This document shows, one piece after another, positions 1 through 64,000 of a stretch of 64,000 bases of DNA. A program made the position numbers and the translations under genes. The DNA lies in NCBI GenBank assembly GCA_030615745.1, contig JAUWYR010000004.1, forward strand, positions 9,838 to 73,837, given 5' to 3'. Source of the DNA: Candidatus Zixiibacteriota bacterium (GTDB taxonomy: Bacteria; Zixibacteria; MSB-5A5; SM23-73-2). A model generated the notes under the pieces. The model was not told the DNA's origin. It worked only from the letters and a program-made list of their open reading frames with translations, and did not search any database. Within the stretch, counting starts at the first letter, position 1; every line of letters starts with the position of its first letter.

Positions 1-3
1 AAG

Positions 4-231
4 ATGAAGGATAATCCATTTGCTTTAAAGCATGGGAAACAGGGATTGATTCTTTTTTTAATCGAGATCATTGCAGTTGTATTTCTATTGCCCAAAATCA
101 GCGATCTTTTCTGGACTGCTGTTCTAATTTTGTGTCTGGTTTTTGTCCTTTTGGGTATTCTTTATGTTCTTCAAGGGAAAACCTGGAAGATCCCCTATAT
201 TGGAGATTTAGCGGAGAAGCTAAAGATCTGA
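4..231 (+). CDS. small hydrophobic membrane protein, unknown function
   Basis: 75-aa ORF with two hydrophobic helices; no recognisable motif; may belong to a longer upstream gene context. Confidence 0.25.
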   Translation: MKDNPFALKHGKQGLILFLIEIIAVVFLLPKISDLFWTAVLILCLVFVLLGILYVLQGKTWKIPYIGDLAEKLKI

Positions 232-396
232 TTTTGTGTCTTTGGTTTAATAAAGATTTGAATCTATTGCTTCATCAACAATGTTTTCGTAAGTTTTTTA
301 ATTTGAGTCTGTAACTAAAGAGGTATTGTTGGTCGCTCTTGGACGGATGTTCTCATCCGTCCTCCCGTTCGGCTGGATGATTCGCATGAATGCCTC

Positions 397-418
397 AAGG
401 TCAAGAGACATACGCATA
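397..418 (+). repeat. copy of short dispersed repeat (AAGGTCAAGAGACATACGCA; CAAGAGA-core family)
   Basis: same string recurs at 39323-39345, 46009-46041 (rc) and related cores at 39384, 46199, 46446. Confidence 0.5.
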
Positions 419-494
419 ACATCCAGCCGGAGCACAAAAAAGTAACATTTTGTTAGTTGCTGGACACTATTTTTTAAAAAGTTTTAAGACTTTA

Positions 495-520
495 AAGCAG
501 GCAAAAGTCTGCTTTTTTGT
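495..520 (+). terminator. weak stem-loop plus T-run (GCAGGCAAAAGTCTGCTTTTTTGTG)
   Basis: short hairpin followed by TTTTTTGT downstream of ORF 4..231. Confidence 0.3.
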
Positions 521-570
521 GTTTGACAATTATACTCATAATCAATATTTTTATTAAAGAAAAGGTTAAA

Positions 571-2304
571 ATGAAATATTTGAATACAAAAGAATTGAAA
601 AAGCTAACTTTGACTCAGATACTCGAACTCAGCGCCAAGACCTACGCTGATCAAATATGCATGTACTATCACAAAGTGGATAAATTTGTTGGACTCAGCT
701 ATAGAGAGATAGATTTGAAATCAAAAGCTTTTGCCCGTGGTTTAATCGAGTTAGGAGTTGAAAAAGGGGATAGAATAGCAGTCTTATCAGAGAATAGACC
801 GGAGTGGGGAATATCATATTTTGGGATACTTTTAGCTGGAGGGATTGTTCTTCCTTTGGATCCTTGTTTGAAGATCTCAGAGCTCAAGCATATAATCCGG
901 GAAGCAAAAGCCAAGCTAGTGGTGACATCTGTAAAATTTATCTCAGACCTTGAGGAGATTTCAAATTCTTTAACTTTTCTTCAAAAAATAATCTGTATGG
1001 ATGATATGCCCCAAAAAAGCTCTGTTCCTTTTTCCCAGTTACTTAAAGTTAGAGGGGAATCTACAAAGGATGTGTTCTACCCGAAATTAGATGATATTGC
1101 TTCCGTGATCTATACCTCGGGCACTACCGGAAGCTCAAAAGGTGTGGTTTTGACTCATAAGAACATTATCTCCTGTATATGGGGTTTACAAAAGAGGATC
1201 GATTTTGATTCATCCGATAATTTTCTTTCGATTCTGCCTCTCCATCACGCTTTCGAGTGCACCTGCGGATTTTTGACCCCTATTTCAAAAGGTGCCAAGA
1301 TCACTTTCGCTCGCAGCCTGAAATCCAAAGAGATTTTAGAGGATATAAAAAATTCAGAGGCAACTATTATGTTAGGGGTCCCTTTGCTTTTTGAGAAGAT
1401 GCTTTCAGGTATTTTCAGAGCGGTAAAAAGGCGTCCTTTTTTTGTTCGGGCTCTTTTCAAAGCCAACTTAGGAGTGGTTAAATTTTTGAAGAAAGCTTTT
1501 AAGATAAATTTTGGGAAGGCTCTATTTAAAGGGTTACGCAAAAAGGCAGGACTGTCCAGCTTACGTCTATTTTTCTGTGGAGGAGCGCCTTTAGATCCAA
1601 AAGTTGCCCAGGGTTTTGATCTTTTGGGGATAAAGTTTTTGCAAGGATATGGTTTGACTGAGACCTCTCCGGTCTTAACAGTTAATCCCCAAAAAAATCC
1701 CAAACACGAATCTGTGGGGCTCCCTATCCCTGGAGTTGAGCTGAAGATTTTAAATCCGGATAAAAAAGGTATCGGCGAAATTGCTGCCAGGGGGGATTTG
1801 GTGATGGAAGGATATTATAACAACGAGAAGGCGACATCAGAAGTTTTTAAAGATGGCTGGTTTTTAACCGGGGATTCCGGGTGGGTGGACCGGAATGGAT
1901 ACTATTATGTTGTGGGTAGGTTAAAAAATGTGATCGTTACTCGGGCTGGCAAAAATGTCTATCCTGAGGAGTTAGAAAATGAATTAAACAAATCTCCTTT
2001 TATCTTAGAATCTTTAGTTTTAGGAAGACCTACTCCTGGGGGAAAAGGGGAGGAGCCCTATGCCATAATCGTTCCGGACTATGACTATTTTGACCAGGTA
2101 GCGGAAAAGGATGGGGTGGTCTTTGATGAGGAGAAGATAGAGATGACCATAAAATCTGAGATTGTGGAATGCTGTTCCAACATCGCAGATTACAAAAGGA
2201 TCAAAGGATTTAAAATAAGAGAGGAGGAGTTCGAGAAGACGACTACCAAGAAGATAAAAAGGTATCTTTATGAGCATAAGGTGGTGAGAGTGTCAGCGGA
2301 TTGA
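571..2304 (+). CDS. AMP-dependent synthetase/ligase (long-chain fatty acid-CoA ligase-like)
   Basis: AMP-binding signature YTSGTTGSSKGV, adenylate-forming core (GYGLTE, TGD, ...GRLK); start moved to ATG 571 with AAGG RBS. Confidence 0.8.
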   Translation: MKYLNTKELKKLTLTQILELSAKTYADQICMYYHKVDKFVGLSYREIDLKSKAFARGLIELGVEKGDRIAVLSENRPEWGISYFGILLAGGIVLPLDPCLKISELKHIIREAKAKLVVTSVKFISDLEEISNSLTFLQKIICMDDMPQKSSVPFSQLLKVRGESTKDVFYPKLDDIASVIYTSGTTGSSKGVVLTHKNIISCIWGLQKRIDFDSSDNFLSILPLHHAFECTCGFLTPISKGAKITFARSLKSKEILEDIKNSEATIMLGVPLLFEKMLSGIFRAVKRRPFFVRALFKANLGVVKFLKKAFKINFGKALFKGLRKKAGLSSLRLFFCGGAPLDPKVAQGFDLLGIKFLQGYGLTETSPVLTVNPQKNPKHESVGLPIPGVELKILNPDKKGIGEIAARGDLVMEGYYNNEKATSEVFKDGWFLTGDSGWVDRNGYYYVVGRLKNVIVTRAGKNVYPEELENELNKSPFILESLVLGRPTPGGKGEEPYAIIVPDYDYFDQVAEKDGVVFDEEKIEMTIKSEIVECCSNIADYKRIKGFKIREEEFEKTTTKKIKRYLYEHKVVRVSAD

Positions 2305-2385
2305 ACGGATTTAGCGGAGAAATTCGCAGCAGATGGAACAGATGAATTCACAGCAGATTAAGCAGATTGAACGGATAATTATTTT
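2304..2385 (+). repeat. left copy of ~100-nt direct repeat flanking the 2475-4409 gene (ACGGATTTAGCGGA...CAGATGGAACAGATGAATTCACAGCAGAT)
   Basis: strings GAACGGATTTAGCGGA and CAGATGGAACAGATGAATTCACAGCAGAT also at 4420-4520. Confidence 0.6.
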
Positions 2386-2441
2386 GTAGGGGCGGGGCTT
2401 GTTGAGCTTGGCGAAATCCCGATTTATCGGGGTCCCCGCCC
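2386..2441 (+). repeat. REP-like GC-rich hairpin element (GTAGGGGCGGGG...CCCCGCCC)
   Basis: near-identical copy at 25643-25697, rc-variant at 18298-18396, short forms at 4540-4562 and 25748-25773; GGGGCGGGG/CCCCGCCCC can pair. Confidence 0.65.
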
Positions 2442-2474
2442 TGAGGCAGAGAAATGTTTAACAAAGGGGAAAGG

Positions 2475-4409
2475 ATGAAAAAGATATTTGTTTTTGTGAT
2501 TTTGGCTTTGGTTCTTGTTGGTTTTGTTGGGGGGCAGGAAAGAGATACCCTCAAAGTTTCGCAACAAGTGGAGAGTTTGAAAGCTGAGATTGAGGAACTT
2601 AAAAAGGATGTGTATGAGAAAAGCATTGAGGGAATCAACAGAAGTATAAGCAATGTGAATACGGTTGCCACAGTCATAGGAGCAGTTGTTGTGTTACTTG
2701 GTATCATAGGCGGCATTACCCTGTGGAGGGCTGCTAAAGCTGAACGAGAACTTAGAACAGACGTGAAGGATACGAGGCGGGAACTCAGGGAGGACACAAA
2801 GGATATGAAACAGGAACTTAGAGAAGATATAAAGGAAATGAGGGGAAGAGTAGAAAGTGAATGCCAAAGAGTGGAGAATATGGCAGACAAAATTGCAACA
2901 GTAAAAGATGAGGTAGAAGAAGCTAAAAAGAACATGACAAAAATCCTTATAAAGGAAACCGAGAAAGCAGGTAAATCAAGAGAGGAGATAGAGGCTATAA
3001 AATCTTCGGCTGACAAAACGGTTAAAGAGATGGAAAGTAAGTATAAAGAAATGGTGGAACTTGTAGAAGAAGCGAAATCGATCTTACAGGACACCACAGA
3101 GCAAAAGAAAGCGGCTGAGGAAGCGGCAAGAAAAGCTGAAGCAGAAAGACTTTTTGCGGAAGCGTATTCGTTAGTTGAAAGAGGAAGGTTGGAGGAAGGC
3201 ATAGAAACGTATGAGAAAGTAATAAAGTTAACTCCTAAGGATGCAGATGCCTATAACAACTGGGGTGTTGCTCTTTCAGATTTAGCGGATTTGAAAGAAG
3301 ATGAGGCTTTATATCGAGAGTCTTTTGAGAAGTATGCTTTAGCAGTAAAATATAAAAAGGATTATCATGAAGCCTATTACAACTGGGGTCTAACTCTTAC
3401 TGACTTAGCAGATTTAGAGGAAGGTGAGGGTTTATACAGAGAATCTTTTAAGAAATATGCTTTAGCTGTGAAATACAAAAAGGATGATCATGAAACCTAT
3501 TACAACTGGGGTGTTGCTCTTTCAAATTTAGCGGATTTGAAAAAGGATGAGACTTTATATCGAGAATCTTTTGAGAAGTATGCTTTAGCAGTAAAATACA
3601 AAGAGGACGATCATTTAGTCTATAACAACTGGGGTTTAACCCTTTCTAAGTTAGCCGATTTTAAAAAGGATGAAAGACTTTATGGTGAATCTTTTGAGAA
3701 GTTTGTTTTAGCAGTAAAATACAAAGAGGATTTTGATGGAGCCTATTACAACTGGGGTAATGCCCTATCTGCCTTAGCAAAGTTGAAGAAGGATGAAACT
3801 CTTTATCGTAAATCTTTTGAGAAGTTTGCTTTGGCAGTAAAATACAAAGAGGATTTTCATGAAGCCTACAACAACTGGGGTTTAGCTCTTTCTGACTTAG
3901 CAGATTTAGAGCAAGATGAGGGTTTATACCAAGAATCTTTTAAGAAGTATGCTTTGGCTGTAAAATATAAAAAGGGTGATTATGAAACCTATTACAACTG
4001 GGGTGATGCTCTTTCAGATTTAGCGGATTTGAAAAAGGATGAGGCTTTATATCGAGAATCTTTTGAGAAGTATGCTTTAGCAGTAAAATACAAAAAGGAT
4101 TATCATGAAGCCTATTTCGACTGGGGTACTGTGCTATTAGAGTTTGGAAAACTAACAAAAGAAAAGCAGTTCTTTATACAGGCTTTAGAAAAAATTGAAA
4201 AAACTATTGAGATTAAAAAAGAAGATGTAGATGCTTGGTATAATAAAACCTGTGCTTACTCATTATTAAATGAAAAAGATAAAGCATTAGAATGTCTCAA
4301 AAAAGCAATTGAATTGGACCCATCGTTGAAAGAATATGCCAGAAAAGATAAAGATGAGGATTTCAAGTGGTTGTGGAAGGACGAGGATTTTAAGAAGTTG
4401 GTGGAGTAG
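2475..4409 (+). CDS. membrane-anchored repeat protein: N-terminal TM/signal, coiled-coil (RELREDTKDMKQELREDIKEMR), 8 x 40-aa TPR/Sel1-like repeats (YNNWGxALSDLADLKxDExLYRESFEKYALAVKYKxDxHEAY)
   Basis: repeat periodicity visible in protein and as ~120-nt near-identical DNA repeats 3240-4140; no specific family recognised. Confidence 0.6.
   Translation: MKKIFVFVILALVLVGFVGGQERDTLKVSQQVESLKAEIEELKKDVYEKSIEGINRSISNVNTVATVIGAVVVLLGIIGGITLWRAAKAERELRTDVKDTRRELREDTKDMKQELREDIKEMRGRVESECQRVENMADKIATVKDEVEEAKKNMTKILIKETEKAGKSREEIEAIKSSADKTVKEMESKYKEMVELVEEAKSILQDTTEQKKAAEEAARKAEAERLFAEAYSLVERGRLEEGIETYEKVIKLTPKDADAYNNWGVALSDLADLKEDEALYRESFEKYALAVKYKKDYHEAYYNWGLTLTDLADLEEGEGLYRESFKKYALAVKYKKDDHETYYNWGVALSNLADLKKDETLYRESFEKYALAVKYKEDDHLVYNNWGLTLSKLADFKKDERLYGESFEKFVLAVKYKEDFDGAYYNWGNALSALAKLKKDETLYRKSFEKFALAVKYKEDFHEAYNNWGLALSDLADLEQDEGLYQESFKKYALAVKYKKGDYETYYNWGDALSDLADLKKDEALYRESFEKYALAVKYKKDYHEAYFDWGTVLLEFGKLTKEKQFFIQALEKIEKTIEIKKEDVDAWYNKTCAYSLLNEKDKALECLKKAIELDPSLKEYARKDKDEDFKWLWKDEDFKKLVE
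3240..4140 (+). repeat. intragenic tandem repeats, ~120 nt period x ~8
   Basis: e.g. GATGAGGCTTTATATCGAGA(A/G)TCTTTTGAGAAGTATGCTTTAGCAGTAAAATA recurs at ~3300, ~3545, ~4025. Confidence 0.6.
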
Positions 4410-4539
4410 GTCAGCGGATTTATCAACGGATAGAACGGATTTAGCGGATGGATTCCCAACAGATGGAATAGATGGATTCACAGCAGATGGAACAGATGAA
4501 TTCACAGCAGATGAAACGGATTAAGCGGATGATTATATT
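4410..4539 (+). repeat. right copy of direct repeat flanking the repeat-protein gene, with internal CAGATGGAA(T/C)AGATG(G/A)ATTCACAG sub-repeats
   Basis: shares ACGGATTTAGCGGATGG and CAGATGGAACAGATGAATTCACAGCAGATGAAACGGAT with 2304-2385. Confidence 0.6.
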
Positions 4540-4562
4540 GTAGGGGCGGGGGGGTCCCCGCC
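4540..4562 (+). repeat. short REP-like hairpin GTAGGGGCGGGGGGGTCCCCGCC
   Basis: same ends as 2386-2441 element without the internal loop. Confidence 0.55.
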
Positions 4563-4608
4563 TATGGGTGGAGACAAGCTCCACTCCTACAAGAGAGGAA
4601 GGAAAAGT

Positions 4609-5811
4609 ATGCAGCCGAAAATTTACACGGTTACTGAAATCACCAGAGAGGTTAAAGATTTATTAGAGGAAAATATACCTCCTGTCTGGGTTGAGGGAGA
4701 AATCTCCAATTATACCTTGCACTCATCCGGACACCGTTATTTCTCCTTGAAAGATGAGAACTCACAGATAAGGTGCGTTTTCTGGAGATGGCAGGCTTTC
4801 TCCCTTTCTTTTGAGCCTGAGGATGGGATGAAAGTCATTGCCCTGGGAAATATAACAGTCTATGAGAAAGCAGGTCAATATCAGCTTTATGTGGAAAAGC
4901 TTCATCCCTTAGGAATCGGTAAATTAGAGCTCGAATTTCAAAGATTAAAAGAAAGACTTTATAAAGAGGGTCTTTTCGATGAACAACACAAAGTCCCCAT
5001 TCCAGAATTTCCACAAGTTATAGGAGTGGTGACCTCACCAACTGGCGCAGCCATCAGAGACATCGTGAAAATTATCCAAAGAAGGGCACCGGATGTTAAT
5101 ATAATATTAAATCCGGTCAGAGTTCAGGGCAAAGGGGCGAAAGAGGAGATCGCCCAGGCAATAAGAGATTTTAACCAATACAAAAAAGTCGACCTTTTAA
5201 TAGTTGGAAGGGGCGGAGGGTCTTTGGAAGACCTGTGGGCTTTTAATGAGGAGGTTGTTGTTAGAGCAATTTATGATTCGAAGATACCGATTATATCCGC
5301 AGTTGGTCATGAGATAGATTTCACCATATCAGATTTCGTAGCAGACTTAAGAGCACCAACACCTTCTGCTGGAGCTGAACTTGCAGTGAGGGACAGAACA
5401 GAGTTAATAAAAGAGATGAATTCACTTTTGAATAAATTAGTCAGTTTACAAAAATCGACCATTGATCTTTTTAAAAGAGAAGTTGAATCTTTAGTAAAAT
5501 CTTATGGATTTAAGCGTCCTTTGGATATGTTGACACAACTCTCCCAGAGAACAGATGAGCTTTACAAAGCTTTATCAAAAGGGGTAAAAAATTTCTTTGA
5601 ATTTAAGAAAAAATCCTTATCTTTGGTTTTGGGTAAGCTGAACGTCTTGTCACCCCTTTCTGTTTTTGAGAGGGGATTCAGCTTAACCCGCAAGTTGCCC
5701 GAGCTTATGATAATTAAGGATGCGGGTTTGCTTAAAAAAGATGATAGGGTAGAGGTCAAATTCCTTAAGGGGAAAATTGAGTCAAAGGTGGAGAAGATTG
5801 AAAAGGAATAA
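4609..5811 (+). CDS. xseA: exodeoxyribonuclease VII large subunit
   Basis: N-terminal OB-fold, GVVTSPTGAAIRDI and RGGGSLEDLWAFNEE motifs; followed by xseB. Confidence 0.9.
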   Translation: MQPKIYTVTEITREVKDLLEENIPPVWVEGEISNYTLHSSGHRYFSLKDENSQIRCVFWRWQAFSLSFEPEDGMKVIALGNITVYEKAGQYQLYVEKLHPLGIGKLELEFQRLKERLYKEGLFDEQHKVPIPEFPQVIGVVTSPTGAAIRDIVKIIQRRAPDVNIILNPVRVQGKGAKEEIAQAIRDFNQYKKVDLLIVGRGGGSLEDLWAFNEEVVVRAIYDSKIPIISAVGHEIDFTISDFVADLRAPTPSAGAELAVRDRTELIKEMNSLLNKLVSLQKSTIDLFKREVESLVKSYGFKRPLDMLTQLSQRTDELYKALSKGVKNFFEFKKKSLSLVLGKLNVLSPLSVFERGFSLTRKLPELMIIKDAGLLKKDDRVEVKFLKGKIESKVEKIEKE

Positions 5812-5814
5812 AAG

Positions 5815-6048
5815 ATGGGAAAAGAAAAAAGCTTTGAAGAGGCTTTAAAAAGATTAGAGGAGATTGTTCAAAAATTAGAGGGAGGAGACCTATCCCTGGA
5901 TGAGTCCCTTTCACTTTTTGAAGAGGGGATAAATCTTTCACGATTTTGCACAAAAAAACTTGCTCAGGCAGAGAAAAAGGTGGAGAAGCTTTTAAAATTG
6001 GGAGAGGAGTTCAAATTAGAACCTCTGGATCTTGAAGAAGAGGAGTGA
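5815..6048 (+). CDS. xseB: exodeoxyribonuclease VII small subunit
   Basis: 77 aa, [33 protein letters not shown] typical XseB. Confidence 0.85.
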
Positions 6049-6049
6049 A

Positions 6050-6910
6050 ATGGATTTCAAAAAATATCTTGAGGAAAAAAGAAAATTAGTTAACGAAACA
6101 CTCGACACTTTTCTGCCCGAAGAAAAAGAGAAGCCAAAGATTATTCATAAGGCCATGAGATATTCAGTCTTTGCAGGTGGTAAAAGATTAAGACCGATCT
6201 TAGCAATAGCGGTATTTGAGCTTTTAGGGGGTAAAGGGAAAAAAATTTTACCTTCTGCTTGTGCCTTAGAGCTTATCCACACCTATTCTTTGATCCACGA
6301 TGACTTACCTTGTATGGATGACGATGACTTAAGAAGGGGTAAGCCCACTTTGCACAAGGTATTTGGAGAGGGGATAGCTGTTTTAGCAGGTGATGCTCTG
6401 CACGCCTTAGCTTTTGAGCTTTTGATCTCTACCAAAAGACCAGATGTCGCCTTAGAAGTTGCAAAGGCTATCGGGACCAAAGGTATGATCGGAGGACAGG
6501 TTGCTGATCTTGAAGCTGAGGGAAAATCCAGAATAACGCTTCCTGAGGTCAAATATATCCACCAACACAAAACAGGAGCTTTGATAAAAGGATCGGTTAT
6601 GGCAGGTGCGCTCTTAGCAGATGCCTCTCCCAAAAAGCTTTCCAAATTATCTGAATTTGGTCAAAATATAGGCTTGGCTTTCCAGATAATAGATGATATA
6701 TTAGATGTGATCGGTAAAGAGAGATTAGTCGGAAAGAAAATCAAAAAAGATAAGCTCAAGGCTACTTATCCTAAACTTATAGGAGTGGAAAAATCAAAAA
6801 AAATGGCAGAAAAGCTCATCCAACAGGCTAAAGACCAGCTCGGTATATTTAAAAGGAATGGAGCTATCTTAAAGAATTTAGCTGACTTTGTGGTGAATCG
6901 GAGCTTTTGA
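6050..6910 (+). CDS. ispA: polyprenyl synthetase (farnesyl/geranylgeranyl diphosphate synthase)
   Basis: FARM DDxxD (LIHDDLPCMDDDDLRRGKPT) and SARM (FQIIDDILD); classic xseB-ispA-dxs order. Confidence 0.85.
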   Translation: MDFKKYLEEKRKLVNETLDTFLPEEKEKPKIIHKAMRYSVFAGGKRLRPILAIAVFELLGGKGKKILPSACALELIHTYSLIHDDLPCMDDDDLRRGKPTLHKVFGEGIAVLAGDALHALAFELLISTKRPDVALEVAKAIGTKGMIGGQVADLEAEGKSRITLPEVKYIHQHKTGALIKGSVMAGALLADASPKKLSKLSEFGQNIGLAFQIIDDILDVIGKERLVGKKIKKDKLKATYPKLIGVEKSKKMAEKLIQQAKDQLGIFKRNGAILKNLADFVVNRSF

Positions 6911-8853
6911 AGATGGAAAACCTTTTAGATAAAATCAACTCACCTGCGGACTTAAAAAAGATCCCTTTAGAAAAACTTCCCCAATTAGCTGAAAAGATAA
7001 GGGGAAAAATCATATCAGTTGTTTCAAAAAACGGAGGACACCTGTCCTCGAATTTAGGTGCGGTTGAACTGACGCTTGCCCTGCATTATGTGTTTGACTC
7101 GCCCAAGGATAAAATCGTCTGGGATGTGGGGCACCAGTGTTACACTCATAAGCTTTTAACTGGAAGAAAAGAGAAATTTGAAACCATAAGAAAATACCTT
7201 GGACTTTCAGGATTTCCAAAAAAGGATGAATCAGAGCACGATGTTTTCGATGTTGGACATGCCTCTACATCCATCTCCTCCGCTCTTGGATTAGTCTGCG
7301 CAAGAGATTTAAAAGGGGAGGACTTTTCTGTAATTGCTGTTATCGGGGATGGAGCATTAAGTGGTGGATTGTCCTTTGAGGGACTTAACAATGCTGGAGC
7401 GCAGAAAAAAGACTTAATCGTGATCTTAAATGATAACTCCATGTTCATATCAAAGAACGTGGGGGCTATGGCTAAATATCTGACTGACCTTTTGACTGAT
7501 GAGAAGTATAACAAGCTCAAAGCAGAAGTTTGGGAGCTTGTGGGTAAGTTTAAACGAAGAGATAAGATCAGAGCTATGGTTCAGCAAGTTGAGGAGTCAG
7601 TGAAGGGTTTTTTAGTTCCCGGGATTATATTTGAGAAATTAGGTTTCAGATATTTCGGACCTATAGATGGGCATCACCTTCCTCAATTGATCAAGACATT
7701 ATCCCATCTCAAGACTTTAAAAGGACCGATATTTCTTCATGTTCTGACTAAAAAAGGGAAGGGATATAAATATGCTGAGGAGGATGCCCCCCGTTTTCAT
7801 GGTATAGGCTCTTTTGACAAGGTAACTGGAAATTCCAACTCTGAGAAAGGAAGAAAGGCTTTCACCGATGTGTTCTCAGAAGCGATGGTGGAGATAGGAG
7901 AAAAAGATGAGAAAGTTGTTGCGATAACTGCTGCTATGTCTTTAGGCACCGGACTTTACTCTTTTGCCCAGAAGTTCCCACAAAGATTTTTCGATGTTGG
8001 AATAGCAGAACAGCATGGCGCCGCATTCTCTGCTGGCTTAGCTCGTCAAGGCTTAAAGCCTGTTTTTGCGGTCTATTCAACATTTTTGCAAAGGGCTTTT
8101 GATCAGGTTATTCATGATATCGCCTTGCAAAATCTTCCGGTGACTTTAGCAATAGATAGAGCAGGAATAGTTGGTGAGGATGGACCCACTCATCACGGCT
8201 TTCTTGATTTATCATATCTTCGTGGAATTCCCAATTTTGTGATTGCCTCCCCCAAAGATGGAAAGGAGCTAAAGGATTTACTTTACACCGCAGTCAACTG
8301 GAAAAAATCTCCTTTTGCATTGAGGTATCCGAGATGTCCTGTTCCTGATCAACCTGAAAAAGTCGGTATCGATCAAGAGAAAAGTTTTGGAAAGATAGAG
8401 GTGGGGAGCTGGGAGGTTTTGAGAGAGGGGAATGATATTTTGATCTTAGCCACAGGCTCTGTGGTTATTCCTTCGGTTGAGGCTTCTTTTAAACTCACAA
8501 AAGATTATATTGATGCCACTGTGGTAAATTGCAGGTTTATAAAACCTCTGGATGAGACCCTTCTTTTTTCACTTTTAAAAAAGCATGAATTTGTTTTAAC
8601 AGTTGAGGAGAATTCGCTTCTGGGTGGATTTGGCTCTGCGATTTTGGAGTTTATCCAAAAAAACAGCTTAAATAATATCCATTTGAAAATGCTGGGAATT
8701 CCGGATAAATTCATCCAGCATGGTAAAAGGGGTCTCCTTTTAAAAGATCTGGGGCTTGACCCTGATGGGATTTTTAAAGCTGTAAAAGAATTGTTAAAGA
8801 CAAAAAGGGGGAAATTAAAGTTTCAGATCTCAAAACAAAACAAATTAAAATGA
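6907..8853 (+). CDS. dxs: 1-deoxy-D-xylulose-5-phosphate synthase
   Basis: TPP-binding GHxSSxLG...GDGxxxGG, transketolase-like domains; contains in-frame 16-mer repeat at 8365-8380. Confidence 0.9.
   Translation: MKMENLLDKINSPADLKKIPLEKLPQLAEKIRGKIISVVSKNGGHLSSNLGAVELTLALHYVFDSPKDKIVWDVGHQCYTHKLLTGRKEKFETIRKYLGLSGFPKKDESEHDVFDVGHASTSISSALGLVCARDLKGEDFSVIAVIGDGALSGGLSFEGLNNAGAQKKDLIVILNDNSMFISKNVGAMAKYLTDLLTDEKYNKLKAEVWELVGKFKRRDKIRAMVQQVEESVKGFLVPGIIFEKLGFRYFGPIDGHHLPQLIKTLSHLKTLKGPIFLHVLTKKGKGYKYAEEDAPRFHGIGSFDKVTGNSNSEKGRKAFTDVFSEAMVEIGEKDEKVVAITAAMSLGTGLYSFAQKFPQRFFDVGIAEQHGAAFSAGLARQGLKPVFAVYSTFLQRAFDQVIHDIALQNLPVTLAIDRAGIVGEDGPTHHGFLDLSYLRGIPNFVIASPKDGKELKDLLYTAVNWKKSPFALRYPRCPVPDQPEKVGIDQEKSFGKIEVGSWEVLREGNDILILATGSVVIPSVEASFKLTKDYIDATVVNCRFIKPLDETLLFSLLKKHEFVLTVEENSLLGGFGSAILEFIQKNSLNNIHLKMLGIPDKFIQHGKRGLLLKDLGLDPDGIFKAVKELLKTKRGKLKFQISKQNKLK
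8365..8380 (+). repeat. GGTATCGATCAAGAGA 16-mer (dispersed repeat, in-frame in dxs)
   Basis: identical 16-mer at 8979-8994 (in nadK) and 10564-10579 (intergenic). Confidence 0.55.
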
Positions 8854-9734
8854 AAAGCATAGGTATAATCGCTAATCCTAAAAAGCCGAAGGTAAAAAAG
8901 ATAATAGAACAGATGATTTTGTGGGCTGAAAAAAATAAAATCGACTGCTATCTTTCCGATGAGCTAAAAGATTTGGTCGGTATCGATCAAGAGATTGGAA
9001 AAAAAGAAAAACTCTTACCTTTATCTTCACTCCCTGATAAATCAGAGGTTTTAATATCTTTGGGCGGGGATGGAACTATGCTCAAAACTGCGAGAACAGC
9101 GGGAGAAAAGTGTAATCCAATACTTGGAATAAATCTTGGAAGCTTAGGATTTATCACCGAGACAACGACAAACGATCTTGAGAAGACCTTAAATCGTTTG
9201 TTAAAAAAGGAATTCCAACTCGAAAAAAGAATGGTTTTGAAGGCGAAAATCGATTTGATGGACCAGCCATATGTTTTCGCTTTAAATGATGTAGTTTTGG
9301 ACAAAGGAGGTGTTGCCAGATTAATTCAGATGCACCTTTACGACAAGGATGAGTTCGTCTGTTCATATTCTGCTGATGGATTAATAATCTCCACGCCCAC
9401 CGGTTCAACCGCATATTCTTTAGCTTCAGGTGGACCGATAATAAATCCCAAAATAAACGCAATTATTGTTGCACCGATCTGCCCCCATACCCTTGCCTCC
9501 AGGCCAATCATCTTTTCAGAAAAAGGTAATTTGAAAATTGTTGTTGAATGCGACCAGAGAGATGCTCTGCTCACCATAGATGGGCAGATCGCCAAAACAT
9601 TAAAGTCTGGAACCTCGGTTTTAGTAAGCAAAGCAGAGCACACTGTTAATCTTATAAAATTTCCAGAATCTTCCTTTTACTCTGTTTTAAGAAAGAAGCT
9701 CCACTGGGGTGCAAGACCGAGGACAGAGGAGTAA
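8850..9734 (+). CDS. nadK: NAD+ kinase
   Basis: [34 protein letters not shown] motifs. Confidence 0.9.
   Translation: [294 protein letters not shown]
8979..8994 (+). repeat. GGTATCGATCAAGAGA 16-mer (in-frame in nadK)
   Basis: exact copy of 8365-8380. Confidence 0.55.
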
Positions 9735-9905
9735 TTTTTTTATAGAGGGAAAGATATAAAAAGGGGAAAGGACGCTTTTACAGGATAAAGAAAAATTAAA
9801 ACCGCAGTAAAGTTTAAAAAGCAAAATTAAAAAATTTAAAAAAATATTTATGAAAAGATGAAGATATTTTATGGTAATGCTCTGCAAAAGGTCAAAAAGT
9901 TCTAA

Positions 9906-10451
9906 ATGGCCATTAAAAAATCTGAAATTTTTCTAATTCCAAATCTTTTAACCCTTCTCCGCCTTATCTTACTCCCTTTTATCTTTTACTTCCTTTTAAA
10001 AAACACAACCAAAGATTTAATTTACGCCATAATACTTATGGGAATAGTATATTTTTCAGATATCTTCGATGGGTATTTAGCTCGAAAGCTGAATCAAAAG
10101 TCAGATTTCGGGAAGATTTTAGACCCGATTGTTGATAAAATAGTCATCTTTTGCTTTGGTTTATATGTTCTTTTTTATAAAGGATTTCCGCTCTGGGCTT
10201 TTGTGTTAATATTGATTAAAGACATTTCAATTCTTTCTGGTGGTCTATATCTTATCAAAAAGAAAAATGTAATTCCAACTCCTAATTTTTGGGGGAAATA
10301 CACTGCCTCAGTCTTAGGAGTAGTTTTGTTTTTGTATATACTGGAAATCGATTCTTTAAAAATTTTGGGTTTATGGATTGGTGTAGGAATGGTTCTGATT
10401 ACAATTTTTACCTATGTAAAACTTTTTATTCATAGCATGCAAAAAAGTTAA
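9906..10451 (+). CDS. pgsA: CDP-alcohol phosphatidyltransferase (PgsA-like)
   Basis: DG(x2)AR(x7)G(x3)D(x3)D motif DGYLARKLNQKSDFGKILDPIVDKI; multiple TM helices. Confidence 0.75.
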   Translation: MAIKKSEIFLIPNLLTLLRLILLPFIFYFLLKNTTKDLIYAIILMGIVYFSDIFDGYLARKLNQKSDFGKILDPIVDKIVIFCFGLYVLFYKGFPLWAFVLILIKDISILSGGLYLIKKKNVIPTPNFWGKYTASVLGVVLFLYILEIDSLKILGLWIGVGMVLITIFTYVKLFIHSMQKS

Positions 10452-10563
10452 AAGTCAAAGGTAAATCTTTTAGCTGATAATTTTTTTCAATAACAACAAG
10501 GATAATAATCTCTGAAGCTGAAAAAAAGTTTTTAAAAATTTTTTCAAACGAAACTTTATTCTC

Positions 10564-10588
10564 GGTATCGATCAAGAGATAAGATTTT
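10564..10588 (+). repeat. GGTATCGATCAAGAGATAAGATTTT dispersed repeat copy (intergenic)
   Basis: 16-mer identical to 8365/8979; 3' part ATCAAGAGATAAGATTT identical to 37844-37860. Confidence 0.55.
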
Positions 10589-10618
10589 CGTAAGTTTTAT
10601 CAAAAAAGGAGGATTTTT

Positions 10619-10801
10619 ATGTTTTATGGTCAACCCTGGTTTACATTTATAAACATTGGCAGAATGATTTTTTCATTAGTCCTTTTAGCATTAGTTATAA
10701 TAATTCCCATCGTCATCTACAATCTCGGTTCCAAGCTCGATAAGATAAATCAGAAACTTGACTACATCGGGGAGCTTTTAAGAACACAGCAAAGGGCATA
10801 A
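10619..10801 (+). CDS. small membrane protein, unknown function
   Basis: 60-aa ORF with one TM helix, GGA RBS upstream; weak support. Confidence 0.3.
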   Translation: MFYGQPWFTFINIGRMIFSLVLLALVIIIPIVIYNLGSKLDKINQKLDYIGELLRTQQRA

Positions 10802-10905
10802 GGTTATTTGAAAAACTGAATTTTTATATAAAATCCCCATTCTTACTCTCATGCGATTGTTATCTCTCTACTCAGCAAAGGGTAAGTTGGGATGGACTTT
10901 AAACT

Positions 10906-10927
10906 CCCTCTCCACAAGTGGAGAGGG
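10906..10927. other. perfect 10-bp-stem palindrome CCCTCTCCACAAGTGGAGAGGG
   Basis: intergenic hairpin; no T-run so not a classic terminator. Confidence 0.3.
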
Positions 10928-11045
10928 AAAAGGGTGAGGAAAGATCATTCATATAAAAAATAACGCGAAAAGCTTTCAATAAAACAGTTGCGAAACTTGG
11001 CTAAAATACTTATCTTGATTTTGAAAATTAGATAAAGGAGAAGCT

Positions 11046-11711
11046 ATGAGAAAGACGATAATTTTTATTTTAGCTTTATTTTTTCTTTTTGCAATTTTTC
11101 AAACATCTTTTGGCAAAAAGGAAAAGACCGGGAAAGTTAAAGGGAACGTTTTTACTGACAAAAAATTCGGATACCAGCTCACCTTTTTGGAAAACTGGAA
11201 GCTTTCAACTGAAAAAGAGCCCTCTCTGGTCCGGGCAACCTTGATGAAAAAAAACTACCAGGTTGACAGATCCACGAGATTCGGAGGGTATGAGGTAAAC
11301 ATCCCGACAATAATTATCTTAGCTGATACCACCTCCCTATCTCTGGAGGAGTTCAAAAATGCACTTCTGGAGGAGAGCAAAAAGATAAAGAATTTGGATA
11401 AGTATAGGCTGAAACTTGAGTTTTTAACCAACTCAGAGCTTTTGCAGGAAAGGGAGACCTTAGTCGATTCTATTCCAGCTTTTATTTTGACCTTTAAGAA
11501 AAGATATTTTAAGACCACTGTAGATGAAACCCGGGGTATAACTCCTGAGGGAACTGAAGTAATAGTTGAAGAGTTTATCGTCGGTCATATCGTTTTTTTC
11601 AAAAAGGAAAAAAATATTTTTTTGGTGCATTTTTCCTGTGAGCGACAATTCATCGGACCGAATCATCGTGAATTTACCAATATTATGAATGGATGGGAAT
11701 TTAAAGATTAA
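11046..11711 (+). CDS. secreted hypothetical protein
   Basis: N-terminal signal peptide (MRKTIIFILALFFLFAIFQTSFG); no recognisable domain. Confidence 0.5.
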   Translation: MRKTIIFILALFFLFAIFQTSFGKKEKTGKVKGNVFTDKKFGYQLTFLENWKLSTEKEPSLVRATLMKKNYQVDRSTRFGGYEVNIPTIIILADTTSLSLEEFKNALLEESKKIKNLDKYRLKLEFLTNSELLQERETLVDSIPAFILTFKKRYFKTTVDETRGITPEGTEVIVEEFIVGHIVFFKKEKNIFLVHFSCERQFIGPNHREFTNIMNGWEFKD

Positions 11712-11713
11712 AA

Positions 11714-11750
11714 TCCTAAATTCTAAATTCTAAATTCAAAATTCAAAATA
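11714..11750 (+). repeat. 7-nt microsatellite (TAAATTC/AAAATTC) x5
   Basis: CCTAAATTCTAAATTCTAAATTCAAAATTCAAAAT. Confidence 0.5.
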
Positions 11751-11843
11751 GAATATAAGCCTTCTTAATTGATCAATCGATAAAATGCTTGCTGATTAAC
11801 TTTTTAAGATTAAAGAAAATTTTTTAAAAAGTCCTCTTTTTGA

Positions 11844-11871
11844 TTGACAATAACTCTTTCAGATATTAATT
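11844..11871 (+). promoter_or_regulatory. possible sigma70-like promoter (TTGACA ... TATTAAT) upstream of lapA
   Basis: TTGACA at 11844-11849 with AT-rich -10-like hexamer about 15-17 nt downstream; spacing imperfect. Confidence 0.25.
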
Positions 11872-11896
11872 TAGAAATTAAATCGAAGGAGGTTGT

Positions 11897-12202
11897 ATGT
11901 GGGCTGTAAGATTTTTTCTGATTATAGTGATTATCATCTTGGTCATTGGCTTCTCCATATATAATTCAGCTGAGACGGTCGATGTTAATCTATTTGGCAA
12001 GGTGTATATAGATGTTCCAATGATCTACCTTGCTTTCTGGGCATTTGTCATCGGTATGTTGATTTCATTTCTTTTAGGCATAACCCACTACCTCAAATTT
12101 CAATCTGAACTCAGAGAACAGAAAAAGGGAAACAAAAGCCTAATGGAGGAGATCACCACTTTAAGAAATATCCCCTTGGAGGAGGATATAGAGGAAAAAT
12201 AG
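11897..12202 (+). CDS. lapA: lipopolysaccharide assembly protein A (LapA/DUF1049)
   Basis: two TM helices then coiled-coil; immediately upstream of lapB. Confidence 0.65.
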   Translation: MWAVRFFLIIVIIILVIGFSIYNSAETVDVNLFGKVYIDVPMIYLAFWAFVIGMLISFLLGITHYLKFQSELREQKKGNKSLMEEITTLRNIPLEEDIEEK

Positions 12203-12217
12203 TTGGGAGGATAAAAA

Positions 12218-13363
12218 GTGGAATATGTGCTTAACTGGTGGATTTTAGCGGGTATAGTAATTGTTATTTTTGTTTTAATCCTTTTCTGGTTTGGTTCAAA
12301 AAGAAAAAAAGCCAAGCCAGCAGAAAAAATCTATATTGAAGGATTAAAAGCTTTGGTGTCTGGCGAGGACAGGATAGCTTTTCAAGAATTCAGGAAGGTT
12401 GTCGATTTAGATACGAATAACATCGATGCTTATCTTAAATTGGGGGACCTTTTCAGAAAAAGAAAAAGGTTTGATCGAGCGCTTCAGATTCACAAACAGC
12501 TCCTTTTGCGGCATAATCTCACTTTTGAATCAAAAAAGGAGATAAAAAAAGCTATAGCCTCTGATTACATAGAATCTAAAGACTACAACCAGGCTTGCGC
12601 TGTTTTGGAGGATTTGTTGAAATCAGATGAAAAGGACTTCTGGGTGCTCTCGAAACTTTTAGCTGAATATGAGGAAAAAGAGGATTGGGAGAAAGCTTTC
12701 TACTTAAGAGAAAAATTTTTCAAAGACAAAAAAGAGAAAAGTCAGAAAATCTTAGCGCTTTATAAGGTCTTTATGGGTAAGAAATTAGCCTCTGAAAAAG
12801 AGTTCCACAAAGCAAGGATCTCTTATAAGGAGGCTTTGCATAAAGATGTTGGCTGTGTTCCAGCCTTAATCTTTTTGGGCGATGCATACTATGAGGAGAA
12901 AAGGGTAGAGGAGGCGATTTCATCCTGGAAAAAGCTTTTGGAGATAGCGCCGAAGTCCTCTTATCTGGTTTTCGAAAAGCTCGAAAAAGCTTTATTCGAA
13001 TTGGGAAACTACGGGGAGATAGAGAAAATCTATGACCTGGTATTAAGAAACGACCCCCAGAACATACAGGCGCTTTTCGCATTATCAATTTTAGATGAGA
13101 AAAGAGGGAGAAAATCTCAGGCAGAACAGAAACACCTGCAGATTTTAGACTCAGACCCTGATTTTTTACCTTCAAGGCTCAGCTTGATAAAGATATATCA
13201 GGATAAAGGGGAAAAAACTAAAGCTAAGGAGATGGTCGATTCTTTGTTTGATGACTTTTTTACCCAATCTGAGAAATTTTTCTGCGAGAGGTGTGGATAT
13301 AGCTCAACTGAGCCTTTGTGGAGATGCCCTTCTTGTAAGGAGTGGAATAGCTTCGGGATTTAA
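12218..13363 (+). CDS. lapB: lipopolysaccharide assembly protein B (YciM; TPR + C-terminal rubredoxin-like zinc ribbon)
   Basis: N-terminal TM, TPR repeats, C-terminal CERCGYSSTEPLWRCPSCKEWNSF; GTG start with GGGAGG RBS. Confidence 0.8.
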   Translation: MEYVLNWWILAGIVIVIFVLILFWFGSKRKKAKPAEKIYIEGLKALVSGEDRIAFQEFRKVVDLDTNNIDAYLKLGDLFRKRKRFDRALQIHKQLLLRHNLTFESKKEIKKAIASDYIESKDYNQACAVLEDLLKSDEKDFWVLSKLLAEYEEKEDWEKAFYLREKFFKDKKEKSQKILALYKVFMGKKLASEKEFHKARISYKEALHKDVGCVPALIFLGDAYYEEKRVEEAISSWKKLLEIAPKSSYLVFEKLEKALFELGNYGEIEKIYDLVLRNDPQNIQALFALSILDEKRGRKSQAEQKHLQILDSDPDFLPSRLSLIKIYQDKGEKTKAKEMVDSLFDDFFTQSEKFFCERCGYSSTEPLWRCPSCKEWNSFGI

Positions 13364-13431
13364 AAAAATAGTTTTTTTATCCTCTATTTAAAAAAGTTTT
13401 AATAACTAAAGAAAGTATCCTTTCGGTTCAG

Positions 13432-16047
13432 ATGGAGAAGATAGGAACCCCATTGATGAATCAATATTGTAAAATAAAATCTCTGTATCCACAAGAGATT
13501 TTGTTTTTCAGAATGGGGGATTTCTATGAGATGTTCGGAGAGGACGCCAAGATCGCATCAAAGATTTTGGGTATAGCTTTAACTTCACGGGCACATGGAA
13601 AATCGGAAAAAGTTCCTTTAGCTGGTGTCCCTTATCATTCAGCTGAAAAATATATATCACAATTATTAAGGGCCGGAAAGAAAGTGGTTATCTGTGAGCA
13701 AACAGAGGACCCCAAAACCGCAAAAGGGATTGTTAAAAGAGAGGTGGTTGAGCTTATCACCCCGGGAACAATAACCATCGATAGCCTTTTTGACTCGGAT
13801 GAAAAAATTTTTTTAGCAAGCCTTACCTTTGATGAACAAAATGCTGGTCTGGCAGTTTTAGACCTTTCCACAGGCGAGTTCAAAGTTGAGGAGGATTCTT
13901 TTCAGAAAGTAGTGGAGAAAATAAACGCGATAAAGCCAAAGGAGATACTTCTGCCTCAAAGACTCTCTGAGAAAAAATCACTTGAGCTTGAAGATTTAAA
14001 AAATCAAGCGACCCTTACCTTTCTTGATGATTACAAGTTCAGCTATGATTATGCTTATCAAACCATCACCAGCCACTTCAAGACAGCATCTCTGGATGGC
14101 TTTGGGATCTCGGATTTAAACTTGGGAATCTCGTCTGCTGGAAGCATCCTTTCTTATCTTGAGCAGACCAAAAAGACTTTCCTTTTGCACATCAATAAGA
14201 TAACAAAGGCATCTTATGATGAGTGTATGTTTTTGGACTTCACCACCTTGAGAAATCTGGAGATATTTTCTCCTTTCAGCTCAACTGATTCAAAGGATTT
14301 TTCTTTTAAGAAAAATAGTCTATTCCACATTCTGAATAAGACCAAAACCGCGATGGGAGCAAGGCTTTTAAAGGAATGGTTGAAAGCTCCCCTTTATAAT
14401 GTGGAAAAGATAAAACAAAGGCAAAACTCAGTATCTGAGCTTTTGGAAAAAAGGGATAAAACGTTTGATCTTACAAAACTTTTAGACAAAATCCAGGATA
14501 TAGAGAGGCTTGCTGGAAAGCTCGGTTATGGTAAAGCCAATCCAAAAGACCTTGTCGCACTGGGTTTGTCTTTGAAAAATGTTCCGGAGATTAAAAATCT
14601 TTTAAAAGAGTTTAACTCCGCTCTTTTGAAAAACATAAAAGAAAAACTACCCGATACCTCTGAGATAGTCGATCTGATCCAATCCTCAATTGTGGATGAC
14701 CCTCCTTCGGTTTTAACTGAGGGTGGAATTATAAAAAAAGGATACAGCCAAAAGCTTGATGAGTTAAAAGAAAAGATAAAAACATCCAGGGATTGGATAG
14801 CCACCCTTCAACAGACCGAGAGGGAAAAAACAAAAATCCCTACACTTAAGGTTGGTTTTAACCGGGTGTTCGGATATTATATAGAGATCACCAAGCGCCA
14901 TCTTTCCAAGGTTCCAGAGGGGTATATACGAAAGCAGACTCTAATAAATGCTGAGAGATTTGTCACCGAGGAGTTGAAAAAAAGGGAAGAGATAATCTTA
15001 GGTGCTGAGGAGAAAATCTTTGAACTCGAGCATGATCTTTTTTTAGAGATAAGGTCTAAGGTTGCAAAAAAAATTAAGGATATTCAGAAAACCTCTGAAT
15101 ACTTAGCCACTTTAGATATCTTGTTAAGTTTTAAGGAGGTGGTTTTAAATTATCGTTATGTTCGTCCTGAAATCGATTTAAGTGATGATATAATAATCGA
15201 GGATGGGAGACATCCGATTCTTGAACATCTGCTCGAAAAAGGATTTGTTCCAAATGATACAATAATCAATTCAGACGAAAAGATTCACATCATAACCGGA
15301 CCGAATATGGCTGGAAAGTCAACCTATTTGAGGCAGGTTGGACTTATAGTGCTTTTGGCTCAAGTTGGCTGTTTTGTTCCAGCTAAGAAAGCAAAAGTAG
15401 GTCTGGTGGACAGAATATTCACCAGGGTGGGTGCCTTGGATAGTATCGCAACAGGCAAAAGCACATTTTTGGTGGAGATGAACGAAACAGCCAATATATT
15501 AAACAATGCCACCTCGAAAAGCTTAATCCTTTTGGATGAGATCGGTAAGGGAACATCAACTTTTGATGGGCTTTCCATTGCCTGGGCTACAACTGAGTAT
15601 ATCCACTATCATCCCAAGCTTTGTTCCAGGACTTTAGTTGCAACCCATTTCCACGAGTTAACTGAGTTAGCCAAACTTCTTCCAAAGGTAAGAAACTATC
15701 AGATAAAGGTTAAGGAATGGAAAGATGAGATAATATTTTTAAGAAAGATCGTCCCCGGAGGATGCGATGACTCATTCGGAATTTATGTGGCAAAATTAGC
15801 TGGAGTTCCAAAGGAGGTCCTGGAAAGGTCAAGGGAGATATTGTTGAAATTAGAAGGAGAGGAGCTTTCTTACAAGAGGGTTTCAAAACCAGGGGCTTTC
15901 TCGCAAAAAAAATCTTATCAGTTAAGTATTTTTTCAGCTAAGGATAACGAACTTGCTCAGGATTTGAAGAAAATTAATATAAATAAGTTGACACCTCTGG
16001 AGGCTTTGAATAAGTTGGAGGAGTTGAAGAGGAAAGCGGAAGAATAA
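13432..16047 (+). CDS. mutS: DNA mismatch repair protein MutS
   Basis: mismatch-binding N-term, Walker A GPNMAGKSTYLRQV, DEIGKGTSTFDGLSIAWA. Confidence 0.92.
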   Translation: MEKIGTPLMNQYCKIKSLYPQEILFFRMGDFYEMFGEDAKIASKILGIALTSRAHGKSEKVPLAGVPYHSAEKYISQLLRAGKKVVICEQTEDPKTAKGIVKREVVELITPGTITIDSLFDSDEKIFLASLTFDEQNAGLAVLDLSTGEFKVEEDSFQKVVEKINAIKPKEILLPQRLSEKKSLELEDLKNQATLTFLDDYKFSYDYAYQTITSHFKTASLDGFGISDLNLGISSAGSILSYLEQTKKTFLLHINKITKASYDECMFLDFTTLRNLEIFSPFSSTDSKDFSFKKNSLFHILNKTKTAMGARLLKEWLKAPLYNVEKIKQRQNSVSELLEKRDKTFDLTKLLDKIQDIERLAGKLGYGKANPKDLVALGLSLKNVPEIKNLLKEFNSALLKNIKEKLPDTSEIVDLIQSSIVDDPPSVLTEGGIIKKGYSQKLDELKEKIKTSRDWIATLQQTEREKTKIPTLKVGFNRVFGYYIEITKRHLSKVPEGYIRKQTLINAERFVTEELKKREEIILGAEEKIFELEHDLFLEIRSKVAKKIKDIQKTSEYLATLDILLSFKEVVLNYRYVRPEIDLSDDIIIEDGRHPILEHLLEKGFVPNDTIINSDEKIHIITGPNMAGKSTYLRQVGLIVLLAQVGCFVPAKKAKVGLVDRIFTRVGALDSIATGKSTFLVEMNETANILNNATSKSLILLDEIGKGTSTFDGLSIAWATTEYIHYHPKLCSRTLVATHFHELTELAKLLPKVRNYQIKVKEWKDEIIFLRKIVPGGCDDSFGIYVAKLAGVPKEVLERSREILLKLEGEELSYKRVSKPGAFSQKKSYQLSIFSAKDNELAQDLKKININKLTPLEALNKLEELKRKAEE

Positions 16048-16097
16048 TGAAGAATGACGGATGAAGAATGATTAATGACGAATGACGGATGACGAAT
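16041..16097 (+). repeat. GAATGA/ATGACGAAT iteron-like repeat block (left inverted repeat of 4HB cassette)
   Basis: 2x ATGACGAAT here vs 2x ATTCGTCAT at 16471-16500 and 18422-18452. Confidence 0.55.
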
Positions 16098-16472
16098 ATG
16101 GCGGTTTATAAAAAGTTTGAGGATTTGCCTGTGTGGATTTTGGCGAAGGATTTGGCGGTAAAAATATATCAGGTGAGCAAGGGAGAAAAATTTCGTAAGG
16201 ATTATGCTTTGGTTGACCAGATTCGAAGGGCATCTATTTCTATTTCGAGTAATATCGCTGAGGGGTTTGAAAGGGGATCGAAAAAAGAATTTATTCAATT
16301 TCTCTATATAGCCAAGGGTTCTTTAGGTGAAGTGAGAAGTCAATTGCAAGTTTGCTTTGAACTGGGTTATATGAATGAGCAAAACCTGAAAACTCTTTTA
16401 TTGCAGAGTTATGACCTCTCGAATCAATTAGGTGCTTTTATTTCATCAATTAAGAAGAGGATTAGAATTTAA
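16089..16472 (+). CDS. four-helix-bundle protein (TIGR02436 / 23S rRNA intervening-sequence protein family; Avd-like)
   Basis: KFEDLPVW...YQVSKGEKFRKDYALVDQIRRASISISSNIAEGFERGSKKEFIQFLYIAKGSLGEVRSQL is the hallmark of this family. Confidence 0.85.
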   Translation: MTNMAVYKKFEDLPVWILAKDLAVKIYQVSKGEKFRKDYALVDQIRRASISISSNIAEGFERGSKKEFIQFLYIAKGSLGEVRSQLQVCFELGYMNEQNLKTLLLQSYDLSNQLGAFISSIKKRIRI

Positions 16473-16522
16473 TTCGTCATCATTCATCAATCATTCGTCA
16501 TAATTTAAGGATGAAAAATAAG
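16460..16522 (+). repeat. 63-nt direct repeat, copy 1 (GATTA(G)AATTTAATTCGTCATCATTCATCAATCATTCGTCATAATTTAAGGATGAAAAATAAG)
   Basis: 62/63 identical to 18412-18474; includes mutL RBS and first four codons. Confidence 0.8.
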
Positions 16523-16562
16523 CTTATCATATTACTCGCAGTTGACAGGAGGTTGGTTAAAA

Positions 16563-18287
16563 ATGGGGAATAAAAAACAAAAGCCTGCAAAAATCTTGTT
16601 GGATGTTCCTGTTGATGATGGGGTTTTAGGTTTTGATAATTATAGGGATGCTTTGATAAATATTATCAAAAGCTCCGAACCAAGGTTCACTATTGGAATC
16701 TTCGGTGGCTGGGGAACTGGGAAGACTACTTTGATGAAGATGATGAAGAAAAAGTTGGATGATGAGGGAGAGGCTACGGTTTGGTTTAATCCCTGGGAAT
16801 ATGAGAAAGAGGAGCATTTGATAATTCCATTATTGCAAACAATTAATTTTGAGCTTAAAGATAAGAAACTACTAAATCCTCAAACACTTAAAAAGTTTGG
16901 CAAAGCTATACTTGCTTTAACCTCTGGCTTTACCGCAAAAATACCGGTAATTGGAGTGGAACTTAGCCCTAAAGATGCTATAGAATCTTACCAGAAACTT
17001 TTCGAAAGTAAAAACCTTTCATCCCTTTATTTTGACCTTAAGCAACAGTTGAAGGATATCATTAAAGAACTTAAAGAAAAAGAGAAATCAAGAATGATAA
17101 TCTTTGTTGATGACCTCGATAGATGTTTACCAGATAGGGCACTTCAGGTGTTAGAATCAGTGAAATTATTTTTGGATGCAGAAGGTTATGTTTTTGTATT
17201 GGGTTTAGACCGCAGTATCATTGAAAAGTGTGTTAACAGAAAATATGGCGAAAACTCAGGAATTAGTGGGACTGACTATATAAAGAAGATGATTCAGGTT
17301 CCTTTTAATTTACCTGGATTAAGGGAGCAGGAAGTTAAGGCTTATGTTAAACGATTACGAGACGAGATAAAAGGGACAGACGTAGAGGTATATGTTGAAA
17401 AGTATATTGACATAATTTCTAAAGGAATGGAGGCGAATCCGAGGGAGATAAAAAGATTTATAAATAATTTCATTTTAATAAATCAAATAAGCGCAGGAGA
17501 AACAGAGCCCGATAAGTTATTAGTTTTGTTAATAATCCAGTTCAGATGGGAGGGATTTTACAATGCACTAGCTGAATATAAGACAGATTTTCTGGCTTCG
17601 GTACTAGCATATACGGAGGAAGATAGAGACGTAAAATCTGAGCAGGGAAGAAAACAATTCCTAGAGCACTGGGGATACTTAGAGTTATTAGAAAAGACCT
17701 TAGATGATGACTTAAACTCTTTTTTGAAGGGGGAAGGTAAAATCTTATTCGGAATCCAAGATTTAGACCCCTATATCCATTTTTCCAAAGCTGCAAAGAT
17801 ACCTGAAGCAGAAGTAAAAGCTCTTACAAAAGAAAAGTTAATTTCTTTATTAAGAAATGGAAGAATAGATGAGTTTAATAAAATTCGTCCACGCCCGACA
17901 GTAGATTTGGCAGGAGCTGATCTGAGCGGAACTCATTTAAGTGAAGCTAATCTGAGAGGAGCTAATCTGAGAGAAGCTAAGATGAGCGAATCTGATCTGC
18001 GCGGAGCCAATCTAGCGGAAGCAGATATAGGGAAAGCCCGCTTTTGGCGATCTAATCTAAGCGGAGCTGATTTAAATAGAATCATAATTGATGATTACAC
18101 TATTTTTTTCAAAACAATCATTGAGAATGTCAAGAATCTATCGGAAGAAATAAGAGAGACATTAGATATTGAAATAGAAGACGGTGTTGAAAAAGCTACA
18201 AGCAAAGGGCTTTTCGAGAAAAAGGCGAAGGAAGAAAAGGTAGAATCGTCGGATATGAAATCTGACGCTACGAAAGAAAAATCATAA
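16563..18287 (+). CDS. KAP-family P-loop NTPase fused to C-terminal pentapeptide repeats
   Basis: Walker A GIFGGWGTGKTTLMKMM, Walker B IIFVDDLDRC, KAP-type architecture; C-term AGADLSGTHLSEANLRGANLREAKMSESDLRGANLAEADIGKARFWRSNLSGADL; ATG 16563 with AGGAGG RBS preferred over TTG 16542. Confidence 0.8.
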   Translation: MGNKKQKPAKILLDVPVDDGVLGFDNYRDALINIIKSSEPRFTIGIFGGWGTGKTTLMKMMKKKLDDEGEATVWFNPWEYEKEEHLIIPLLQTINFELKDKKLLNPQTLKKFGKAILALTSGFTAKIPVIGVELSPKDAIESYQKLFESKNLSSLYFDLKQQLKDIIKELKEKEKSRMIIFVDDLDRCLPDRALQVLESVKLFLDAEGYVFVLGLDRSIIEKCVNRKYGENSGISGTDYIKKMIQVPFNLPGLREQEVKAYVKRLRDEIKGTDVEVYVEKYIDIISKGMEANPREIKRFINNFILINQISAGETEPDKLLVLLIIQFRWEGFYNALAEYKTDFLASVLAYTEEDRDVKSEQGRKQFLEHWGYLELLEKTLDDDLNSFLKGEGKILFGIQDLDPYIHFSKAAKIPEAEVKALTKEKLISLLRNGRIDEFNKIRPRPTVDLAGADLSGTHLSEANLRGANLREAKMSESDLRGANLAEADIGKARFWRSNLSGADLNRIIIDDYTIFFKTIIENVKNLSEEIRETLDIEIEDGVEKATSKGLFEKKAKEEKVESSDMKSDATKEKS

Positions 18288-18297
18288 TGGAGTCAAT

Positions 18298-18396
18298 GTA
18301 GGGACGGTCCTCGTGGCTGTCCGCCTAAGGATTCGGACAGGGACCCCCCGCCAGAGGCGGGGGATTTCGCTATGCTCAACAAACCCTGTCCTTACG
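18298..18396 (-). repeat. REP-like element, inverted-orientation variant
   Basis: rc contains GGGTTTGTTGAGCATAGCGAAATCCC matching GGGGTTTGTTGAGCGAAGCGAAATCCC of 25650-25676; CCCCCGCC...GGCGGGGG stem. Confidence 0.55.
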
Positions 18397-18411
18397 TAAA
18401 ACCAAAAAAAG

Positions 18412-18474
18412 GATTAAAATTTAATTCGTCATCATTCATCAATCATTCGTCATAATTTAAGGATGAAAAATAAG
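18412..18474 (+). repeat. 63-nt direct repeat, copy 2 (overlaps authentic mutL start)
   Basis: see 16460-16522. Confidence 0.8.
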
Positions 18475-20223
18475 ATCACCATACTTCCCCAAGATTTGGT
18501 TAACAAAATCGCTGCTGGTGAGGTGGTGGAGCGTCCGGCATCTGTTGTCAAGGAGCTGGTTGAGAATTCGATCGATGCTAAGGCTAAAAGTATTAAGGTG
18601 AAAATAAGATTCGGCGGGGTGAAATTAATAGAAGTTACAGATGATGGGGAAGGGATGAATCCTGAGGATGCGGAGCTTTCTTTAAAAAGACATGCGACAA
18701 GCAAGATAAAAGAAAAAGACGACCTTTATAATATAAAAACCTTAGGTTTCAGAGGGGAAGCTCTACCATCCATTGCCTCTGTTTGCTTTTTGGAACTTTT
18801 AACAAGACAAAAAGATGCACTTTCAGGAACTTTTCTAAGCTTAGAAGCAGGTATGATAAAACAAAAAAAAGAGATCGGCGCGCCTTGTGGAACATCTGTA
18901 ACTGTAAAAGAGCTTTTTTATAATACCCCTGCAAGGCTTAAGTTTTTAAAATCCAAACTCACTGAAACCAAACATATAATCGACCTTATACAGAATTATG
19001 CCTTAGCATATCCATCTCTATTATTTGAGCTCGAATCTGACCAGAGAACTCTTCTGAATTTACCAGCTTCAATTTTAAAACAGAGAATAGCTGACATCTG
19101 GGGAAATGATCTGAAATCAAAATTGGTAGAGATGGAAAAAGAAAGGTCCGACCCTGAGATTTTCGGATTTTTAGGAAAGCCTGAACTCACAAGGTCTAAT
19201 CGTTCTGAAATACGCATTTTCGTTAACAGAAGACCTGTGGTCTCAAGGGTCTTAAATCATGCTATACAATCGGGATATAGAGACCTTCTTCCACAGGGGA
19301 AATTTCCCTTTGCTTTTGCCTTTTTCGAGATAGACCCGGAAAAGATCGATGTGAACGTTCATCCAACAAAAAGGGAGATCAAATTCTCAAATGAACATCA
19401 AATCTACAATCTGCTATATTTGAAAGTGAAAAAGTCACTTAAGAGTTTTCAGACTATCCCTTCATACAATCTTTCATCTGAAAAATTGGTATCTGAAAAG
19501 TCCGAAAAAGCTAAAGTTGGAGAAAAAATAATTGATTATAGCACAAAAATGCAAAAACCCGACTTTATTCAGGAAAAGATAATTGATAAAATCTATCCTG
19601 CTGAAAAAAGGAAAGAAATTGAGCCAGAAGAAAAAACAACTTTTCAGAAAATTTGGCAAATCTTTGATCAATATATATTGGTCCAGAACGAAGATGAGTT
19701 ATGGATTATCGACCAGCACGCAGCACATGAGAGGATACTTTATGAAGAAATAAGTGAGAATATAGGCAAAAGTGGTCTATTATCACAAAAGCTGCTTTTT
19801 CCAGAGACACTTGAGCTCTCTCCAAAAGAGTTTTTGATCTACCGGGAAAATTCCGATATTTTACTAAAGTTAGGATTTGAGGTGGAGCTTTTCGGTAAGA
19901 ACAGCCTTTTAATTTCTGGGGTTCCATCTCTTTTAAAAAACCGGTCTGAAAAAAACTTTTTCTGTGAGCTTTTATCTGAGCTGGATGAAAATTTAAAAAA
20001 AGAAGGGGACAGGATAAAATCGGTTGCTAAAGCTTTTGCCTGTAAATCAGCGATAAAATCAGGCCTGAGGCTTTCTTATGAGGAGATAAAAACACTTTAC
20101 CAGAGTCTTTTATCAACAAAAAATCCCTTCAGTTGTCCTCATGGCAGACCAACCATTATAAAAATATCACTTGAAGAGCTCGATAAAAAGTTTATGCGAA
20201 GCATTCTTCGAAAAAGAACCTGA
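18463..20223 (+). CDS. mutL: DNA mismatch repair protein MutL
   Basis: GHKL ATPase N-term (AAGEVVERPASVVKELVENSIDA), GFRGEALPSIASV, C-terminal dimerisation domain. Confidence 0.92.
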   Translation: MKNKITILPQDLVNKIAAGEVVERPASVVKELVENSIDAKAKSIKVKIRFGGVKLIEVTDDGEGMNPEDAELSLKRHATSKIKEKDDLYNIKTLGFRGEALPSIASVCFLELLTRQKDALSGTFLSLEAGMIKQKKEIGAPCGTSVTVKELFYNTPARLKFLKSKLTETKHIIDLIQNYALAYPSLLFELESDQRTLLNLPASILKQRIADIWGNDLKSKLVEMEKERSDPEIFGFLGKPELTRSNRSEIRIFVNRRPVVSRVLNHAIQSGYRDLLPQGKFPFAFAFFEIDPEKIDVNVHPTKREIKFSNEHQIYNLLYLKVKKSLKSFQTIPSYNLSSEKLVSEKSEKAKVGEKIIDYSTKMQKPDFIQEKIIDKIYPAEKRKEIEPEEKTTFQKIWQIFDQYILVQNEDELWIIDQHAAHERILYEEISENIGKSGLLSQKLLFPETLELSPKEFLIYRENSDILLKLGFEVELFGKNSLLISGVPSLLKNRSEKNFFCELLSELDENLKKEGDRIKSVAKAFACKSAIKSGLRLSYEEIKTLYQSLLSTKNPFSCPHGRPTIIKISLEELDKKFMRSILRKRT

Positions 20224-20231
20224 ATTTTATT

Positions 20232-21149
20232 ATGGATAAGGTTTTGGTTATCACCGGTCCAACTGGTGTTGGTAAAACCAAAGTCTCAATTGAAGTTGCC
20301 GATATATTAAAAGGTGAGATAATTTCTTGCGATTCAAGGCAGATTTATCGAGGAATGGATATTGGCACAGCCAAACCCAGAAAAGACCAAAGAAAAAAAG
20401 TTTTACATCATCTTTTAGACCTTGCCTTTCCAGACCAGAAATTCTCAGCAGCAGATTATGCAAAAGAGGCAAAAAAGAAAATAAAGGATGTGATAAAAAA
20501 AGGGAAAATCCCTGTAGTTGTCGGAGGTTCTGGATTATATCTTAGGGCACTTTGCAAAGGATTTTTTAAAGGTCCTAAAGGGGATGAAAGAATTAGACGA
20601 AAACTGAAAAAAGAAATGGAAAGCTTTGGTAAAAATTATCTTTACCTGAAGCTAAAACAAATCGATCCGGAGGCTGCTTTAAGAATACATCCAAATGATG
20701 AACATAGAATCATAAGAGCTCTGGAAGTATATGAACTCACAGGTAAAAAGATCTCCCAGTTTCAAAAAGAAGGGGAGTATGAGCCAGAGGAGTTTAAATT
20801 TATTAAGTTCGGTCTAACTTTAAAAAGGGATAAGCTATACCAAAGAATCGACCAGAGAGTTGACCAGATGATAAAAGATGGTCTTTTAGAAGAAGTAAAA
20901 CAGTTGAAAAAGATGGGTTATTCTCCTGAACTTTTGCCCCTCAGGACTTTTGGTTATAAGGAGTTATTTTCTTATCTTGGGGGGAAAATCGATCTGGAAG
21001 AAGCAATTGAACTGATTAAACTTAACACTCATCATTATGCAAAAAGACAGATCACCTGGTTCAAAAAGGAAAAAGATATAATTTGGCTCGATGCAGAGAA
21101 AAACAATTTGGTATCTGAGATCGTTCAAATATTTTCAAAAAATGCTTGA
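20232..21149 (+). CDS. miaA: tRNA dimethylallyltransferase
   Basis: P-loop GPTGVGKT, ISCDSRQIYRGMDIGTAKP; conserved mutL-miaA adjacency. Confidence 0.9.
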   Translation: MDKVLVITGPTGVGKTKVSIEVADILKGEIISCDSRQIYRGMDIGTAKPRKDQRKKVLHHLLDLAFPDQKFSAADYAKEAKKKIKDVIKKGKIPVVVGGSGLYLRALCKGFFKGPKGDERIRRKLKKEMESFGKNYLYLKLKQIDPEAALRIHPNDEHRIIRALEVYELTGKKISQFQKEGEYEPEEFKFIKFGLTLKRDKLYQRIDQRVDQMIKDGLLEEVKQLKKMGYSPELLPLRTFGYKELFSYLGGKIDLEEAIELIKLNTHHYAKRQITWFKKEKDIIWLDAEKNNLVSEIVQIFSKNA

Positions 21150-21174
21150 CACTATTTTTGAATTTATATATATA
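21146..21174 (+). promoter_or_regulatory. sigma70-like promoter candidate TTGACA-N17-TATATA upstream of mltD-like gene
   Basis: TTGACA 21146-21151, TATATA 21169-21174, 30 nt upstream of RBS/ATG at 21204. Confidence 0.35.
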
Positions 21175-21203
21175 TCAACAAGTTATCTTTTAAGGAGAAG
21201 AAA

Positions 21204-23354
21204 ATGATAAAAAAAGCCTTATTTTTCCTTCTTATACTTGTGATTTTTGGTGGATGTTCAAGGCAAGCTATAAAGCCAAATGTTTTAACCCCTCCTGCCA
21301 AAAAAGATATAACTTTTGAAAAAGACACAGATACCTTATCCCTTTTGGACCAGATGTTTTTTTTGCAATTGAAGGAGGCAGAAAACTATTATGCCTTGGG
21401 AGTAAGAGCTAATCAAGAGAGTGAGTGGGAAAAGGCTCAAGAAAACTTCGAGAAGGCTTTAGAGATAATATCAAATTTGAGTCTTGATGGGGATGCTGAG
21501 TCCAAATGGAGCACCAGAATAGATAAGCTTTTGCATGAGATCTCAGCAGACTATAAGATAACATTATTATATTTGGGTGCTCTTTCATCTGATGCTTCAA
21601 TTTCTGCTTTTGTTGAGAGGTTTAAGGATATTCATAACTTCAAAAAATTAAGAGAGGAATATAAACCCAAAAAACCCTCTATTGAAGAAAAGACCATAAT
21701 AACCTATGATATGCCAATATTCTTAAATGAACAGGTGGAAAACTGCATTCTCTATTTCCAGACCATAGCGCGAGAACCTTTTAAAAAATATCTGGCAAGG
21801 TCTGGAAAGTATATACCCTTAATGTCGGAGATCATAAAAGAAAAAGAATTGCCTCATGATTTAGTCTATCTTCCTTTGATCGAGTCCGGATTTAATCCAA
21901 AAGCCTATTCCTGGGCACATGCAGTAGGTCCCTGGCAATTCATACGTTCAACCGGAAGAATATATGGTCTTAGAAGAAACCACTGGTATGATGAGCGCAG
22001 AGACTTCGTCAAATCGACCTATGCTGCCTGTGACTATCTAAAATTCCTCTATGGCAAGTTCGGAAACTGGCTTCTGGCTTTAGCCGCTTACAACGGAGGG
22101 GAAGGTAGGGTAGCAAAACAGATAAAAAGACAGAAGACCAAAGATTTTTGGAAACTGAGTTTGAAAAAACAGACCCGAAACTATGTTCCTTTATACATAG
22201 CTGCTACTATAATCGCCAAAAATCCTCAAGAATACGGGTTTTCTGTGGAATATGAAGACCCTTTGGAGTTCGATGTTGTTAAAGTGAATAAAGTCATAGA
22301 TTTGAAAGTAGTTGCTGATGCTTTAAATGTCTCTTTAGATACGATAAAGGAGCTAAATCCAAAGCTTTTGAGAGGAGTTACACCTCCCGGCTATAAGAAT
22401 TTCCCATTGAGGATTCCCAGGGGAGCAAGAAACCTTTTTGTTCAGAAATATGACAGTATCCCTGAAAAAGACCTTTATGTTTTACATAAGATAAAGTGGG
22501 GAGAGACAGTATCTTCCATAGCAAAAAAATATGGTGTATCTCCTTTCAGCATCATCGAGACTAATAATCTGTCCAGAAGATACAAAATTTATGCTGGCGA
22601 TTATCTTAAGATACCCAGATTCAAAAGCAAAGGCTCAAGAAAAAAACCCTCCGACTTTAAGTATACGTTCGATTCCAAAGGGCAGAAAATCTACACGGTG
22701 AAAAAGGGAGATACTCTCACAGAGATTGCACAAGCTTTTGGAACTACCACAAAAAAATTAGCCTCTTTTAACAGAATAAAAATAAAAAATCCTATCTATC
22801 GTGGTCAAAAACTTAGGATTCCAACTTCGTTTGAGTCTAATTATAAGGTCAATTCAATAGGAGAAAAAGTTTACGCTGTGAAAAGGGGAGATACGCTCTC
22901 AAAGATTGCCCGAGCTTTTGGGACTACTCCAGAAAAATTAGCCTCATATAATGGAATAAATATAAAAGACCCTATCTATCGTGGTCAGAAACTTAGGATT
23001 CCAACTTCCTCCGGAAAAATTGTGGTTTATACAGTTAAAAAAGGGGAGACCCTTTGGGACATAGGCAATAAGTTCAAGGTTACTCCCTATGAAATAGCGC
23101 AGATTAATGATATAAAGGAAAAAAATTATATAAAGGAAGGGCAGAAGTTAAAAATTCCATCGAATGGGAAAGGTTATACTTCAAAACAGAGCTCAGATGG
23201 CAAAGTTATCTTTTATATGGTCAAAAGGGGTGATAGCTTGTGGAAAATCGCCAGACTTTTCGGGGTATCCTTGAAAAACCTTTTGAGCTGGAATACCATA
23301 GCTGACCCAAAATCGATTAGAGCAGGGGATAAGATAAAGATTTATCTGAGATAA
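21204..23354 (+). CDS. mltD: membrane-bound lytic murein transglycosylase D-like (SLT domain + 5-6 LysM repeats)
   Basis: lipoprotein-type signal (FGGCS), SLT core ESGFNPKAYSWAHAVGPWQF, repeated LysM units YTVKKGDTL..IA..FG....L...N.I. Confidence 0.85.
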   Translation: MIKKALFFLLILVIFGGCSRQAIKPNVLTPPAKKDITFEKDTDTLSLLDQMFFLQLKEAENYYALGVRANQESEWEKAQENFEKALEIISNLSLDGDAESKWSTRIDKLLHEISADYKITLLYLGALSSDASISAFVERFKDIHNFKKLREEYKPKKPSIEEKTIITYDMPIFLNEQVENCILYFQTIAREPFKKYLARSGKYIPLMSEIIKEKELPHDLVYLPLIESGFNPKAYSWAHAVGPWQFIRSTGRIYGLRRNHWYDERRDFVKSTYAACDYLKFLYGKFGNWLLALAAYNGGEGRVAKQIKRQKTKDFWKLSLKKQTRNYVPLYIAATIIAKNPQEYGFSVEYEDPLEFDVVKVNKVIDLKVVADALNVSLDTIKELNPKLLRGVTPPGYKNFPLRIPRGARNLFVQKYDSIPEKDLYVLHKIKWGETVSSIAKKYGVSPFSIIETNNLSRRYKIYAGDYLKIPRFKSKGSRKKPSDFKYTFDSKGQKIYTVKKGDTLTEIAQAFGTTTKKLASFNRIKIKNPIYRGQKLRIPTSFESNYKVNSIGEKVYAVKRGDTLSKIARAFGTTPEKLASYNGINIKDPIYRGQKLRIPTSSGKIVVYTVKKGETLWDIGNKFKVTPYEIAQINDIKEKNYIKEGQKLKIPSNGKGYTSKQSSDGKVIFYMVKRGDSLWKIARLFGVSLKNLLSWNTIADPKSIRAGDKIKIYLR

Positions 23355-23380
23355 CCTGTCCGATCAGGAAAGGAGTATTT

Positions 23381-24265
23381 TTGGCTAAAAAGAAAGACAT
23401 TATAGTAGGTGTAATTATCGGGTTAAGCTTTTTGATCTTTATCCTGATTTTGCTTTTAGGTGTTTCAAGTCTCTATACAGATCGAGATATTTATTTTGGT
23501 GGGTTTGGTAAAAAAGTAGCGATAATAGATATATTTGGAGTAATCTCTTCCTCTGATGATGTGGTAAGGCAGTTAAAAAAATACAGGGATGATTCCTCTG
23601 TTCCCTCCATTGTTTTGAACATAGACAGTCCTGGTGGTGGTATAGCTGCATCCCAGGAGATATTTGAGGAGATAAAGAAGGTAAGACAAAAGGGTAAAAA
23701 GGTTGTTGCTTCGATGAGGTCTGTGGCTGCATCAGGTGGTTATTATATAGCCTGTGCAGCTGACACCATCGTGGCAAATCCCGGGACGATCACAGGATCA
23801 ATAGGGGTGATATTCGAATTTCCTGTTGCTGAGAAGCTTTTTAAAAAGATAGGAGTTGAGTTTGAAGTTGTCAAATCTGGCGAGGTTAAGGATATGGGAA
23901 CTTTCACTCGACCCATGACCAAAAAGGAAAGAGAGCTCCTTCAGTCAGTTATTGATGATGCCTATTATCAATTCGTAGATGTGTTGGTAAAGATGAGAAA
24001 TCTACCTGAAAAAGAGGTTTTGAAAATCGCGGATGGTAGAATTTTCACCGGGTCTCAGGCTAAAAAACTTGGATTGATCGATGTTTTGGGTAATTTTGAG
24101 GATGCCATAAGGATTGCTGGTGAGATGGGAGGGATTGAAGGTCCACCAAAGATTATCAAGGAGAGAAAAAGAAAACTTACAATTTTTGATCTCTTAACTA
24201 AAAATTTTAGTAATCTTTTAAGTCAAGAGAACTTTGCTCCAAAATTTGAATATATATTCAAGTAG
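23381..24265 (+). CDS. sppA: signal peptide peptidase SppA (36K type)
   Basis: N-terminal TM, SPGGG, SMRSVAASGGYYIA serine-protease core. Confidence 0.85.
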   Translation: MAKKKDIIVGVIIGLSFLIFILILLLGVSSLYTDRDIYFGGFGKKVAIIDIFGVISSSDDVVRQLKKYRDDSSVPSIVLNIDSPGGGIAASQEIFEEIKKVRQKGKKVVASMRSVAASGGYYIACAADTIVANPGTITGSIGVIFEFPVAEKLFKKIGVEFEVVKSGEVKDMGTFTRPMTKKERELLQSVIDDAYYQFVDVLVKMRNLPEKEVLKIADGRIFTGSQAKKLGLIDVLGNFEDAIRIAGEMGGIEGPPKIIKERKRKLTIFDLLTKNFSNLLSQENFAPKFEYIFK

Positions 24266-24275
24266 GTGAAAAGGG

Positions 24276-24497
24276 TTGCCAATTTTCGAATATAGATGCA
24301 AATCATGTGATCATAGATTTGAAGTTCTCATACGTTCTTCTAATGAAAAAAACCCTGTTTGTCCTCTCTGCAAAGAAGAGGTGGAAAGGATTTTCTCAGT
24401 TTTCGGTTTTTCAAAAGGAAAAAGATTTATATCTTCTTCTGTGAAGACATCTTGCGGAAGTTGCATAACCAAAAGATGTGACAGTTGTGGAATTTAA
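24276..24497 (+). CDS. FmdB-family zinc-ribbon protein
   Basis: MPIFEYRCKSCDHRFEV...CPLC; Ser-rich C-terminus ending with CxxC-like cysteines. Confidence 0.7.
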   Translation: MPIFEYRCKSCDHRFEVLIRSSNEKNPVCPLCKEEVERIFSVFGFSKGKRFISSSVKTSCGSCITKRCDSCGI

Positions 24498-24527
24498 AGT
24501 AAATCAAAAATTAAAAGGAGGTAAAAA

Positions 24528-24812
24528 GTGACGAAAGCAGATTTAGTTGAAAGGGTTACAGAAAAAACAGGACTTACAAGAACCGATGTTGCGGTGGTAG
24601 TGGATGGTCTTTTGGAAACAATAAAGAGTGCCATGGAGGAAGGAAACAATATCGAGCTCAGAGGATTTGGCACTTTTAAAATCAAGACAAGAAAGGCAAG
24701 AAAAGCCAGAAACCCGAGGACCGGTGAGGAGGTGCCGGTGCCTGACCGTAAGGTCCCCGTTTTTAAGCCATCTAACGAATTCAAGAATTTAATTACTAAG
24801 CAACCTTTGTAA
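24528..24812 (+). CDS. HU/IHF-family DNA-binding protein
   Basis: MTKADLVERV...RGFGTFKIKTRKARKARNPRTGEEVPVPDRKVPVFKP; GTG start with AAGGAGG RBS. Confidence 0.85.
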   Translation: MTKADLVERVTEKTGLTRTDVAVVVDGLLETIKSAMEEGNNIELRGFGTFKIKTRKARKARNPRTGEEVPVPDRKVPVFKPSNEFKNLITKQPL

Positions 24813-24822
24813 AAGGGGTGAA

Positions 24823-24918
24823 ATGCCGAGCGGTAAAAAAAGAAAAAGACTGAAGATAAAGACCCACAAAAGAAAAAAAAGGCTAAGAAGGGATCGGCAC
24901 AAAAAGAAAAAAAGATAA
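24823..24918 (+). CDS. tiny basic protein MPSGKKRKRLKIKTHKRKKRLRRDRHKKKKR, candidate ribosomal protein bS22 (AURKAIP1/COX24-like)
   Basis: 31-aa ORF below the ORF-track cutoff; AAAGGGG RBS; K/R-rich with KxHxRKK pattern reminiscent of bS22; stop overlaps next ATG (TAATG). Confidence 0.45.
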   Translation: MPSGKKRKRLKIKTHKRKKRLRRDRHKKKKR

Positions 24919-25403
24919 TGAGAATTTTTGTCATCTCCGACACCCATGTGCCTGAAAGAGCTAAAGGACTCCCAGAGAAATTTCTATCGTTATTAAAACC
25001 AGATGACTTTATCTTTCATGCAGGTGATTTCACCACTCTGGATACTCTAAAAAAGCTGGAGAAAAAAGCAAAAACAATAGCAGTGCACGGAAATATGGAT
25101 GATCCGGAGATTAAAAAATCTTTGCCCGAGAAGAGAGTGGAAGTTATTGCTGGAAGAAAAATAGGACTTATTCACGGGTTTGGAGGACCTCTTGGTATAC
25201 CTAAAAGGGTTTATCAGGAGTTTAATGAGAAACCGGATGTGATTCTTTTTGGTCATTCTCATAACCCCTATCACAAGAAAATAGATGGGACCCTCCTTTT
25301 CAATCCGGGAAGCTTATCTGGAAACCTTTTTTCCTGGAAAAAATCATACGGTATCCTGAAGATTGAACAGGACAAAATATGGGGAGAGATTATTTATATC
25401 TGA
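24918..25403 (+). CDS. metallophosphoesterase (YfcE/MJ0936-family phosphodiesterase)
   Basis: DTH, GDF, HGNMD, GHSHNP calcineurin-like motifs. Confidence 0.8.
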   Translation: MRIFVISDTHVPERAKGLPEKFLSLLKPDDFIFHAGDFTTLDTLKKLEKKAKTIAVHGNMDDPEIKKSLPEKRVEVIAGRKIGLIHGFGGPLGIPKRVYQEFNEKPDVILFGHSHNPYHKKIDGTLLFNPGSLSGNLFSWKKSYGILKIEQDKIWGEIIYI

Positions 25404-25458
25404 GAGGAGGGGCAGGGTAAACTAAAAACTATGAACTAACAGCTATCTACTAAAAAAA

Positions 25459-25531
25459 GCCCCTGTAGCTCAGTTGGATAGAGCAGCGGCCTCCGGAGCC
25501 GCGTGCACCCGTTCGAGTCGGGTCAGGGGTA
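25459..25531 (+). tRNA. tRNA-Arg (anticodon CCG)
   Basis: cloverleaf folded by eye: acceptor GCCCCTG/CAGGGGT, D-arm GCTCAGTTGGATAGAGC, anticodon stem-loop GCGGC-CTCCGGA-GCCGC, T-arm CACCC GTTCGAGT CGGGT. Confidence 0.85.
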
Positions 25532-25585
25532 GGATGAAAGTTTAAAATTAAAAATTTAAAGTTCAAAATTAAAAGAAACGGGTAT

Positions 25586-25780
25586 TAGAAAAGACAGGTT
25601 ATAGGTTATAGGTCATAGGTTGTAGGTGTTAGGGAAATAAATGTATGGGCGGGGTTTGTTGAGCGAAGCGAAATCCCGATTTATCGGGGTCCCCGCCTGA
25701 AAAAAACAGGTCATAGGTTATAGGTGGTAGGTGATAGGAAAATAAATGTAGGGGCGGGGTTTATCCCCGCCCGAGGAAAC
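25586..25780 (+). repeat. tandem duplication (~115 nt x2): (GGTTATAGG)n tract + REP-like GGGGCGGGG hairpin
   Basis: AGGTTATAGGTTATAGGTCATAGGTTGTAGGTGTTAGGGAAATAAATGTATGGGCGGGG vs CAGGTCATAGGTTATAGGTGGTAGGTGATAGGAAAATAAATGTAGGGGCGGGG. Confidence 0.6.
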
Positions 25781-25827
25781 TGAAAATGTAGAAAGTTTTA
25801 AAAAACATTTGAGCGAAAAGTTAAATC

Positions 25828-27573
25828 ATGAAATGGTCTGAAACCTACATTCCGACTTTAAGAGAGTTTCCAGCTGAGGCTGAGATCATCTCACATAAGC
25901 TTCTGATCAAGGCTGGGTATATCAGAAAATTAACCTCCGGGGTGTATAACTATCTTCCACTTATGCAATCAGTCCTTTTAAAAATCACAAACATTGTCAG
26001 AGAGGAGATGAACAAATCCGGTGCCCAGGAGATTTTAATGCCGGTTTTGCATCCAGCTGAGCTCTGGCAGAAATCTGGAAGATGGGAGACCGTTGGTAAA
26101 GAACTGATGAGAATGAGGGATAGACATCAGAGGGATCTGGTCTTAGGAGGAACTCATGAGGAAGTTGTAACAAATTTGATAAAGGGAGAGATACGCTCCT
26201 ACCGTCAACTCCCTGTAAATTTATATCAGATTCAAACTAAATTCAGAGATGAGATAAGACCGAGGTTCGGCTTGATGAGAGGAAGGGAATTTCTGATGAA
26301 GGATGCCTATACCTTTGATGCGAATGAGAAAAGCTTCAATATAAGTTATCAGAAGATGGTAGATGCCTACTTTAAGATTTTCAAAAGATGCGGTTTGGAA
26401 ACCAAGATGGTTGAATCGGACACTGGAGCAATGGGAGGAAAAGCCGCTCATGAATTTATGGTGATAGTTGATACCGAAGGAGGCGAAAACATCATCTTTT
26501 ATTGTGACAGGTGCGACTACTCAGCAAATATTGACAAAGCGAGCTCTTTTGATTTGAAAGAGATAAAATCCGAAGGATTCACAGAAAAAGAAACTTTCAA
26601 AAAAATGGAGAAAGTCCATACTCCAGATAAAAAGACGATCGAGGAGGTAACTTTATTTTTAAATCAGCCACCGGAGAAACTTGTTAAAACTTTAATATAT
26701 AGAGCGGATGGAAATTTAGTTGCCGCATTGATAAGGGGAGACAAGGAGATAAATGAGGTGAAATTGAAAAATGCGCTCGGATGTATCCAGTTGGAGATGG
26801 CTGACTCCGAATCAATCAAAAAATTAACGAAAGCAGAAGTTGGATTCTCAGGTCCTGTGGGTCTGAAAGGTGTAAAAATGATAGTGGATGAGCAGATACC
26901 AAACCTTTTCAACTTCGTTACCGGAGCAAATCAAAATGATTACCACCTTGTAAACGTCAATTCAGAAAGGGATTTTAAAATCGACCAGGTAGCTGATATA
27001 AAAACCGCAAAGGAGGGCGAGGGTTGTCCAAAATGTAAAAAAGGTAGACTTAAAACTGATAGGGGAATTGAGGTTGGGAATACATTCATGCTCGGAACAA
27101 AATATAGCCAGTCCCTGGGAGCCACTTTTATAGATAAAGATGGAAAAGAGAAACCATTTATTATGGGCTCCTATGGTGTGGGGATAACTCGAACAGCTCA
27201 GGCTGCTGTGGAAAAATATCACGACGAAAAGGGGATAATCTGGCCAGTTTCAATTGCTCCTCTGCATATAAATATTCTTCCAGTGAATATCCAGGACCAA
27301 ACACAAAAAAATGTTGCCTTCGATATCTATCAAAGGATGAAAGAAAATAAAATGGAGGTTCTAATAGATGATAGGGATGAAAGGGCAGGGGTTAAGTTCA
27401 ACGATTCTGATCTGATCGGTCTACCCCTGAGGATAACAGTAGGAGAAAAATATCTTAAAAAGAAAAAAGTAGAGCTTACACTAAGAGGAAAAAACGAAAC
27501 TTTATTTTGCCCAAAAGAGGAGGTTTTAGAAAAGAGCAAAAAGATTTTAGAAAAACTAAAGGCTGTGTTTTAA
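25828..27573 (+). CDS. proS: prolyl-tRNA synthetase (bacterial type with editing domain)
   Basis: class II aaRS motifs, N-term MKWSETYIPTLREFPAEAEIISHKLLIKAGYIRKL. Confidence 0.92.
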   Translation: MKWSETYIPTLREFPAEAEIISHKLLIKAGYIRKLTSGVYNYLPLMQSVLLKITNIVREEMNKSGAQEILMPVLHPAELWQKSGRWETVGKELMRMRDRHQRDLVLGGTHEEVVTNLIKGEIRSYRQLPVNLYQIQTKFRDEIRPRFGLMRGREFLMKDAYTFDANEKSFNISYQKMVDAYFKIFKRCGLETKMVESDTGAMGGKAAHEFMVIVDTEGGENIIFYCDRCDYSANIDKASSFDLKEIKSEGFTEKETFKKMEKVHTPDKKTIEEVTLFLNQPPEKLVKTLIYRADGNLVAALIRGDKEINEVKLKNALGCIQLEMADSESIKKLTKAEVGFSGPVGLKGVKMIVDEQIPNLFNFVTGANQNDYHLVNVNSERDFKIDQVADIKTAKEGEGCPKCKKGRLKTDRGIEVGNTFMLGTKYSQSLGATFIDKDGKEKPFIMGSYGVGITRTAQAAVEKYHDEKGIIWPVSIAPLHINILPVNIQDQTQKNVAFDIYQRMKENKMEVLIDDRDERAGVKFNDSDLIGLPLRITVGEKYLKKKKVELTLRGKNETLFCPKEEVLEKSKKILEKLKAVF

Positions 27574-27674
27574 TTAAAAATAGCAAAGAAAAATTGAAAA
27601 TATTACGTATAAATAAATTAATTTAAATCAGTTTTTTGTTGCATTTTTGAACTTAAGCTTTTATATTTTAAAAA

Positions 27675-27700
27675 AGAGTGGGAAGCTTCCCACTCTTTTA
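27675..27700 (+). terminator. rho-independent terminator candidate AGAGTGGGAAGCTTCCCACTCT + TTTA
   Basis: 9-bp perfect stem, short T-run; lies between proS and rimP. Confidence 0.4.
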
Positions 27701-27729
27701 CCTAATAGTTAAAAGTCAGGTTAAACAAA

Positions 27730-28179
27730 ATGAAAGAACTTGAGGATAAAATAAAAAAGTCACTTTTACCATTGATTGAAAAAGAAGGTTTCGATTTAGT
27801 CGATCTTGAGTTAAAAGGACTTGCCCCTACATCTATTTTAAGGGTTTATGTTGATAGAGCTGGAGGGATAACTTTAAATGAGTGTGCTAAGCTTTCAGGG
27901 AAGCTCTCTGATTACTTAGACTTAGAGGATTTAATCCCTCACCATTACACATTAGAGGTCTCCTCACCGGGATTGGACCGACCATTGACTTCAGAGGGCG
28001 ATTTCAAAAGGAAGATCGGGGAGAAAGTGAAAGTTTTCCTTAAATCTCCATTAGAGGAAAAAATCGAGTTTGAGGGGAAAATAGTGAACTTTCAAGATAA
28101 AAAAGTTTTTCTGGATAAGGGAGAGGAAATAAAGGTTATTCCTTTTGAAAAAATCGAAAAAGCTAAAATTGTCTTTTAG
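27730..28179 (+). CDS. rimP: ribosome maturation factor RimP
   Basis: conserved rimP-nusA-infB order; LVDLELKG...LRVYVDRAGGITLNEC. Confidence 0.85.
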   Translation: MKELEDKIKKSLLPLIEKEGFDLVDLELKGLAPTSILRVYVDRAGGITLNECAKLSGKLSDYLDLEDLIPHHYTLEVSSPGLDRPLTSEGDFKRKIGEKVKVFLKSPLEEKIEFEGKIVNFQDKKVFLDKGEEIKVIPFEKIEKAKIVF

Positions 28180-28188
28180 GGAGGGAAA

Positions 28189-29448
28189 ATGGATACCTAC
28201 GAGATTTTAGAGGCACTAACTCAGATAACTAAAAGTAAAAACATAGATATGGAGTTTGTGATCGAGACCTTAGAGCAAAGTCTTTTGTCTGCAGCCAAGA
28301 AGAAATTTGGAGATTCCGACAACATAGAGGTAGAAGTTGACACAAAAACCGGTGAAATCGAGATGTATGCTTTAAAGAAAGTTGTGGAACAGGTCTCAGA
28401 TCCAAACCAAGAGATCTCTTTACCCCAGGCTCAAGAAATCAATCATCAGGTCAAATTGGATGAAAAAGTCAAGGTGCCAATAAGTTTTGATGAATTTGGA
28501 AGAAACGCTATTCTTACCGCTAAGCAGATCATGATTCAGAGAGTCAGGGAAGCAGAAAGGGATAAAATATATGAGGAATATAAGGATAAAATAGGAATAG
28601 TTGTTACCGGCTCTGTTCAACAGGTTAACAAGGGTAACATAATAGTCAATTTGGGGAAAGCAGAGGCGCTCCTTCCTCCCAAAGAGCAAATTCAAAAGGA
28701 ACGCTATCGCCAGGGTGATAGAATAAGAGCTTATATTTTGAATGTTGAGAAAAGCTCTCGTGGTCCCCAGATAATTTTGTCCAGGACTCATCCCGATCTT
28801 TTAAAAAAATTGTTTGAGCTTGAGGTTCCTGAGATTTTCGAAAGGATAATCGAGATAAAAGCAATTGTCAGAGAACCTGGAGAAAGAGCCAAAATCGCTG
28901 TTAGCTCAATAGATGATCGAGTGGATCCAGTTGGCGCTTGTGTTGGGATTAAGGGAGCAAGGGTTCAGAGCATAGTCAGAGAACTCAACAATGAGAGAAT
29001 AGATATTATCCTTTGGCATCCTGACCCTCAAACTTTTGTCACCAGAGCATTATCCCCTGCTAAGATTGCAAAAATCGACGTCTTTCCTGAAAAAGAGGAG
29101 ATGGCCGTGGTGGTTGAAGATGATATGTTATCCTTAGCTATTGGAAGGGGTGGACAAAATGCGAGATTGGCTGCCAAACTAACTGGCTGGAAGATAAATA
29201 TTCTGAGTGTCACTGAGTATAAAGAAGAAAGAAAGCTTGGAGAAGAACCAAAAATGAAGATTTCTCTTCTGTCTGGCATTGGAAAAAAATTGGAGGAGAA
29301 GTTAGCAAAAGCAAAGATCGAAACCATTCAGGATCTCGCAAAGACAGATGTTAAAACTTTGTCTGAAATCGAAGGAATTGGTAAAAAGAAAGCAGAATCT
29401 TTGATAGAGAAAGCTCAGGAATATATGACCACAAAGCCAGTGAGCTAA
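28189..29448 (+). CDS. nusA: transcription termination/antitermination factor NusA
   Basis: N-terminal domain, S1, two KH domains (GxxG), C-terminal HhH. Confidence 0.9.
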   Translation: MDTYEILEALTQITKSKNIDMEFVIETLEQSLLSAAKKKFGDSDNIEVEVDTKTGEIEMYALKKVVEQVSDPNQEISLPQAQEINHQVKLDEKVKVPISFDEFGRNAILTAKQIMIQRVREAERDKIYEEYKDKIGIVVTGSVQQVNKGNIIVNLGKAEALLPPKEQIQKERYRQGDRIRAYILNVEKSSRGPQIILSRTHPDLLKKLFELEVPEIFERIIEIKAIVREPGERAKIAVSSIDDRVDPVGACVGIKGARVQSIVRELNNERIDIILWHPDPQTFVTRALSPAKIAKIDVFPEKEEMAVVVEDDMLSLAIGRGGQNARLAAKLTGWKINILSVTEYKEERKLGEEPKMKISLLSGIGKKLEEKLAKAKIETIQDLAKTDVKTLSEIEGIGKKKAESLIEKAQEYMTTKPVS

Positions 29449-29498
29449 GATAAGAGTAAAAGCTTTCGAAAAAATTACAAAAGGTAAATTAAAAGATT

Positions 29499-31730
29499 AT
29501 GGTCAAAAAAAGAGTCCACCAAATAGCTAAAGAATATAAAGTCTCCAGTGAGGCTTTGCTTTCGATTTTGAGGGAGTTGGGTTTTAAAGTTAGGTCTCAC
29601 ATGAGCGTGGTGGATGATAAAATGGCTTTAGCTGTTGAGAAGAAATTCGAACAGGAGAAAGAAGCTGTTAAAAAGGAGTATGCCTGGAAAAGGCAAAAAA
29701 AAGAGGAAAGGGAGAAAAGAGAAGAGCTTTACAAAAAGATTGAGAAAATAAAATCGAGACTGAAAGCTAAAGAACTGGAATTGAAGAGAAAAGAGGGGAT
29801 AAAGAGATTTGATAAAAGGAAAGATACAAGAATAAGGTTTAAAAAGCCAAAGAAGTTTGTTGATAAAAAGCAAGTCAAACAAAGTGTTAAAAAGACATTT
29901 GCTCAGATCGAATCTTTCAAAAAAATCAAAAGATATAGAAAGAAGACCACGGAGGAGCTTGGGGTTGAGGAGCCGACTAATGTTATCCAGGTAAGCGAGT
30001 ACGCCTCTGTAGCAGAGCTGGCAAGTCTGTTGGGAGTTAAGCCAGCAGAACTTATTGCAAAACTCTTGGAGCTGGGTGTTATCGCCAGCATGAACCAGAG
30101 GCTCGATATGGACACTATCCAAACAGCGGCCTTGGAGTTCGGATATAATGTTGAAGAGGTAAAAGAGGTGGGGATAGAGGAGGAGGAGGAAAAGGAAGAT
30201 GGGAAGGATTTATTATCTCGCGCACCGGTTATAACTATAATGGGGCATGTTGATCATGGGAAAACTTCCCTTCTGGATTACATCAGAAAGAGCAATATAA
30301 TTGCCGGGGAATCAGGGGGTATTACCCAGCACATTGGCGCTTACGAGGTGAATTCGTCTAAAGGGAAAATAACCTTTCTTGATACACCGGGCCATGAGGC
30401 ATTTACAGCCATGAGAGCAAGAGGGGCTCAGATAACTGACATCGTGGTTTTAATGGTGGCTGTGGATGATGGAGTTATGCCTCAGACAACAGAGGCAATA
30501 GACCATGCAAAAGCAGCAGGGGTTCCAATTATAGTTGCGATTAACAAAATGGATCTACCTGGAGCAGATTCAGAGATGGTGAAAAATCAGCTCTCCAAAC
30601 AGGGGCTTGTTCCCGAGGAGTGGGGTGGAAAGGCAATAATAGTGGAGACATCTGCAAAAACAGGAATGGGAGTGGATAAGCTTTTGGAGATGATTTTGCT
30701 TCAAGCCGAGATGATGGAGTTAAAGGCTAATCCCAATCGTCGTGCCCAGGGGGTGGTGGTCGAATCGAGACTGGACCGTGGAAGAGGTCCTATCGCAACT
30801 GTCCTAATCCAGAAGGGGACCTTAAAAAATGGAGACCCTTTTGTTACTGGAATTTATTATGGAAAGGTGAGAGCCATGTTAGATGACAAGGGTATACAAC
30901 TTACCTCTGCTGGACCTGCCCAACCTGTTTTGATTTTAGGTGCCTCAGGAGTTCCACAGGCTGGGGATAGTTTTATTGTCACTGAATCGGATCAGGAGGC
31001 AAAAGAGCTGAGCCTGAAAAGAATGAGGCTTTACCGGGAAAAAGAACTAAGAAGAAAAAAGCAAATTAGTTTACCCACTCTCAAAGAGCACGCTGTTGAG
31101 GAAGGGGTTAAAGAATTGAAATTGATCATCAAGGCAGATGTGGTGGGCTCAATTGAGGCGCTCTCCGATTGTTTGGAAAAACTCTCTGTCCCTGATCTCA
31201 AGGTGAATATAATCCATAAAGGAACTGGCGCAGTAAACGAATCTGATGTCTTGCTTGCAGCTGCCTCTGATGCAGTTGTTATCGGATTTCATATTCGACC
31301 AGATATGCGGGCTAAAGAGGCAGCCCAAAGGGAAAAAGTTGATATAAGGCTTTATGATGTGATCTATGAAATTGAAAAGGAGATAAAAGCTGCTTTAGAG
31401 GGGATGCTGGAACCTGAGATAAAAGAGGTGATAACCGGAACCGCTGAGGTAAGGGAAATCTTCAGGATCCCAAAAGTTGGACAGGTGGCAGGATGCTATG
31501 TACAGGAAGGGAGTTTAATAAGAGGTGATAAAGTCAGGGTGATAAGAGATGGAGTGGTGATCTACGACAGCACCCTCTCATCTTTGAGAAGGTTTAAAGA
31601 TGATGTGAAAGAAGTCACCTCGGGTTTTGAATGTGGAGTTAAAGTGGAGAACTTCGAGGATTTAAAGCCGGACGACATTTTAGAAAGCTATCAAATTGTT
31701 AAAATAGCTAAGAAGTTGGAAGAGGCATGA
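29499..31730 (+). CDS. infB: translation initiation factor IF-2
   Basis: Lys/Glu-rich N-term, G-domain GHVDHGKTSLLD, DTPGH, NKMD. Confidence 0.92.
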   Translation: MVKKRVHQIAKEYKVSSEALLSILRELGFKVRSHMSVVDDKMALAVEKKFEQEKEAVKKEYAWKRQKKEEREKREELYKKIEKIKSRLKAKELELKRKEGIKRFDKRKDTRIRFKKPKKFVDKKQVKQSVKKTFAQIESFKKIKRYRKKTTEELGVEEPTNVIQVSEYASVAELASLLGVKPAELIAKLLELGVIASMNQRLDMDTIQTAALEFGYNVEEVKEVGIEEEEEKEDGKDLLSRAPVITIMGHVDHGKTSLLDYIRKSNIIAGESGGITQHIGAYEVNSSKGKITFLDTPGHEAFTAMRARGAQITDIVVLMVAVDDGVMPQTTEAIDHAKAAGVPIIVAINKMDLPGADSEMVKNQLSKQGLVPEEWGGKAIIVETSAKTGMGVDKLLEMILLQAEMMELKANPNRRAQGVVVESRLDRGRGPIATVLIQKGTLKNGDPFVTGIYYGKVRAMLDDKGIQLTSAGPAQPVLILGASGVPQAGDSFIVTESDQEAKELSLKRMRLYREKELRRKKQISLPTLKEHAVEEGVKELKLIIKADVVGSIEALSDCLEKLSVPDLKVNIIHKGTGAVNESDVLLAAASDAVVIGFHIRPDMRAKEAAQREKVDIRLYDVIYEIEKEIKAALEGMLEPEIKEVITGTAEVREIFRIPKVGQVAGCYVQEGSLIRGDKVRVIRDGVVIYDSTLSSLRRFKDDVKEVTSGFECGVKVENFEDLKPDDILESYQIVKIAKKLEEA

Positions 31731-31731
31731 G

Positions 31732-32013
31732 GTGATGGTAGGAACTCTTCTAATCGACATTCATTTTCCTGAAAGTAGCTCATTAAAAGCCAAAAGACAA
31801 CACTTGAGAAGGATAAAGGACAAGCTCAGAAACAAACTTAATGTATCGGTGGCGGAAGTTGGTAATAACGATCTTTGGCAAAGGACTATCATGGGAGTGT
31901 GTGTTATAGCAAATGAAAAAAGATTTGCTAACGAGATTTTGTCAAAAGCGGTTAAGCAGGTCTCTGAGGAAAATGGGATTGTTATCTTAAATTATTCAAT
32001 GGAATTTTATTAA
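31732..32013 (+). CDS. DUF503 protein (YlxP-like)
   Basis: ~90 aa between infB and rbfA, typical position and size. Confidence 0.7.
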   Translation: MMVGTLLIDIHFPESSSLKAKRQHLRRIKDKLRNKLNVSVAEVGNNDLWQRTIMGVCVIANEKRFANEILSKAVKQVSEENGIVILNYSMEFY

Positions 32014-32015
32014 AG

Positions 32016-32381
32016 ATGACTCTTAGAAGAAAGGAGAGGGTGGAAGACCAGATCAAAAAAGAGGTCTCAAAGATTATCGGTCAGAATCTTAAAGACCCGC
32101 GAGCTGGTTTTATCACAATAACCTCGGTGGAACTATCCTCAGATCTGAGATTTGCTAAAATCTTTTTTACAGTCTTAGGAGATGAAAAAGAGAAGGAGGA
32201 CTCAGAGAAGGCGCTTACAAGCGCTACTAAATTCGTTCAACAGAAGATGGCTACGAGGATAAGGTTGAAATATACTCCTCAGATTGTCTTCAGATATGAC
32301 CACACACTTGAGCAGGCTTTAAGAATAGAAAAGATCTTATCTAAGATACAAAATGAGAAAAGGAAAAAGATTAGAGACTAA
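32016..32381 (+). CDS. rbfA: ribosome-binding factor A
   Basis: RVEDQIKKEVSKII...DPRAGFITITSVELSSDLRFAKIF. Confidence 0.85.
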   Translation: MTLRRKERVEDQIKKEVSKIIGQNLKDPRAGFITITSVELSSDLRFAKIFFTVLGDEKEKEDSEKALTSATKFVQQKMATRIRLKYTPQIVFRYDHTLEQALRIEKILSKIQNEKRKKIRD

Positions 32382-33432
32382 AGAAATTCTTAAAAAAATC
32401 GAGCAAAGCAAAAAGATACTTATAACATCACACACAGATCCAGATGGAGATTCTTTCTGTTCACAGCTTGCTTTAGCTAATTTTTTGGATAGTCTTGGCA
32501 AGACCTATGAAATTTTTAACCAGGGAGAAATCTCGAGCAAATATCTTTTTTTAGATGAGAAAAGAAGAATAAAAAACAAATCTCTTGATGCATACGCAAA
32601 AACAGTTCAAAATCTTTTATCTTCTCCTAAAGATTATGATTTAGTTATATTCATTGAGTGCTCTAATCTGGATCGAGTTGGGTGGGTTAAAAATTTGATA
32701 CCAGAGGATAGTTTTTTGATAAACATAGACCATCACCGGGATAACACCTTTTTCGGCAGTATAAATTATGTTGACCCAAAAGCTTCTGCTACCGGTGAGA
32801 TGATCTATGATATTATGAAAACCTTTGGATTTTCTTTTGATAAAAAAACTGCTGAGTTAATCTATGTAGCTATAATGACCGATACAGGAAGATTCAAATA
32901 CTCCAATACCACTCCCAAATCTCTGAGGGTATGTGCTGATTTGTTAGGATATGGAGTGGACATTCGCTTTTTAACAGAAAAGATCTATTTCAATTTTTCT
33001 GAACCTGCTTTGAGGCTTTTAGGAACTACTTTGGAAAACTTAGAGCTTTTCGCAGGTAATAAAATATCTTTTTTGACCATTACTTATCCTATGCTGGAAA
33101 AGTTTAAAGTCCCACATCAGGATATTGATGGGTTTGTTGAATTTTCGTTATCTTTAGAAGATAGTAAAGTTGGAGCACTTTTTTTGGAGACAAAAAAGGG
33201 GTTCGCTCAAGTGAGCTTGAGGTCTTGTGATTTTATGGATGTTTGCCAAATAGCTAAAAGCTTTGGTGGAGGAGGTCACAAAAACGCATCAGGTTTTTTA
33301 TCTGAGGGAAAAATCGATGTGGTTAAAAGAAAAGTTTTAGATTCCCTTTTAAAAAAGCTTAAGGAGAAATCCTCAAGCTTCTCTAAAAAAAAGATGTCAT
33401 ACAAAATCGAAAATCGAAAAGAAAAAAGATGA
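32353..33432 (+). CDS. nrnA: DHH/DHHA1 phosphoesterase, bifunctional oligoribonuclease/pAp phosphatase NrnA
   Basis: HTDPDGDS, DHH (IDHH), DHHA1 GGGGHKNASG; start may be a few codons downstream (overlaps rbfA). Confidence 0.8.
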   Translation: MRKGKRLETKEILKKIEQSKKILITSHTDPDGDSFCSQLALANFLDSLGKTYEIFNQGEISSKYLFLDEKRRIKNKSLDAYAKTVQNLLSSPKDYDLVIFIECSNLDRVGWVKNLIPEDSFLINIDHHRDNTFFGSINYVDPKASATGEMIYDIMKTFGFSFDKKTAELIYVAIMTDTGRFKYSNTTPKSLRVCADLLGYGVDIRFLTEKIYFNFSEPALRLLGTTLENLELFAGNKISFLTITYPMLEKFKVPHQDIDGFVEFSLSLEDSKVGALFLETKKGFAQVSLRSCDFMDVCQIAKSFGGGGHKNASGFLSEGKIDVVKRKVLDSLLKKLKEKSSSFSKKKMSYKIENRKEKR

Positions 33433-34448
33433 CTCAGAATTTAGCTAAAAAGACAAATGCTTTTTCCTTACGTAACTCTACGGGTCTTTTTAATGGAAAA
33501 AAAATTCTTGATGGTCTTTTGATAGTAAACAAAAAAAGGGGTCCCACCTCTTTTGATGTCGTCCAAAAGTTGCGTAATATACTAAATTACAAAAGGATAG
33601 GACATACAGGGACACTCGACCCCTTTGCCTCAGGTGTATTGGTTTGTTGTCTTGGCAAGGGAACAAAAATTGTCCAGTTTATAACTTTTTGGGAAAAAGA
33701 ATATATCGCAAAGATTAAGTTAGGTGAACAGACCGATACATACGACTCTCAGGGAAAGATTGTGAAAAAATTCGAAGAATGCTTCGCAAATGAGGGATTT
33801 GTGCTCGAAGAAAATAAAATACAAAGTGTGATAGATTCTTTTAAAGGTGAAATTTGGCAAACTCCTCCTTTGTATTCAGCAATAAAATATAAGGGAAAAA
33901 AACTGTACCAATTTGCAAGAGAGGGAAAAGAGGTTAAAATTAAAAAAAGAAAAGTAAAAATTGAAAATATTGAGATTTTAAAGATAAAGCTCCCCTTTGT
34001 TTGGATAAAAGTAAGGTGTTCTAAAGGAACCTATATCAGGAGCTTAGGTTTTGATATTGGTAAAAAGTTAGGTTGCGGAGCATATCTAATTTCTCTATGT
34101 CGAACCAAGGTGGGTCCATTTGAGCTAAAAGATTCTTTCACTCTCGATGCAATAAGAAAAATAAAAGATGAGGGTAAATTGAACAAAATCGTTGTCTCTA
34201 TGGAAAAAGCACTCGAAAATCTCCCATCTCTTGTGGTCTCAGATGAGAACAAATTCAAAATAAAGCATGGTCAAGACCTTAAAGTAAAGGATATAAAATC
34301 TGTGAAAAAAGATTTCTCAAAAAAAGATAGGGTGGTTTTAAAGGATGGCTCTGGGAAAATCTTGGCAATAGGGGAAAGTCTGGTCTCCTCTGAAGAGATC
34401 TCAGATGAACAAAAAGTAATTTTTAGATACATGAGGGTAGTTGTTTGA
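33429..34448 (+). CDS. truB: tRNA pseudouridine(55) synthase TruB with PUA domain
   Basis: GHTGTLDPFASGVL catalytic-Asp motif; N-terminal ~25 aa extension, true start possibly later. Confidence 0.85.
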   Translation: MTQNLAKKTNAFSLRNSTGLFNGKKILDGLLIVNKKRGPTSFDVVQKLRNILNYKRIGHTGTLDPFASGVLVCCLGKGTKIVQFITFWEKEYIAKIKLGEQTDTYDSQGKIVKKFEECFANEGFVLEENKIQSVIDSFKGEIWQTPPLYSAIKYKGKKLYQFAREGKEVKIKKRKVKIENIEILKIKLPFVWIKVRCSKGTYIRSLGFDIGKKLGCGAYLISLCRTKVGPFELKDSFTLDAIRKIKDEGKLNKIVVSMEKALENLPSLVVSDENKFKIKHGQDLKVKDIKSVKKDFSKKDRVVLKDGSGKILAIGESLVSSEEISDEQKVIFRYMRVVV

Positions 34449-35506
34449 TGGAGGTCATTTTCGACATAACAAAAATCGATTCATCTTTTTTCAAAAGACC
34501 GGTGGTAACTTTAGGGACATTCGATGGAGTCCATCTCGGGCATCAGTTAATAATAAGAAAAGTGGTTGAAAAGGCAAAAAAGAAAAAGAAAAAAAGCGTT
34601 CTGGTCACCTACGAGCCACATCCTCAATGGATTATTGACCCAGAAACTGCCCCTTTTATTCTTACAACCCTTGATGAAAAATTATTGTTTCTCGAAAAAT
34701 TAGGGCTGGACCTGACCATAGTGGTTAATTTTGATAAAAACTTTTCAAAAACCTCAGCTGAAGAATTCATAAAAAAGATTTTGGTGGAAAAATTAAATAT
34801 AGGTGAATTGGTGGTTGGATATGACCACGCATTTGGAAAAAACAGAAAGGGACGCCTGCCACTTTTGAAAAAGAAAGCTAAGGAGTATCGATTTGGATTG
34901 GAGGTTATCTCTCCTATTAAAAATGACGATTTACCCATAAAAAGCACAAAAATAAGATTTGAACTCAAATCAGGGGACTTTCAAAAAGCTGTTAAGATGT
35001 TGGGTCACGCTTATCCGATCTTGGGTAAAAAAGTGGAGGGCAAAGGCAGAGGATATAAGCTCGGCTTTCCCACCATAAATCTAAAGGTTCCTGAAAGAAA
35101 GCTTCTCCCTCAAGACGGGGTCTTTTCAGCAGAGGTGAAAATTAAAGAGGAGTTTTATCGGGGAATGGTTTATTACGGGAAAAGTCCTACTTTTGAATAC
35201 AAATCAAAATCTTTGGAAGTGAATATATTCGACTTCGAACCAGAAGAAGATGTTGAAAAAGTCTTCCTTTCTCTTTTTGACTGGATTAGACCTGATATCA
35301 AATTCGATAATTTAGATGCATTAAAAAGAAAGCTTAAAGAGGATGAGAAAAAAGTCAAAAGATTACTTATGCGAAGCCTTAGGAGTCCTTCGGACATTTC
35401 GTCAAGATGTCGTCAAGACTCTTCGAGCTTCGCACATACGAAAAGAAAAAATTTAAAAGGAGGTTTTTTTGCCAATAGAGAAACAAAGAAGACAAAAGCT
35501 TGTTGA
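34445..35506 (+). CDS. ribF: bifunctional riboflavin kinase / FAD synthetase
   Basis: FAD-synthetase [11 protein letters not shown], riboflavin kinase domain; unusual ~45-aa C-terminal tail encoded by a dispersed-repeat copy (35375-35450) and overlapping rpsO. Confidence 0.8.
35375..35450 (+). repeat. degenerate copy of GACTCTTCGAGC / GTCAAGA short-repeat family
   Basis: CTTCGGACATTTCGTCAAGATGTCGTCAAGACTCTTCGAGC related to 37882-37917 and 39310-39350. Confidence 0.4.
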
Positions 35507-35738
35507 AGAATTTCAACATCACCAAAAAGATACCGGCTCTCCTGAGATTCAGATTGCTTTATTAACTGAGAAAATCTCTGCGTTAACCGAACATCTCAAA
35601 GCCTCTCCCAAGGATTTCAGTTCGAGAAGGGGGCTTTTGAAGATGGTTGGAAAAAGGAGAAGGCTTTTGGATTATTTAAAAAAGAATGAGCTTGAAAGTT
35701 ATAAAAAGATTATAGAGAAGCTGAACATCAGAAAATAG
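35469..35738 (+). CDS. rpsO: 30S ribosomal protein S15
   Basis: [53 protein letters not shown]; TTG start with AAAGGAGG RBS. Confidence 0.9.
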
Positions 35739-35752
35739 AGGTATTTGAATAA

Positions 35753-37855
35753 ATGAATGAGACAAAAAAGATCGACTTAGAAGGAAAAAAACTTATCTTT
35801 GAGACCGGGCGGATGGCGAAGCAAGCAGATGGAGCTTGCCTGGTAAAACTTGGTGACACTATGGTCTTAGCTACCGCAGTGGTAGATAAAGAGGAAAAAG
35901 AGGAAAACAAGTTCAGGGGATTTTTCCCTCTGACTGTTGATTACAGAGAGAAGGCTTATGCTGCTGGCAAAATACCTGGAGGATTTTTCAAAAGGGAGGG
36001 AAGACCTTCTGAAAAAGAGATCTTATCCTCAAGACTTATTGACCGCTCCTTAAGACCTCTTTTTCCTGAAGGCTATCATAAAGAGGTTCAGGTAGTAGCG
36101 ATGGTCTTATCATCTGATCAGGAAAATGATGGAGACATTTTGGGAATCAATGGTGCCTCTATCGCATTATCCCTTTCATCTATTCCTTTCTGCGGACCGA
36201 TTGGAGCTGTAAGAATCGGAAGAGTAAGTCATAAATATGTGATAAACCCAACTTTCTCAGAGCTGGAGCAAAGCGATATGAATATTGTTGCCGCGGGAAC
36301 AGAGGAGAGCATAATAATGGTTGAAGGCTTTTGTAATGAGGTATCAGAGGATGAGTTCTTTTTTGCATTAGAATTATCTTTTCAACAGATAAAAAAGATC
36401 ATCGAGACACAGAAAGAGTTGATTTCAAGTTGTGGTCAGCCTAAAGAAAAAGTGAAAAAAATGCTCATCGAAGAAGACCTTAAGAAAACGCTTAAAGAAA
36501 TGTCTTTGGATCAAATAAAAAAAGCCAATCATACAGGTGATAAGAACACTCGTCAAGAGATATTGGAAAATCTTTTCGAATCGATTAAAGAGAAGTTAGC
36601 TTCATCTTTTCCAGAAAAAGAAGCTGAGATATCCTATATTTTGACAGAACTGGAAAGAGAAGAACTTCGAAGGATGATATTAGAGGAGAGGCTGAGGTCA
36701 GATGGAAGGGACTACGATACTATAAGACCCATAACTTGTGAGGTAGGGGTTTTGCCTCGCGCACATGGGTCAGCATTATTTACTCGGGGTCAAACCCAGT
36801 CTCTTGTTGCAACTACCCTCGGCACAAAAATCGATGAACAGATAGTAGATGACCTCGAAGGTGAATCGAGTAAAAGCTATATGCTACATTACAATTTTCC
36901 TCCTTTTTCGGTAGGGGAGGTTAGATACCTTCGAGCTCCTCAAAGAAGGGAGATCGGACATGGGGCTTTAGCTGAAAGAGCTATTCAACCGATGATTCCA
37001 AAGGAGGAGGTATTTCCATATACCATTCGTGTCGTTTCAGATATTCTGGAATCAAATGGCTCCTCCTCCATGGCAACAGTTTGCGGTGGCTCTTTATCTC
37101 TGATGGATGCCGGTATTCCAATCAAAGCCCCGGTAGCAGGAATCGCTATGGGTCTTTTGAAAAAGGAAGAAAAGGTGGTTATTCTCACCGACATCTTAGG
37201 TGTTGAGGACCATTTTGGAGATATGGACTTCAAGGTGGCTGGAAGCAGACAGGGGATAACAGCTTTTCAGATGGATATAAAAATATCTAAAATTGAGCTT
37301 GCTATTTTAAGAAAGGCTCTTTCTAAAGCTAAGGATGCATACTTGTTCATCTTGGATGTTATGGAAAAAACGATTTCTGAGCCGAGGGAAAACCTCTCGG
37401 TCTATGCTCCGCGAATAATCATTTTTAAGATAAAATCAGATAAGATCGGAGACGTGATAGGTCCTGGAGGGAAAACGATAAGAGGAATAATTAAGCAAAC
37501 CGGTGCAAAAATTGACATTGAAGATGATGGCTCAATATTTATAGCTACCCCTGACCAGAAGGCAGCAGAACTGGCTCACGATTTAATTCTGAGACTGGTG
37601 GAAGAGCCCGAGATCGGGAAAGTCTATACTGGAAAGGTGAAAAGGATTTTACCATTTGGGGCTTTGGTGGAGATACTCCCCGGACAGGAGGGTTTAGTCC
37701 ATATATCTGAATTGGACCATAAAAGGGTATACAAGGTCGAGGACGTTATTAATTTAGGTGATGAGGTTAAGGTTAAGATTTTAGGAATAGAGCCAGATGG
37801 AAAAATCAAGCTTTCAAGAAAGGCATGTCTCAGACCATCATCTATCAAGAGATAA
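35753..37855 (+). CDS. pnp: polynucleotide phosphorylase (PNPase)
   Basis: two RNase PH domains, KH and C-terminal S1; rpsO-pnp adjacency. Confidence 0.92.
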   Translation: MNETKKIDLEGKKLIFETGRMAKQADGACLVKLGDTMVLATAVVDKEEKEENKFRGFFPLTVDYREKAYAAGKIPGGFFKREGRPSEKEILSSRLIDRSLRPLFPEGYHKEVQVVAMVLSSDQENDGDILGINGASIALSLSSIPFCGPIGAVRIGRVSHKYVINPTFSELEQSDMNIVAAGTEESIIMVEGFCNEVSEDEFFFALELSFQQIKKIIETQKELISSCGQPKEKVKKMLIEEDLKKTLKEMSLDQIKKANHTGDKNTRQEILENLFESIKEKLASSFPEKEAEISYILTELEREELRRMILEERLRSDGRDYDTIRPITCEVGVLPRAHGSALFTRGQTQSLVATTLGTKIDEQIVDDLEGESSKSYMLHYNFPPFSVGEVRYLRAPQRREIGHGALAERAIQPMIPKEEVFPYTIRVVSDILESNGSSSMATVCGGSLSLMDAGIPIKAPVAGIAMGLLKKEEKVVILTDILGVEDHFGDMDFKVAGSRQGITAFQMDIKISKIELAILRKALSKAKDAYLFILDVMEKTISEPRENLSVYAPRIIIFKIKSDKIGDVIGPGGKTIRGIIKQTGAKIDIEDDGSIFIATPDQKAAELAHDLILRLVEEPEIGKVYTGKVKRILPFGALVEILPGQEGLVHISELDHKRVYKVEDVINLGDEVKVKILGIEPDGKIKLSRKACLRPSSIKR

Positions 37856-37860
37856 GATTT
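37844..37860 (+). repeat. ATCAAGAGATAAGATTT dispersed repeat (at pnp stop)
   Basis: identical to 10572-10588. Confidence 0.5.
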
Positions 37861-37881
37861 GGGCTTTATATAATAGGCTTT

Positions 37882-37917
37882 TCCGAAGGATTTCCGAAGG
37901 ACTCTTCGAGCATAGAA
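37882..37917 (+). repeat. 36-nt dispersed repeat TCCGAAGGATTTCCGAAGGACTCTTCGAGCATAGAA (intergenic copy)
   Basis: 36/36 identical copy inside murI at 48107-48142. Confidence 0.75.
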
Positions 37918-37918
37918 T

Positions 37919-39214
37919 ATGAAAACGAAATTCGATGGAAAGTATAATAAAACGATATTGCAAAATGGGATAAGGGTTGTCTCTGAGAAGATCCCCTGGG
38001 TTAGTTCTGTTTGTGTTGGTGCATGGGTTGATGTAGGGTCAAGAGATGAAAATCAGAAAGAAGGCGGATTGTCTCATTTAATTGAGCATATGCTTTTTAA
38101 GGGGACTAAAAAAAGGTCAGCAAAACAGATTGCCTTAGCCTTGGAGTCGATAGGAGGAAGTCTCAATGCTTTTACAGGGAGGGAGAACACCTGCTATTAT
38201 GCTAAGGTCTTGGATGAGAATCTTGATTCAGCAATTGACCTCTTATCTGACATTTTAAAAAACCCTCTTTTCGACCCGGTTGATTTCAAAAAGGAAAAAA
38301 GAGTGATAATAGAGGAGATCAAAGACGCTGAGGATACTCCATCTGATCTGGTCTTTGACCTTTTTATGGAGGCTTTGTGGAAGAATCAAACCTTAGGAAA
38401 ACCGATTTTAGGAACTGTGGAAAGTGTAAAAAGAATTAAAAGAACAAACCTCTTAGCATATTTTAAACGCAATTATATTCCACCTAAAATAGTTGTTTGT
38501 GCCTCAGGAAACCTAAGTCATAAAAATTTAGTCAGGATGGTGAGAAAAAAGTTTGATAAAAATTTTAGAGCTTTTTCTTTTCACCGAACTGACCCAAAGA
38601 TAGAAAAAAAGCCCATACCTTATACCCGGAAGATGGTAACTGAGAAAGGGATTGCCCAAACTCATATCTGTATTGGATTCCCTGCTTTTGATTTCAACCA
38701 TCCACAAAAATATCCAGCTTTAGTTTTGAGCAATATCTTGGGTGGAGGAATGAGTTCTCGCCTTTTCCAAACAGTTAGGGAGAAATTAGGACTTGTTTAT
38801 AATATATATAATTTTTTCGACTTCTATTTTGATTCAGGAACATTCGGTGTATATCTCGGAACCAACCAGGAGGATATCCAGATGGCAGTGAAGGCGGTTT
38901 TGAGGGAATTTTCCAAAATAAAAAATGACAGATTGCCAAAGACAGAACTTAAGAATGCTAAATATCAGCTAAAGGGTAATCTGATATTGGGAGCTGAGAG
39001 CATCTCTTATCGGATGAGTAGATTAGCTCGTCATGAGCTATATTCTCAAGATTACTGGAGTTTGAAAAAATCTATCTTGGCTATTGAAGGGGTAAAAGCA
39101 AAAGAAGTAAAAGAGGTTGCTGAAAAGATCTTAGACTCTGATAAAGTCTGCATAACCATTTTGGGTCCGGTAAAAACAGGGGTGATAAAAAAAATAGATT
39201 GGGGACTTTTTTAA
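37919..39214 (+). CDS. M16-family zinc peptidase (pitrilysin-like)
   Basis: inverted zincin HLIEHMLFKGT (HxxEH); common gene downstream of pnp. Confidence 0.85.
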   Translation: MKTKFDGKYNKTILQNGIRVVSEKIPWVSSVCVGAWVDVGSRDENQKEGGLSHLIEHMLFKGTKKRSAKQIALALESIGGSLNAFTGRENTCYYAKVLDENLDSAIDLLSDILKNPLFDPVDFKKEKRVIIEEIKDAEDTPSDLVFDLFMEALWKNQTLGKPILGTVESVKRIKRTNLLAYFKRNYIPPKIVVCASGNLSHKNLVRMVRKKFDKNFRAFSFHRTDPKIEKKPIPYTRKMVTEKGIAQTHICIGFPAFDFNHPQKYPALVLSNILGGGMSSRLFQTVREKLGLVYNIYNFFDFYFDSGTFGVYLGTNQEDIQMAVKAVLREFSKIKNDRLPKTELKNAKYQLKGNLILGAESISYRMSRLARHELYSQDYWSLKKSILAIEGVKAKEVKEVAEKILDSDKVCITILGPVKTGVIKKIDWGLF

Positions 39215-40233
39215 CTTCTATTCAGAAAATGAAACCTATTTTATTTCCCCTTTTTTTTCTTTTAATTTTAAGTTTATCACTTTTTTTTATCTGGAGAATT
39301 GTGTATGCGCGTATGCGTCAAGAGACCGAAGGTCAAGAGACATCAAGAGAAAGGTTTAAATCCCAACAATTTTCATCCGAAAATGCGTATGCATCAAGAG
39401 ATAAAAATAATATTTTACTCTATCATAAAATAGAAGATAAGTGGGAGTGGGGAATCACCCGACAAAGGATAAGCCAATTTGAAAAGCAGATGAAATTTCT
39501 TTATAAGCAGGGTTATAAATTGATGAGGTTGGACCTGTCCGGTCAGGAAAAAAATTTCACTAATGACTTTGATTCTGAGAACAAAAAGATTTTTTTGACC
39601 TTTGATGATGGTTATGAATCTGTCTATACTCATGCTTTTCCTATTCTTGAGAAGTTTGGTTTTTCTGCAACTGTTTTTCTTATCACAGGATGGGTAGGAA
39701 AAAAGAATTTGTGGGATATAAACTGGGGGAAAAAGTTTAATCACCTCTCTTGGTCACAGATAGAAGAGCTTAAAAAATTCGGATTTAATTTTGGTTCTCA
39801 TACTGTGAATCATCCTGATCTAACTAAACTTAATGGAAAAGAAGTTGAATATGAGCTTTTGAATTCAAAAAATATGATAGAAGATAGGTTAGGGGAGAGG
39901 GTTGAGTTTTTATCCTATCCATTTGGAAAATATAATAGATCAGTTCAAAGAATTGCTGAAGATATTGGTTATAAAAACGCGTTCACTATTTGCTCTGGAC
40001 CAAAAAAATTTTCCGACCCATATGCTTTAGGACGATTAGGGATCTATCTTTTTGATTCGAGCTTGACTTTACATATAAAATTGAACCAAACACCAATTTT
40101 TTGGATAGAGGATATGAAAGGAAGGATAATTAACCAATTTGCCAATGGGACAACTCTTTTCAAGTCAAAACCAAAATACGATTTTTGCTTAAAAAGTGAA
40201 AAGCCTAAAAGTATCTTCGTAAAAAAGGTATGA
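39199..40233 (+). CDS. polysaccharide deacetylase (NodB homology) with N-terminal TM anchor
   Basis: TFDDGY, HTVNHPDL motifs; aa ~30-70 (ARMRQETEGQETSRERF...NAYASRDKN) encoded by CAAGAGA-family repeats 39301-39402; start may be ATG 39229. Confidence 0.75.
   Translation: MGTFLTSIQKMKPILFPLFFLLILSLSLFFIWRIVYARMRQETEGQETSRERFKSQQFSSENAYASRDKNNILLYHKIEDKWEWGITRQRISQFEKQMKFLYKQGYKLMRLDLSGQEKNFTNDFDSENKKIFLTFDDGYESVYTHAFPILEKFGFSATVFLITGWVGKKNLWDINWGKKFNHLSWSQIEELKKFGFNFGSHTVNHPDLTKLNGKEVEYELLNSKNMIEDRLGERVEFLSYPFGKYNRSVQRIAEDIGYKNAFTICSGPKKFSDPYALGRLGIYLFDSSLTLHIKLNQTPIFWIEDMKGRIINQFANGTTLFKSKPKYDFCLKSEKPKSIFVKKV
39301..39402 (+). repeat. cluster of CAAGAGA-family short repeats inside deacetylase ORF
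   Basis: GTGTATGCGCGTATGCGTCAAGAGACCGAAGGTCAAGAGACATCAAGAGA ... TGCGTATGCATCAAGAGAT; matches 397-418, 46009-46041(rc), 46199-46218. Confidence 0.6.
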
Positions 40234-40577
40234 AAATGAGAGCATTTTTCTTGCGGTGGTTTGTTTTGAGCCTGGCAATTTTTATCGTTGCTAACATAAC
40301 TAATCTTATATATATTAACAATTTAAAAACTTTGATCTTGGGAAGCTTGATTTTGGGCATTCTTAACGTGTTCCTTAAGCCGATTTTGATTTTTTTCACT
40401 TTGCCTTTGAGCATAATGACTTTAGGTCTTTTCATACTGATTATTAATGGAGTTGTTCTTTATCTGGTCTCTTTTTTGGTCTCTGGTTTTGAAATTCAAA
40501 GTTTTGGAAAAGCTTTTTTAGCAGCTTTTTTGATAACGATATTGGGTGCCTTTATTAATTGGATAGTCAAAGACTGA
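40230..40577 (+). CDS. phage-holin-family membrane protein (DUF360/YvlD-like, 4 TM)
   Basis: 115 aa, four TM helices, GxxxG-rich; family assignment by general resemblance only. Confidence 0.5.
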   Translation: MKMRAFFLRWFVLSLAIFIVANITNLIYINNLKTLILGSLILGILNVFLKPILIFFTLPLSIMTLGLFILIINGVVLYLVSFLVSGFEIQSFGKAFLAAFLITILGAFINWIVKD

Positions 40578-40611
40578 ACATAAGAAGGTAAGATGGGTCT
40601 ACGATTTCTAC

Positions 40612-40676
40612 ACAGATTCTAAGGTATCGGAGCCATAAAGGCTCCGCTAAGCGTAGCAGAGGGTTTATCCCTCTGA
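40612..40676 (+). promoter_or_regulatory. two consecutive stem-loops (GGAGCCATAAAGGCTCC; CAGAGGGTTTATCCCTCTG) in asnS 5' leader
   Basis: seen directly; possible attenuator/leader structure; no T-run. Confidence 0.25.
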
Positions 40677-40683
40677 GAAAAAG

Positions 40684-41982
40684 ATGATAAGCCATTGTTA
40701 CATTGAAGATATTGGGACGCACCTTGGAGGGGAGATTTTGCTTAAGGGTTGGTTATACAACAAGCGCTCCAAAGGTAAGATACATTTTCTCTTGGTGCGA
40801 GATGGAACAGGAATTATTCAATGTGTAATGAGTGAGGGAGAGGTTTCCGAAGATGTCTTCAACACTTATGATAAGTTAACTCAGGAGTCATCCCTTGAGG
40901 TCAAGGGTAAGGTGAGGGAGGATAAGCGTGCTCCTGGAGGATATGAGCTGGAGTTATCTGATATTAAAATCATTCAGATCGCCGAAGATTATCCTATTAC
41001 ACCCAAATCCCATGGAACAGCATTTTTGATGGATCACCGTCACCTGTGGTTAAGATCAAAACGTCAGCATGCAATTTTAAAAATAAGAAACGAGCTGGTG
41101 TTTGCGATAAGGGATTTCTTTTACCGCAATAAGTTCATTCTCGTTGATGCTCCGATTCTAACCGGCGCAATTGGGGAGACCGCCTCAACATTGTTCGAGA
41201 CCCAATATTACGACGAAGGCAAAGCTTATCTTGCTCAGACAGGTCAACTATATAATGAAGCAGCTTGCATGGCTTTTGGCAAAATATATTGTTTTGGACC
41301 AACTTTCAGGGCGGAAAAATCTAAGACCAGACGTCATCTAACAGAGTTCTGGCAGGTTGAGGCTGAGATGGCATATTATGAGCAGGAGGACAATTTAGAA
41401 CTTCAAGAAAAATTGGTGGAATACATTATAAGTTGGGTCTTGAAAAAAAATAAAAAGGAGCTTGAACTCTTAGAAAGGGATCTTTCAAAACTTGAGAAAA
41501 TAATTGCTCCATTTCCTAAGATTTTATATGATGACGCAGTAAAAATTTTAAAAAAAGAGGGAGGCGATATAGAGTGGGGTTCTGATTTGGGTGGGGATGA
41601 TGAGACGATATTATCTAATATGTATGAAAAGCCGGTTTTCGTATGTAATTATCCTAAAAAGGCCAGGGCATTTTATATGAAGCCCCATCCGGAAAGAGAG
41701 GATCTGGTATTGTGCGCTGATCTTCTGGCTCCAGAGGGATATGGTGAGATAATCGGAGGTTCGCAGAGAAACGATGATTACGATAGCCTGGTTCAAAGGA
41801 TAAAAGAGGAAAATCTCCCTTTAGATGCATATGAATGGTTTCTGGACTTAAGAAAATATGGCTCTGTTCCTCATTCTGGTTTCGGATTAGGAGTTGAGAG
41901 GACTTTAGCCTGGATATGTAAGCTTCCACATATAAGGGAGTCGATACCATTTCCGAGGATGCTTTATCGACTATATCCTTAG
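40684..41982 (+). CDS. asnS: asparaginyl-tRNA synthetase
   Basis: N-terminal OB-fold, class II motifs [30 protein letters not shown]. Confidence 0.9.
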
Positions 41983-42014
41983 AAGATTGAATTAAAAGAG
42001 ATAAAAGGATTAAA

Positions 42015-44468
42015 ATGCAAATGTATCCTTTTAAAGAAATAGAGGAGAGGTGGCAGAAAAGATGGGAAAAGCAAAAGCTCTACCTTACCCCTGATCCTCC
42101 CAAGAAGAAATATTACATGCTGGTTATGTTCGCCTATACCTCTGGTGATATTCACATAGGTCATTTCAGAAATTACATAATAGGTGATGTGATTGCCAGA
42201 TACAAGACGATGAATGGATTCGATGTTCTGCATCCGTTTGGATGGGACGCTTTTGGTCTTCCAGCAGAGGAGGCGGCAATAAAACACGGTGTTAATCCAG
42301 AGGAGTGGGCTTTAAAAAATATAGAGGTCTCAAGAAAGACTATACAGAAAAGCGGGGTATCTTTTGATTGGGAAAGGGAGGTCATAACCTGCCTTCCTGA
42401 TTACTACAAATGGACTCAATGGATGTTTCTGAGACTTTATGAGAATAACTTAGCTTATCGAGGTAAATCATTTGTGAATTGGTGTCCACATTGCAATACT
42501 GTTTTAGCTAATGAGCAGGTTGTCGGGAGGAGGTGCTGGAGATGTGAACATGAGGTTACCAAAAAGGAGCTTTCGCAATGGTTTTTTAAAATCACCGCCT
42601 ACATCCAGAGATTACTTTCTGATCTTTTTAAGCTTAAAGACTGGCCCGAACCAATAAAAATAATGCAAAGAAACTGGATCGGTAAATCAGAGGGGACAGA
42701 GATAGATTTCACAATAGAAGGAACTGGCGAGAAAATCTCTGTTTTCACCACACGATCTGATACTATATATGGAGTTACATTTATGGCAATCTCTCCGGAA
42801 AATCCCCTTTTGCAAAAATTAAATATTGAGCCCAAATACAAAAAAGATGTTGATGATTATATAAGAAAATCTGCTTTTAGAAATGAGGCTGAAAGAGTTT
42901 CTGCAGCAGAAAAAGATGGTGTTTTCACTGGAAGATTTGCTATAAACCCACTCTCTGGTGAAAAGATACAGTTATGGGTAGCGGATTACGTGGTAGGCAC
43001 CTATGGAACTGGAATCGTGATGGGTGTTCCAGGACATGACCAGAGAGATTTCGAGTTCTGTAAAAAGTATAAAATCCCCATAAAAGTAGTTATACAGCCA
43101 AAGGGTCTTACTTTTTCTCCCAATAAGATGAAAAAGGCATACGTTGAACCGGGAGTGATGGTCAACTCAGACAGATTCAATGGACTTTGGTCTGAAAAGG
43201 GAATTGAGAAGATAACAGAATATGTAGAATTAAAAAAACTTGGGAGGAAAAAAATAAATTATAAGCTGAGAGACTGGCTTATCTCTCGTCAGAGATTTTG
43301 GGGAGCGCCAATTCCTATGATTCACTGCGAAAAATGCGGGATGGTTCCTGTGCCTGAAAAAGATTTGCCTGTTCTTTTGCCTAAAAGTAACATAGACTTT
43401 TTTCCAAAAGGCAGGTCTCCTTTAGCTGATGTGGATGAGTTTATCAAGACTACCTGCCCTAAGTGTAAAGGTAAAGCTAAAAGAGACCCTGACACGATGG
43501 ATACGTTTGTCTGTTCCTCCTGGTATCTTTTCAGATACACTGATCCTAAAAATAAAAACCAGCCTTTTGCAAAAAAGAAAGTTTCCCGGTGGTTGCCAGT
43601 GGATAAATACATCGGAGGTGCAGAACATGCAACAGGTCATCTTTTGTATTTCAGATTCTTTACCAAGTTTTTACACGACATCGGGTATTTGTCAGTCGAT
43701 GAGCCAGCAATTGAGCTTTTTAACCATGGGATGGTTTTGGATTCAAAAGGTGAGGTGATGTCAAAATCGAAGGGAAATGCAGTTTCTCCGATCGATTTGA
43801 TGAACCAGAAAGGTGTAGATGTTTCAAGAATTGCGGTCTATTTTGCTGCCCCTTCTGAGAAGGAGATATTGTGGACAGGCGAAGGGATTACAGGTGCATC
43901 GAGATTTCTGAATAAAATTTATAATTTAGCACAAAAAGTTAAGCCAAAAGACTTAAATTATAATATCAAGTTTAATGACTTAACTGATACTGAAAAAACA
44001 ACTTACAGAAAATTACATCAGACGATAAAAAAGGTTAATGAAGACATAGAGACTCTACAATTTAACACTGCTATTGCTTCTATGATGGAGTTTTTGAACC
44101 TGTTTAGCTCAATATCTTCTGATTCAAGGATTTATACCTATTGTCTTAAGAATTTAATCCAGCTTTTAGCTCCATTTGCTCCACATTTAGCAGAGGAGTT
44201 ATGGGAGAAATTGGGTTTTAAACAGAGTGTTTTCAAATCCAAATGGCCCGCTTATGATAAAGACGCAGTGATCGAAGAATTAGTTACTATCGTAGTTCAG
44301 GTAAATGGCAAGCTCAGGACGTCTTTTGAGGTTCCATTGAATACTGATAAGGAGAAGATCGAGAGAATAGCTTTGGAGAATGAGAAAATTAAGAAATTTA
44401 CTAAGGATAAAAGGGTTTTAAAGACTATTTTTATTCCTAATAAATTGATAAATCTGGTGGTGGGGTAG
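42015..44468 (+). CDS. leuS: leucyl-tRNA synthetase
   Basis: HIGH (GDIHIGHFRNY), KMSKS (VMSKSKGN), CP1 editing and zinc-binding CxxC pairs. Confidence 0.92.
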   Translation: MQMYPFKEIEERWQKRWEKQKLYLTPDPPKKKYYMLVMFAYTSGDIHIGHFRNYIIGDVIARYKTMNGFDVLHPFGWDAFGLPAEEAAIKHGVNPEEWALKNIEVSRKTIQKSGVSFDWEREVITCLPDYYKWTQWMFLRLYENNLAYRGKSFVNWCPHCNTVLANEQVVGRRCWRCEHEVTKKELSQWFFKITAYIQRLLSDLFKLKDWPEPIKIMQRNWIGKSEGTEIDFTIEGTGEKISVFTTRSDTIYGVTFMAISPENPLLQKLNIEPKYKKDVDDYIRKSAFRNEAERVSAAEKDGVFTGRFAINPLSGEKIQLWVADYVVGTYGTGIVMGVPGHDQRDFEFCKKYKIPIKVVIQPKGLTFSPNKMKKAYVEPGVMVNSDRFNGLWSEKGIEKITEYVELKKLGRKKINYKLRDWLISRQRFWGAPIPMIHCEKCGMVPVPEKDLPVLLPKSNIDFFPKGRSPLADVDEFIKTTCPKCKGKAKRDPDTMDTFVCSSWYLFRYTDPKNKNQPFAKKKVSRWLPVDKYIGGAEHATGHLLYFRFFTKFLHDIGYLSVDEPAIELFNHGMVLDSKGEVMSKSKGNAVSPIDLMNQKGVDVSRIAVYFAAPSEKEILWTGEGITGASRFLNKIYNLAQKVKPKDLNYNIKFNDLTDTEKTTYRKLHQTIKKVNEDIETLQFNTAIASMMEFLNLFSSISSDSRIYTYCLKNLIQLLAPFAPHLAEELWEKLGFKQSVFKSKWPAYDKDAVIEELVTIVVQVNGKLRTSFEVPLNTDKEKIERIALENEKIKKFTKDKRVLKTIFIPNKLINLVVG

Positions 44469-44821
44469 AGGCAAAACCAGGGATTTTTGATGATTGATGA
44501 TTAATGAAGATTTTTAAATTGCGAGGTGAGTTTACATAATGTTTATTATAAGACCTTTTATGGTTCGCTTTATCTTGAGTTCTTAAAAGATAAAGTTCGC
44601 ATTCCTTCTTTTTTAGAGGGAAACTTTTGTTCGCTTTTTTTAGCCTGGTCAAATGGAAGAAATTTTAAAACCCAGTTCCCTGACGTTAGGAGGATTCCAT
44701 TATGAAGTCATTATCTGTAAAAGGAGCCGGCAGAGCTTCCCAGAAATCCCAGCCCACGTATGTCAAACTCTTAATGGAATGCGAACCTTTCAGGTTTGCC
44801 TTTCCTTATAGTTTTTCTTAA

Positions 44822-44890
44822 AAGTAAAGCTGAAGCTTTACACTCCATATCTCACCTTATAGATTTGGTTTTTTCAGAAATCTCTTATTT
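44822..44890 (+). repeat. repeat GTAAAGCTGAAGCTTTACACTCCA...TTTTTTCAGAAAT (copy 1)
   Basis: related copy at 49111-49185 (GTAAAGCTAAAGCTTTACACTCCA...TTTTTCTGAAAAG). Confidence 0.5.
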
Positions 44891-44911
44891 TAAGATTATG
44901 TGGGTTATTGA

Positions 44912-45148
44912 CTTAAACTAAAACTTTAAGTCATAATAATATATTATCTGGAGTGCAACAACTTGTTGTTGCAACTCTATGCGAAAACAAGTTTTCGCAC
45001 TACCTAAGAGAAAAGCAGAGCAAGGGTGCTCTGCGCTATGAGGTTTTGTGTTTTTTGAACAGACAGGAATGTCTGTTCTACCTTCGGTTATTTTTTAACA
45101 TCGGGCATGTTCGAAGAATGCTTCGCAAAGCCCGACGCTACATTTAAA
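44912..45148 (+). repeat. nested repeat, long form (CTTAAACTAAAACTTTAAGTC ... CCCGACGCTACATTTAAA) with ~180-nt highly structured interior
   Basis: termini identical to short form 45233-45289; interior carries perfect hairpins TGCAACAACTTGTTGTTGCA, GCGAAAACAAGTTTTCGC, GCAGAGCAAGGGTGCTCTGC, GAACAGACAGGAATGTCTGTTC. Confidence 0.55.
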
Positions 45149-45232
45149 AAAATTTATCAAACACAAAAATTGGGATTACTAACTATCTTTGCAAACGTTT
45201 TTTATTTTTCAGCAAACCTCTCCCCTATCAGA

Positions 45233-45289
45233 CCTAAACTAAAACTTTAAGTCGAACGTCGGGTATGAAACCCGACGCTACGCTTAAAT
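45233..45289 (+). repeat. nested repeat, short form (CCTAAACTAAAACTTTAAGTC-GAACGTCGGGTATGAAA-CCCGACGCTACGCTTAAAT)
   Basis: see 44912-45148. Confidence 0.55.
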
Positions 45290-45545
45290 TTTCTGTGCTG
45301 GTCAAGTCCCCTGACTCGACCAGAAAATCTCTGTTCCGCGGGGATGTTATCTCTGGCCAGCCAGGCATCCCCGCAAATAAATTCTGGGTGGATGATAACA
45401 TCCGCCCAGAACAAAGAAATATATGTACGTAATCTTTTGTCCCTAAATCCTTTTTTTAGGAACAATTATTATTAATTAGTATATAAGTATATGATATGCT
45501 CAAATTTCCTTGCAACATGATTTTCATTTTGATATATTAAAAAAG

Positions 45546-46016
45546 ATGGAAAAAAAAGAAGAGATAAAAATAGTAGCGACTAACAGGAAGGCTCATCACG
45601 ACTATACTATAGTTGAGACCTATGAGGCTGGGTTGGAACTAAAGGGGAGCGAGGTTAAATCTTTAAGGGAAGGTAAAGTCTCTTTGAGGGACTCCTTTGC
45701 CAGGATAGTTGATGAACAGCTACATTTATTAAATATGCACATAAGCTCCTATGAGAAGGCATCTAAGTTTGGACATGATCCAAAAAGAACAAAAAAATTG
45801 TTGATGCATAAAAGGGAAATAAAAAGACTTATGGGCAAAACTTTTGAAAAGGGATACACCTTAGTCCCTTTAAAAATCTACTTTAAAGGAAGTTTTGCCA
45901 AGGTGGAATTAGCCCTAGTCACTGGTAAAAGAAAATATGATAAAAGGAGAGCCCTGGCTGAAAAAGAGGCTAAAAGAAAAATAGAAAGAGCCTTTAAAGA
46001 GAGACAAATCTCTTGA
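45546..46016 (+). CDS. smpB: SsrA-binding protein
   Basis: IVATNRKAHHDYTIVETYEAGLELKGSEVKSLR...; start placed at MEKKEE (ORF-track start 45510 extends into non-coding repeat). Confidence 0.88.
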   Translation: MEKKEEIKIVATNRKAHHDYTIVETYEAGLELKGSEVKSLREGKVSLRDSFARIVDEQLHLLNMHISSYEKASKFGHDPKRTKKLLMHKREIKRLMGKTFEKGYTLVPLKIYFKGSFAKVELALVTGKRKYDKRRALAEKEAKRKIERAFKERQIS

Positions 46017-46041
46017 TGTCTCTTGACCTTCGGCATACGCA
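46009..46041 (-). repeat. CAAGAGA-family repeat (rc orientation) spanning smpB stop / amidase upstream
   Basis: TCTCTTGATGTCTCTTGACCTTCGGCATACGCA = rc of TGCGTATGCCGAAGGTCAAGAGACATCAAGAGA (cf. 39316-39350). Confidence 0.55.
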
Positions 46042-46047
46042 AATAAG

Positions 46048-47514
46048 ATGGCAAAAAAAGTAGCTTTTTTAACAATCTTTTTAGTGTCGTCGTTTGCCTT
46101 TACATCTTTATCCCAAAGCATTTATGAACTTTCAAACTTACCTAAAGTAAAAATAGATAAAGTTGATTATGTTTGTTTAGATGAAGTTGTCCGGGTTTTG
46201 CGTATGCATCAAGAGATAGGTGGTAAGATTTATCAGGATGAAAAAGAGGGAAAAGCGATATGGTATTATAAGGGTCAAAGATTGGAATTTACACCCTTTT
46301 CCCCTTACGTTTTAATTGATAACTCAATCTATGATCTTTTGTTCGAGGTAAAATTAAAGAAAGGGGAAATCTTTGTTCCTCAAAAAAATTTCTTTTCCCT
46401 TTTAAAAGAGTTAAAAAAGCAAAGCAAAAAATTCAAGGAAAACTTATCTCTTGATGCATACGCATTTTCAAAACCCTCTTATCTTGAGTATAACATCACA
46501 GATATTTTTGCATCTAAAAAGCTCAATGGAATTTTAATCGAGATATTTATTTCCTATCCCATAAATTATGAGGTTTTTAAAAGTGAGAATAACTGTATCA
46601 ACATTTTCTTCTATGAGGGGAAAATCGACACCGGTTATTTTAATTTCAAAGAAATTCCAAGTATAATAAAAAAGATAACGGCTTATCAATACGGAAACTC
46701 AGTCCAGGTCTCCTTATGGACGAAAAAGTCCTTTCATACACTATCCCACAATCTGGAATCTTTTCCTTTTCGTATTCAAATCTCCTTGGAGGATACAACC
46801 GAGATTGCTAAAAGTGCACAAGATGATCTAATCGACGTGGTGGTCATTGACCCAGGTCATGGTGGGGTCGATTTTGGATTTTTTGGTCAAAGGAGTCTTT
46901 GGGAAAAAGATATCACTTTAGATATAGCCTTAAGGTTAAAAAAGCTTTTAGAGAAAGAAACTGATTTAAAAGTTGTCCTTACAAGAGATTATGATGTTTT
47001 TATTCCTCTTAAAAAAAGAGCAAGAATAGCAAATAAAGAGGGTGGAGACCTGTTAATAAGCATTCACTGTGAATTTTCTGAGGACGAAAATGAATCTGGA
47101 TTTGAAATCTTCTTTTTCGGAGAGTCTCAAAAAGATAAAGAAACGACTTTAACTTTTAAAGAGGATTTAGAAAAAACCAATGAAATTTTTTCTGATTCGA
47201 TTTTTATTCTCCCTGACACCACCCAATACCTGTTCTTTGAACAGTCAAAAAATTTAGCTTTTATAGTTTGTGAGGAGATGGAAAAAAAACTTAAAATGTT
47301 TTCAAAGGGAATTTTTCAAGAAAAGTTTTTAGTTTTGAAAAAAGCCTATATGCTTGGAATTTTAGTTAATTGTGGATTTATCTCCAATCCAGATGAGGAA
47401 AAGCTTTTGGCACAAAGTCCTTTTAGAGAAAAAATTGCAGAGGCTCTGTTTTTTGGAATAATGAGGTTTAAAATTGAGGGTGAGCACGAAAAAAGCTATG
47501 AAGCTAAAAGATGA
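46048..47514 (+). CDS. N-acetylmuramoyl-L-alanine amidase (AmiC-like: AMIN domain + amidase_3)
   Basis: signal peptide, amidase_3 core VVIDPGHGG...DLLISIHCE; contains two in-frame CAAGAGA-family repeats (46199-46218, 46446-46464). Confidence 0.8.
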   Translation: MAKKVAFLTIFLVSSFAFTSLSQSIYELSNLPKVKIDKVDYVCLDEVVRVLRMHQEIGGKIYQDEKEGKAIWYYKGQRLEFTPFSPYVLIDNSIYDLLFEVKLKKGEIFVPQKNFFSLLKELKKQSKKFKENLSLDAYAFSKPSYLEYNITDIFASKKLNGILIEIFISYPINYEVFKSENNCINIFFYEGKIDTGYFNFKEIPSIIKKITAYQYGNSVQVSLWTKKSFHTLSHNLESFPFRIQISLEDTTEIAKSAQDDLIDVVVIDPGHGGVDFGFFGQRSLWEKDITLDIALRLKKLLEKETDLKVVLTRDYDVFIPLKKRARIANKEGGDLLISIHCEFSEDENESGFEIFFFGESQKDKETTLTFKEDLEKTNEIFSDSIFILPDTTQYLFFEQSKNLAFIVCEEMEKKLKMFSKGIFQEKFLVLKKAYMLGILVNCGFISNPDEEKLLAQSPFREKIAEALFFGIMRFKIEGEHEKSYEAKR

Positions 47515-48349
47515 AAAAAAAATAGGGATATTCGACTCAGGTGTGGGTGGTTTAACTGTTGCTCGCGAGATTCTTAAAATCCTCCCCTTTGAACAGATAA
47601 TCTATTTTGGCGATACTGCGCGTTGCCCATATGGTCCGAGATCGAAAAAAATTGTCAGGGAATTTTCATTGCAGAATGTGAATTTTTTATTATCTCAAAA
47701 TGTTAAATTCATCGTAGTGGCTTGTAATACTTCCTCAGCTTTGGCTTTGGATTTTTTAAAAAAAAGGTTTGAAATTCCCATGATGGGAGTTATCGAGCCA
47801 GGAGCAAAAGGAGCAGTCGAGGCAACTAAAAATAAAAAGGTAGGGGTGATCGGAACTTTAGGAACAATTTCATCTGGTTCTTATGTTAAAGCTATTCATA
47901 AAATGGACAAAAAGATTATAATTTATCCTCTGTCCTGCCCTCTTTTTGTCAGCTTGACTGAGGAGGGTTTTATTAACAAAAAAGCGACCTATCTTATCGC
48001 TGAGGAATACTTGAAGCCTTTGAAGAAAAAAAGAATCGATACTTTGATCTTAGGATGCACCCACTATCCTTTGTTAAAAGGGGTTATAAGAAATGCGATG
48101 AAAAAATCCGAAGGATTTCCGAAGGACTCTTCGAGCATAGAAAATGTAACGTTGATCGACTCAGCTGAAAAGACAGCTTTGGATGTCAAAAGGTTTTTAT
48201 TAGAAAAAGACCTTTTAAGAAAATCTGATAAAGAACCTTCTCATAAATTTTTTGTCTCAGACCAGCCGGATAAATTCAAAAAACTCGGACAAAGATTTTT
48301 AGGGAAAAAGATAAAAAGGGTTGAATTAGTGGACATAAACAAATACTAA
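47498..48349 (+). CDS. murI: glutamate racemase
   Basis: IGIFDSGVGGLTV, CNTSS and GCTHYPLL cysteine motifs; carries 36-nt repeat insertion (KSEGFPKDSSSIE) at 48107-48142. Confidence 0.88.
   Translation: MKLKDEKKIGIFDSGVGGLTVAREILKILPFEQIIYFGDTARCPYGPRSKKIVREFSLQNVNFLLSQNVKFIVVACNTSSALALDFLKKRFEIPMMGVIEPGAKGAVEATKNKKVGVIGTLGTISSGSYVKAIHKMDKKIIIYPLSCPLFVSLTEEGFINKKATYLIAEEYLKPLKKKRIDTLILGCTHYPLLKGVIRNAMKKSEGFPKDSSSIENVTLIDSAEKTALDVKRFLLEKDLLRKSDKEPSHKFFVSDQPDKFKKLGQRFLGKKIKRVELVDINKY
48107..48142 (+). repeat. 36-nt dispersed repeat, in-frame inside murI
   Basis: identical to 37882-37917. Confidence 0.75.
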
Positions 48350-48352
48350 ATT

Positions 48353-48940
48353 ATGAAAATAGTTTTAGCCACAAATAATCAACATAAAATAAAAGAGATA
48401 AAAGAAATTTTAAAAGATCCCAATTTAGAGATTTTAACCCTTGCTGATTTTCCTGATTTTCCAAAGCCAGAGGAAACCGGAAAGACCTTTGAGGAAAATG
48501 CAACTATTAAAGCAAAGTCAGTCTATGATTTTACAAAAATTGCCTCGATTGCTGATGATTCAGGGTTAGAGGTGGACGCTTTAAATAATATGCCGGGAAT
48601 TTTATCCGCAAGATTTGCAGGGGAGGGTTGTAGTTATGAAGATAACAATTTAAAGCTTTTAAATTTGATGAAAGATATTCCCTGGGACAAAAGGAGTGCA
48701 ACTTTTGTTTGCGTTGTGGCAATAGCTTACGATTTTAAAAATATAAAAATTGTTGAGGGGAAAGTCAAAGGTGTAATCGCACAGAAACAGATGGGAAAAA
48801 ATGGCTTCGGCTACGACCCTTTGTTTTATTATCCTCCATTGAGTAAAACATTTGCTCAACTTGCGCTTGATGTGAAAAACGAAATAAGCCACAGGGCAAT
48901 TGCATTCAGAAAGGCCAAAAAACTTCTATCTTCTTTTTAA
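48353..48940 (+). CDS. rdgB: non-canonical purine NTP pyrophosphatase (dITP/XTP; RdgB/Ham1)
   Basis: MKIVLATNNQHKIKE, SGxE, FGYDPLF. Confidence 0.88.
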   Translation: MKIVLATNNQHKIKEIKEILKDPNLEILTLADFPDFPKPEETGKTFEENATIKAKSVYDFTKIASIADDSGLEVDALNNMPGILSARFAGEGCSYEDNNLKLLNLMKDIPWDKRSATFVCVVAIAYDFKNIKIVEGKVKGVIAQKQMGKNGFGYDPLFYYPPLSKTFAQLALDVKNEISHRAIAFRKAKKLLSSF

Positions 48941-49110
48941 AATCAAATTTCCAAATGAGGTTTTGAGTAAAACCAAAGTTTTGCACTCAAGGAAAGATAA
49001 CATAAAGCTTGTAAGCACGAATTCATTCGTGCATTTTATTTGCACAGATAGAATCTGTGCCTACAAATCTAACTTCTTTTCAAAAGCAGATTTATAAGTG
49101 AGGTTTTCAG

Positions 49111-49185
49111 GTAAAGCTAAAGCTTTACACTCCAAAAAGATAGACTGAGTTTTTTGTTTTTCTGAAAAGATAAAACTTTCTTGAC
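49111..49185 (+). repeat. repeat GTAAAGCTAAAGCTTTACACTCCA...TTTTTCTGAAAAG (copy 2)
   Basis: see 44822-44890. Confidence 0.5.
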
Positions 49186-49280
49186 AACTATCCTAAATCT
49201 TTTATATTTTTAACCGTAATAAATGGGTGGGGTGGTGGGGTTCTAATACCTAATACCTACCACCTAACACCTAAAAGAAC

Positions 49281-49357
49281 CGGGGTGTAGCGCAGTCTGG
49301 TAGCGCACATGGTTTGGGACCATGGTGTCGGAGGTTCAAATCCTCTCACCCCGACCA
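49281..49357 (+). tRNA. tRNA-Pro (anticodon TGG), CCA encoded
   Basis: acceptor CGGGGTG/CACCCCG, D-arm GCGC-AGTCTGGTA-GCGC, anticodon arm CATGG-TTTGGGA-CCATG, T-arm GGAGG-TTCAAAT-CCTCT, ACCA. Confidence 0.85.
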
Positions 49358-49450
49358 GAGAAAGTTGGAAAACAGCAAACTGTTCACAGCTAACAGTAGA
49401 AAGTTTCGTAAAAACTGTGAACTGTTAACCGTTTACTGTGAACAGAAACT

Positions 49451-49524
49451 GCCCCCGTAGCTCAGTTGGATAGAGCATCTGCCTTCTAAGCAGAGGGTCG
49501 CCTGTTCGAGTCAGGCCGGGGGTA
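49451..49524 (+). tRNA. tRNA-Arg (anticodon TCT)
   Basis: acceptor GCCCCCG/CGGGGGT, anticodon arm TCTGC-CTTCTAA-GCAGA, T-arm GCCTG-TTCGAGT-CAGGC. Confidence 0.85.
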
Positions 49525-49615
49525 GCTGGAGTAAGTAAACAGAAAACAGTATACGGTAAACAGTAAAAGATTTTTTTCTGTATACTGTTTACTGTGAACT
49601 GTCTACTGACAACAC

Positions 49616-49693
49616 GGTGGGTGTAGCTCAGTTGGTTAGAGCACCAGGTTGTGGCCCTGGTGGTCGCGGGTTCAAGTCCCGTCATCCACCCCA
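49616..49693 (+). tRNA. tRNA-His (anticodon GTG) with encoded G-1 and CCA
   Basis: G-1 + acceptor GTGGGTG/CATCCAC, anticodon arm CCAGG-TTGTGGC-CCTGG, T-arm GCGGG-TTCAAGT-CCCGT, discriminator C, CCA. Confidence 0.85.
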
Positions 49694-50420
49694 TTTTTCA
49701 GTTTTGTTCCCTTCGGCTAATAAGTCGAAGGGCTTTCTGTATGTGGGATAAAGAGTTCCGTCAATTACTTGACAGTTCGAAAGTAGAAAATTGAGAAGTT
49801 TCCTTTTCTCTGGGGCTTCTTGCTTCTGATATAGAAAATACGCTTTGCTGGCGAGTTCTAAGATTTTGATTCCCTCATCGAAGTAGCTTTTATTGGCATT
49901 TTGATGACATTGAATTTCGGATAGTATTCTTGACTGCTCCTCTATCCATTGTTCTGATTTTCTGTTCCAGAATTCCTCTGTGATTTTACCTTCGAGTTTG
50001 TCCTCATAGGCTTGGTCAAGCTTTTGTTGAAGTTTTTTATGCCGTAAGGTGAGCTTGCCTATCATCTCATCGTGATATGCTTTCTCGTCAACGTGACTTG
50101 CTTTTAAGGCTTCTTTGATCCATTCCAGTTTTGCATCATCGATTACTATTTTTTTAACCACCTGACCAAGTTTGTCCTCAAGTAACTCTTCCCGGATATA
50201 TGCTTTCTCACATTTTCCCTTGGAACCGGTGCAGTGATAGTAGATGTATCTATTCTTCTGTATTTCTGCGGTGATGGAACAACCGCAGCGTCCACAGGTC
50301 AAAAGTCCAACAAAGGCGAAATTCCTCTTTTTCGGCTTGGGCTTATTGTGGTTTTTGAATACTTCCTGAACTTTTTCGAAAAGCTTTTTAGTTATGATCG
50401 GTGGATGCTTGCCTGAATAT
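49682..50420 (-). pseudogene. large serine recombinase, C-terminal fragment only (recombinase domain end + zinc beta-ribbon + coiled-coil); N-terminal catalytic domain missing
   Basis: zinc ribbon CGRCGCSITAEIQKNRYIYYHCTGSKGKCEK; open frame continues upstream to 50420 (...KPKPKKRNFAFVGLLTCGRCG) without ATG or resolvase catalytic domain; 3' end overlaps tRNA-His by 12 nt. Confidence 0.7.
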
Positions 50421-50608
50421 CAAAAGCGCTAAAGTCATGATAACAGATTTATTTTAAGAGAATGGGATTATTTTATTTCGGTCACTTTTTTTACTTGACA
50501 AAAATTGTGGTTGTATTATATTTTAATAAAGAGAGCAAGTCATTTTAACAATAAACTTTATAAGAATTGAATGGCGCAAACCTTGAAAAAACAAGGAGGC
50601 GATTTTAA

Positions 50609-52261
50609 ATGAAGAAAAAACTTCTTGTCGTTCTTTTGTGTTTGACTTTCCTGCTTATCTTTCCGGGACTGGCAAAAGCTCAGTTCGGTTCGATTTCTGG
50701 GAAAGTAACAGATGAAGAGACTGGGTTTCCTATCATGGGAGCTCACGTTTGGGCAAGAGCAGATACTACCCAACCGGGGGGATATGGATTCGGTATAACC
50801 GATACTTTAGGATTGTATGTAATTGACAGTCTCGATGCTGGAGAATTTCTGGTCTCGTCTTCTGCCCTGGGATATGAAGACGAGAATTATCCTGAATCCG
50901 TGATTGTGGCAGCTGCTGAGAATACGCCAGATATCGATTTTGCTCTCACCCCTGCAGAAGCGACCGGTTCTATTTCCGGGATGGTTACAGATGGAGAAAC
51001 CGGTCTCCCACTTCCTATGGCTCACGTCTGTGCTTATGGTAGTACTCATGTCGAAGGGGATGCTTGGACGGACACTGCCGGATATTATCTCATACAGAAC
51101 CTTGTCGCTGGACAGTATATAGTAGGAGTTCATAAGAACGGATATGAAGATGAGGTCTATCCCGAATCGGTGACTGTTGAGGAGGGGCAGAATATACCTG
51201 ATATAGATTTCGCTTTGACCCCCATAGGTGAATATGGTTCAATTTCAGGTTGGGTAACAGACGAACAGACAGCACTCCCACTTCCCATGGCTCATGTCTG
51301 GGCATATGATAGCGTTGCTCGCTTCGGAGAGGATAGTTGGACCGATACAGCTGGATACTATCTCATACAAAACCTAACAGCTGGGCAGTATGCAGTTGGA
51401 GCTCATAAGAGTGGATACGAAATTGGGTTTTATCCGGAATTGGTTGCTGTTGAGGAGGGACAGAATACGCCTGATATAGATTTCGCTTTGACTCCAACAG
51501 GTGAGTACGGCTCAATTATAGGCTGGGTCGGTGATGAAGAGACCGGTCTCCCCATTATCATGGCTTACCTGAGAGCCATAGGTTTGGATGATGAAATTTG
51601 CGGGGAGGCTTGGAGCGATACCAGCGGTCAATACGGAATCTTAGATCTTCCCCCCGGGATTTACCGCGTCGTGGTCAGCAAAGATGGTTATGCTCCAGAA
51701 ACCTATCCTGATTCGGTAATTGTGGTTGCCGGGCAGAATACACCCCATATTGATTTTTCTCTGACTCCAATAGGTGAGTACGGATCAATTTCTGGGAGGG
51801 TTACCGATGAAGAGACTGGTCTTCCGATCAGCATGGCTTATCTTTTAGCCATAGGCTTGGATAACTGGTGTTATGCAGAGGCCTGGAGTGATACCAGCGG
51901 TTATTATACTATCCAATACCTGTGTACTGGCATTTACCAGGTCAACGTGCATGTAATAGGCTATATTCCAGAAAGCTATCCCGATTCAGTGATGGTGTTA
52001 GCTGGTGAAAATACCTCAGACATCGACTTTGCTCTTACATCTATTTATTTTGGTGATGTTACTGGAGATGGAAATATCAACCTTACTGACGCTATCTATC
52101 TGGCAAATTATTGTCTAAAAGCTGGTCCTGCTCCTGAACCTTTAGAAGCCGGAGAGGTCAACTGCGACGACGAAATAAATTTATCAGATGTGATATACTT
52201 GGCGAACTATTTGTTGAAAGGTGGACCCGCTCCACACCATTGCGGAAACTATCAATTTTAG
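50609..52261 (+). CDS. secreted protein: signal peptide, 5 x CarboxypepD_reg-like ~91-aa repeats, C-terminal dockerin (two EF-hand-like segments)
   Basis: repeats GSISGxVTDEETGLPxxMAHVWA...GYEDExYPESVxV..GQNxPDIDFALTP; dockerin GDVTGDGNINLTDAIYLANYCLK / VNCDDEINLSDVIYLANYLLKGG. Confidence 0.75.
   Translation: MKKKLLVVLLCLTFLLIFPGLAKAQFGSISGKVTDEETGFPIMGAHVWARADTTQPGGYGFGITDTLGLYVIDSLDAGEFLVSSSALGYEDENYPESVIVAAAENTPDIDFALTPAEATGSISGMVTDGETGLPLPMAHVCAYGSTHVEGDAWTDTAGYYLIQNLVAGQYIVGVHKNGYEDEVYPESVTVEEGQNIPDIDFALTPIGEYGSISGWVTDEQTALPLPMAHVWAYDSVARFGEDSWTDTAGYYLIQNLTAGQYAVGAHKSGYEIGFYPELVAVEEGQNTPDIDFALTPTGEYGSIIGWVGDEETGLPIIMAYLRAIGLDDEICGEAWSDTSGQYGILDLPPGIYRVVVSKDGYAPETYPDSVIVVAGQNTPHIDFSLTPIGEYGSISGRVTDEETGLPISMAYLLAIGLDNWCYAEAWSDTSGYYTIQYLCTGIYQVNVHVIGYIPESYPDSVMVLAGENTSDIDFALTSIYFGDVTGDGNINLTDAIYLANYCLKAGPAPEPLEAGEVNCDDEINLSDVIYLANYLLKGGPAPHHCGNYQF
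50684..52043 (+). repeat. intragenic ~273-nt tandem repeats x5
   Basis: near-identical DNA blocks e.g. GAGGAGGGGCAGAATA(C)CCTGATATAGATTTCGCTTTGACCCC at 51180 and 51455. Confidence 0.6.
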
Positions 52262-52881
52262 CTTTGGGGAAGTTTTGATCAATTACCAATGCTGTGAAAA
52301 GGTTTTAAAGATTAAGCAATCATAAAAAGCCTTTAGATTTTTGTTGAATTTTACACGCACAAGGGTTCCCTTATTCAAAAAGAAAGGGGCAGGGGGTGGA
52401 CATACCCCCTCCGACGATTGAGATTATATAGATTCCAACAGCTGAGAAGTATCAGGTATCTGTTCTTCTGTTGTTGCCAAATAAGTTCTAAGACCGTCCA
52501 CTACTCCACCCTTTGTTTTAATTGAACTCAGATTTTTGTGTATTTTTATGGATTATTAAATTGCTACACCGCACCCTTTGATCCTTAGAGAAAAAAATAT
52601 AGGCAAAGTCCTCTTCAAAAAACTTTTCAAGCCGACCATCTCATTTCTCTTGAAAAAATGTCTTGATTTATATTCTTTAGTAGGGATCGAGCAAAGTTTA
52701 GCTAAAACGTAACCAAGACTTTTTCTGGATTTTTTCATAATCTTTGATTATCTATGCAACAATTCATCTAAACTCAGAGTATATAGAATTTAAAGCGGAA
52801 TGATCTCCATTCTGCGCAAGACTTGAACTCGATAAAAAGAGGTATTTTGTGGAAAAGCACTAAAAGCCTAAAGGAGCTGTT

Positions 52882-53775
52882 ATGAAAAAGTATTTTGTAT
52901 TTTTAGTGATATTTTTAATCATCAATGTTCATAATTCCTTGGCTTCTTATTTAAATATCACTTTTCGGGGTATTGGTTTAAGTATAGGAAATTCAAAGAA
53001 AGCGAATGGAATACGTTTGAATTTTGTTGATAATGAGGTTGAAAAAATAAATGGTCTCAACTTAACGTTATGGAAGCCAAAAGATAACTCAGATGCTATA
53101 ATGAATGGTTTTGCCTTGGGAGTAATAGGACCAGAAGTCAAGGATATAAACGGTCTTGCCTTGGGTGGAGTTGGAGTGGTCACAGAAAAGATGAATGGTG
53201 TTTCTTTTGGGTTAATTGGAGTTACGTCCACGGAAATAAATGGAATAACAATTGGAGGTATCGGGGTGGCAAATGATAACTTAAAGGGAATAGCAATCGG
53301 AGGGATCGGAGTGGCAAATCAAGACGTCAATGGAATAACAGTTGGTGGTGTCGGGGTAGCAAACCAGAACTTAAATGGAATAGCGATAGGTGGTATTGGT
53401 GTGGCAAATCAAGATGTGGATGGGATAGCAATAGGAGGGATCGGAGTGGCAAATCAAGACCTGAATGGGATAGCCATCGGTGGTATTGGGGTAGGTAGCC
53501 AGAATGTAAATGGAATAGTAATCGGAGGGGTAGGGGTAGGGGCACAGGACATAACAGGTTTTGTATTCGGAGGAGTACATGTGAAGTCTAATAGTTTAAC
53601 TGGCTTAGGAATAGGAGGATACTGCAAGCTAAAAGAAAACCTGAATGGCGTTTCTATTGGAATATTTAATTATACCAGACATCTTGAGGGTGTGCAAATC
53701 GGTATTCTTAATTACTGTGGAAACAACCCGAAGCCTTTGAGATTATTGCCGATTATCAATGTGCATATTGATTGA
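52882..53775 (+). CDS. secreted protein built of 14-aa repeats (NGIAIGGIGVANQD)n; unknown family
   Basis: signal peptide; >=12 consecutive 14-aa units, 7 nearly perfect; C-terminal GVQIGILNY motif. Confidence 0.65.
   Translation: MKKYFVFLVIFLIINVHNSLASYLNITFRGIGLSIGNSKKANGIRLNFVDNEVEKINGLNLTLWKPKDNSDAIMNGFALGVIGPEVKDINGLALGGVGVVTEKMNGVSFGLIGVTSTEINGITIGGIGVANDNLKGIAIGGIGVANQDVNGITVGGVGVANQNLNGIAIGGIGVANQDVDGIAIGGIGVANQDLNGIAIGGIGVGSQNVNGIVIGGVGVGAQDITGFVFGGVHVKSNSLTGLGIGGYCKLKENLNGVSIGIFNYTRHLEGVQIGILNYCGNNPKPLRLLPIINVHID
53245..53548 (+). repeat. 42-nt perfect-period tandem repeat x7
   Basis: AATGGAATAGCAATCGGAGGGATCGGAGTGGCAAATCAAGAC-type units in register. Confidence 0.75.
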
Positions 53776-53851
53776 AGGCGTGGATTTCACCTTGTTATAA
53801 TAGACAATATTAGATAGCCACTGTCTATTCAAAACCCTAACTTTAATTAGT

Positions 53852-53881
53852 TGTGTCAGGAGCTTTACTCCTGACACAACC
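53852..53881. other. hairpin TTGTGTCAGGAGCTTTACTCCTGACACAAC, repeated downstream of both island genes
   Basis: related copy GGTGTCAGGACTGAGAGATCCTGACACAAC at 55968-55997. Confidence 0.45.
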
Positions 53882-54197
53882 CAAAAATGGAGTGTAATCA
53901 TTTATGATTGCAGGGATACCGTTTTGGTGGGATGCATTCCTTTCTTTCGTTTGTCAGCATTAGGAAATCCCGACGACAACCAGCCTTAGTAATTCCTATA
54001 CTCAAGGCATCAAAAAGTTCCTTAAAATTTTGAGGGGTTGATGTTCGGTTCCGATTCCCAATTCAAATGAATATTAATATTGACTTTTAGAAAGAACCAA
54101 TTATACTTAGCCTAATCAAGAAGGTGGCTTTAGCTTTGAATAATGTGGTTTTCTCAGTTGGTTTTATATTTAACTTAAATTTCTTTGGAGGTAAGTT

Positions 54198-55808
54198 TTG
54201 CCTAAAATTAAGTCAAGACCTCGATATAGAAAGGCACTAACACCTGCACTCATTATTTGTTTTATAATCGCGGTAATCCTGATTATAGTTTTCAATAAAG
54301 CTTTTTTTCAACCGGTATTTAAAAGAGAGGTTACTATTAAACCTGAGTATCTTGAAAATGAAAGTGAGGAATTGTGGGTTTCCAGATATAACGGACCAGC
54401 AGATGGTAATGATTGGGCTAAGGCTCTGGTGGTGGATGGGTTCGGCAATATCTACGTGACTGGAGAAAGCGAAGGTAAGACCACAGGTAAGGATGTTGCC
54501 ACCATAAAGTACAATGGAAAAGGAGATACCTTATGGGTAAAAAGATACAATGGACCCGTAAATGGCGACGATTGGGGTGCTTTCTTAGCCATAGATGAAT
54601 CTGGAAACGTCTATCTGGCTGGGGGAAGCGAAGGAGAGGGGACAGGTCTTGATTATCTCACCATAAAATATACCCCTTCCGGAGAGGTTATCTGGATGAA
54701 AAGGTATAATGGTTCTGGAAACTCATCTGACAGAGCTTCAGCTTTGGCCATAGACGACTCCGGAAACGTTTACCTTACCGGCGAAAGCGAGGGGGAAGGC
54801 TCAGGCTTTGACTATGCCACTTTGAAGTATGACAAAAATGGTGAGGTTGTTTGGGTCAGAAGATATAATGGGTCTGAAAACGGAAATGACTGCGCTTATG
54901 CTTTAGCTGTTGACGCTTATGGCAATGTTTACCTGACCGGTTACAGCTATGGGGGGTCAACGAGATCCGACTATCTTACCTTAAAATATAATACTTCGGG
55001 TGATCTCCTGTGGGTTAAAAGATTCGATGGATCCCAAAACTCTGTTGACAGAGCTTATGCTTTAGCTGTGGGTATCTCCGGAGATGTATATGTAACCGGA
55101 TATAGTCATGGAGACCAAACAGACAAAAACATTCTTACGATAAAGTACAATTCTTACGGAAAGCTACTCTGGGCGAAAAGATACAATGGATCGGCCAATG
55201 GATTGGACCGGACTCATGCCTTAACTTTGGACAGCTCTGGTAATGTCTATGTAGCTGGACAGAGCCACGGTGTGGTTACCGGCTCTGATTTTGTTACTAT
55301 TAAATATAATCCTTCAGGCGATACTCTCTGGGTGAGAATATACGAAGGTCCTGGAAACCACAACGATTGGGATTTAGCTCATGCTATGGCAGTAGATGAT
55401 TTTGGCAGCATCTATGTTACCGGCGAGAGTCAGGGGACCGGAACAGATCACGACTACGCCACGATAAAGTACGATCTCTCTGGTAATCTCCTCTGGGTTA
55501 GAAGATATAATCAGCCCTCTATTGATAATGCTTTTGCCTTAGCTGTAGATCCCTCTGGTAACGTCTATGTGACCGGATTCAGCTACGGCCCCGGGACCAC
55601 TTCTGATTATGCCACTATCAAATATGGGCAGTTTATAAGAGGAGATGTCAATGGAGATAAAACGATAGATTTAGCTGATGCAATCTACTTAGCAAACTAT
55701 TTACTTAAAGGCGGAGGCCAACCACCTGTCCCGATTTCTCGAGCTAATGCCAACGGGGATGATGCTGTCAACCTATTGGATGTGATACACATAGTGAGCT
55801 ATTATTAG
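54198..55808 (+). CDS. secreted SBBP (beta-propeller) repeat protein with C-terminal dockerin
   Basis: N-terminal TM/signal; ~9 repeats YNGxxNGxDxAxALAVDxSGNVYVTGxSxGxxTGxDYxTIKY; dockerin GDVNGDKTIDLADAIYLANYLLKGG / ANANGDDAVNLLDVIHIV. Confidence 0.75.
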   Translation: MPKIKSRPRYRKALTPALIICFIIAVILIIVFNKAFFQPVFKREVTIKPEYLENESEELWVSRYNGPADGNDWAKALVVDGFGNIYVTGESEGKTTGKDVATIKYNGKGDTLWVKRYNGPVNGDDWGAFLAIDESGNVYLAGGSEGEGTGLDYLTIKYTPSGEVIWMKRYNGSGNSSDRASALAIDDSGNVYLTGESEGEGSGFDYATLKYDKNGEVVWVRRYNGSENGNDCAYALAVDAYGNVYLTGYSYGGSTRSDYLTLKYNTSGDLLWVKRFDGSQNSVDRAYALAVGISGDVYVTGYSHGDQTDKNILTIKYNSYGKLLWAKRYNGSANGLDRTHALTLDSSGNVYVAGQSHGVVTGSDFVTIKYNPSGDTLWVRIYEGPGNHNDWDLAHAMAVDDFGSIYVTGESQGTGTDHDYATIKYDLSGNLLWVRRYNQPSIDNAFALAVDPSGNVYVTGFSYGPGTTSDYATIKYGQFIRGDVNGDKTIDLADAIYLANYLLKGGGQPPVPISRANANGDDAVNLLDVIHIVSYY

Positions 55809-55866
55809 AGAGTAAACGTTAAACGGAAAATAGAAAACAGTTAAAGATGAAAGAAATCCAATTGTT

Positions 55867-55900
55867 GGTGCAGGGGTTTAACCCCTGCACCAGCTTTTGT
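55867..55900 (+). terminator. rho-independent terminator GGTGCAGGGGTTTAACCCCTGCACC + AGCTTTTGTG
   Basis: 10-bp GC-rich stem, T-run; 60 nt after dockerin-protein stop. Confidence 0.45.
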
Positions 55901-56046
55901 GACCATACTCGAACAACTCTTTGCAAATTTCAAACAGTTGCGTCAAAAGCTTTTCTCCTGACGCTTAAAAAGGTGTCAGGACTGAGAGATCCTGACACAA
56001 CACAAAATCATCCAAAGAACCCACCCTTATTAATTTTTCTTGTGTT

Positions 56047-56090
56047 TTCTCTGTTGGTCTTAAGACCAACAGAGAACTAAAATTTTTTAA
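56047..56090. terminator. 14-bp palindrome TTCTCTGTTGGTCTTAAGACCAACAGAGAA + AAATTTTTT at the convergent +/- gene boundary
   Basis: sits between last + gene cluster and stop of pitA (-); plausible bidirectional terminator. Confidence 0.35.
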
Positions 56091-56091
56091 C

Positions 56092-57081
56092 TCACGAAAA
56101 CAATTTTACAAGAAAGTAAAGAAAAGCGGCTATTGCTCCTGAGGCCGGGATGGTGATGACCCAGGCAACCACAATATTTTTAACTATCCCCCATCTCACC
56201 GCGGATAGCTTTTGAGAGGAGCCCGAGCCCATAATCGCTGTTGAGATCACATGGGTTGTGCTGATAGGAATTCCGAACCAGGATATTCCAGCGATAACCG
56301 TTGCTGCAGATGTTTCAGCTGAGAACCCATGAACTGGTTGGAGTTTGAACACTTTTGTTCCCATGGTCTTGATCACCTTCCACCCACCCAAACTGGTTCC
56401 TAAAGCCATGGCAAACGCACATGCTATCATAACCCAGAGTGGAACCTTAAATGCGTCTAGTGCTCCATAGCTTACCAAAGCCATAGTTATGATACCCATA
56501 GCGTTCTGAGCATCATTCATCCCGTGAGAAAAGGACATCCAGGCAGCGGATAATATCTGAAATTTTTTGAAATAATTGTTGACCTTTCTTGGATTCGACC
56601 TTTGGAAAAGCCATGATATAACAACGATCAATAAAATCCCTCCTAAAAACCCAAAAACAGGAGAAAGAATCATCGCAATTGCAATTTTTTTAATTCCACC
56701 TATCATTATAATTTTAAACCCTGCCTCAACGATGCCTACGCCTAAAAGTCCTCCTATTAAAGAATGGGTAACACTGACGGGAATACCGGAAAAGCTTGCA
56801 AGACCGGTCCAGAAACTGGCACCTAACAATGCCACTAAGACCATAACCAGATTCACATAAGAGGGATCAATCACCCCCTTCCCTATTGTAGCAGCAACTG
56901 CAGTATGGGATAAAGCACCAAAAAAATTCAAAGCCCTTGCCATGAAAATTGCACTTCGTGGGGAAAGCGCTTTGGTGGAAATGGTTGTGGCTATGGCATT
57001 AGCACAATCATTAAAACCATTAAAGAAATCGTAGACTAACGCCGCAAAGATTATAGCTAAAAGTAAAACAAACTCAGGCAC
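56092..57081 (-). CDS. pitA: inorganic phosphate transporter (PiT/PHO4 family)
   Basis: 10-12 TM, duplicated GANDxxN-like motifs (GFNDCANA; GMNDAQNA). Confidence 0.88.
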   Translation of the reverse strand: MPEFVLLLAIIFAALVYDFFNGFNDCANAIATTISTKALSPRSAIFMARALNFFGALSHTAVAATIGKGVIDPSYVNLVMVLVALLGASFWTGLASFSGIPVSVTHSLIGGLLGVGIVEAGFKIIMIGGIKKIAIAMILSPVFGFLGGILLIVVISWLFQRSNPRKVNNYFKKFQILSAAWMSFSHGMNDAQNAMGIITMALVSYGALDAFKVPLWVMIACAFAMALGTSLGGWKVIKTMGTKVFKLQPVHGFSAETSAATVIAGISWFGIPISTTHVISTAIMGSGSSQKLSAVRWGIVKNIVVAWVITIPASGAIAAFLYFLVKLFS

Positions 57082-57700
57082 TTTTTACTACCACACTCTC
57101 TATAGCTACTGCGATATTCTCACAATGGTCAGCTGCTGTTTCCAGACGACCATATATCTCTTTCCATTTTATTGCCATCCTCCAATCCGGCTCACTATCT
57201 AATAGCTCTGCTGTTGCTTTTCTGGTGATCTCATCTGCTTGATTTTCTAAAGAATTAATCTCAATAAAGAAGGGCAAAAGATTCTCTAAATGCTCTAAAT
57301 CTGATATTGCTTTCTCTATTTGCTCAACCGCTTTATATATGATATTGATCAATTCAATACATTCAGGAGTGAGCTTTTCTATTTTGAAAAAATAAAGCCT
57401 CGCAGAGATACCTTCAATTGCATCCAGAACATCGTCGAGCTCAGATGCTAAAATATGAATATCCTCCCTGTCTATTGGGGTGATAAATGTCTGATTTAAT
57501 TTCTTTATGATCTCATGAATGATTCTGTCCCCCTCGTGCTCTATCTCTTTTATCCTCTTAACCTTCGCTTCAACATCAGTGTAATCATCTGCAAGACTTT
57601 TTAAAGTCTTAGCCCCCTCCAAAAGATTTTTCGCAGATTTTCTGAGTAGCTCAAAAAATTTCTCCTCTTTAGGTAGAAGTCTTGGAAGTTTTATCATCAA
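57074..57700 (-). CDS. DUF47 (PhoU-like Pit accessory protein, YkaA family)
   Basis: 208-aa helical protein directly upstream of and overlapping pitA, canonical pair. Confidence 0.75.
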   Translation of the reverse strand: MMIKLPRLLPKEEKFFELLRKSAKNLLEGAKTLKSLADDYTDVEAKVKRIKEIEHEGDRIIHEIIKKLNQTFITPIDREDIHILASELDDVLDAIEGISARLYFFKIEKLTPECIELINIIYKAVEQIEKAISDLEHLENLLPFFIEINSLENQADEITRKATAELLDSEPDWRMAIKWKEIYGRLETAADHCENIAVAIESVVVKSA

Positions 57701-57766
57701 ATCTTCTCCTTAGCTAAAATTTAAGAACTGAATATAATAAAAAACTTCAAAAATCCAAAAGTTTTT

Positions 57767-59548
57767 TTATTTTTTTAAAAAAGTTAAAAGTTTTTTTATA
57801 AGCTTCTCCTTAGTAAAAATCTCAGATTCAATTTTAAATCCAGCTTTTTGTAATTTTTTAACCAGCTCCAGAATTCTTGGAGACTTTAGCCCGTAAAAGC
57901 CTAAATTCTTTAGATCTTCAAAAAAATTCTCTTTTTTACAAAAACAAACTAACCTCCCTGTGCTTAATAACATAATCTTTTTTGCAAGCTCTGCTACCAG
58001 ATCGATGTCGTGAGAGATAAGGATTAAGGTCTTTCTTTTTGAGGAGAGCTTTTTCAAAAGATTTTTTATATCTTCTATTCCTCTGAGGTCAAGTCCACAG
58101 GTGGGTTCATCCAGAATCAAAACTTCTGGGTCCAGTGCTAAAATTCCAGCAATGGCAACTTTTCTTTTCTCACCGTCAGATAAAGAATATGGGGAGCGAA
58201 AAGCGAACTTTTCGAAATCGAGCCCAACTAATAATAAGGACTCTTTTACTCTATTTTTAATTTTTCCATCAGGCAAATTTATGTTCTTTGGACCAAAAGC
58301 AACATCTTCGAAAACTGTCTCCTCAAAAAGTTGAAGCTCTGGAAACTGAAAGGATAAACCCACAATCTTTCGAAGCTTTTTAAAATCTATATTTTTCTTT
58401 GCATATTTTTTCGAAAGACTTATGTTGTCAACAATAACTTCCCCTTCAGTTGGAAATAGGAGCGCATTCAGATGTTGAACTAAAGTTGACTTTCCTGACC
58501 CTGTAGGACCAATAATTCCTAAAAAGTCACCTTTTTCGATTTCGAAGCTGACATTATCCAAGGCTCTTTTCTCTTGTGGAAGCTTTTGGTCATAAACAAA
58601 GCTTAAATTTTTAGATTGAATAATCTTAAAAAAAGACTCTTTTTTTTTAACTTTAGATTCTTTTGTTGAAAAAACTTCAAGTGTTTGTTGAACTTCTGAA
58701 AAGTTATTTTTCAGGCTTTTTAACTCATCTACCAAACCATCAACATCGTGCACCTTTTTTTTAAATTTGATTCCAAATTTGTTAAGCTCAAAAAGAATCT
58801 CTTGTGTCAAAGGGACTCCCAGTCCAATCTTTTTTAATTCTTCTATTTTGCTAAAAACCTCATCATAGCCTCCATCCAGAAAGATTTTTCCTTGGTCTAA
58901 GACCAATATCCTCTGAGCAGACATTGCCTCCTCTGGAAATTGGGTGATGTGAAAGATGGTAAGCTTTTTTTTAAGGAGGCTTTTTTCGAATAAATTCTTA
59001 ACAAGAATATTAAACTCCTCCCTTCCTTTTGGGTCTAAAAGGGAGGTCGGTTCATCCAGAACAAGATATTTAGGGCGCATAGCTAAAACTGATGCTAAAG
59101 CAACCTTCTGTTTTTCCCCTCCTGAGAGTTTATGAGGAGAATGTCTTTTTAGCTTTTCAAGATTGAATGTTGAAAGTGCCCACCCTACCCTTTGTTTTAT
59201 CTCTTGATGGGACAAAGCTAAATTCTCCAATCCGAAAGCTATCTCTCTTTCAACAGTTGTGGAGATGAACTGATTATCCGGATTTTGAAATACCATCCCT
59301 ACCAGAAGCCTTATTCTTTTCTGATCCTCTTTACTTACAGTATCCAAGCCATCCACAAAAACCTTTCCCTTTGAGGGTAAAAGCAAAGCATTCAAAAGCC
59401 TTGCCAGGGTAGTCTTGCCTGAGCCATTTGGACCAATTATTGCAACAAATTCACCCTCATTAAACTTCAGATCGATATTATCCAAAGCTAAAAGGAGGCT
59501 ATCCTTATCCAATTTATATTGAAATGAGACATCCCTTAGTTCAATCAT
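57767..59548 (-). CDS. fused tandem ABC ATPase (ECF/cobalt-type transporter EcfA1-EcfA2 fusion)
   Basis: two sets of Walker A (GPNGSGKTT; GPTGSGKST), signature (LSGGEKQKVALA; LSDGEKRKVAIA), Walker B (LVLDEPT; LILDEPT). Confidence 0.85.
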   Translation of the reverse strand: MIELRDVSFQYKLDKDSLLLALDNIDLKFNEGEFVAIIGPNGSGKTTLARLLNALLLPSKGKVFVDGLDTVSKEDQKRIRLLVGMVFQNPDNQFISTTVEREIAFGLENLALSHQEIKQRVGWALSTFNLEKLKRHSPHKLSGGEKQKVALASVLAMRPKYLVLDEPTSLLDPKGREEFNILVKNLFEKSLLKKKLTIFHITQFPEEAMSAQRILVLDQGKIFLDGGYDEVFSKIEELKKIGLGVPLTQEILFELNKFGIKFKKKVHDVDGLVDELKSLKNNFSEVQQTLEVFSTKESKVKKKESFFKIIQSKNLSFVYDQKLPQEKRALDNVSFEIEKGDFLGIIGPTGSGKSTLVQHLNALLFPTEGEVIVDNISLSKKYAKKNIDFKKLRKIVGLSFQFPELQLFEETVFEDVAFGPKNINLPDGKIKNRVKESLLLVGLDFEKFAFRSPYSLSDGEKRKVAIAGILALDPEVLILDEPTCGLDLRGIEDIKNLLKKLSSKRKTLILISHDIDLVAELAKKIMLLSTGRLVCFCKKENFFEDLKNLGFYGLKSPRILELVKKLQKAGFKIESEIFTKEKLIKKLLTFLKK

Positions 59549-59726
59549 TTAATCGAAATATAGGGTAATCGAAAAATGAAGTCAAATGAAAAGAAGATTC
59601 AGAACACCTCTTGTGGATGATAACATCCACAAGGAGCAGAAAATAACTTTTAACTTTAACTTTGAGAATAAAAAAACAATCCTTTATGCTTATTCAGTGA
59701 AGGATTAAGTTACAACTAATTTTGTA

Positions 59727-59751
59727 GCCCCACCTTGCCCCAAGGTGGGGC
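59727..59751. other. GC-rich hairpin GCCCCACCTT-GCCCC-AAGGTGGGGC
   Basis: 10-bp perfect stem between ecfA start and small basic gene; no adjacent T-run. Confidence 0.3.
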
Positions 59752-59816
59752 TTAGTTAATAAACAAAGGACTGGATCAAAATGACCCAGTCCTTTGAAAA
59801 GCAAACTCAAAGCTTC

Positions 59817-60011
59817 CTACCATCTTCTTCTTTTGGCTTTTTTAACCTTCTTAGCCTTCTTACCCTTTTTGGGTTTACCAGCAGTTTTGCAGAAGTTGCA
59901 CATCTTCTTTCCGCCAGTTCCCCCAATTCTGTTCTTTTTCCCTACAGCTTTACCAACAGGGCAAGTGGGAAGGGTATGATAGACCTTTGATCTTTTTGAA
60001 TGGTATGCCAA
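59817..60011 (-). CDS. small Lys-rich basic protein with H/C-x-C cluster (possible zinc-ribbon nucleic-acid binder)
   Basis: 64 aa, TTG start 7 nt after AAGGAGGTG RBS; HTLPTCP...CNFC; KKGKKAKKVKKAKRRRW tail. Confidence 0.45.
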   Translation of the reverse strand: MAYHSKRSKVYHTLPTCPVGKAVGKKNRIGGTGGKKMCNFCKTAGKPKKGKKAKKVKKAKRRRW

Positions 60012-60035
60012 CTTTTTTCACCTCCTTTTGTTTTT

Positions 60036-60080
60036 TAAGATTCAAAAATTTTGGCAAACCTAAAAAGAAAAGTTTGCCAA
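60036..60080 (-). terminator. hairpin TTGGCAAAC...GTTTGCCAA followed by T-run on minus strand, downstream of gcvPB
   Basis: 9-bp stem, loop 12 nt, rc reads ...GTTTGCCAAAATTTTTGAA. Confidence 0.4.
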
Positions 60081-60084
60081 AACC

Positions 60085-61545
60085 TCATTTTGGGTTCTTT
60101 TCCCATCTTACATCGAGCTCCCTCGAAGCTTTTACCTCATCAAGTCTCAAAACAGGGGTATTATGAGGAGCGGACTTTACTAACTCTGGATTTTCCTCCA
60201 CCTCCTTAGCGATCTTTATCATAAACTCGATAAACTCATCTAAACTTTCCTTGCTTTCAGACTCAGTTGGCTCAATCATCAAAGCCTCAGAAACTATCAG
60301 GGGGAAATAGATTGTGGGAGGATGCACACCATAATCCAAAAGCCTTTTTGCAATATCTAAAGTCCTCACTCCCTTTTCTTTCTGCTTTATTCCAGAAAGG
60401 ACAAACTCATGCATGCAGAAACTTTTGTATGGAAGATAAAAGAATTTTTCTAAGGTTGCCATAAGATAGTTGGCGTTGATAATCGAGGTCTCAGAGATAT
60501 TCTTTAATCCCGGTGCACCACACGCTCTGATATAAGCATAAGCCTTAACTAAAACACCGAAGTTTCCATAGAATGCTTGGATTTTACCAATTGAAAAAGG
60601 AAGATTGTAATTTAAAAAATACCTTTCTTTTTTGTTTTTTCTTTTTTCAACAACAGGAACAGGCAAAAAACAAGCTAAATTTCTTTTGACTCCTAAAGGA
60701 CCAGAACCAGGTCCTCCACCACCATGCGGGGTGGAAAAGGTTTTGTGCAAATTGAAATGAACTATATCGAACCCCATATCTCCGGGCCTGACTATTCCCA
60801 TCAAGGCATTTAGATTTGCTCCATCCATATATAACAAAGCTCCAGCATCATGAACAATCTTTTCGATCCTTTCAATCTGGGATTCGAAAAGACCTAAGGT
60901 ATTAGGATTTGTCAACATAAAAGCTGCAACATCCTCATCTGTAAGCTTTTTCAACTCCTCGACATCCACCAGACCTTTTCCGTTCGATTTCACCTGAACT
61001 GGAAGATAGCCAGAGGTTACAACCGAGGCTGGATTGGTCCCATGGGCTGAGTCAGGAATGATCACTTTTGATCTTTTTTGTTTGTTTTTTCTATGGTAAG
61101 CAGAGGTGATAAGGAGTCCAGCGAGTTCACCCTGAGCTCCGGCTGAAGGCTGTAAAGTAATAGAATCTACTCCTCCAATCTCTTTTAAATACTCTGATAA
61201 TTCGTACATCAACTTTAAAGCGCCTTGAACTGTTTCTTCTGGTTGTAGGGGATGAATATCGGAAAAACCCGCAAGTTTTGCTACATCCTCATCTACCTTA
61301 GGATTGTATTTCATTGTGCAGGACCCTAAAGGATAAAACCTTTTATCCACATGATGGTTAAGAATAGAAAGCCTGGTAAAATGCCTGACAACATCTACCT
61401 CTGAGACCTCGGGCAGACATAAATTTTTCCTTATTTTTTCCTGAGGCAGAATATCTGAGATCTCTTTTTGTGGCACATCTATCTCCGGTAATGAATAGCC
61501 ACATCTACCTTGTGATGAAAGCTCAAATATAAGTTTTTCTGGCAT
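60085..61545 (-). CDS. gcvPB: glycine dehydrogenase (aminomethyl-transferring) subunit 2
   Basis: PLP enzyme, [18 protein letters not shown]; start moved to [10 protein letters not shown] (ORF-track start 61605 overlaps upstream gene). Confidence 0.9.
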
Positions 61546-61562
61546 TTTTTGCTCAAATTTTT

Positions 61563-62432
61563 CTAATTTTTTTCTTTGAGTTTTTTTATCCTTTTTTCCA
61601 CCCACTCTCTTTCGCTTTCTTTTATTTTTGGATGCTCTTTTAAGAATTTCTCATAAAGCTTCAAAGCCTTAGTTGTATCTCCCATCTTTTCATAAATATA
61701 GGGAATATATTCCTCTGCCTCTAATCTAAGGTTGGATTCAGGAAAATCTTTTGAAAAACTTTGAAATTTTACCATTGCATCTTTATACTCTTTTTCCCTG
61801 TAATGAATATAAGCTAAGTTAAAAAGCGCACTATCTGTTTTCCCCCAATAGTTTTTTGAATCCAGATCATTTATTTTTCTAAAAAGTCTTTTAGCCTCAT
61901 CATATCTTTTTCGATCCATATATTTTTCTCCAATTTTCAGAAGAAGCACAACATCGGTAGAATCTTTTTTTAGCTTTTTCTCTAAATCAGCTAACGTGCC
62001 CCTACCTAAAAGATATGATTTTACGTTTTTAAAAAACTCTCTTGGGGAAAGGTAACCAACAATCCTTTCGATCTCCTCACCAGAGGATTTTAAAAGAATA
62101 ACAGTCGGATAAGCACTCACTTTATATTCTTCTACAAGTAAAGAATCTTTTTTCGCATCTATTTTAACGAAGACAAAATCTAATGATAAAGAGATTACAT
62201 CTCTATCTGTAAAGGTCGAATCATCCAATCTTTTACACCATTTGCAATCCTTTCTGTAAAAATCTACTAAAAGCTTTTTTTTCTCCTCATTTGCTAATTT
62301 AAAGCCTTCTTCAAGTGAAGTATTCCACTCGATTTTCTCAGGAATCTTTTTTACACAGGATGGGAAAAATAAGATTAAAAAACTCAAAACAAAAAACAGA
62401 GAAAATCTTTTAGGCATCTTTTCCATCTTCAT
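61563..62432 (-). CDS. thioredoxin-fold + TPR lipoprotein
   Basis: lipobox LFFPSC, CxxC ([14 protein letters not shown]), C-terminal TPR-like helices; inserted between gcvPA and gcvPB. Confidence 0.65.
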
Positions 62433-62434
62433 TT

Positions 62435-63775
62435 TTAAATCAGTTTTTTTAACTCTTCAACAAAATAATCTATTTGCTCTTTTGTCCTTTTCTCGGTAAC
62501 AGATATCAAAAGGCAGTTTTCCAAACCCAACTTAGATTTTTTTAGATCGATTCCAGCTAAGATTTTTCTTTTAAGAAGCTCTTTTATGATTTTTTCGGGT
62601 GGAAAAGGAGTTTGGACAACGAATTCTTTGAAAAAAGGGGAGTTAAATTTCATCTTGAATCCATCTAATTCTTCTATCCTTAAAGCTGTATAGTGGCTTT
62701 TTTGTAAACATAACTCTGCTACTTTTCTCAGCCCTGATTTTCCCAGAAGTGAAAGGTAAACACAGGAGGCAAGTGCGCACAGAGCTTGATTGGTGCAGAT
62801 ATTCGAGGTCGCCCTCTCCCTTCTTATGTGTTGCTCCCTTGTTTGTAAAGTCATAACGAATCCCCTTTTTCCCTCTTGGTCTTGGGTCGCTCCGATTATT
62901 CTACCCGGCATTCTTCGGATAAGACCTTTTTTAGCAGTAAAAAAGCCTAAAAAAGGTCCGCCGAAGCTTTGCCTGTTTCCTAAGCTTTGACCCTCCCCAA
63001 CTGCTATATCAGCTTTATATTCACCTGGTGGCTTCAAGATTCCGAGTGAGATGGGATCGCACACCATAATCAAAAGCGCACCAGAAGAGTGGACTGAAGG
63101 TTCAACCTCTTCGACATTTTCTAAAAGCCCAAAAAAATTAGGATTCTGGACTACAACGCATGCTGTTTTTTCTGAGACAGTCTTTTTTAAATCATCTAAG
63201 TCAACTATACCACCTTTGTTTTTCCTCAAATTGATTTTTAGATCAAGCCTTTGAGTATATGTTTTTAGAACATCAATATAAAAAGGATTTACAGAGTCGA
63301 AAATTATGACCTCTTCTCTTTTAGTTTGTGAGTGAGCAAGAAGTGCAGCTTCAGCTGTTGCTGAAGCGCAATCATACATCGATGCATTGGAAACCTCCAT
63401 CTCTGTGAGCTCACAGATAAGGGATTGATACTCATAGATGGGTTGAAGTGTGCCCTGACTAACCTCTGCCTGATAAGGTGTATAGGCAGTATAGAATTCA
63501 GCACGAGAGATAATATGCTCCACAACACTTGGAATAAAATGGTCGTAAGCTCCACCTCCTAAAAAACTTATTAGCTTTTCTGTGGATTTGTTTTCTTCGG
63601 ATAATTCTTTAAGATGAGTTTTTAGTTCAAGCTCTGATTTTGGAGGCGGTAGACTCAATTCCCTTTTTAATCTTAAAGACTCGGGGATTGATTCTAAAAG
63701 CTTTTCAAAACTTTCCACCCCTATTTTTTCAAGCATCTTCTTTTTATCTTCAAAAGTATGGGGAACGTAATCCAT
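62435..63775 (-). CDS. gcvPA: glycine dehydrogenase (aminomethyl-transferring) subunit 1
   Basis: N-terminal half of split P-protein; typical length and order. Confidence 0.9.
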   Translation of the reverse strand: MDYVPHTFEDKKKMLEKIGVESFEKLLESIPESLRLKRELSLPPPKSELELKTHLKELSEENKSTEKLISFLGGGAYDHFIPSVVEHIISRAEFYTAYTPYQAEVSQGTLQPIYEYQSLICELTEMEVSNASMYDCASATAEAALLAHSQTKREEVIIFDSVNPFYIDVLKTYTQRLDLKINLRKNKGGIVDLDDLKKTVSEKTACVVVQNPNFFGLLENVEEVEPSVHSSGALLIMVCDPISLGILKPPGEYKADIAVGEGQSLGNRQSFGGPFLGFFTAKKGLIRRMPGRIIGATQDQEGKRGFVMTLQTREQHIRRERATSNICTNQALCALASCVYLSLLGKSGLRKVAELCLQKSHYTALRIEELDGFKMKFNSPFFKEFVVQTPFPPEKIIKELLKRKILAGIDLKKSKLGLENCLLISVTEKRTKEQIDYFVEELKKLI

Positions 63776-63794
63776 TTTCTCTCGATTAAATTAA

Positions 63795-64000
63795 TTATTT
63801 TGCTTCAAGAAGTTTTTTGTACTCCTCTTCTGATAAAAGAGAGTCAAGCTCAGAAGGGTTTTCAGGTTTAACTTTTATGAACCATCCCTCTCCATAAGGA
63901 TCTTTATTTATAAGGTTAGGCTCAATTTCAAGTCTTTTGTTCATCTCAACTACCTCACCACTCAAAGGGGCGAAAAGGTCTGAGACAGCCTTAACCGCCT
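63795..64000 (-). CDS. gcvH: glycine cleavage system H protein (C-terminal part; gene continues beyond window)
   Basis: manual minus-strand translation ...AVKAVSDLFAPLSGEVVEMNKRLEIEPNLINKDPYGEGWFIKVKPENPSELDSLLSEEEYKKLLEAK*. Confidence 0.8.
   Translation of the reverse strand, partial: AVKAVSDLFAPLSGEVVEMNKRLEIEPNLINKDPYGEGWFIKVKPENPSELDSLLSEEEYKKLLEAK

What the first reader, a model, noticed from the sequence alone, without database searches (positions are those of the whole stretch)
44470..45545. ~1 kb gene-free, highly structured region between leuS and smpB containing a nested repeat (237-nt form with an insert vs 57-nt solo form)
No credible ORF spans 44470-45545. Copy A (44912-45148) and copy B (45233-45289) share both termini (CTAAACTAAAACTTTAAGTC ... 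CCCGACGCTACRYTTAAAT). Copy A additionally contains ~180 nt packed with perfect hairpins (TGCAACAA-CTTG-TTGTTGCA, GCGAAAACAAGTTTTCGC, GCAGAGCA-AGGG-TGCTCTGC, GAACAGACAGGAATGTCTGTTC, CGGGC...GCCCG). This pattern looks like a structured ncRNA, or a MITE carrying a passenger, inserted into a target duplicated at 45233. A third element (44822-44890) recurs at 49111-49185 upstream of the tRNA cluster. smpB is adjacent, but I could not find tmRNA hallmarks (a tRNA-like 3' end or tag ORF).
Basis: seen in the sequence. Interest (0 to 1): 0.5.

Follow-up and report, generated by a model that had tools for sequence, protein, structure and literature searches.

The report
Nest of REP-type palindromic repeats
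The 1-kb gap between leuS and smpB is not a new RNA gene or a hidden tmRNA but a pile-up of small GTAG-tagged palindromic repeats of the REP kind, inserted next to and into one another, which is a known and fairly ordinary kind of bacterial repeat here seen in a Zixibacteria genome.

Summary
Copy A (44910-45148) equals copy B (45231-45289) plus a 163-nt insertion and an 18-nt insertion in the hairpin loop. All the listed hairpins exist, and Rfam and ARAGORN find no known RNA or tmRNA.

The interpretation needs changing. Four hairpins in the gap (H2, H4, and the A and B terminal hairpins) are followed by CTAC, which is GTAG on the other strand and is the hallmark of REP elements. A fifth, H3, carries the variant CTAT. 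The tag is strongly enriched next to perfect hairpins: 7 of 29 in the window and 12 of 56 in relatives, against 1-2% for random placement.

The modules are independent, dispersed repeats:
- The B hairpin recurs at 18248 with compensatory changes.
- A's loop insert recurs at 33771 and 20193.
- H1 and H2 occur at other loci in relatives.
- H4 occurs in more than 120 metagenome contigs (GC 32-71%), often as inverted doublets. In at least three contigs it flanks a RAYT-like Y1 transposase gene.

In the closest relative (SmpB 89% identical) the same modules are present but shuffled, which does not fit one conserved RNA.

smpB has its own conserved promoter just upstream. No RAYT gene lies in the 64 kb. 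The AT-rich left-terminus dyad remains unexplained.

Verdict: a REP cluster, a new member of a known kind, of low to moderate interest.

The parts
42015..44468 (+). leuS, the upstream gene. The palindrome cluster lies in its 3' flank.
   Evidence: 817-aa ORF. The best named homologues are Zixibacteria LeuS at 71% identity.
44824..44847 (+). It is a dispersed palindromic module with an ACTCC tail.
   Evidence: 23 of 24 nt identical to 49111-49134, upstream of the tRNA-Pro/Arg/His promoter. A degenerate orthologue sits upstream of the tRNA promoter in L082.
44910..44932 (+). Left-terminus dyad of copy A (LT_A): GACTTAAA-CTAAAAC-TTTAAGTC. It overlaps a sigma-70-like match, TTGACT-18-CATAAT, at 44908-44937.
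   Evidence: An orthologous dyad is at L082:5535-5556, where the promoter-like hexamers are not conserved.
44950..45003 (+). H1/H2 module: GGAGT, then hairpin GCAACAA-CTTG-TTGTTGC, then hairpin GCGAAAAC-AA-GTTTTCGC, then A-CTAC. The two hairpins are also complementary to each other.
   Evidence: (I4). In L082 the same module follows the other LT copy (5795-5841). H1 occurs alone in another intergenic site of L088, and H2 inside a GGAGT...ACTCC bracket in another intergenic site of L087.
45015..45039 (+). H3: GCAGAGCA-AGGG-TGCTCTGC followed by GCTAT, a degenerate CTAC tag.
   Evidence: A related hairpin, GTAG-TG-GCCGAGC-TTG-CTCGGC-TTTTCT, lies in inverted orientation in the smpB-upstream gaps of L090 and L092.
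45057..45082 (+). H4: GAACAGACA-GGAA-TGTCTGTTC followed by TACC, which reads CTACC. It belongs to a RAYT-associated REP family that is widespread in metagenomes.
   Evidence: Also found in L082 (twice), L085, L090 (inverted) and, decayed, in L214. More than 120 metagenome contigs carry it. RAYT-like Y1_Tnp genes are flanked by it in L169, L184 and L195.
45099..45148 (+). REP hairpin of copy A: CATCGGGC...GCCCGACG, then CTAC, then ATTTAAA. Its loop is interrupted by an 18-nt mini-palindrome at 45110-45127.
   Evidence: Alignment to copy B. The pair U-A in B is C-G in A, a compensatory change. The inserted piece TTCGAAGAATGCTTCGCAAA recurs at 33771-33790 (+) and 20193-20212 (-), and none of 100 shuffles gave 3 matches.
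45231..45253 (+). Left-terminus dyad of copy B (LT_B): GACCTAAA-CTAAAAC-TTTAAGTC.
   Evidence: The orthologue at L082:5755-5777 keeps the dyad through a C>T / G>A double change. L214 has a single copy at 6543-6566.
45257..45288 (+). REP hairpin of copy B, the solo form: CGTCGGGT-ATGAA-ACCCGACG, then CTAC, then GCTTAAA.
   Evidence: A dispersed copy at 18248-18271, GTCGGATATGAAATCTGACGCTAC, shows one double (compensatory) and one G-T change. It lies in the last 13 codons of the KAP-NTPase ORF.
45299..45412 (+). Three further untagged hairpins: CTGGTC...GACCAG, GCGGGGATG...CATCCCCGC and TTCTGGGTGGATG-ATAA-CATCCGCCCAGAA.
   Evidence: The core GTGGATGATAACATCC recurs in an intergenic hairpin at 59610-59633.
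45510..45538 (+). smpB's own promoter: TTGCAA, 17 nt, TATATT with an upstream TG. It lies directly upstream of the smpB ATG at 45546.
   Evidence: The pattern CTTGCNA-N17-(G)ATATATT is conserved in front of smpB in L082, L214, L085, L087, L088, L090 and L092.
45546..46016 (+). smpB, the downstream gene.
   Evidence: PF01668 in all homologues.

Best explanation
The leuS-smpB spacer of this Zixibacteria genome is a nest of REP-type (repetitive extragenic palindrome) elements.

Anatomy. The basic unit is copy B: an AT-rich dyad (LT) followed directly by an 8-bp-stem hairpin that ends in CTAC, which reads GTAG plus hairpin on the other strand. Copy A is an older duplicate of that unit. It has been split open by other small palindromic modules: the H1/H2 double hairpin, H3, and H4 with its CTAC tag. 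An 18-nt mini-palindrome has also landed in the loop of its REP hairpin.

How it works, at the DNA level. Such hairpins form in single-stranded DNA. Together with the GTAG tag they are the substrate of RAYT/TnpA-REP enzymes (HUH Y1 transposases), which cut at nearby CT or CA and rejoin strands. This spreads and stacks the elements. Recombination between the repeated pieces then reshuffles them.

How it works, at the RNA level. If the stack is transcribed as the leuS 3' tail, it would form very stable stem-loops. These can stop or stabilise the transcript and insulate smpB, which starts from its own promoter.

Shown here: the anatomy, the enrichment of the tag, the dispersal of the modules, their shuffling between relatives, the association of the H4 family with RAYT-like genes elsewhere, and the absence of a known RNA.

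Inferred: that a RAYT acts, or once acted, in this genome, and any role at the RNA level.
For: (1) Nesting. A equals B plus a 163-nt and an 18-nt insertion.

(2) Tag. CTAC follows H2, H4 and the A and B hairpins, and H3 has CTAT. A CTAC/GTAG tag flanks 7 of 29 GC-containing perfect hairpins in the window and 12 of 56 in eight relatives' loci. Random placement gives 1.3% and 2.0% (binomial P = 8e-8 and 9e-10). It is the most enriched flanking 4-mer apart from homopolymer runs. The other tagged hairpins lie between genes, at 4545, 25752, 40657, 49042 and 59726.

(3) Dispersal. The B hairpin recurs at 18248 with compensatory changes. A's loop insert recurs at 33771 and 20193. H1 is in L088 and H2 in L087, both at unrelated intergenic sites. 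H4 is in more than 120 metagenome contigs with unrelated flanks and GC of 32-71%. Of 134 H4 hits, 62 have an inverted partner within 200 nt. Only 1 of the 120 contigs has smpB nearby.

(4) RAYT link. Y1_Tnp (PF01797) genes are flanked by H4-type hairpins in inverted orientation in L169, L184 and L195.

(5) Shuffling. In L082 (SmpB 89% identical) both LT copies are orthologous, but H1/H2 follow LT_B instead of LT_A, H4 is duplicated and the REP hairpins have decayed. L214 keeps one LT and a decayed H4.

(6) The same genome has another GTAG-tagged palindrome in short-loop and long-loop forms (4541-4562 and 25748-25772 against 2388-2440 and 25646-25697). It also has a split form of a third repeat at 46009.

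(7) Literature. GTAG-tagged REPs show short-loop and long self-complementary-loop variants, form clusters and sometimes lie inside genes (PMC3733652). GTAG is a determinant of TnpA-REP binding and cleavage (PMC8266576).

(8) No Rfam or tmRNA match.
Against: No RAYT gene is in the 64-kb window or in any fetched locus of the same clade (tblastn).

Copy numbers seen in this genome are low: three for the B-type hairpin and one for H4 in 64 kb. Classical REPs number more than 100 per genome, and the whole genome could not be scanned.

All units here point the same way (head-to-tail), which the literature describes as the rare arrangement. They do not alternate as in E. coli BIMEs.

H1 and the hairpins at 45299-45412 carry no GTAG tag.

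The LT dyad is specific to this locus, is conserved in three genomes, and is not explained by the REP model.

A sigma-70-like promoter overlaps LT_A, and the 44824 hairpin that precedes it also precedes the tRNA operon promoter. Transcription of copy A as a separate RNA is therefore not excluded.
Confidence: 0.75

Rival explanations
1. Copy A is the gene of a novel structured small RNA. It would be transcribed from the TTGACT-18-CATAAT promoter that overlaps LT_A, be built from several stable hairpins, and perhaps be functionally linked to smpB.
For: The fold z-score is -5.65. The promoter-like site matches 10 of 12 positions. The 44824 hairpin upstream of it is shared with the tRNA operon's upstream region. 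Every clade member keeps a hairpin-rich gap upstream of smpB. Some stem changes are compensatory.
Against: The promoter hexamers are not conserved at either LT copy in L082. The order and content of the modules differ between genomes whose SmpB is 89% identical. Each module occurs alone at unrelated loci. No Rfam match appears even at E <= 10. Low fold energy is expected for any stack of perfect palindromes. Compensatory changes within single hairpins are also typical of REP families.
Confidence: 0.12
2. The region is a MITE, or a palindrome-associated element derived from IS200/IS605, that carries passenger DNA and inserted into a hairpin target of which copy B is the empty site.
For: A equals B plus inserts at sharp boundaries. 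The inserts consist of hairpins of the kind Y1 transposases handle.
Against: The 163-nt insert has no terminal inverted repeats and no target-site duplication. It is not repeated as a unit anywhere in the window, in the 217 loci or in viral contigs. Its parts are separately dispersed and separately rearranged in L082, so it is a composite of several events and not one element.
Confidence: 0.05
3. The region is a divergent or two-piece tmRNA (ssrA) gene next to smpB.
For: ssrA often lies next to smpB, directly downstream of it in many of the GTDB relatives scanned. A tag-like frame beginning GCAAAC (Ala-Asn) ends at the TAA in LT_B. The B hairpin has a 7-nt loop like a T-arm.
Against: ARAGORN, which also detects permuted tmRNA, finds nothing in the window or in 15 loci of the clade. 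Rfam has no tmRNA-clan match even at E <= 10. There is no GGGG 5' end, no UUCGA T-loop and no acceptor/CCA context. The 'T-arm' hairpin is a dispersed repeat that also sits at 18248.
Confidence: 0.01
4. The region is a leader, attenuator or operator that regulates smpB, or it is decayed remains of a gene.
For: A gap upstream of smpB is conserved across the clade. Alternative pairings are possible at 45328-45417 (I2 and I19). In L214 a 298-aa ORF occupies the gap.
Against: The conserved smpB promoter lies between the hairpins and the ATG and leaves a leader of only about 8 nt. Apart from that promoter, no sequence is conserved across the more distant gaps. The L214 protein and the 39-aa ORF have no tblastn match in the window gap or in any other locus.
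Confidence: 0.05

Closest known systems
GTAG-tagged REP superfamily (Di Nocera et al. 2013, PMC3733652) and its RAYT/TnpA-REP enzymes (Nunvar 2010, PMC2817692; Corneloup 2021, PMC8266576)
   Same: The elements are 20-40-nt palindromes with 7-9-bp stems and short loops. An unpaired GTAG tag sits at one foot, with GTGG and ATAG variants. Stems show alternative complementary residues. Short-loop and long self-complementary-loop variants exist. The elements sit outside genes or at gene ends and form clusters. For H4, RAYT-like genes are flanked by the repeat.
   Different: Many different stem sequences each occur at low visible copy number, rather than one or a few abundant families. The units are stacked head-to-tail. 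No RAYT gene is seen in the 64 kb. The host is Zixibacteria, which I did not see among the phyla named in the parts of that survey I read.
E. coli BIMEs (bacterial interspersed mosaic elements)
   Same: They are composite intergenic arrays of REPs with other short motifs between them, located between genes that are transcribed in the same direction.
   Different: BIMEs alternate REP orientation at regular spacing and have defined linker motifs. Here all units share one orientation, spacing is irregular and the units belong to different families.
REPINs (Bertels and Rainey 2011)
   Same: In the metagenome contigs, H4-type hairpins occur as inverted doublets in 46% of hits, as REPINs do.
   Different: The window's cluster contains no inverted doublet.
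MITEs and palindrome-associated elements of IS200/IS605
   Same: They are small non-autonomous elements made of hairpins and mobilised in trans by Y1 transposases, and they can nest.
   Different: No terminal inverted repeats, no target duplication and no repeated whole unit are present.
tmRNA (ssrA)
   Same: Only the genomic neighbourhood (next to smpB) and its length of a few hundred nt are shared.
   Different: There is no tRNA-like domain, no recognisable tag frame context and no model match.

Membership tests
REP (GTAG-tagged superfamily) | A short (about 20-40 nt) sequence that forms a stem-loop. | tested here: met
   Perfect stems of 8-9 bp with loops of 4-5 nt for H2, H3, H4 and the B hairpin. 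A's hairpin has the same stem with an interrupted loop.
REP (GTAG-tagged superfamily) | An unpaired GTAG tetranucleotide at one foot of the palindrome. | tested here: met
   CTAC lies directly 3' on the + strand for H2, H4, and the A and B hairpins, and for the copy at 18248. H3 has CTAT and H1 has none. Enrichment is 7 of 29 against 1.3% expected (P = 8e-8) in the window and 12 of 56 (P = 9e-10) in relatives.
REP (GTAG-tagged superfamily) | Many dispersed copies in the genome (classically more than 100). | tested here: inconclusive
   Only 64 kb of the genome is visible. It holds 3 copies of the B-type hairpin, 3 of the 20-mer and 1 of H4. H4 is in more than 120 metagenome contigs.
REP (GTAG-tagged superfamily) | Location outside genes, mostly downstream of ORFs. 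| tested here: met
   The cluster follows leuS. The other tagged hairpins lie between ORFs, at 4545, 25752, 40657, 49042 and 59726. One overlaps the last 13 codons of an ORF at 18248.
REP (GTAG-tagged superfamily) | A cognate RAYT (Y1 HUH transposase) gene flanked by the repeats. | tested here: inconclusive
   Met for the H4 family in other organisms (L169, L184, L195; PF01797, E about 1e-9). No RAYT is in the window or in clade loci L082-L092. The rest of the genome was not seen.
BIME | REPs in alternating orientation at regular spacing. | tested here: not met
   All tagged units in 44980-45281 have CTAC on the + strand, and spacing is irregular.
MITE | Terminal inverted repeats, a target-site duplication and multiple copies of the whole unit. 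| tested here: not met
   The 163-nt insert has no such ends. No second copy of the unit exists in the window, the loci or viral contigs.
tmRNA | A tRNA-like acceptor and T-arm domain plus a tag reading frame, detectable by ARAGORN or the Rfam tmRNA models. | tested here: not met
   No match (E <= 10), nor in the clade loci.
Any Rfam family | A score at or above the family's gathering threshold. | tested here: not met
   Only tRNAs pass in the window. The best score in the region is 21 bits against a threshold of 100.

The most novel reading that the evidence does not exclude
The AT-rich LT dyad, GA(C/T)TTAAA-N7-TTTAA(G/A)T, may be a fixed landing site that repeatedly captures REP-type hairpin modules directly on its 3' side. 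This would be loosely comparable to an attachment site that collects hairpin cassettes. The resulting stack might be transcribed from the overlapping TTGACT/CATAAT promoter as a small RNA built from domesticated REPs next to smpB. The evidence does not exclude this. The dyad is conserved in three genomes with a compensatory change, and in all five copies different modules begin 0-20 nt 3' of it. It is found nowhere else in the sequence examined.
Probability: 0.1. Interest if true: 0.6.

Novelty: new member of a known kind. Interest (0 to 1): 0.3.

Why it matters
This result removes a candidate 'novel ncRNA or hidden tmRNA' from the list and files it under a known class of repeat.

It shows that GTAG-tagged REP-type palindromes occur in Zixibacteria, a phylum without cultured members. 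It also shows that they can nest into one another both in loops and side by side. Such stacks can mimic a complex structured RNA in a fold-based screen, which is a useful caution for ncRNA discovery pipelines.

The side observation may interest people who work on REP/RAYT evolution. One REP hairpin, GTAG-GACAGACA-TTCC-TGTCTGTC, is nearly identical in more than 120 contigs with GC content from 32 to 71%, and it sometimes flanks RAYT-like genes. That pattern suggests either very strong constraint from the enzyme or horizontal spread.

Tried and rejected
- tmRNA. I looked for a T-arm, an acceptor stem and a tag frame by eye, and ran ARAGORN and Rfam on the window and on 15 clade loci. Nothing was found.
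- Rfam at E <= 10 over 44300-45700. Only chance-level matches appeared.
- Orthologous alignment for covariation. The one genome-contig scan, with SmpB as query, returned only distant relatives at 49-61% identity. Closer relatives were reached through the search for homologous proteins and the look-up of encoding contigs. Their gaps cannot be aligned as a whole, so no covariance model was built.
- Close strains. The contigs break inside the gap. L213 ends 91 nt after leuS, L084 starts 88 nt before smpB, and L081 starts at 45111. Strain-level presence or absence of the inserts could therefore not be read.
- DGR template/variable-region idea for the matches inside genes. Rejected, because the differences are not adenine-specific and no reverse transcriptase is present.
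- CRISPR-like idea for the four tandem H4 copies in L105. Rejected, because the 34-nt sequences between the copies are near-identical to one another, so this is a plain tandem repeat with a 58-nt period.
- H4 as an smpB-specific element. Rejected, because only 1 of 120 H4 contigs has smpB nearby.
- CGTC tag. The B hairpin starts with CGTC, but there it is paired inside the stem and is not an unpaired tag, so it was not counted.
- Pseudogene debris. tblastn of the L214 gap protein and of the 39-aa ORF found nothing.
- Viral origin. LT and the B hairpin are absent from IMG/VR, and H4 is in only 2 viral contigs.
Full report
**1. The observation**

The spacer between leuS (42015-44468) and smpB (ATG at 45546) is 1,077 nt long. 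The two copies share both ends.
- The left terminus GAC(T/C)TAAACTAAAACTTTAAGTC lies at 44910-44932 and 45231-45253.
- The right terminus CCCGACGCTAC(A/G)(T/C)TTAAA lies at 45131-45148 and 45271-45288.
- Neither recurs in the 64 kb with up to three mismatches. None of 100 shuffles gave two matches.

A MAFFT alignment shows that copy A is copy B plus a 163-nt insertion after TTTAAGTC and an 18-nt insertion in the hairpin loop.

The 'third element' is real, but only as a 24-nt hairpin plus ACTCCA. It is shared, 23 of 24, with 49111-49134.

Rfam (gathering thresholds on the whole window, E <= 10 on the region) and ARAGORN find only four tRNAs and no tmRNA. An independent Logan assembly reproduces 45111-46016 exactly.

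**2. Anatomy**

Copy B consists of two parts.
- The first is an AT-rich dyad, which I call LT: GACCTAAA-CTAAAAC-TTTAAGTC.
- The second follows three bases later. It is the hairpin CGTCGGGT-ATGAA-ACCCGACG, then CTAC, then GCTTAAA.

Copy A has the same frame. Its closing pair changed from U-A to C-G, a compensatory change, and its loop is interrupted by TTCGAAGAATGCTTCGCA.

Between LT and that hairpin, copy A carries four modules:
- H1/H2: GGAGT, then two hairpins, then A-CTAC.
- H3: a hairpin followed by GCTAT.
- H4: GAACAGACA-GGAA-TGTCTGTTC followed by TACC.

On the + strand, H2, H4 and both terminal hairpins are therefore followed by CTAC. On the other strand this reads GTAG plus palindrome.

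**3. The tag is not chance**

I listed all perfect hairpins with a stem of at least 7 bp, at least 3 G/C in the stem, and a loop of 3-8 nt.
- A CTAC/GTAG tag flanks 7 of 29 in the window and 12 of 56 in eight loci of related genomes.
- Random placement of intervals of the same lengths gives 1.3% and 2.0% (binomial P = 8e-8 and 9e-10).
- CTAC is the most enriched flanking 4-mer apart from homopolymer runs.
- The tagged hairpins outside the spacer lie between ORFs (4545, 25752, 40657, 49042, 59726) or at the 3' end of an ORF (18248).

A GTAG foot on a short palindrome is the defining mark of the largest REP superfamily (PMC3733652). It is also a determinant of binding and cleavage by TnpA-REP/RAYT enzymes (PMC8266576).

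**4. The modules are independent, dispersed repeats**

- The B hairpin recurs at 18248-18271 as GTCGGATATGAAATCTGACGCTAC. It differs by one double (G-C to A-T) and one G-T change, and it lies in the last 13 codons of a KAP-NTPase ORF.
- The insert in A's loop recurs exactly at 33771-33790, inside a 339-aa ORF (33429-34448) that I judged truB-like by eye without a family search. It recurs at 19 of 20 positions, reverse-complemented, at 20193-20212 at the 3' end of mutL. None of 100 shuffles gave three matches.
- H1 occurs alone, preceded by GTAG, at an unrelated intergenic site in L088. H2 occurs inside a GGAGT...ACTCC bracket at another intergenic site in L087.
- H3 has inverted, GTAG-tagged relatives in L090 and L092.

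I scanned the metagenome collection with the H4 pattern ACAGACARGAATGYCTGTYCYACC.
- These contigs have GC content from 32 to 71% and unrelated flanks.
- 62 of the 134 hits have an inverted family member within 200 nt.
- Only one contig has smpB nearby.
- In L169, L184 and L195 a gene of about 195 aa with HUH and Y motifs (PF01797 Y1_Tnp, E about 1e-9) is flanked by H4-type hairpins in inverted orientation. This is the canonical RAYT arrangement.

**5. Relatives**

LeuS places the organism in the candidate phylum Zixibacteria. The best named hits are 71% identical.

SmpB homologues at 70-89% identity were traced to their contigs. Most of these genomes have a 600-900-nt gene-free, hairpin-rich gap upstream of smpB, whatever the upstream gene is; L087 and L214 have only about 250 nt. 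In all of them the pattern CTTGCNA-N17-(G)ATATATT lies directly in front of smpB. In the window this is 45510-45538. smpB therefore has its own promoter, and the hairpins are not its leader.

- In L082 (SmpB 89%, same leuS-smpB order) both LT copies sit at orthologous places. However, H1/H2 follow the second LT and not the first, H4 is present twice, and the REP hairpins have decayed.
- L214 (LeuS 84%) has one LT, a decayed H4 and an unrelated 298-aa ORF in the gap.
- L085 and L090 keep H4, inverted in L090, among other hairpins.

Conserved modules in a changing order fit repeats. They do not fit one folded RNA.

**6. The same nesting occurs elsewhere in the window**

A GTAG-GGGCGGGG...CCCCGCC palindrome exists in two forms.
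- The short-loop form is at 4541-4562 and 25748-25772.
- The long-loop form, with a 35-nt insert containing its own hairpin, is at 2388-2440 and 25646-25697.

Another repeat, ATCTCTTGATGCATACGCA, occurs four times and also in a split form at 46009-46043. Short-loop and long self-complementary-loop variants within one REP family are described in the literature.

**7. Explanation**

The spacer is a nest of REP-type palindromes. Copy B is the basic unit. Copy A is a duplicate that was opened by later insertions of other palindromic modules.

The mechanism I consider most likely is the one established for REPs.
- Hairpins form in single-stranded DNA.
- They are recognised together with the GTAG foot by a RAYT, which cuts at nearby CT or CA and joins strands.
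- Recombination between the repeated pieces adds further rearrangement.

The anatomy, the tag statistics, the dispersal, the shuffling and the RAYT link of H4 in other organisms are shown. RAYT action in this genome is inferred, since no RAYT is in the 64 kb or in the clade loci. An RNA-level role as a stabiliser or terminator of the leuS transcript is also inferred.

**8. Rivals**

- A separate small-RNA gene starting at the TTGACT-18-CATAAT site is not excluded. It is disfavoured because the hexamers are not conserved in L082 and the architecture is not conserved.
- A single MITE with a passenger is disfavoured. There are no inverted termini, no target duplication and no second copy of the unit.
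- tmRNA is rejected.
- A leader of smpB is rejected because of the position of the conserved promoter.

**9. What stays unexplained**

The LT dyad is specific to this locus. It is conserved in three genomes, with a compensatory change, and it is always followed within 0-20 nt by palindromic modules of differing identity. It could be an insertion hotspot or a protein-binding site.

**10. Verdict**

The region is a new member of a known kind: a cluster of GTAG-tagged REPs. Interest is low to moderate.

Noticed in passing
L093-L212 (metagenome contigs), e.g. L169:1-1158, L184:1-1276, L195:1-1200, L105:37-234: The hairpin (GTAG or GTGG)-GACAGACA-TTCY-TGTCTGTC is nearly identical in more than 120 contigs with GC content from 32 to 71%. 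It often forms inverted doublets and sometimes flanks RAYT-like Y1_Tnp genes. L105 has four tandem copies with a 58-nt period. This looks like a cross-phylum REP family. I found no paper that contains the sequence.
   Followed up: partly
window 2388-2440, 4541-4562, 25646-25697, 25748-25772: A second GTAG-tagged palindrome, GGGGCGGGG...CCCCGCC, occurs in a short-loop form and in a long-loop form with a 35-nt insert that has its own inner hairpin. Repeated upstream sequence accompanies it (2322-2397 against 4476-4551; 25603-25657 against 25708-25762).
   Followed up: partly
window 32580-32598, 39386-39404, 46201-46219, 46446-46464, 46009-46043: The 19-mer ATCTCTTGATGCATACGCA occurs four times in both orientations. 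Two copies lie inside the amidase-like ORF 46048-47514. A split form with a 14-nt insert spans the smpB stop codon. Related TCAAGAGA motifs recur at 8363, 8977, 10562, 37844 and 39320-39350.
   Followed up: no
window 33771-33790 and 20193-20212: The 20-mer TTCGAAGAATGCTTCGCAAA, which is the insert in copy A's loop, lies inside a 339-aa ORF that I judged truB-like by eye only. It also lies, reverse-complemented, in the last ten codons of mutL. Palindromic repeats inside repair genes are mentioned in the REP literature.
   Followed up: partly
window 16452-16531 and 18404-18483; 37882-37924 and 48107-48149: An 80-nt repeat (92.5% identical) lies in front of two neighbouring ORFs, the KAP-NTPase with pentapeptide repeats and mutL. 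A separate 43-nt repeat is 95% identical between its two copies.
   Followed up: no
window 49617-50302: A 206-aa minus-strand ORF with only a recombinase zinc-ribbon domain abuts the 3' end of tRNA-His. This may be the remnant of an element that integrated at the tRNA.
   Followed up: no
window 16089-18287: A gene for a 23S-rRNA-intervening-sequence protein lies next to a KAP-family P-loop NTPase with pentapeptide repeats. The ORF of the latter ends inside a REP-type hairpin.
   Followed up: no
L082:5304-6000, L085:1-892, L088:5381-6000, L090:1401-2172, L092:5270-6084, L214:6448-6709: Most SmpB relatives of this clade keep a hairpin-filled gap of 600-900 nt directly upstream of a conserved smpB promoter, whatever the upstream gene or its orientation; in L087 and L214 the gap is only about 250 nt. 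In L087-L092 the hairpin GGGAGCCC-ACAA-GGGGCTCCC followed by CTACAAAATT sits right before the -35 box, and it also occurs elsewhere (L087:2311).
   Followed up: partly
L214:5551-6447: A 298-aa ORF with no Pfam hit on record lies on the minus strand inside the leuS-smpB gap of a relative whose LeuS is 84% identical. It is absent from the window and from L082.
   Followed up: partly
L213:3824-3914, L084:1-88, L081:1: Independent short-read assemblies of the same or a near-identical strain all break inside this spacer. One of them breaks exactly at the dispersed 20-mer, as expected for repeat-caused assembly breaks.
   Followed up: no

What the first reader, a model, noticed from the sequence alone, without database searches (positions are those of the whole stretch)
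48107..48142. A 36-nt dispersed repeat is inserted in-frame inside glutamate racemase (murI) and is identical to an intergenic copy
TCCGAAGGATTTCCGAAGGACTCTTCGAGCATAGAA occurs 36/36 at 37882-37917 (between pnp and the M16 peptidase) and inside murI, where it encodes KSEGFPKDSSSIE. This falls between the conserved GCTHYPLL...NAM and VTLIDSAE blocks, where racemases normally have only 2-4 residues. A related degenerate copy (…GACTCTTCGAGC…) sits in the extended ribF tail at 35375-35450. A mobile mini-repeat that lands in-frame in an essential enzyme without inactivating it is unusual and informative about the element's insertion constraints.
Basis: partly seen in the sequence, partly recalled or inferred. 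Interest (0 to 1): 0.6.

Follow-up and report, generated by a model that had tools for sequence, protein, structure and literature searches.

The report
Tiny mobile repeat inside glutamate racemase
A 36-base repeat has been copied in-frame into the cell-wall enzyme gene murI of an uncultured Zixibacteria-like bacterium, and it is one of many 18-base-unit mini-repeats that this lineage inserts into genes about as readily as between them.

Summary
The 36-mer is exact at 37882-37917 and 48107-48142 (0 expected by chance). It adds exactly 12 residues to MurI that all solved MurI structures and 11 of 12 orthologues lack.

A strain about 95% identical carries the empty site. A third exact copy sits in the same frame in an unrelated membrane-protein gene on another contig. 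It is therefore a dispersed insertion, not a local duplication or an ancestral loop.

The 36-mer is composite. An 18-nt hairpin unit (TCCGAAGGACTCTTCGAG) is nested inside a decayed sibling 18-nt unit (TCCGAAGGATT^CATAGAA). The same nesting, with solo and "empty" forms, occurs in a distant MAG labelled Bacteroidota.

The window holds at least four such families. Nine of their 12 exact copies lie inside genes. Every intragenic indel traced to them is a multiple of three. Several are present or absent between close relatives.

In MurI the insert is a low-confidence coil, both catalytic-cysteine motifs are intact, and dN/dS is 0.2-0.27.

The mobilising machinery was not found. I infer a hairpin-recognising enzyme acting in trans.

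The closest analogues are cyanobacterial small dispersed repeats and Rickettsia palindromic elements. I rate it a new variant of a known kind.

The parts
48107..48142 (+). 36-nt composite repeat (D) inserted in-frame in murI. It encodes S204-E215 (SEGFPKDSSSIE).
   Evidence: Exact match. 12-aa gap against PDB MurI and against orthologues. Absent from L001 and L061.
48118..48135 (+). Inner 18-nt hairpin unit (E), TCCGAAGGACTCTTCGAG, with stem CGAAG/CTTCG and loop GACT. It is nested in the outer unit TCCGAAGGATT^CATAGAA. The boundary is ambiguous by 1 nt.
   Evidence: Short and long forms at two orthologous loci. Filled and empty paralogues in the JANONI MAG. CGAAGN4CTTCG gives 5 matches against 0.07 expected.
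47498..48349 (+). murI (glutamate racemase) CDS, 283 aa. Both catalytic Cys motifs (ACNTSS, GCTHYP) are intact.
   Evidence: AF2 model pLDDT 81. TM about 0.9 to PDB MurI. dN/dS 0.20-0.27.
37882..37917 (+). Identical 36-nt composite in the pnp/M16-peptidase intergenic region, ending 1 nt before the M16 ATG. The inner unit is at 37893-37910.
   Evidence: The sister species L060 has the short form TCCGAAGGATTTACGGA at this place.
35369..35446 (+). 78-nt composite inserted in-frame (26 codons) in the ribF C-terminal tail. It contains a diverged nested pair, TCGTCAAGATG[TCGTCAAGACTCTTCGAG]CTTCGCA, at 35399-35434. It is bounded by the inverted repeats ATGCGAAGC / GCTTCGCA.
   Evidence: Absent from L060. 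DNA fold z = -2.3.
33771..33788 (+). 18-nt unit B, TTCGAAGAATGCTTCGCA (same stem CGAAG/CTTCG, loop AATG), in-frame in truB.
   Evidence: An 18-nt insertion relative to L060. Fold z = -2.4.
45110..45127 (+). Unit B copy, intergenic, upstream of smpB.
   Evidence: An 18-nt segment absent from L061. Exact repeat.
20195..20212 (-). Unit B copy in the last codons of mutL.
39384..39402 (+). Unit A, TGCGTATGCATCAAGAGAT (net 18 nt), in the deacetylase gene (reads AYASRD).
39300..39350 (+). Expanded array of A-type words. Relative to L060, 33 nt are nested into a simple unit A (GCGTATG^CATCAAGAGA).
46199..46217 (+). Unit A copy in-frame in the amidase gene.
   Evidence: An 18-nt segment absent from L061.
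46446..46464 (-). Unit A copy in-frame in the amidase gene (reads SLDAYA).
32580..32598 (-). Unit A copy in-frame in the DHH-family gene (reads SLDAYA). Net +6 aa relative to L060.
46008..46041 (+). 34-nt composite: unit A with 15-16 nt nested at its word junction. It sits at the smpB 3' end and supplies a new stop codon.
   Evidence: Absent from L001 and L061.
8363..8380 (+). 18-nt unit C, TCGGTATCGATCAAGAGA, in dxs, in the inter-domain loop.
   Evidence: Exact repeat in 3 copies. About +6 aa relative to PDB Dxs.
8977..8994 (+). Unit C copy in nadK.
   Evidence: The alignment to PDB NadK was inconclusive.
10562..10579 (+). Unit C copy, intergenic.
26569..26586 (+). Possible solo outer unit, TCCGAAGGATTCACAGAA, in proS (reads SEGFTE).
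   Evidence: Matches the predicted 'empty' outer unit. Net +6 aa relative to PDB ProRS in a variable linker. Suggestive only.

Best explanation
WHAT IT IS. The 36-mer is a discrete, very small insertion element with no coding function of its own.

It is a composite. The inner part is an 18-nt hairpin unit (TCCGAAGGACTCTTCGAG; 5-bp stem CGAAG/CTTCG, loop GACT). It is nested at the loop/3'-stem junction of a decayed sibling 18-nt unit (TCCGAAGGATT^CATAGAA).

It belongs to a population of mini-repeats built from 18-nt units in an uncultured Zixibacteria-related lineage. In the window these are units A, B and C and the composite D.

WHAT IS SHOWN.
- The composite was copied as a unit, with identical ends, into at least three loci: the pnp/M16 spacer, murI, and a membrane-protein gene.
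- In murI it landed exactly between the codons for K203 and N216.
- The allele without the insert still exists in the population.

WHY IT PERSISTS (inferred). The insert is 3n long, has no stop codon in that frame, is hydrophilic, and sits in a disordered surface coil between helix 194-202 and strand 218-221. Selection removes frameshifting or disruptive copies. What is left are in-frame copies in loops, linkers and protein tails.

HOW IT MOVES (inferred, not shown). A defined unit is copied in without an evident target-site duplication, mostly next to A/T runs. The inner unit goes site-specifically into hairpins of its own kind (..ATG^CTTCGCA). Fixed ends and self-targeting point to a structure-specific enzyme acting in trans on single-stranded hairpin DNA, in the manner of HUH/RAYT enzymes. 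That enzyme would be encoded elsewhere in the genome.
For: Exact copies and chance.

Insertion in murI: 12-aa gap against PDB MurI and against orthologues. Clean 36-nt indel against L001 and L061, and present with 2 substitutions in L002. Independent assemblies L035 and L059 are 97% identical to the window, have no gaps, and carry both copies.

Third locus: L044 has the same frame and the same peptide. Homologues P0243-P0245 lack the segment.

Composite nature: the sister assembly GCA_975971765.1 has the short form at both orthologous loci. In the JANONI MAG, the solo unit TCCGAAGGATGCTTCGCA and the empty site GCATG^CTTCGCAT coexist with filled versions that carry exactly the 18-nt inner unit. 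A different hairpin is found inserted at the same point.

Family behaviour: every dispersed exact repeat of 18 nt or more in the window belongs to families A-D. Indels of 18, 18, 78, 33, 36, 34 and 18 nt against L060, L061 and L001 coincide with these units, and all intragenic ones are 3n. Nine of 12 exact copies lie in CDS, against a coding density of 87%.

Structure: CGAAGN4CTTCG gives 5 matches against 0.07 expected. Unit B and the 78-mer fold better than shuffles (z about -2.3 to -2.4). Units A and C differ by two compensatory stem swaps (TGC..GCA versus TCG..CGA) around a conserved GTAT loop (sequence).

Tolerance in MurI: pLDDT is below 50 only at residues 204-214 within that region, which is coil. 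TM is about 0.9 to solved MurI. dN/dS is 0.20-0.27 with or without the insert.
Against: - No transposase, RAYT or other candidate enzyme was found in the 64-kb window or in the flanks of copies elsewhere.
- The 36-mer as a whole and unit A do not fold better than shuffles (z -0.6 and -0.5).
- Only three insertion sites of the composite are known, so any target preference (A/T run followed by WWTG) is anecdotal.
- In the ribF 78-mer, both 5' half-words changed in parallel (TCGTCAAG). That fits local 11-nt duplication or conversion better than simple nesting.
- The short forms in the sister species could be two precise losses rather than ancestral states.
- The window's murI is slightly closer to the insert-free L001 than to the insert-bearing L002 (dS 0.066 versus 0.10). 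Loss or recombination cannot be excluded.
- L044 is assigned to the same lineage by inference only.
Confidence: 0.6

Rival explanations
1. Templated copying without a dedicated enzyme. Hairpin-prone words stall replication or repair. The nascent strand switches to an ectopic copy and back, pasting short tracts into new places. Local slippage then duplicates 8-11-nt words.
For: - Junctions lie in A runs that give 1-2 nt of ambiguity.
- Tandem 10-11-nt word pairs are seen: TCCGAAGGATT/TCCGAAGGACT, TCGTCAAGATG/TCGTCAAGACT, GTCAAGAGAC/ATCAAGAGAT.
- Both half-words in the ribF 78-mer changed in parallel.
- No enzyme was found.
Against: - The 36-mer has identical ends at three loci whose flanks share no homology with each other.
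- The 18-nt units also have fixed ends at 3-6 loci each.
- The inner unit is nested at one exact position in hairpins of two distant lineages. A simple switch-and-return would convert the loop, not nest a full unit.
Confidence: 0.25
2. The repeat is a selected functional motif. It could be a binding site for a DNA or RNA-binding protein, or a useful peptide module (SEGFPKDSSSIE). It would then have been recruited at several places rather than spreading as selfish DNA.
For: - The same reading frame and peptide occur in MurI and in the L044 protein.
- One copy sits in the 5' leader of the M16 gene.
- The core 19-mer is conserved across distant lineages.
Against: - The copy upstream of M16 is untranslated, with a TAG in the M16 frame.
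- The two nucleotide changes in L002's copy are both non-synonymous (S to F twice).
- The host genes are unrelated, and the positions are loops, linkers and tails.
- Copies are present or absent between near-identical strains.
- Unit A is read in at least four different frames.
Confidence: 0.06
3. It is not an insertion. The 12 residues would be ancestral in this clade's MurI and were deleted precisely in L001 and other lineages. The intergenic identity would be secondary.
For: The window's murI is nearer to insert-free L001 than to insert-bearing L002 at synonymous sites.
Against: - All 10 outgroup orthologues (59-74% identical) and all solved MurI structures lack the segment.
- The same 36 nt exist in a spacer and in an unrelated gene.
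- L061, the more distant syntenic relative, lacks it and lacks nearly all the words.
Confidence: 0.03
4. It is an assembly or chimera artefact, or a single local duplication within this 64-kb stretch.
For: The two window copies are only 10 kb apart and on the same strand.
Against: - The murI copy is present in three independent assemblies from different samples (L002, L035 and the window). The spacer copy is present in L059.
- A third locus exists on another contig.
Confidence: 0.01

Closest known systems
Small dispersed repeats (SDR) of heterocyst-forming cyanobacteria (Elhai et al. 2008, Genome Res 18:1484). Described here from my own knowledge. The paper is cited as 'small dispersed repeats... 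which might be mobile' in PMC2884548 and PMC3116915 but could not be read.
   Same: - Units well under 30 nt.
- Dispersed in many copies.
- Nested within one another and within other repeats.
- Found next to tandem heptamer-like arrays.
- Present or absent between close relatives.
- Also found within genes.
- No known mobilising enzyme.
   Different: - Different sequences and a different phylum (Zixibacteria-related, and a MAG labelled Bacteroidota).
- Units here are 18 nt, a multiple of three, against 21-27 nt as I recall.
- Gene interiors are used at nearly the background rate.
- Homology to SDR families was not tested.
Rickettsia palindromic elements (RPE; Ogata et al. 2000, as summarised in PMC10969869).
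   Same: Selfish palindromic repeats inserted in-frame into unrelated housekeeping genes. They add peptide segments that are compatible with the fold.
   Different: RPEs are about 100-150 bp and encode a conserved peptide of 30-50 aa. The units here are 18-36 nt (6-12 aa), modular and nested. The host is a free-living sediment lineage, not an obligate intracellular one.
REP/REPIN elements mobilised by RAYT (HUH Y1) transposases (PMC3116915; GTAG/CGTC-tagged REPs, PMC3733652).
   Same: - Short hairpin-forming repeats with conserved stems and variable loops.
- No target-site duplication.
- They cluster and serve as targets for further insertions.
- The mobilising enzyme is presumed to act in trans.
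   Different: - No GTAG or CGTC head on these units.
- About half the size of a REP.
- Not extragenic.
- No RAYT gene was seen.

The window does contain separate GTAG-headed GC-rich hairpins that look like true REPs.
MITEs (review PMC10969869).
   Same: Non-autonomous, multi-copy, and sometimes intragenic with in-frame read-through.
   Different: MITEs are roughly 50-500 bp and have terminal inverted repeats and target-site duplications. Neither the size nor a TSD is met here.
Translational-bypass inserts ('byps' of Magnusiomyces mitochondria; the T4 gene 60 gap). From my own knowledge; see bioRxiv 10.1101/2022.08.31.505936, listed.
   Same: Short mobile inserts inside protein-coding genes that do not destroy the product.
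   Different: Those inserts are skipped by the ribosome and need not be in-frame. Here every intragenic insert is 3n and stop-free in the frame used, so plain translation suffices.

Membership tests
Glutamate racemase (MurI, Pfam Asp_Glu_race) | Significant match to the family profile and to solved MurI sequences over the full length. | tested here: met
   PF01177, E = 8.8e-20. 3hfr, E = 1.3e-70 over residues 15-287.
Glutamate racemase (MurI, Pfam Asp_Glu_race) | Two catalytic cysteine motifs (..ACNT.. and ..GCTHYP..) and the two-domain fold. | tested here: met
   VVACNTSS and LGCTHYPLL are present and invariant in the alignment. The model has TM about 0.9 to PDB MurI.
REP / REPIN (RAYT-mobilised) | Imperfect palindrome of 20-40 nt that forms a stable hairpin. 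| tested here: inconclusive
   The inner unit and unit B have a 5-bp stem (unit B z = -2.4). The whole 36-mer (z = -0.6) and unit A (z = -0.5) do not differ from shuffles.
REP / REPIN (RAYT-mobilised) | Conserved GTAG or CGTC tetranucleotide at one end. | tested here: not met
   None of units A-E or the 36-mer carries it (sequence). Other hairpins in the window do carry it.
REP / REPIN (RAYT-mobilised) | Extragenic location. | tested here: not met
   Nine of 12 exact copies lie inside CDS.
REP / REPIN (RAYT-mobilised) | A cognate RAYT gene in the same genome. | not testable with these tools
   Only 64 kb of the genome is available. Pfam found no Y1 transposase among 48 window ORFs.
MITE | Terminal inverted repeats, a target-site duplication, and a length of about 50-500 bp. 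| tested here: not met
   There is no duplication at the murI, truB, amidase or smpB junctions beyond 1-2 ambiguous A's. Units are 18-36 nt. Only the 78-mer has terminal inverted repeats.
Rickettsia palindromic elements | A palindromic element of about 100-150 bp that encodes a conserved peptide and is inserted in-frame. | tested here: not met
   In-frame insertion is met. Size is not (36 nt). No sequence relation was tested.
Cyanobacterial small dispersed repeats (SDR) | Dispersed unit shorter than about 30 nt with fixed ends. | tested here: met
   18-nt units with identical ends at 3-6 loci each.
Cyanobacterial small dispersed repeats (SDR) | Nested in other repeats, and present or absent between relatives. 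| tested here: met
   Nesting. Presence/absence polymorphism.
Cyanobacterial small dispersed repeats (SDR) | Sequence homology to SDR1-8 and a cyanobacterial host. | not tested
The host here is Zixibacteria-related, so at best this is an analogue, not a member.

The most novel reading that the evidence does not exclude
These are a distinct, previously undescribed class of 'codon-compatible' ultra-small mobile elements. The units are 18-nt hairpins, a multiple of three, and mostly free of stop codons. They home into the loops of their own kind and also into A/T-rich sites anywhere in the genome, gene interiors included.

They are shared across FCB-group phyla and moved by an unknown hairpin-specific enzyme. 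Under this reading they act as a steady source of 6-12-residue loop insertions in housekeeping proteins.
Probability: 0.3. Interest if true: 0.8.

Novelty: new variant of a known kind. Interest (0 to 1): 0.6.

Why it matters
Very small repeats are usually treated as extragenic structural or regulatory DNA. Here there are direct filled-site and empty-site pairs showing that 18-36-nt units enter the interiors of conserved housekeeping genes (murI, truB, dxs, ribF, an amidase and others). They do so at close to the background rate and survive as extra loop residues.

This gives a concrete, testable system for three questions:
- How do elements too small to carry any gene move?
- How does element length (3n, stop-free) evolve under selection by the host's coding density?
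- How much protein loop variation in uncultured lineages comes from such insertions?

There are also practical consequences. These repeats break short-read assemblies (Logan contigs L001 and L002 end in them). They also create strain-specific indels in marker genes.

Tried and rejected
- Rfam, gathering threshold on the whole window and E-value mode on 35300-39450: only tRNAs and one chance snoRNA-like hit.
- The JANONI-type composite against PLSDB plasmids: no match.
- The 19-mer core in IMG/VR: 0 hits. The unit A 19-mer: 1 hit inside a phage ORF with no other words, taken as chance.
- GC-rich hits of the 19-mer in genome and metagenome scans (Nonomuraea, Rhodococcus, Burkholderiales and others) are coding coincidences (peptide SEGLFE). 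They were set aside on the basis of their flanks.
- Search for a mobilising gene. Pfam on 48 window ORFs found no transposase, only a recombinase fragment at 49682-50302. ORFs next to copies in the JANONI MAG and in Ga0209516 contigs are housekeeping or toxin-antitoxin-like.
- 'Strings of GNA mini-hairpins' (GCGAAGC-type; PMC13037366) as the unifying feature. Nearest-neighbour folding of the 36-mer and of unit A is no better than shuffles. Only the 5-bp CGAAG/CTTCG stem is retained as a feature.
- NadK alignment to PDB, to test unit C as an insertion: the N-terminal region is too variable, so this was inconclusive.
- Elhai et al. 2008 could not be read.
- The window's own genome is not in the searched collections. 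The best MurI hit is 94% identical, so no genome-wide census was possible.
Full report
**1. The observation**

The 36-mer TCCGAAGGATTTCCGAAGGACTCTTCGAGCATAGAA is present exactly at 37882-37917 and at 48107-48142. Both copies are on the + strand, and there are no other matches at up to 3 mismatches. None appeared in 100 dinucleotide-preserving shuffles.

Identity ends exactly at the 36-mer (flanks GGCTTT|..|TATG and AAAAAA|..|AATG). The first copy lies between the pnp stop (37855) and the M16-peptidase start (37919).

The second copy lies in murI (ATG 47498, stop 48349; Pfam Asp_Glu_race). It starts on a codon boundary and encodes S204-E215, SEGFPKDSSSIE.

**2. It is an insertion in MurI**

Alignments to Listeria, B. 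anthracis and B. subtilis MurI each show one gap of exactly 12 residues here. The gap lies between the helix that follows GCTHYP and the strand VTLIDS.

I aligned the 12 closest database homologues:
- P0001 (94% identical) has the segment, with 3 amino-acid changes in and beside it.
- P0002 (96% over the aligned part) lacks exactly these 12 residues.
- All ten others (66-74%; the named ones are Zixibacteria) also lack them.

The DNA behind P0002 (L001, Logan SRR26549046) is about 94.5% identical to the window over 3 kb. It has a clean 36-nt gap with the empty site GATGAAAAAA^AATGTAACG. L002 (SRR30965933) has the insert with two C-to-T changes.

Two JGI contigs (L035 and L059, from Ga0209978) are 97% identical to the window, without gaps. 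They carry the murI copy and the spacer copy. The feature is therefore real in independent assemblies and polymorphic among close strains.

**3. It is dispersed**

A third exact copy lies on contig Ga0114921_10021814 (L044). It sits inside a 237-aa membrane-protein ORF, in the same reading frame, and gives the same SEGFPKDSSSIE.

Homologues at 53-68% identity (P0243-P0245) lack the segment. This removes the 'local duplication' rival.

L044 is assigned to the window's lineage by inference, on three grounds:
- It carries the identical 36-mer.
- It has similar GC content and a similar word array.
- The sister assembly GCA_975971765.1 holds orthologues of both regions (L060 and L063).

**4. The 36-mer is a composite of two 18-nt units**

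At both orthologous loci the sister assembly has a short form:
- TCCGAAGGATTTACGGA upstream of M16 (L060).
- TCCGAAGGATTT|ATACAA (18 nt) in the membrane-protein gene (L063).

The window lineage has TCCGAAGGATT[TCCGAAGGACTCTTCGAG]CATAGAA at both. The boundary is ambiguous by 1 nt.

The 19-mer core TCCGAAGGACTCTTCGAGC occurs 13 times, on 12 contigs, in one GTDB genome. This is JANONI01, a MAG labelled Bacteroidota with about 40% GC. It also occurs in several low-GC metagenome contigs. In every case it sits between ..ATG and CTTCGC.

That MAG contains all of the following:
- Solo units TCCGAAGGATGCTTCGCA.
- 'Empty' sites GCGTATGCATG^CTTCGCAT.
- Filled versions of both, carrying exactly the 18-nt inner unit. 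One of these, TCCGAAGGATG[TCCGAAGGACTCTTCGAG]CTTCGCA, is the 36-nt homologue of the window repeat.
- A different hairpin inserted at the same point.

So the inner unit behaves as an 18-nt element that lands at the loop/3'-stem junction of hairpins of its own kind (T-C-CGAAG-N4-CTTCG-N2). The outer part of the window's 36-mer is a decayed sibling, matching the solo unit at 14 of 18 positions.

**5. The wider population in the window**

Apart from two self-palindromes, every dispersed exact repeat of 18 nt or more belongs to four families:

| Family | Sequence | Copies |
|---|---|---|
| D | the 36-mer | 2 |
| A | TGCGTATGCATCAAGAGAT | 4 |
| B | TTCGAAGAATGCTTCGCA | 3 |
| C | TCGGTATCGATCAAGAGA | 3 |

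The noise floor is 16 nt or less.

Against the syntenic relative L060 (83.6% nt identity), most of the window-specific indels of 9 nt or more coincide with these words. They are 18 nt in the DHH gene, 18 nt in truB, 78 nt in the ribF tail, 19 nt in the pnp/M16 spacer, and 33 nt nested into a unit A in the deacetylase gene. The one internal exception is a 94-nt intergenic segment at 40584-40677.

Against L061 (76% identity), which has almost none of the words, the gaps fall at the unit B copy upstream of smpB, the 34-nt composite at the smpB end, both unit A copies in the amidase gene, and the murI 36-mer. L001 and L002 carry an 18-nt unit A in the amidase gene that the window lacks.

All intragenic events are multiples of three. 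The 34-nt and 19-nt events lie at a gene end and in a spacer.

Nine of the 12 exact copies lie inside CDS, against a coding density of 87%. These elements are therefore hardly excluded from genes.

Within proteins they sit in linkers, tails or loops:
- The Dxs inter-domain loop, about +6 aa against PDB.
- The MutL and RibF tails.
- The SmpB end.
- The deacetylase linker after the membrane helix.
- The non-catalytic N-terminal part of the amidase.
- Inside the TruB_N and DHH domains.

**6. Structure of the elements**

CGAAG-N4-CTTCG occurs 5 times against 0.07 expected. It is the stem of both unit B and the inner unit. Unit B and the 78-mer fold better than shuffles (z about -2.4 and -2.3).

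The 36-mer as a whole (z -0.6) and unit A (z -0.5) do not. I do not claim that they do.

Units A and C differ by two compensatory swaps (TGC-GTAT-GCA versus TCG-GTAT-CGA) ahead of the shared ATCAAGAGA. This is suggestive but rests on two families only.

**7. Consequence for MurI**

The AlphaFold2 model has mean pLDDT 81 and pTM 0.83. It has helix 194-202, coil 203-217 and strand 218-221. pLDDT is below 50 at 204-214, which is the insert. The model matches solved glutamate racemases at TM about 0.9.

Both catalytic-cysteine motifs are intact and invariant. dN/dS is 0.27 (window against L002), 0.24 (window against L001) and 0.20 (L002 against L001). The neighbouring amidase gene gives 0.37-0.43. 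These figures rest on few substitutions.

The two changes inside L002's insert are both non-synonymous. I infer that the enzyme is functional and that the insert is a near-neutral loop. This has not been shown experimentally.

**8. Mechanism**

Shown:
- Discrete units with fixed ends.
- No target-site duplication beyond 1-2 ambiguous A's.
- Nesting at a defined position.
- Presence/absence polymorphism.
- Insertion mostly beside A/T runs. For the composite the sites are AAAAAA^AATG, GGCTTT^TATG and ATAATA^TTTG.

Inferred: a structure-specific enzyme acting in trans on single-stranded hairpin DNA, in the manner of HUH/RAYT enzymes, with selection then filtering for 3n, stop-free and loop-compatible copies.

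Not found: any such enzyme.

The main rival is enzyme-free template switching plus local slippage. It explains the tandem 10-11-nt word pairs and the parallel change of both half-words in the ribF 78-mer. It does not explain identical ends at unrelated sites, or site-specific nesting.

**9. Comparison with known systems and novelty**

These elements behave most like the cyanobacterial small dispersed repeats (Elhai et al. 2008; my own knowledge, cited in PMC3116915 and PMC2884548). They also resemble, on a smaller scale, the Rickettsia palindromic elements that insert in-frame into housekeeping genes (PMC10969869).

They fail the defining features of other families:
- REP/REPIN: no GTAG/CGTC head, and not extragenic.
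- MITEs: wrong size, and no target-site duplication.

I found no description of such repeats in Zixibacteria. I rate the finding a new variant of a known kind.

The most novel reading that remains open is an 18-nt, codon-compatible, self-homing class of element shared across FCB-group phyla.

**10. Limits**

- Only 64 kb of the genome is available, and the source genome is absent from the searched collections.
- Unit boundaries are ambiguous by 1-2 nt in A runs.
- The direction of the short/long difference in the sister species (two gains or two precise losses) is unresolved.
- Whether L001 lost the insert or never had it is unresolved.

Noticed in passing
window 2386-2440, 4538-4562, 18300-18395 (-), 25643-25697, 25748-25772: GTAG-headed GC-rich hairpins (TGTAGGGGCGGGG...CCCCGCC) that look like classical GTAG-tagged REP elements. 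Most (those near 2.4, 4.5 and 25.7 kb) are preceded by tandem arrays of 7-9-nt words: ..CGGAT/..CAGAT at 2293-2377 and 4410-4530, and TAGGTNA heptamers near 25600 and 25710. They suggest a RAYT-type system elsewhere in the genome.
   Followed up: partly
window 16089-18483: mutS and mutL are separated by an inserted cassette. It consists of a 23S-rRNA-intervening-sequence-family protein (16089-16472) and a KAP-family NTPase with pentapeptide repeats (16542-18287). The cassette is bounded by 80-nt direct repeats at 16452-16531 and 18404-18483 (93% identical).
   Followed up: partly
window 49617-55808: A serine-recombinase fragment (only the Zn-ribbon domain; 49682-50302, minus strand) abuts tRNA-His. 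It is followed by repeat-rich secreted proteins with CarboxypepD_reg, SBBP and dockerin domains. This looks like a decayed integration site of an island.
   Followed up: no
window 40584-40677: A 94-nt intergenic segment absent from both syntenic relatives (L060 and L061). It contains two hairpins (GGAGCC..GGCTCC and CAGAGGG..CCCTCTG). It belongs to none of the 18-nt families.
   Followed up: no
window 44469-45509: About 1 kb between leuS and smpB with no ORF of 80 aa or more and no Rfam match. It has many window-specific insertions relative to L061, including a unit B copy at 45110-45127.
   Followed up: no
window 37840-37881; L060 6352-6403: The window lacks 52 nt that L060 has at the pnp 3' end, including half of a terminator-like hairpin. 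The window's pnp instead ends in the word ATCAAGAGATAA.
   Followed up: no
window 26569-26586: TCCGAAGGATTCACAGAA in proS (reads SEGFTE) matches the predicted 'empty' outer unit of the 36-mer. The window's ProRS has a net 6 extra residues here relative to PDB ProRS, in a variable linker.
   Followed up: partly
L044 about 1035-1060; L063 about 3800-3825; L064 about 860-885: A hairpin of the same kind (TCCGAAGGATCTTCGGA) is conserved at the 3' end of the bactofilin gene in three relatives. It may be an old, fixed member of the family or a functional terminator or regulator.
   Followed up: no
L060 7757-7951 / 8012-8722: In the sister assembly the deacetylase gene is split by a stop codon just after the region that carries the unit A word. 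It is either a pseudogene or a sequencing error.
   Followed up: no
L001 and L002 contig ends (window about 46008-46034): Both Logan contigs end inside the 34-nt and unit A repeats. These mini-repeats are therefore long and frequent enough to break short-read assemblies of this lineage.
   Followed up: no
L007 3990-4360 (Chitinophagaceae MAG): An intergenic region packed with ..ACGGAT.. word arrays and three GGACTCTTCGAGC-containing repeats. Similar word-array architecture therefore exists in a bona fide Bacteroidota genome.
   Followed up: no

What the first reader, a model, noticed from the sequence alone, without database searches (positions are those of the whole stretch)
49281..50420. Truncated large serine recombinase overlapping the 3' end of tRNA-His marks an integrated-element scar and the start of an accessory island
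The minus-strand ORF 49682-50420 encodes only the zinc-ribbon and coiled-coil C-terminus of a large serine recombinase. The catalytic resolvase domain is absent, and the frame is open upstream to 50420 without a start codon. Its stop lies 12 nt inside tRNA-His (49616-49693), the last gene of a Pro/Arg/His tRNA cluster. Integrative elements typically carry the tRNA 3' end in attP, so this geometry is the classical signature of integration at a tRNA followed by decay. Immediately downstream (50.6-55.8 kb) lie three secreted repeat proteins not seen elsewhere in the window. The housekeeping synteny resumes only on the other strand.
Basis: partly seen in the sequence, partly recalled or inferred. 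Interest (0 to 1): 0.65.

Follow-up and report, generated by a model that had tools for sequence, protein, structure and literature searches.

The report
Dead serine integrase stub at tRNA-His
A 245-codon leftover of a serine-type integrase gene sits against tRNA-His in a Zixibacteria genome; the scar is ordinary decay, but it comes from a widespread, barely described integrase lineage that inserts into the last few bases of tRNA genes.

Summary
On the minus strand, 49685-50419 is an open frame of 245 codons. It holds the end of the recombinase domain, the zinc ribbon and the coiled coil of a large serine recombinase (LSR). Its stop codon lies 12 nt inside tRNA-His. No catalytic part exists anywhere in the window, so this is a deletion, not a frameshift.

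Comparison explains the geometry. In 66 of 83 related loci from more than ten phyla, the recombinase ORF ends inside an antisense tRNA gene (Asn, Gln, His, Asp, Ser, Arg, Glu). In 61 of these 66, the tRNA's CCA end is read as an in-frame Trp codon. Close relatives with and without the tRNA stop matching 6-10 nt inside the tRNA. These elements therefore carry at most about 10 nt of the tRNA, and no detectable attR repeat is expected.

An intact His-type relative (L157) carries defence genes (SoFic, a Type IIG restriction-modification enzyme). Other relatives show stepwise decay towards the tRNA.

The "accessory island" claim is only partly supported. Window 49.7-57.75 kb, which includes pitA and a phoU-like gene, is replaced by other genes in the closest relative. 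However, its codon usage is host-like, and nothing links the secreted-protein genes to the element.

The parts
49181..49208 (+). sigma-70-like promoter (TTGACA-16-TATATT) upstream of the tRNA Pro/Arg/His cluster
   Evidence: 11 of 12 consensus matches. The surrounding leader is conserved in relative L152.
49281..49357 (+). tRNA-Pro(TGG)
49450..49526 (+). tRNA-Arg(TCT)
49617..49693 (+). tRNA-His(GTG) with G-1 and an encoded CCA. It was the integration target (attB), and its last ~10 nt are inferred to be element-derived.
   Evidence: homology breakpoints in relatives
49682..49693 (.). 12-nt overlap of the recombinase ORF end (TGG GGT GGA TGA = W G G stop) with the tRNA-His 3' end. The Trp codon at 49691-49693 is the antisense of CCA.
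   Evidence: The same in-frame TGG=CCA arrangement occurs in 61 of 66 related loci.
49709..49732 (+). terminator-like hairpin (10-bp stem, 6 GC pairs) 16 nt after tRNA-His, followed by CTTTCTGT. It lies inside the recombinase remnant, antisense to the codons for P-F-D-L-L-A-E-G.
   Evidence: fold z = -4.3
49682..50419 (-). remnant of a large serine recombinase gene: 245 sense codons plus stop, equivalent to residues 237-481 of the full-length relative in L004
50174..50314 (-). zinc-ribbon domain (fragment residues 36-82)
   Evidence: PF13408; beta strands at residues 40-63
49889..50137 (-). coiled-coil hairpin (fragment residues 95-177)
   Evidence: helices 95-142 and 148-177; matches to LSR-DNA complexes
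50419..50422 (-). deletion junction. Homology to all relatives stops at 50419/50420, and an in-frame TGA follows at 50420-50422.
50495..50522 (+). sigma-70-like promoter of the first secreted-protein gene, 75 bp beyond the junction
50423..57750 (.). lineage-specific segment that adjoins the scar; its link to the element is unproven. It holds a CarboxypepD_reg/dockerin protein (50609-52261), a Gly-rich repeat protein (52882-53775), an SBBP-propeller/dockerin protein (54198-55808), pitA (56092-57081, minus strand) and a PhoU_div gene (57074-57700, minus strand).
   Evidence: Synteny with L152 is lost at about 49.63 kb and regained at 57.75 kb. Codon usage is host-like.

Best explanation
The ORF is a non-functional stub of the integrase gene of an integrative element that once sat at tRNA-His.

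The integrase belonged to a lineage of large serine recombinases whose attB is the extreme 3' end of a tRNA gene. The integrase gene lies at the very edge of the element and reads towards the tRNA. The crossover is inferred to lie about 6-10 nt inside the tRNA, in the 3' strand of the acceptor stem. After integration, the integrase ORF therefore runs into the antisense tRNA. The tRNA's CCA becomes a Trp codon, and the ORF stops a few codons later.

In the window's lineage, a deletion coming from the far side then removed the rest of the element. It took all cargo, the catalytic domain and most of the recombinase domain, and ended at 50419/50420. The tRNA-proximal 740 bp survived. It probably survived because it is young and because it now supplies the last bases of tRNA-His and the hairpin that probably terminates the tRNA operon.

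Shown: the anatomy, the family-wide geometry, the homology breakpoints, the absence of the N-terminal part, and the absence of the stub in the closest relative. Inferred: the exact crossover position, the order of events, and why the stub is retained.
For: Domain content and fold of the fragment identify it as an LSR C-terminus. It corresponds to residues 237-481 of a 481-aa relative that has the catalytic motif ARVSSKEQ. Full-length members have Resolvase + Recombinase + Zn_ribbon domains.

No N-terminal coding remnant exists in any frame of the 64-kb window.

In 66 of 83 related loci, an antisense tRNA overlaps the ORF end. In 61 of those 66, CCA is an in-frame TGG, and the spacing from the PFD motif to the tRNA end is quantised at 39, 84 or 93 nt. 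The window has 39 nt. A metagenome scan adds 13 more loci at tRNA-His, Arg, Ser and Gln.

Seven pairs of close relatives, mostly one with and one without a complete tRNA, lose homology 6-10 nt inside the tRNA.

The His-type copies form a decay series:
- L157 is intact and carries defence cargo.
- L004 has its cargo cut down to a Type ISP fragment and a nonsense codon in the integrase.
- L001/L002 keep about 296 homologous integrase codons, abutting a host kinase gene.
- The window keeps 245 codons.

About 8 of the ~80 genome-scan loci are similar 5'-deleted stubs.

The closest syntenic relative, L152, has the same tRNA cluster but no recombinase.

dN/dS between copies is 0.09-0.13 (NG86). Most of the divergence therefore arose while the genes were functional, and the truncations are recent and independent.
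Against: The frame has no stop or frameshift over 245 codons, which could also mean selection on the fragment.

No attR, no cargo and no element end can be identified in the window, so integration followed by deletion is inferred from relatives and not seen directly.

The contig comes from a metagenome assembly, and the junction at 50419/50420 has not been checked against reads.

The crossover position comes from homology breakpoints in other subfamilies (Asn, Ala and unassigned), not from a His-type attP/attB pair.
Confidence: 0.85

Rival explanations
1. The 7.3 kb to the right of the stub (three secreted-protein genes, pitA, a phoU-like gene) is surviving cargo of the same element. Under this reading, an internal deletion removed only the integrase 5' part and nearby genes, and the island is still there.
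For: The segment 49.7-57.75 kb is replaced by a different 8.3 kb in the closest syntenic relative L152, and by a kinase module in L001. The integrase always sits at the tRNA-proximal edge with the element interior on this side.
Against: GC3 and codon usage of all five genes fall within about 1.1 sd of the window mean. The intact His-type relative carries defence genes instead: SoFic, a Type IIG restriction-modification enzyme, CapH/CapP-like regulators and a tyrosine recombinase. Dockerin-tagged secreted proteins are found on the host side of tRNA-His in L157 and elsewhere in Zixibacteria contigs. An SBBP-repeat protein similar to the window's third gene lies beyond the defence cargo in L157, which fits a host flank. 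No far-end att site can be found near 57.7 kb.
Confidence: 0.15
2. The fragment is a domesticated, expressed protein (zinc ribbon plus coiled coil without catalysis). It might, for example, bind att-like DNA or block incoming related integrases.
For: The frame is open for 245 codons. A second truncated copy in L001/L002 is also open. dN/dS is 0.1-0.2. NCBI annotates a 206-aa product (P0001).
Against: There is no ATG. The only candidate start is TTG at 50302, and it has no nearby Shine-Dalgarno sequence. The truncation points differ between the copies (residue ~237 in the window, ~186 in L001), as random deletions would give. Other stubs in the family start anywhere between residues ~160 and ~306. 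The low dN/dS is expected if the copies diverged as functional genes in separate elements. My first impression that nearly all homologs are short came from the way the search listed its hits (versus 22, 30).
Confidence: 0.05
3. The junction at 50419/50420 is an assembly chimera of a metagenome-assembled contig, and the real genome has a full-length integrase and element there.
For: The window comes from a MAG-type contig. Mobile elements often break or confuse assemblies. Only one contig on record carries this exact sequence.
Against: No repeat is present at the junction. The flanks on both sides are colinear with relative L152 at 37.9-49.6 kb and from 57.75 kb. Equivalent internal truncations occur in independent contigs and samples (L001 and L002, and L022, L031, L049, L050, L051, L060, L080).
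Confidence: 0.05

Closest known systems
Structurally characterised large serine integrases (Listeria A118/LI integrase 4KIS, phiC31, Bxb1, and the integrase-RDF attL complexes 9y66/9dxf)
   Same: Full-length relatives have the same architecture: Resolvase, then Recombinase domain, then a zinc ribbon with an inserted coiled coil. The fragment's model matches these structures best.
   Different: Sequence identity in the structural alignments is 11-21% for these integrases. By sequence, only the N-terminal domain of a full-length relative finds PDB entries. From my own knowledge, these enzymes use attB sites inside protein-coding genes or intergenic DNA, not tRNA genes, and their integrase ORFs do not run across the crossover.
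tRNA-gene genomic islands and prophages of tyrosine integrases (the Islander signature)
   Same: The target is the 3' part of a tRNA gene. The integrase gene sits next to the regenerated tRNA. The element restores the tRNA. Decayed remnants are common next to tRNAs.
   Different: The enzyme family differs. Tyrosine systems share a long identical core and leave a detectable displaced tRNA fragment: 25-76 bp in M. abscessus prophages (PMC8092301), and this fragment is the basis of Islander (PMC4383910). Here the shared piece is about 6-10 nt, and no fragment is detectable.
The few serine integrases mapped at t(m)RNA genes by TIGER (14 of 297; Mageeney et al. 2020, PMC7192596), and one Paracoccus phage with a serine recombinase predicted at tRNA-Met (PMC6536676)
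   Same: These are serine integrases associated with tRNA genes.
   Different: Those reports were treated as needing experimental proof and gave no description of the geometry. Here a coherent clade spanning many phyla shows a fixed ORF/tRNA overlap. I could not check whether those 14 belong to this clade.
Integration-dependent immunity of mycobacteriophages, in which attP lies inside a gene so that integration removes a C-terminal ssrA-like tag. This rests on my own knowledge of Broussard et al. 2013; the tags are mentioned in PMC8092301.
   Same: The crossover lies inside an ORF, so the free and integrated forms of the protein have different C-termini. In a distant phage-borne branch, the free-form integrase tails end in -LAA, -KAA, -xVA or -xCA.
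   Different: In mycobacteriophages the recombinase is a tyrosine integrase and the gene that is cut is the repressor. In the window's own clade, no such tag is seen on the forms without a tRNA.

Membership tests
Large serine recombinase (serine integrase) | N-terminal resolvase-type catalytic domain with the serine nucleophile (PF00239) | tested here: not met
   Absent from the fragment and from all six frames of the window. Present in full-length relatives. The window ORF is therefore derived from an LSR gene but is not a functional member.
Large serine recombinase (serine integrase) | Recombinase domain (PF07508) | tested here: not met
   Only profile positions 80-100 of 102 are present. 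The score is 20.6 bits, below the 21.1-bit cut-off.
Large serine recombinase (serine integrase) | Zinc-ribbon domain (PF13408) with Cys pairs | tested here: met
   E=5.5e-11, 43 bits. The Cys residues are invariant in alignment A1.
Large serine recombinase (serine integrase) | Coiled-coil hairpin inserted in the zinc-ribbon domain | tested here: met
   The model has helices at 95-142 and 148-177. The top PDB matches are LSR-DNA complexes.
tRNA-3'-end-targeting LSR clade (as delineated here) | The ORF ends inside an antisense tRNA gene, and the tRNA's CCA is read as an in-frame Trp codon | tested here: met
   The window reads TGG GGT GGA TGA over 49682-49693. 61 of 66 relatives show the same arrangement.
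tRNA-3'-end-targeting LSR clade (as delineated here) | Fixed spacing between the conserved PFD motif and the tRNA 3' end (39, 84 or 93 nt) | tested here: met
   There are 13 codons (39 nt) from the P of PFD to the Trp codon. This is the short-linker class, as in the other His-type loci.
tRNA-3'-end-targeting LSR clade (as delineated here) | Recombination between the tRNA 3' end (attB) and an attP at the end of the integrase gene | not testable with these tools
   Only inferred, from homology breakpoints 6-10 nt inside the tRNA in seven pairs of relatives.
tRNA-linked genomic island (Islander-type signature) | Intact tRNA at one end and a displaced 3' tRNA fragment (direct repeat) at the other | tested here: not met
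   No second copy of the last 14-25 nt of tRNA-His exists, even with mismatches allowed. No + strand copy of the last 8 nt lies downstream.
tRNA-linked genomic island (Islander-type signature) | Sporadic presence among relatives | tested here: met
   L152 lacks the stub and has different genes between the same flanks. L001 has yet another arrangement.
tRNA-linked genomic island (Islander-type signature) | Foreign composition of the island genes | tested here: not met
   The GC3 and codon-usage distance of the five genes lie within about 1.1 sd of the window mean. The stub itself is only mildly atypical, at z = 1.4 and 1.6.

The most novel reading that the evidence does not exclude
The stub is a relic of an essentially uncharacterised lineage of serine integrases that spans many phyla and uses the last ~10 nt of tRNA genes as attB. 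Because the crossover lies inside the integrase's own reading frame, integration swaps the enzyme's C-terminal tail. In the integrated form, the tail is the antisense tRNA. In the free form of a phage-borne branch, the tail is about 30 residues long and ends in ssrA-like -LAA, -KAA or -xVA. The integrase would then carry a built-in sensor of whether it is integrated, with a degron that is removed on integration. This logic is so far known only for tyrosine-integrase phages.
Probability: 0.3. Interest if true: 0.7.

Novelty: new variant of a known kind. Interest (0 to 1): 0.45.

Why it matters
For this genome, the finding is a small annotation point. The ORF is a pseudogene stub that marks a past integration at tRNA-His, beside a segment that varies between relatives.

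The wider value is what the stub points to. The papers I could search state that serine integrases were not known to target tRNA genes (PMC4383910), or that the few computational cases need proof (PMC7192596). Here about 80 loci from more than ten phyla show a rigid arrangement: the integrase ORF ends inside the antisense tRNA, and CCA is read as Trp. These include isolates such as Rhodopseudomonas pseudopalustris DSM 123 and Nitrococcus mobilis Nb-231.

Three things would follow if experiments confirm this:
- Serine integrases would gain a set of very conserved, ubiquitous landing sites (tRNA 3' ends) in hard-to-engineer phyla.
- Island-finding tools that look for a long displaced tRNA fragment would be shown to miss this class.
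- A possible coupling between integration state and integrase C-terminus could be tested.

Tried and rejected
1. 'The whole family is naturally truncated or domesticated.' The 120 best hits of the first protein search were all 424 aa or shorter, and almost none had a Resolvase domain. I rejected this idea. Extending frames in 80 genomic loci gave 480-580-aa ORFs in about 60 of them. The exhaustive representative search shows many proteins of ~500 aa, with the query matching residues ~250-495. The first list was biased by how hits were retrieved and by short contigs.

2. A split or frameshifted gene. tblastn with the full-length L004 protein finds nothing N-terminal in the window.

3. An attR search. 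No 25-mer (up to 3 mismatches), 14-mer (up to 2 mismatches) or downstream 8-mer copy of the tRNA-His end exists. No tRNA-derived repeat lies within 10 kb of the integrase in any of 66 related loci. A 10-mer search in L157 gave no more matches than chance.

4. An inverted copy of the tRNA-His end upstream of tRNA-Pro (49221-49239, repeat I10). It is conserved in L152, which has no recombinase, so it is unrelated to the element.

5. A compositional island test. The result was negative.

6. Relatives in cultured phages and plasmids. Only four weak hits in uncultured faecal phages (23-27% identity), and plasmid hits at 31% or less.

7. ssrA-like tails in the window's own clade. None were seen.

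8. The literature. I found no description of a tRNA-targeting LSR clade in the searchable library. Subscription-only papers were not searched.

Full report
**What is in the sequence**

Three tRNA genes lie on the + strand: Pro (49281-49357), Arg (49450-49526) and His (49617-49693). A strong sigma-70-like promoter precedes them at 49181-49208.

On the minus strand, a frame is open from 50419 to 49685, which is 245 codons. An in-frame TGA at 50420-50422 closes it upstream. It ends with W-G-G-stop, encoded as TGG GGT GGA TGA at 49693-49682. This is exactly the reverse complement of the last 12 nt of tRNA-His, CCA included.

Pfam finds the recombinase zinc ribbon and only the last ~20 positions of the Recombinase domain. 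There is no Resolvase domain. A model built with 20 homologs (pLDDT 81) shows a beta-ribbon and a long helical hairpin. Its best PDB matches are all large-serine-recombinase-DNA complexes. The only coordinate error is a 1-nt offset at the tRNA-His start.

**It is a deletion, not a frameshift**

The closest full-length relative is in L004, a Candidatus Zixiibacteriota MAG. It is 77% identical over the fragment, 481 aa long, and has the catalytic motif ARVSSKEQ. The window fragment matches its residues 237-481.

A six-frame search of the whole window finds no trace of residues 1-236. Only 186 bp separate the junction from the next gene. Homology to every relative stops at 50419/50420.

**Why the ORF ends inside the tRNA**

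This is a property of the whole lineage, not an accident of this locus. I scanned one genome per species and kept the best 80 loci, which come from Zixibacteria, Omnitrophota, Desulfobacterota, Armatimonadota, Acidobacteriota, Alpha- and Gammaproteobacteria, Nitrospirota, Chloroflexota and others. Together with three contigs fetched earlier, this gave 83 loci.

- In 66 of the 83, a tRNA gene lies antisense and overlaps or directly abuts the recombinase ORF end. The targets are Asn (32), Gln (23), His (4), Asp (2), Ser (2), Arg (1), Glu (1) and one with an unassigned anticodon.
- In 61 of those 66, the encoded CCA is an in-frame TGG (Trp) codon.
- The distance from the invariant PFD motif to the tRNA end takes only a few values: 84 nt in most, 39 nt in the short-linker class that includes the window, and 93 nt in a few.
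- A metagenome scan added 13 more loci at tRNA-His, Arg, Ser and Gln.
- Full-length members have the canonical Resolvase + Recombinase + Zn-ribbon architecture.

**Where recombination happens (inferred)**

Seven pairs of close relatives (86-99% nucleotide identity in the integrase 3' region) lose similarity at a sharp point 6-10 nt inside the tRNA, counted from the CCA end. In most of these pairs, one member has a complete tRNA and the other has none.

| Pair | Breakpoint (nt inside the tRNA) |
|---|---|
| L017 / L022 | 9 |
| L016 / L042 | 9 |
| L021 / L035 | 7 |
| L059 / L072 | 10 |
| L111 / L112 | 7 |
| L091 / L096 | 8 |
| L122 / L125 | 6 |

The crossover is therefore most likely in the 3' strand of the acceptor stem, and the element brings only about 10 nt of the tRNA. 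This explains three results:
- No tRNA-derived direct repeat is found within 10 kb of the integrase in any locus.
- None is found in the window.

A small consistent hint comes from the window's tRNA-His itself. It has a G5-U68 wobble pair where relatives have A5-U68, while the 50-64 pair covaries cleanly. This is expected if only the last ~9-12 nt came from the element. It is a hint, not proof.

**What the element was**

The intact His-type relative L157 has an integrase 94% identical to L004's and 79% identical to the window stub. Next to the integrase it carries SoFic, a 1049-aa Type IIG/ISP restriction-modification enzyme, a tyrosine recombinase, and CapH/CapP-like regulators. This makes it a defence island.

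Other branches of the clade sit in other kinds of element:
- a mobilisable or conjugative element with relaxases, NikA and a coupling protein in Rhodopseudomonas pseudopalustris DSM 123 (L075);
- a primase-polymerase/D5 helicase element (L017);
- contigs classed as viral in IMG/VR.

No cultured phage or plasmid in the collections has a close relative.

**Decay series**

- L157 is intact.
- L004 keeps the integrase, with one nonsense codon 13 codons before the end, plus only a 141-aa tail of the Type ISP gene.
- L001/L002 are two samples with an integrase 80% identical to the window's. They keep about 296 homologous codons, directly abutting a conserved host kinase gene.
- The window keeps 245 codons.

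Across the ~80 loci from the genome scan, about 8 are 5'-deleted stubs of this kind. About 8 more are frameshifted or interrupted, for example by a 2.1-kb insertion in Nitrococcus mobilis (L042).

Deletions thus eat in from the far side and spare the tRNA-proximal end. A plausible reason is that this end supplies the tRNA's last bases. In the window it also supplies a strong hairpin at 49709-49732, which looks like the tRNA operon's terminator.

Pairwise dN/dS of 0.09-0.13 (NG86) among the window, L001 and L004 copies shows that most divergence arose under purifying selection. Together with the different truncation points, this fits recent, independent truncations better than a domesticated protein.

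**The 'accessory island'**

The window belongs to Zixibacteria, judging from the names given to its best homologs. The closest syntenic contig found is L152, whose housekeeping proteins are 60-89% identical. It is colinear with the window from 37.9 kb to about 49.63 kb, and again from 57.75 kb, where an ABC-F-type ATPase gene lies on the minus strand.

Between these points, L152 carries a different 8.3 kb: an unknown 431-aa protein, a Ser/Thr kinase and sigma-54 activators. It has no recombinase. L001 shares that kinase module.

Window 49.7-57.75 kb is therefore lineage-specific. Four points argue against it being element cargo:
- All five genes have ordinary GC3 and codon usage for this window.
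- Dockerin-tagged secreted proteins are common host genes in these genomes, including on the host side of tRNA-His in L157.
- An SBBP-repeat protein about 50-55% identical to the window's third gene lies beyond the defence cargo in L157.
- No att-like end is detectable.

I rate the idea that these genes came in with the element at about 0.15.

**Comparison with what is known**

The enzyme type (LSR) and the phenomenon (a decayed integrase next to a tRNA) are both familiar. The combination is not well documented.

- Mageeney et al. found 14 of 297 serine integrases at t(m)RNA genes. [quoted passage not shown]
- The large LSR survey by Durrant et al. does not mention tRNA at all.
- One Paracoccus phage was predicted to use tRNA-Met (PMC6536676).

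I found no description of the ORF/tRNA overlap geometry in the searchable library. That library lacks most subscription journals, so earlier descriptions may exist.

**Verdict**

The finding is real, and its core interpretation is right. As an object it is an ordinary pseudogene scar. Its interest lies in the lineage it comes from, which deserves an experimental test. Confidence in the scar model is 0.85. Interest is 0.45.

Noticed in passing
IMG/VR loci L090-L119 (e.g. L091:10736-10840, L112:10738-10840): These loci belong to a distant phage-borne branch, 29-36% identical to the window fragment. Where the integrase is internal to a viral contig and no tRNA follows, it has an extra tail of about 30 residues after the breakpoint. 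In 10 of 13 sequence groups that tail ends in Ala (-LAA, -FAA, -KAA, -AAA, -xVA, -xCA, -NIA). At a 9% background this gives a binomial P of about 8e-9. Prophage-end copies instead read into the antisense tRNA. This looks like an ssrA-type degron that integration would remove.
   Followed up: partly
window 49363-49445 and 49530-49613: Both spacers between the tRNA genes are long imperfect hairpins built from ~7-nt units (AAACAGT / TACTGTT). The spacers of the equivalent cluster in L001 are also repeat-built hairpins, but with a different unit (ACGAACC). They may be processing sites, and they appear to evolve as structure rather than sequence.
   Followed up: partly
window ~55.8-56.1 kb: GC skew is positive from 1 to ~56 kb and negative afterwards, and cumulative skew peaks at 55-56 kb. 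At the same point, genes switch from the + strand to the minus strand, forming a convergent junction between 55808 and 56092. This could be the replication terminus or just an effect of gene orientation. I did not search for a dif site.
   Followed up: no
L152:11050-11130: The closest syntenic relative has a tRNA-His-like sequence at the same place, but ARAGORN does not call it. Its anticodon stem and T stem are broken by substitutions, so it appears to be a decayed tRNA-His copy in a genome that has no recombinase stub.
   Followed up: partly
window 49617-49693: The window's tRNA-His has a G5-U68 wobble pair in the acceptor stem, where L001, L004 and L152 have A5-U68. The T-stem pair 50-64 covaries cleanly (C-G versus G-C). 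This fits a chimeric tRNA whose last ~9-12 nt came from the element.
   Followed up: partly
L157:1359-9226: The intact His-type element is a compact defence island next to the serine integrase. It carries SoFic (PADLOC E=3.6e-70), a 1049-aa Type IIG/ISP restriction-modification enzyme, CapH/CapP-like HTH and M78 peptidase regulators, and a second recombinase of the tyrosine family.
   Followed up: partly
L042:7110-10801 (Nitrococcus mobilis Nb-231): The integrase gene of this isolate is split. Residues 1-121 and 120-526 are separated by about 2.1 kb of inserted DNA, which I did not examine. The sequence after the Trp codon looks like a different tRNA fragment.
   Followed up: no
window 52882-53775: This 297-aa protein has a signal peptide and is made almost entirely of Gly-rich repeats (GIGVANQDxNGIxIGG). 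It has no Pfam match and no homolog elsewhere in the window or in L001, L004 or L152.
   Followed up: no
L015, L033, L062, L074 (downstream of the integrase): In several genomic loci the integrase is followed by only the 3' part of a tRNA (about 30-60 nt), starting at the D arm, the anticodon arm or the anticodon loop, with no 5' half. These may be serine-integrase elements sitting on tRNA fragments displaced earlier by tyrosine-integrase islands, which would make them tandem arrays.
   Followed up: no
method (versus 22 and 30): The word-indexed protein search listed only N-terminally short proteins among its best 120 hits for this C-terminal query. This suggested a 'truncated family'. Genomic frames and the exhaustive representative search show that most members are full length.
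   Followed up: yes
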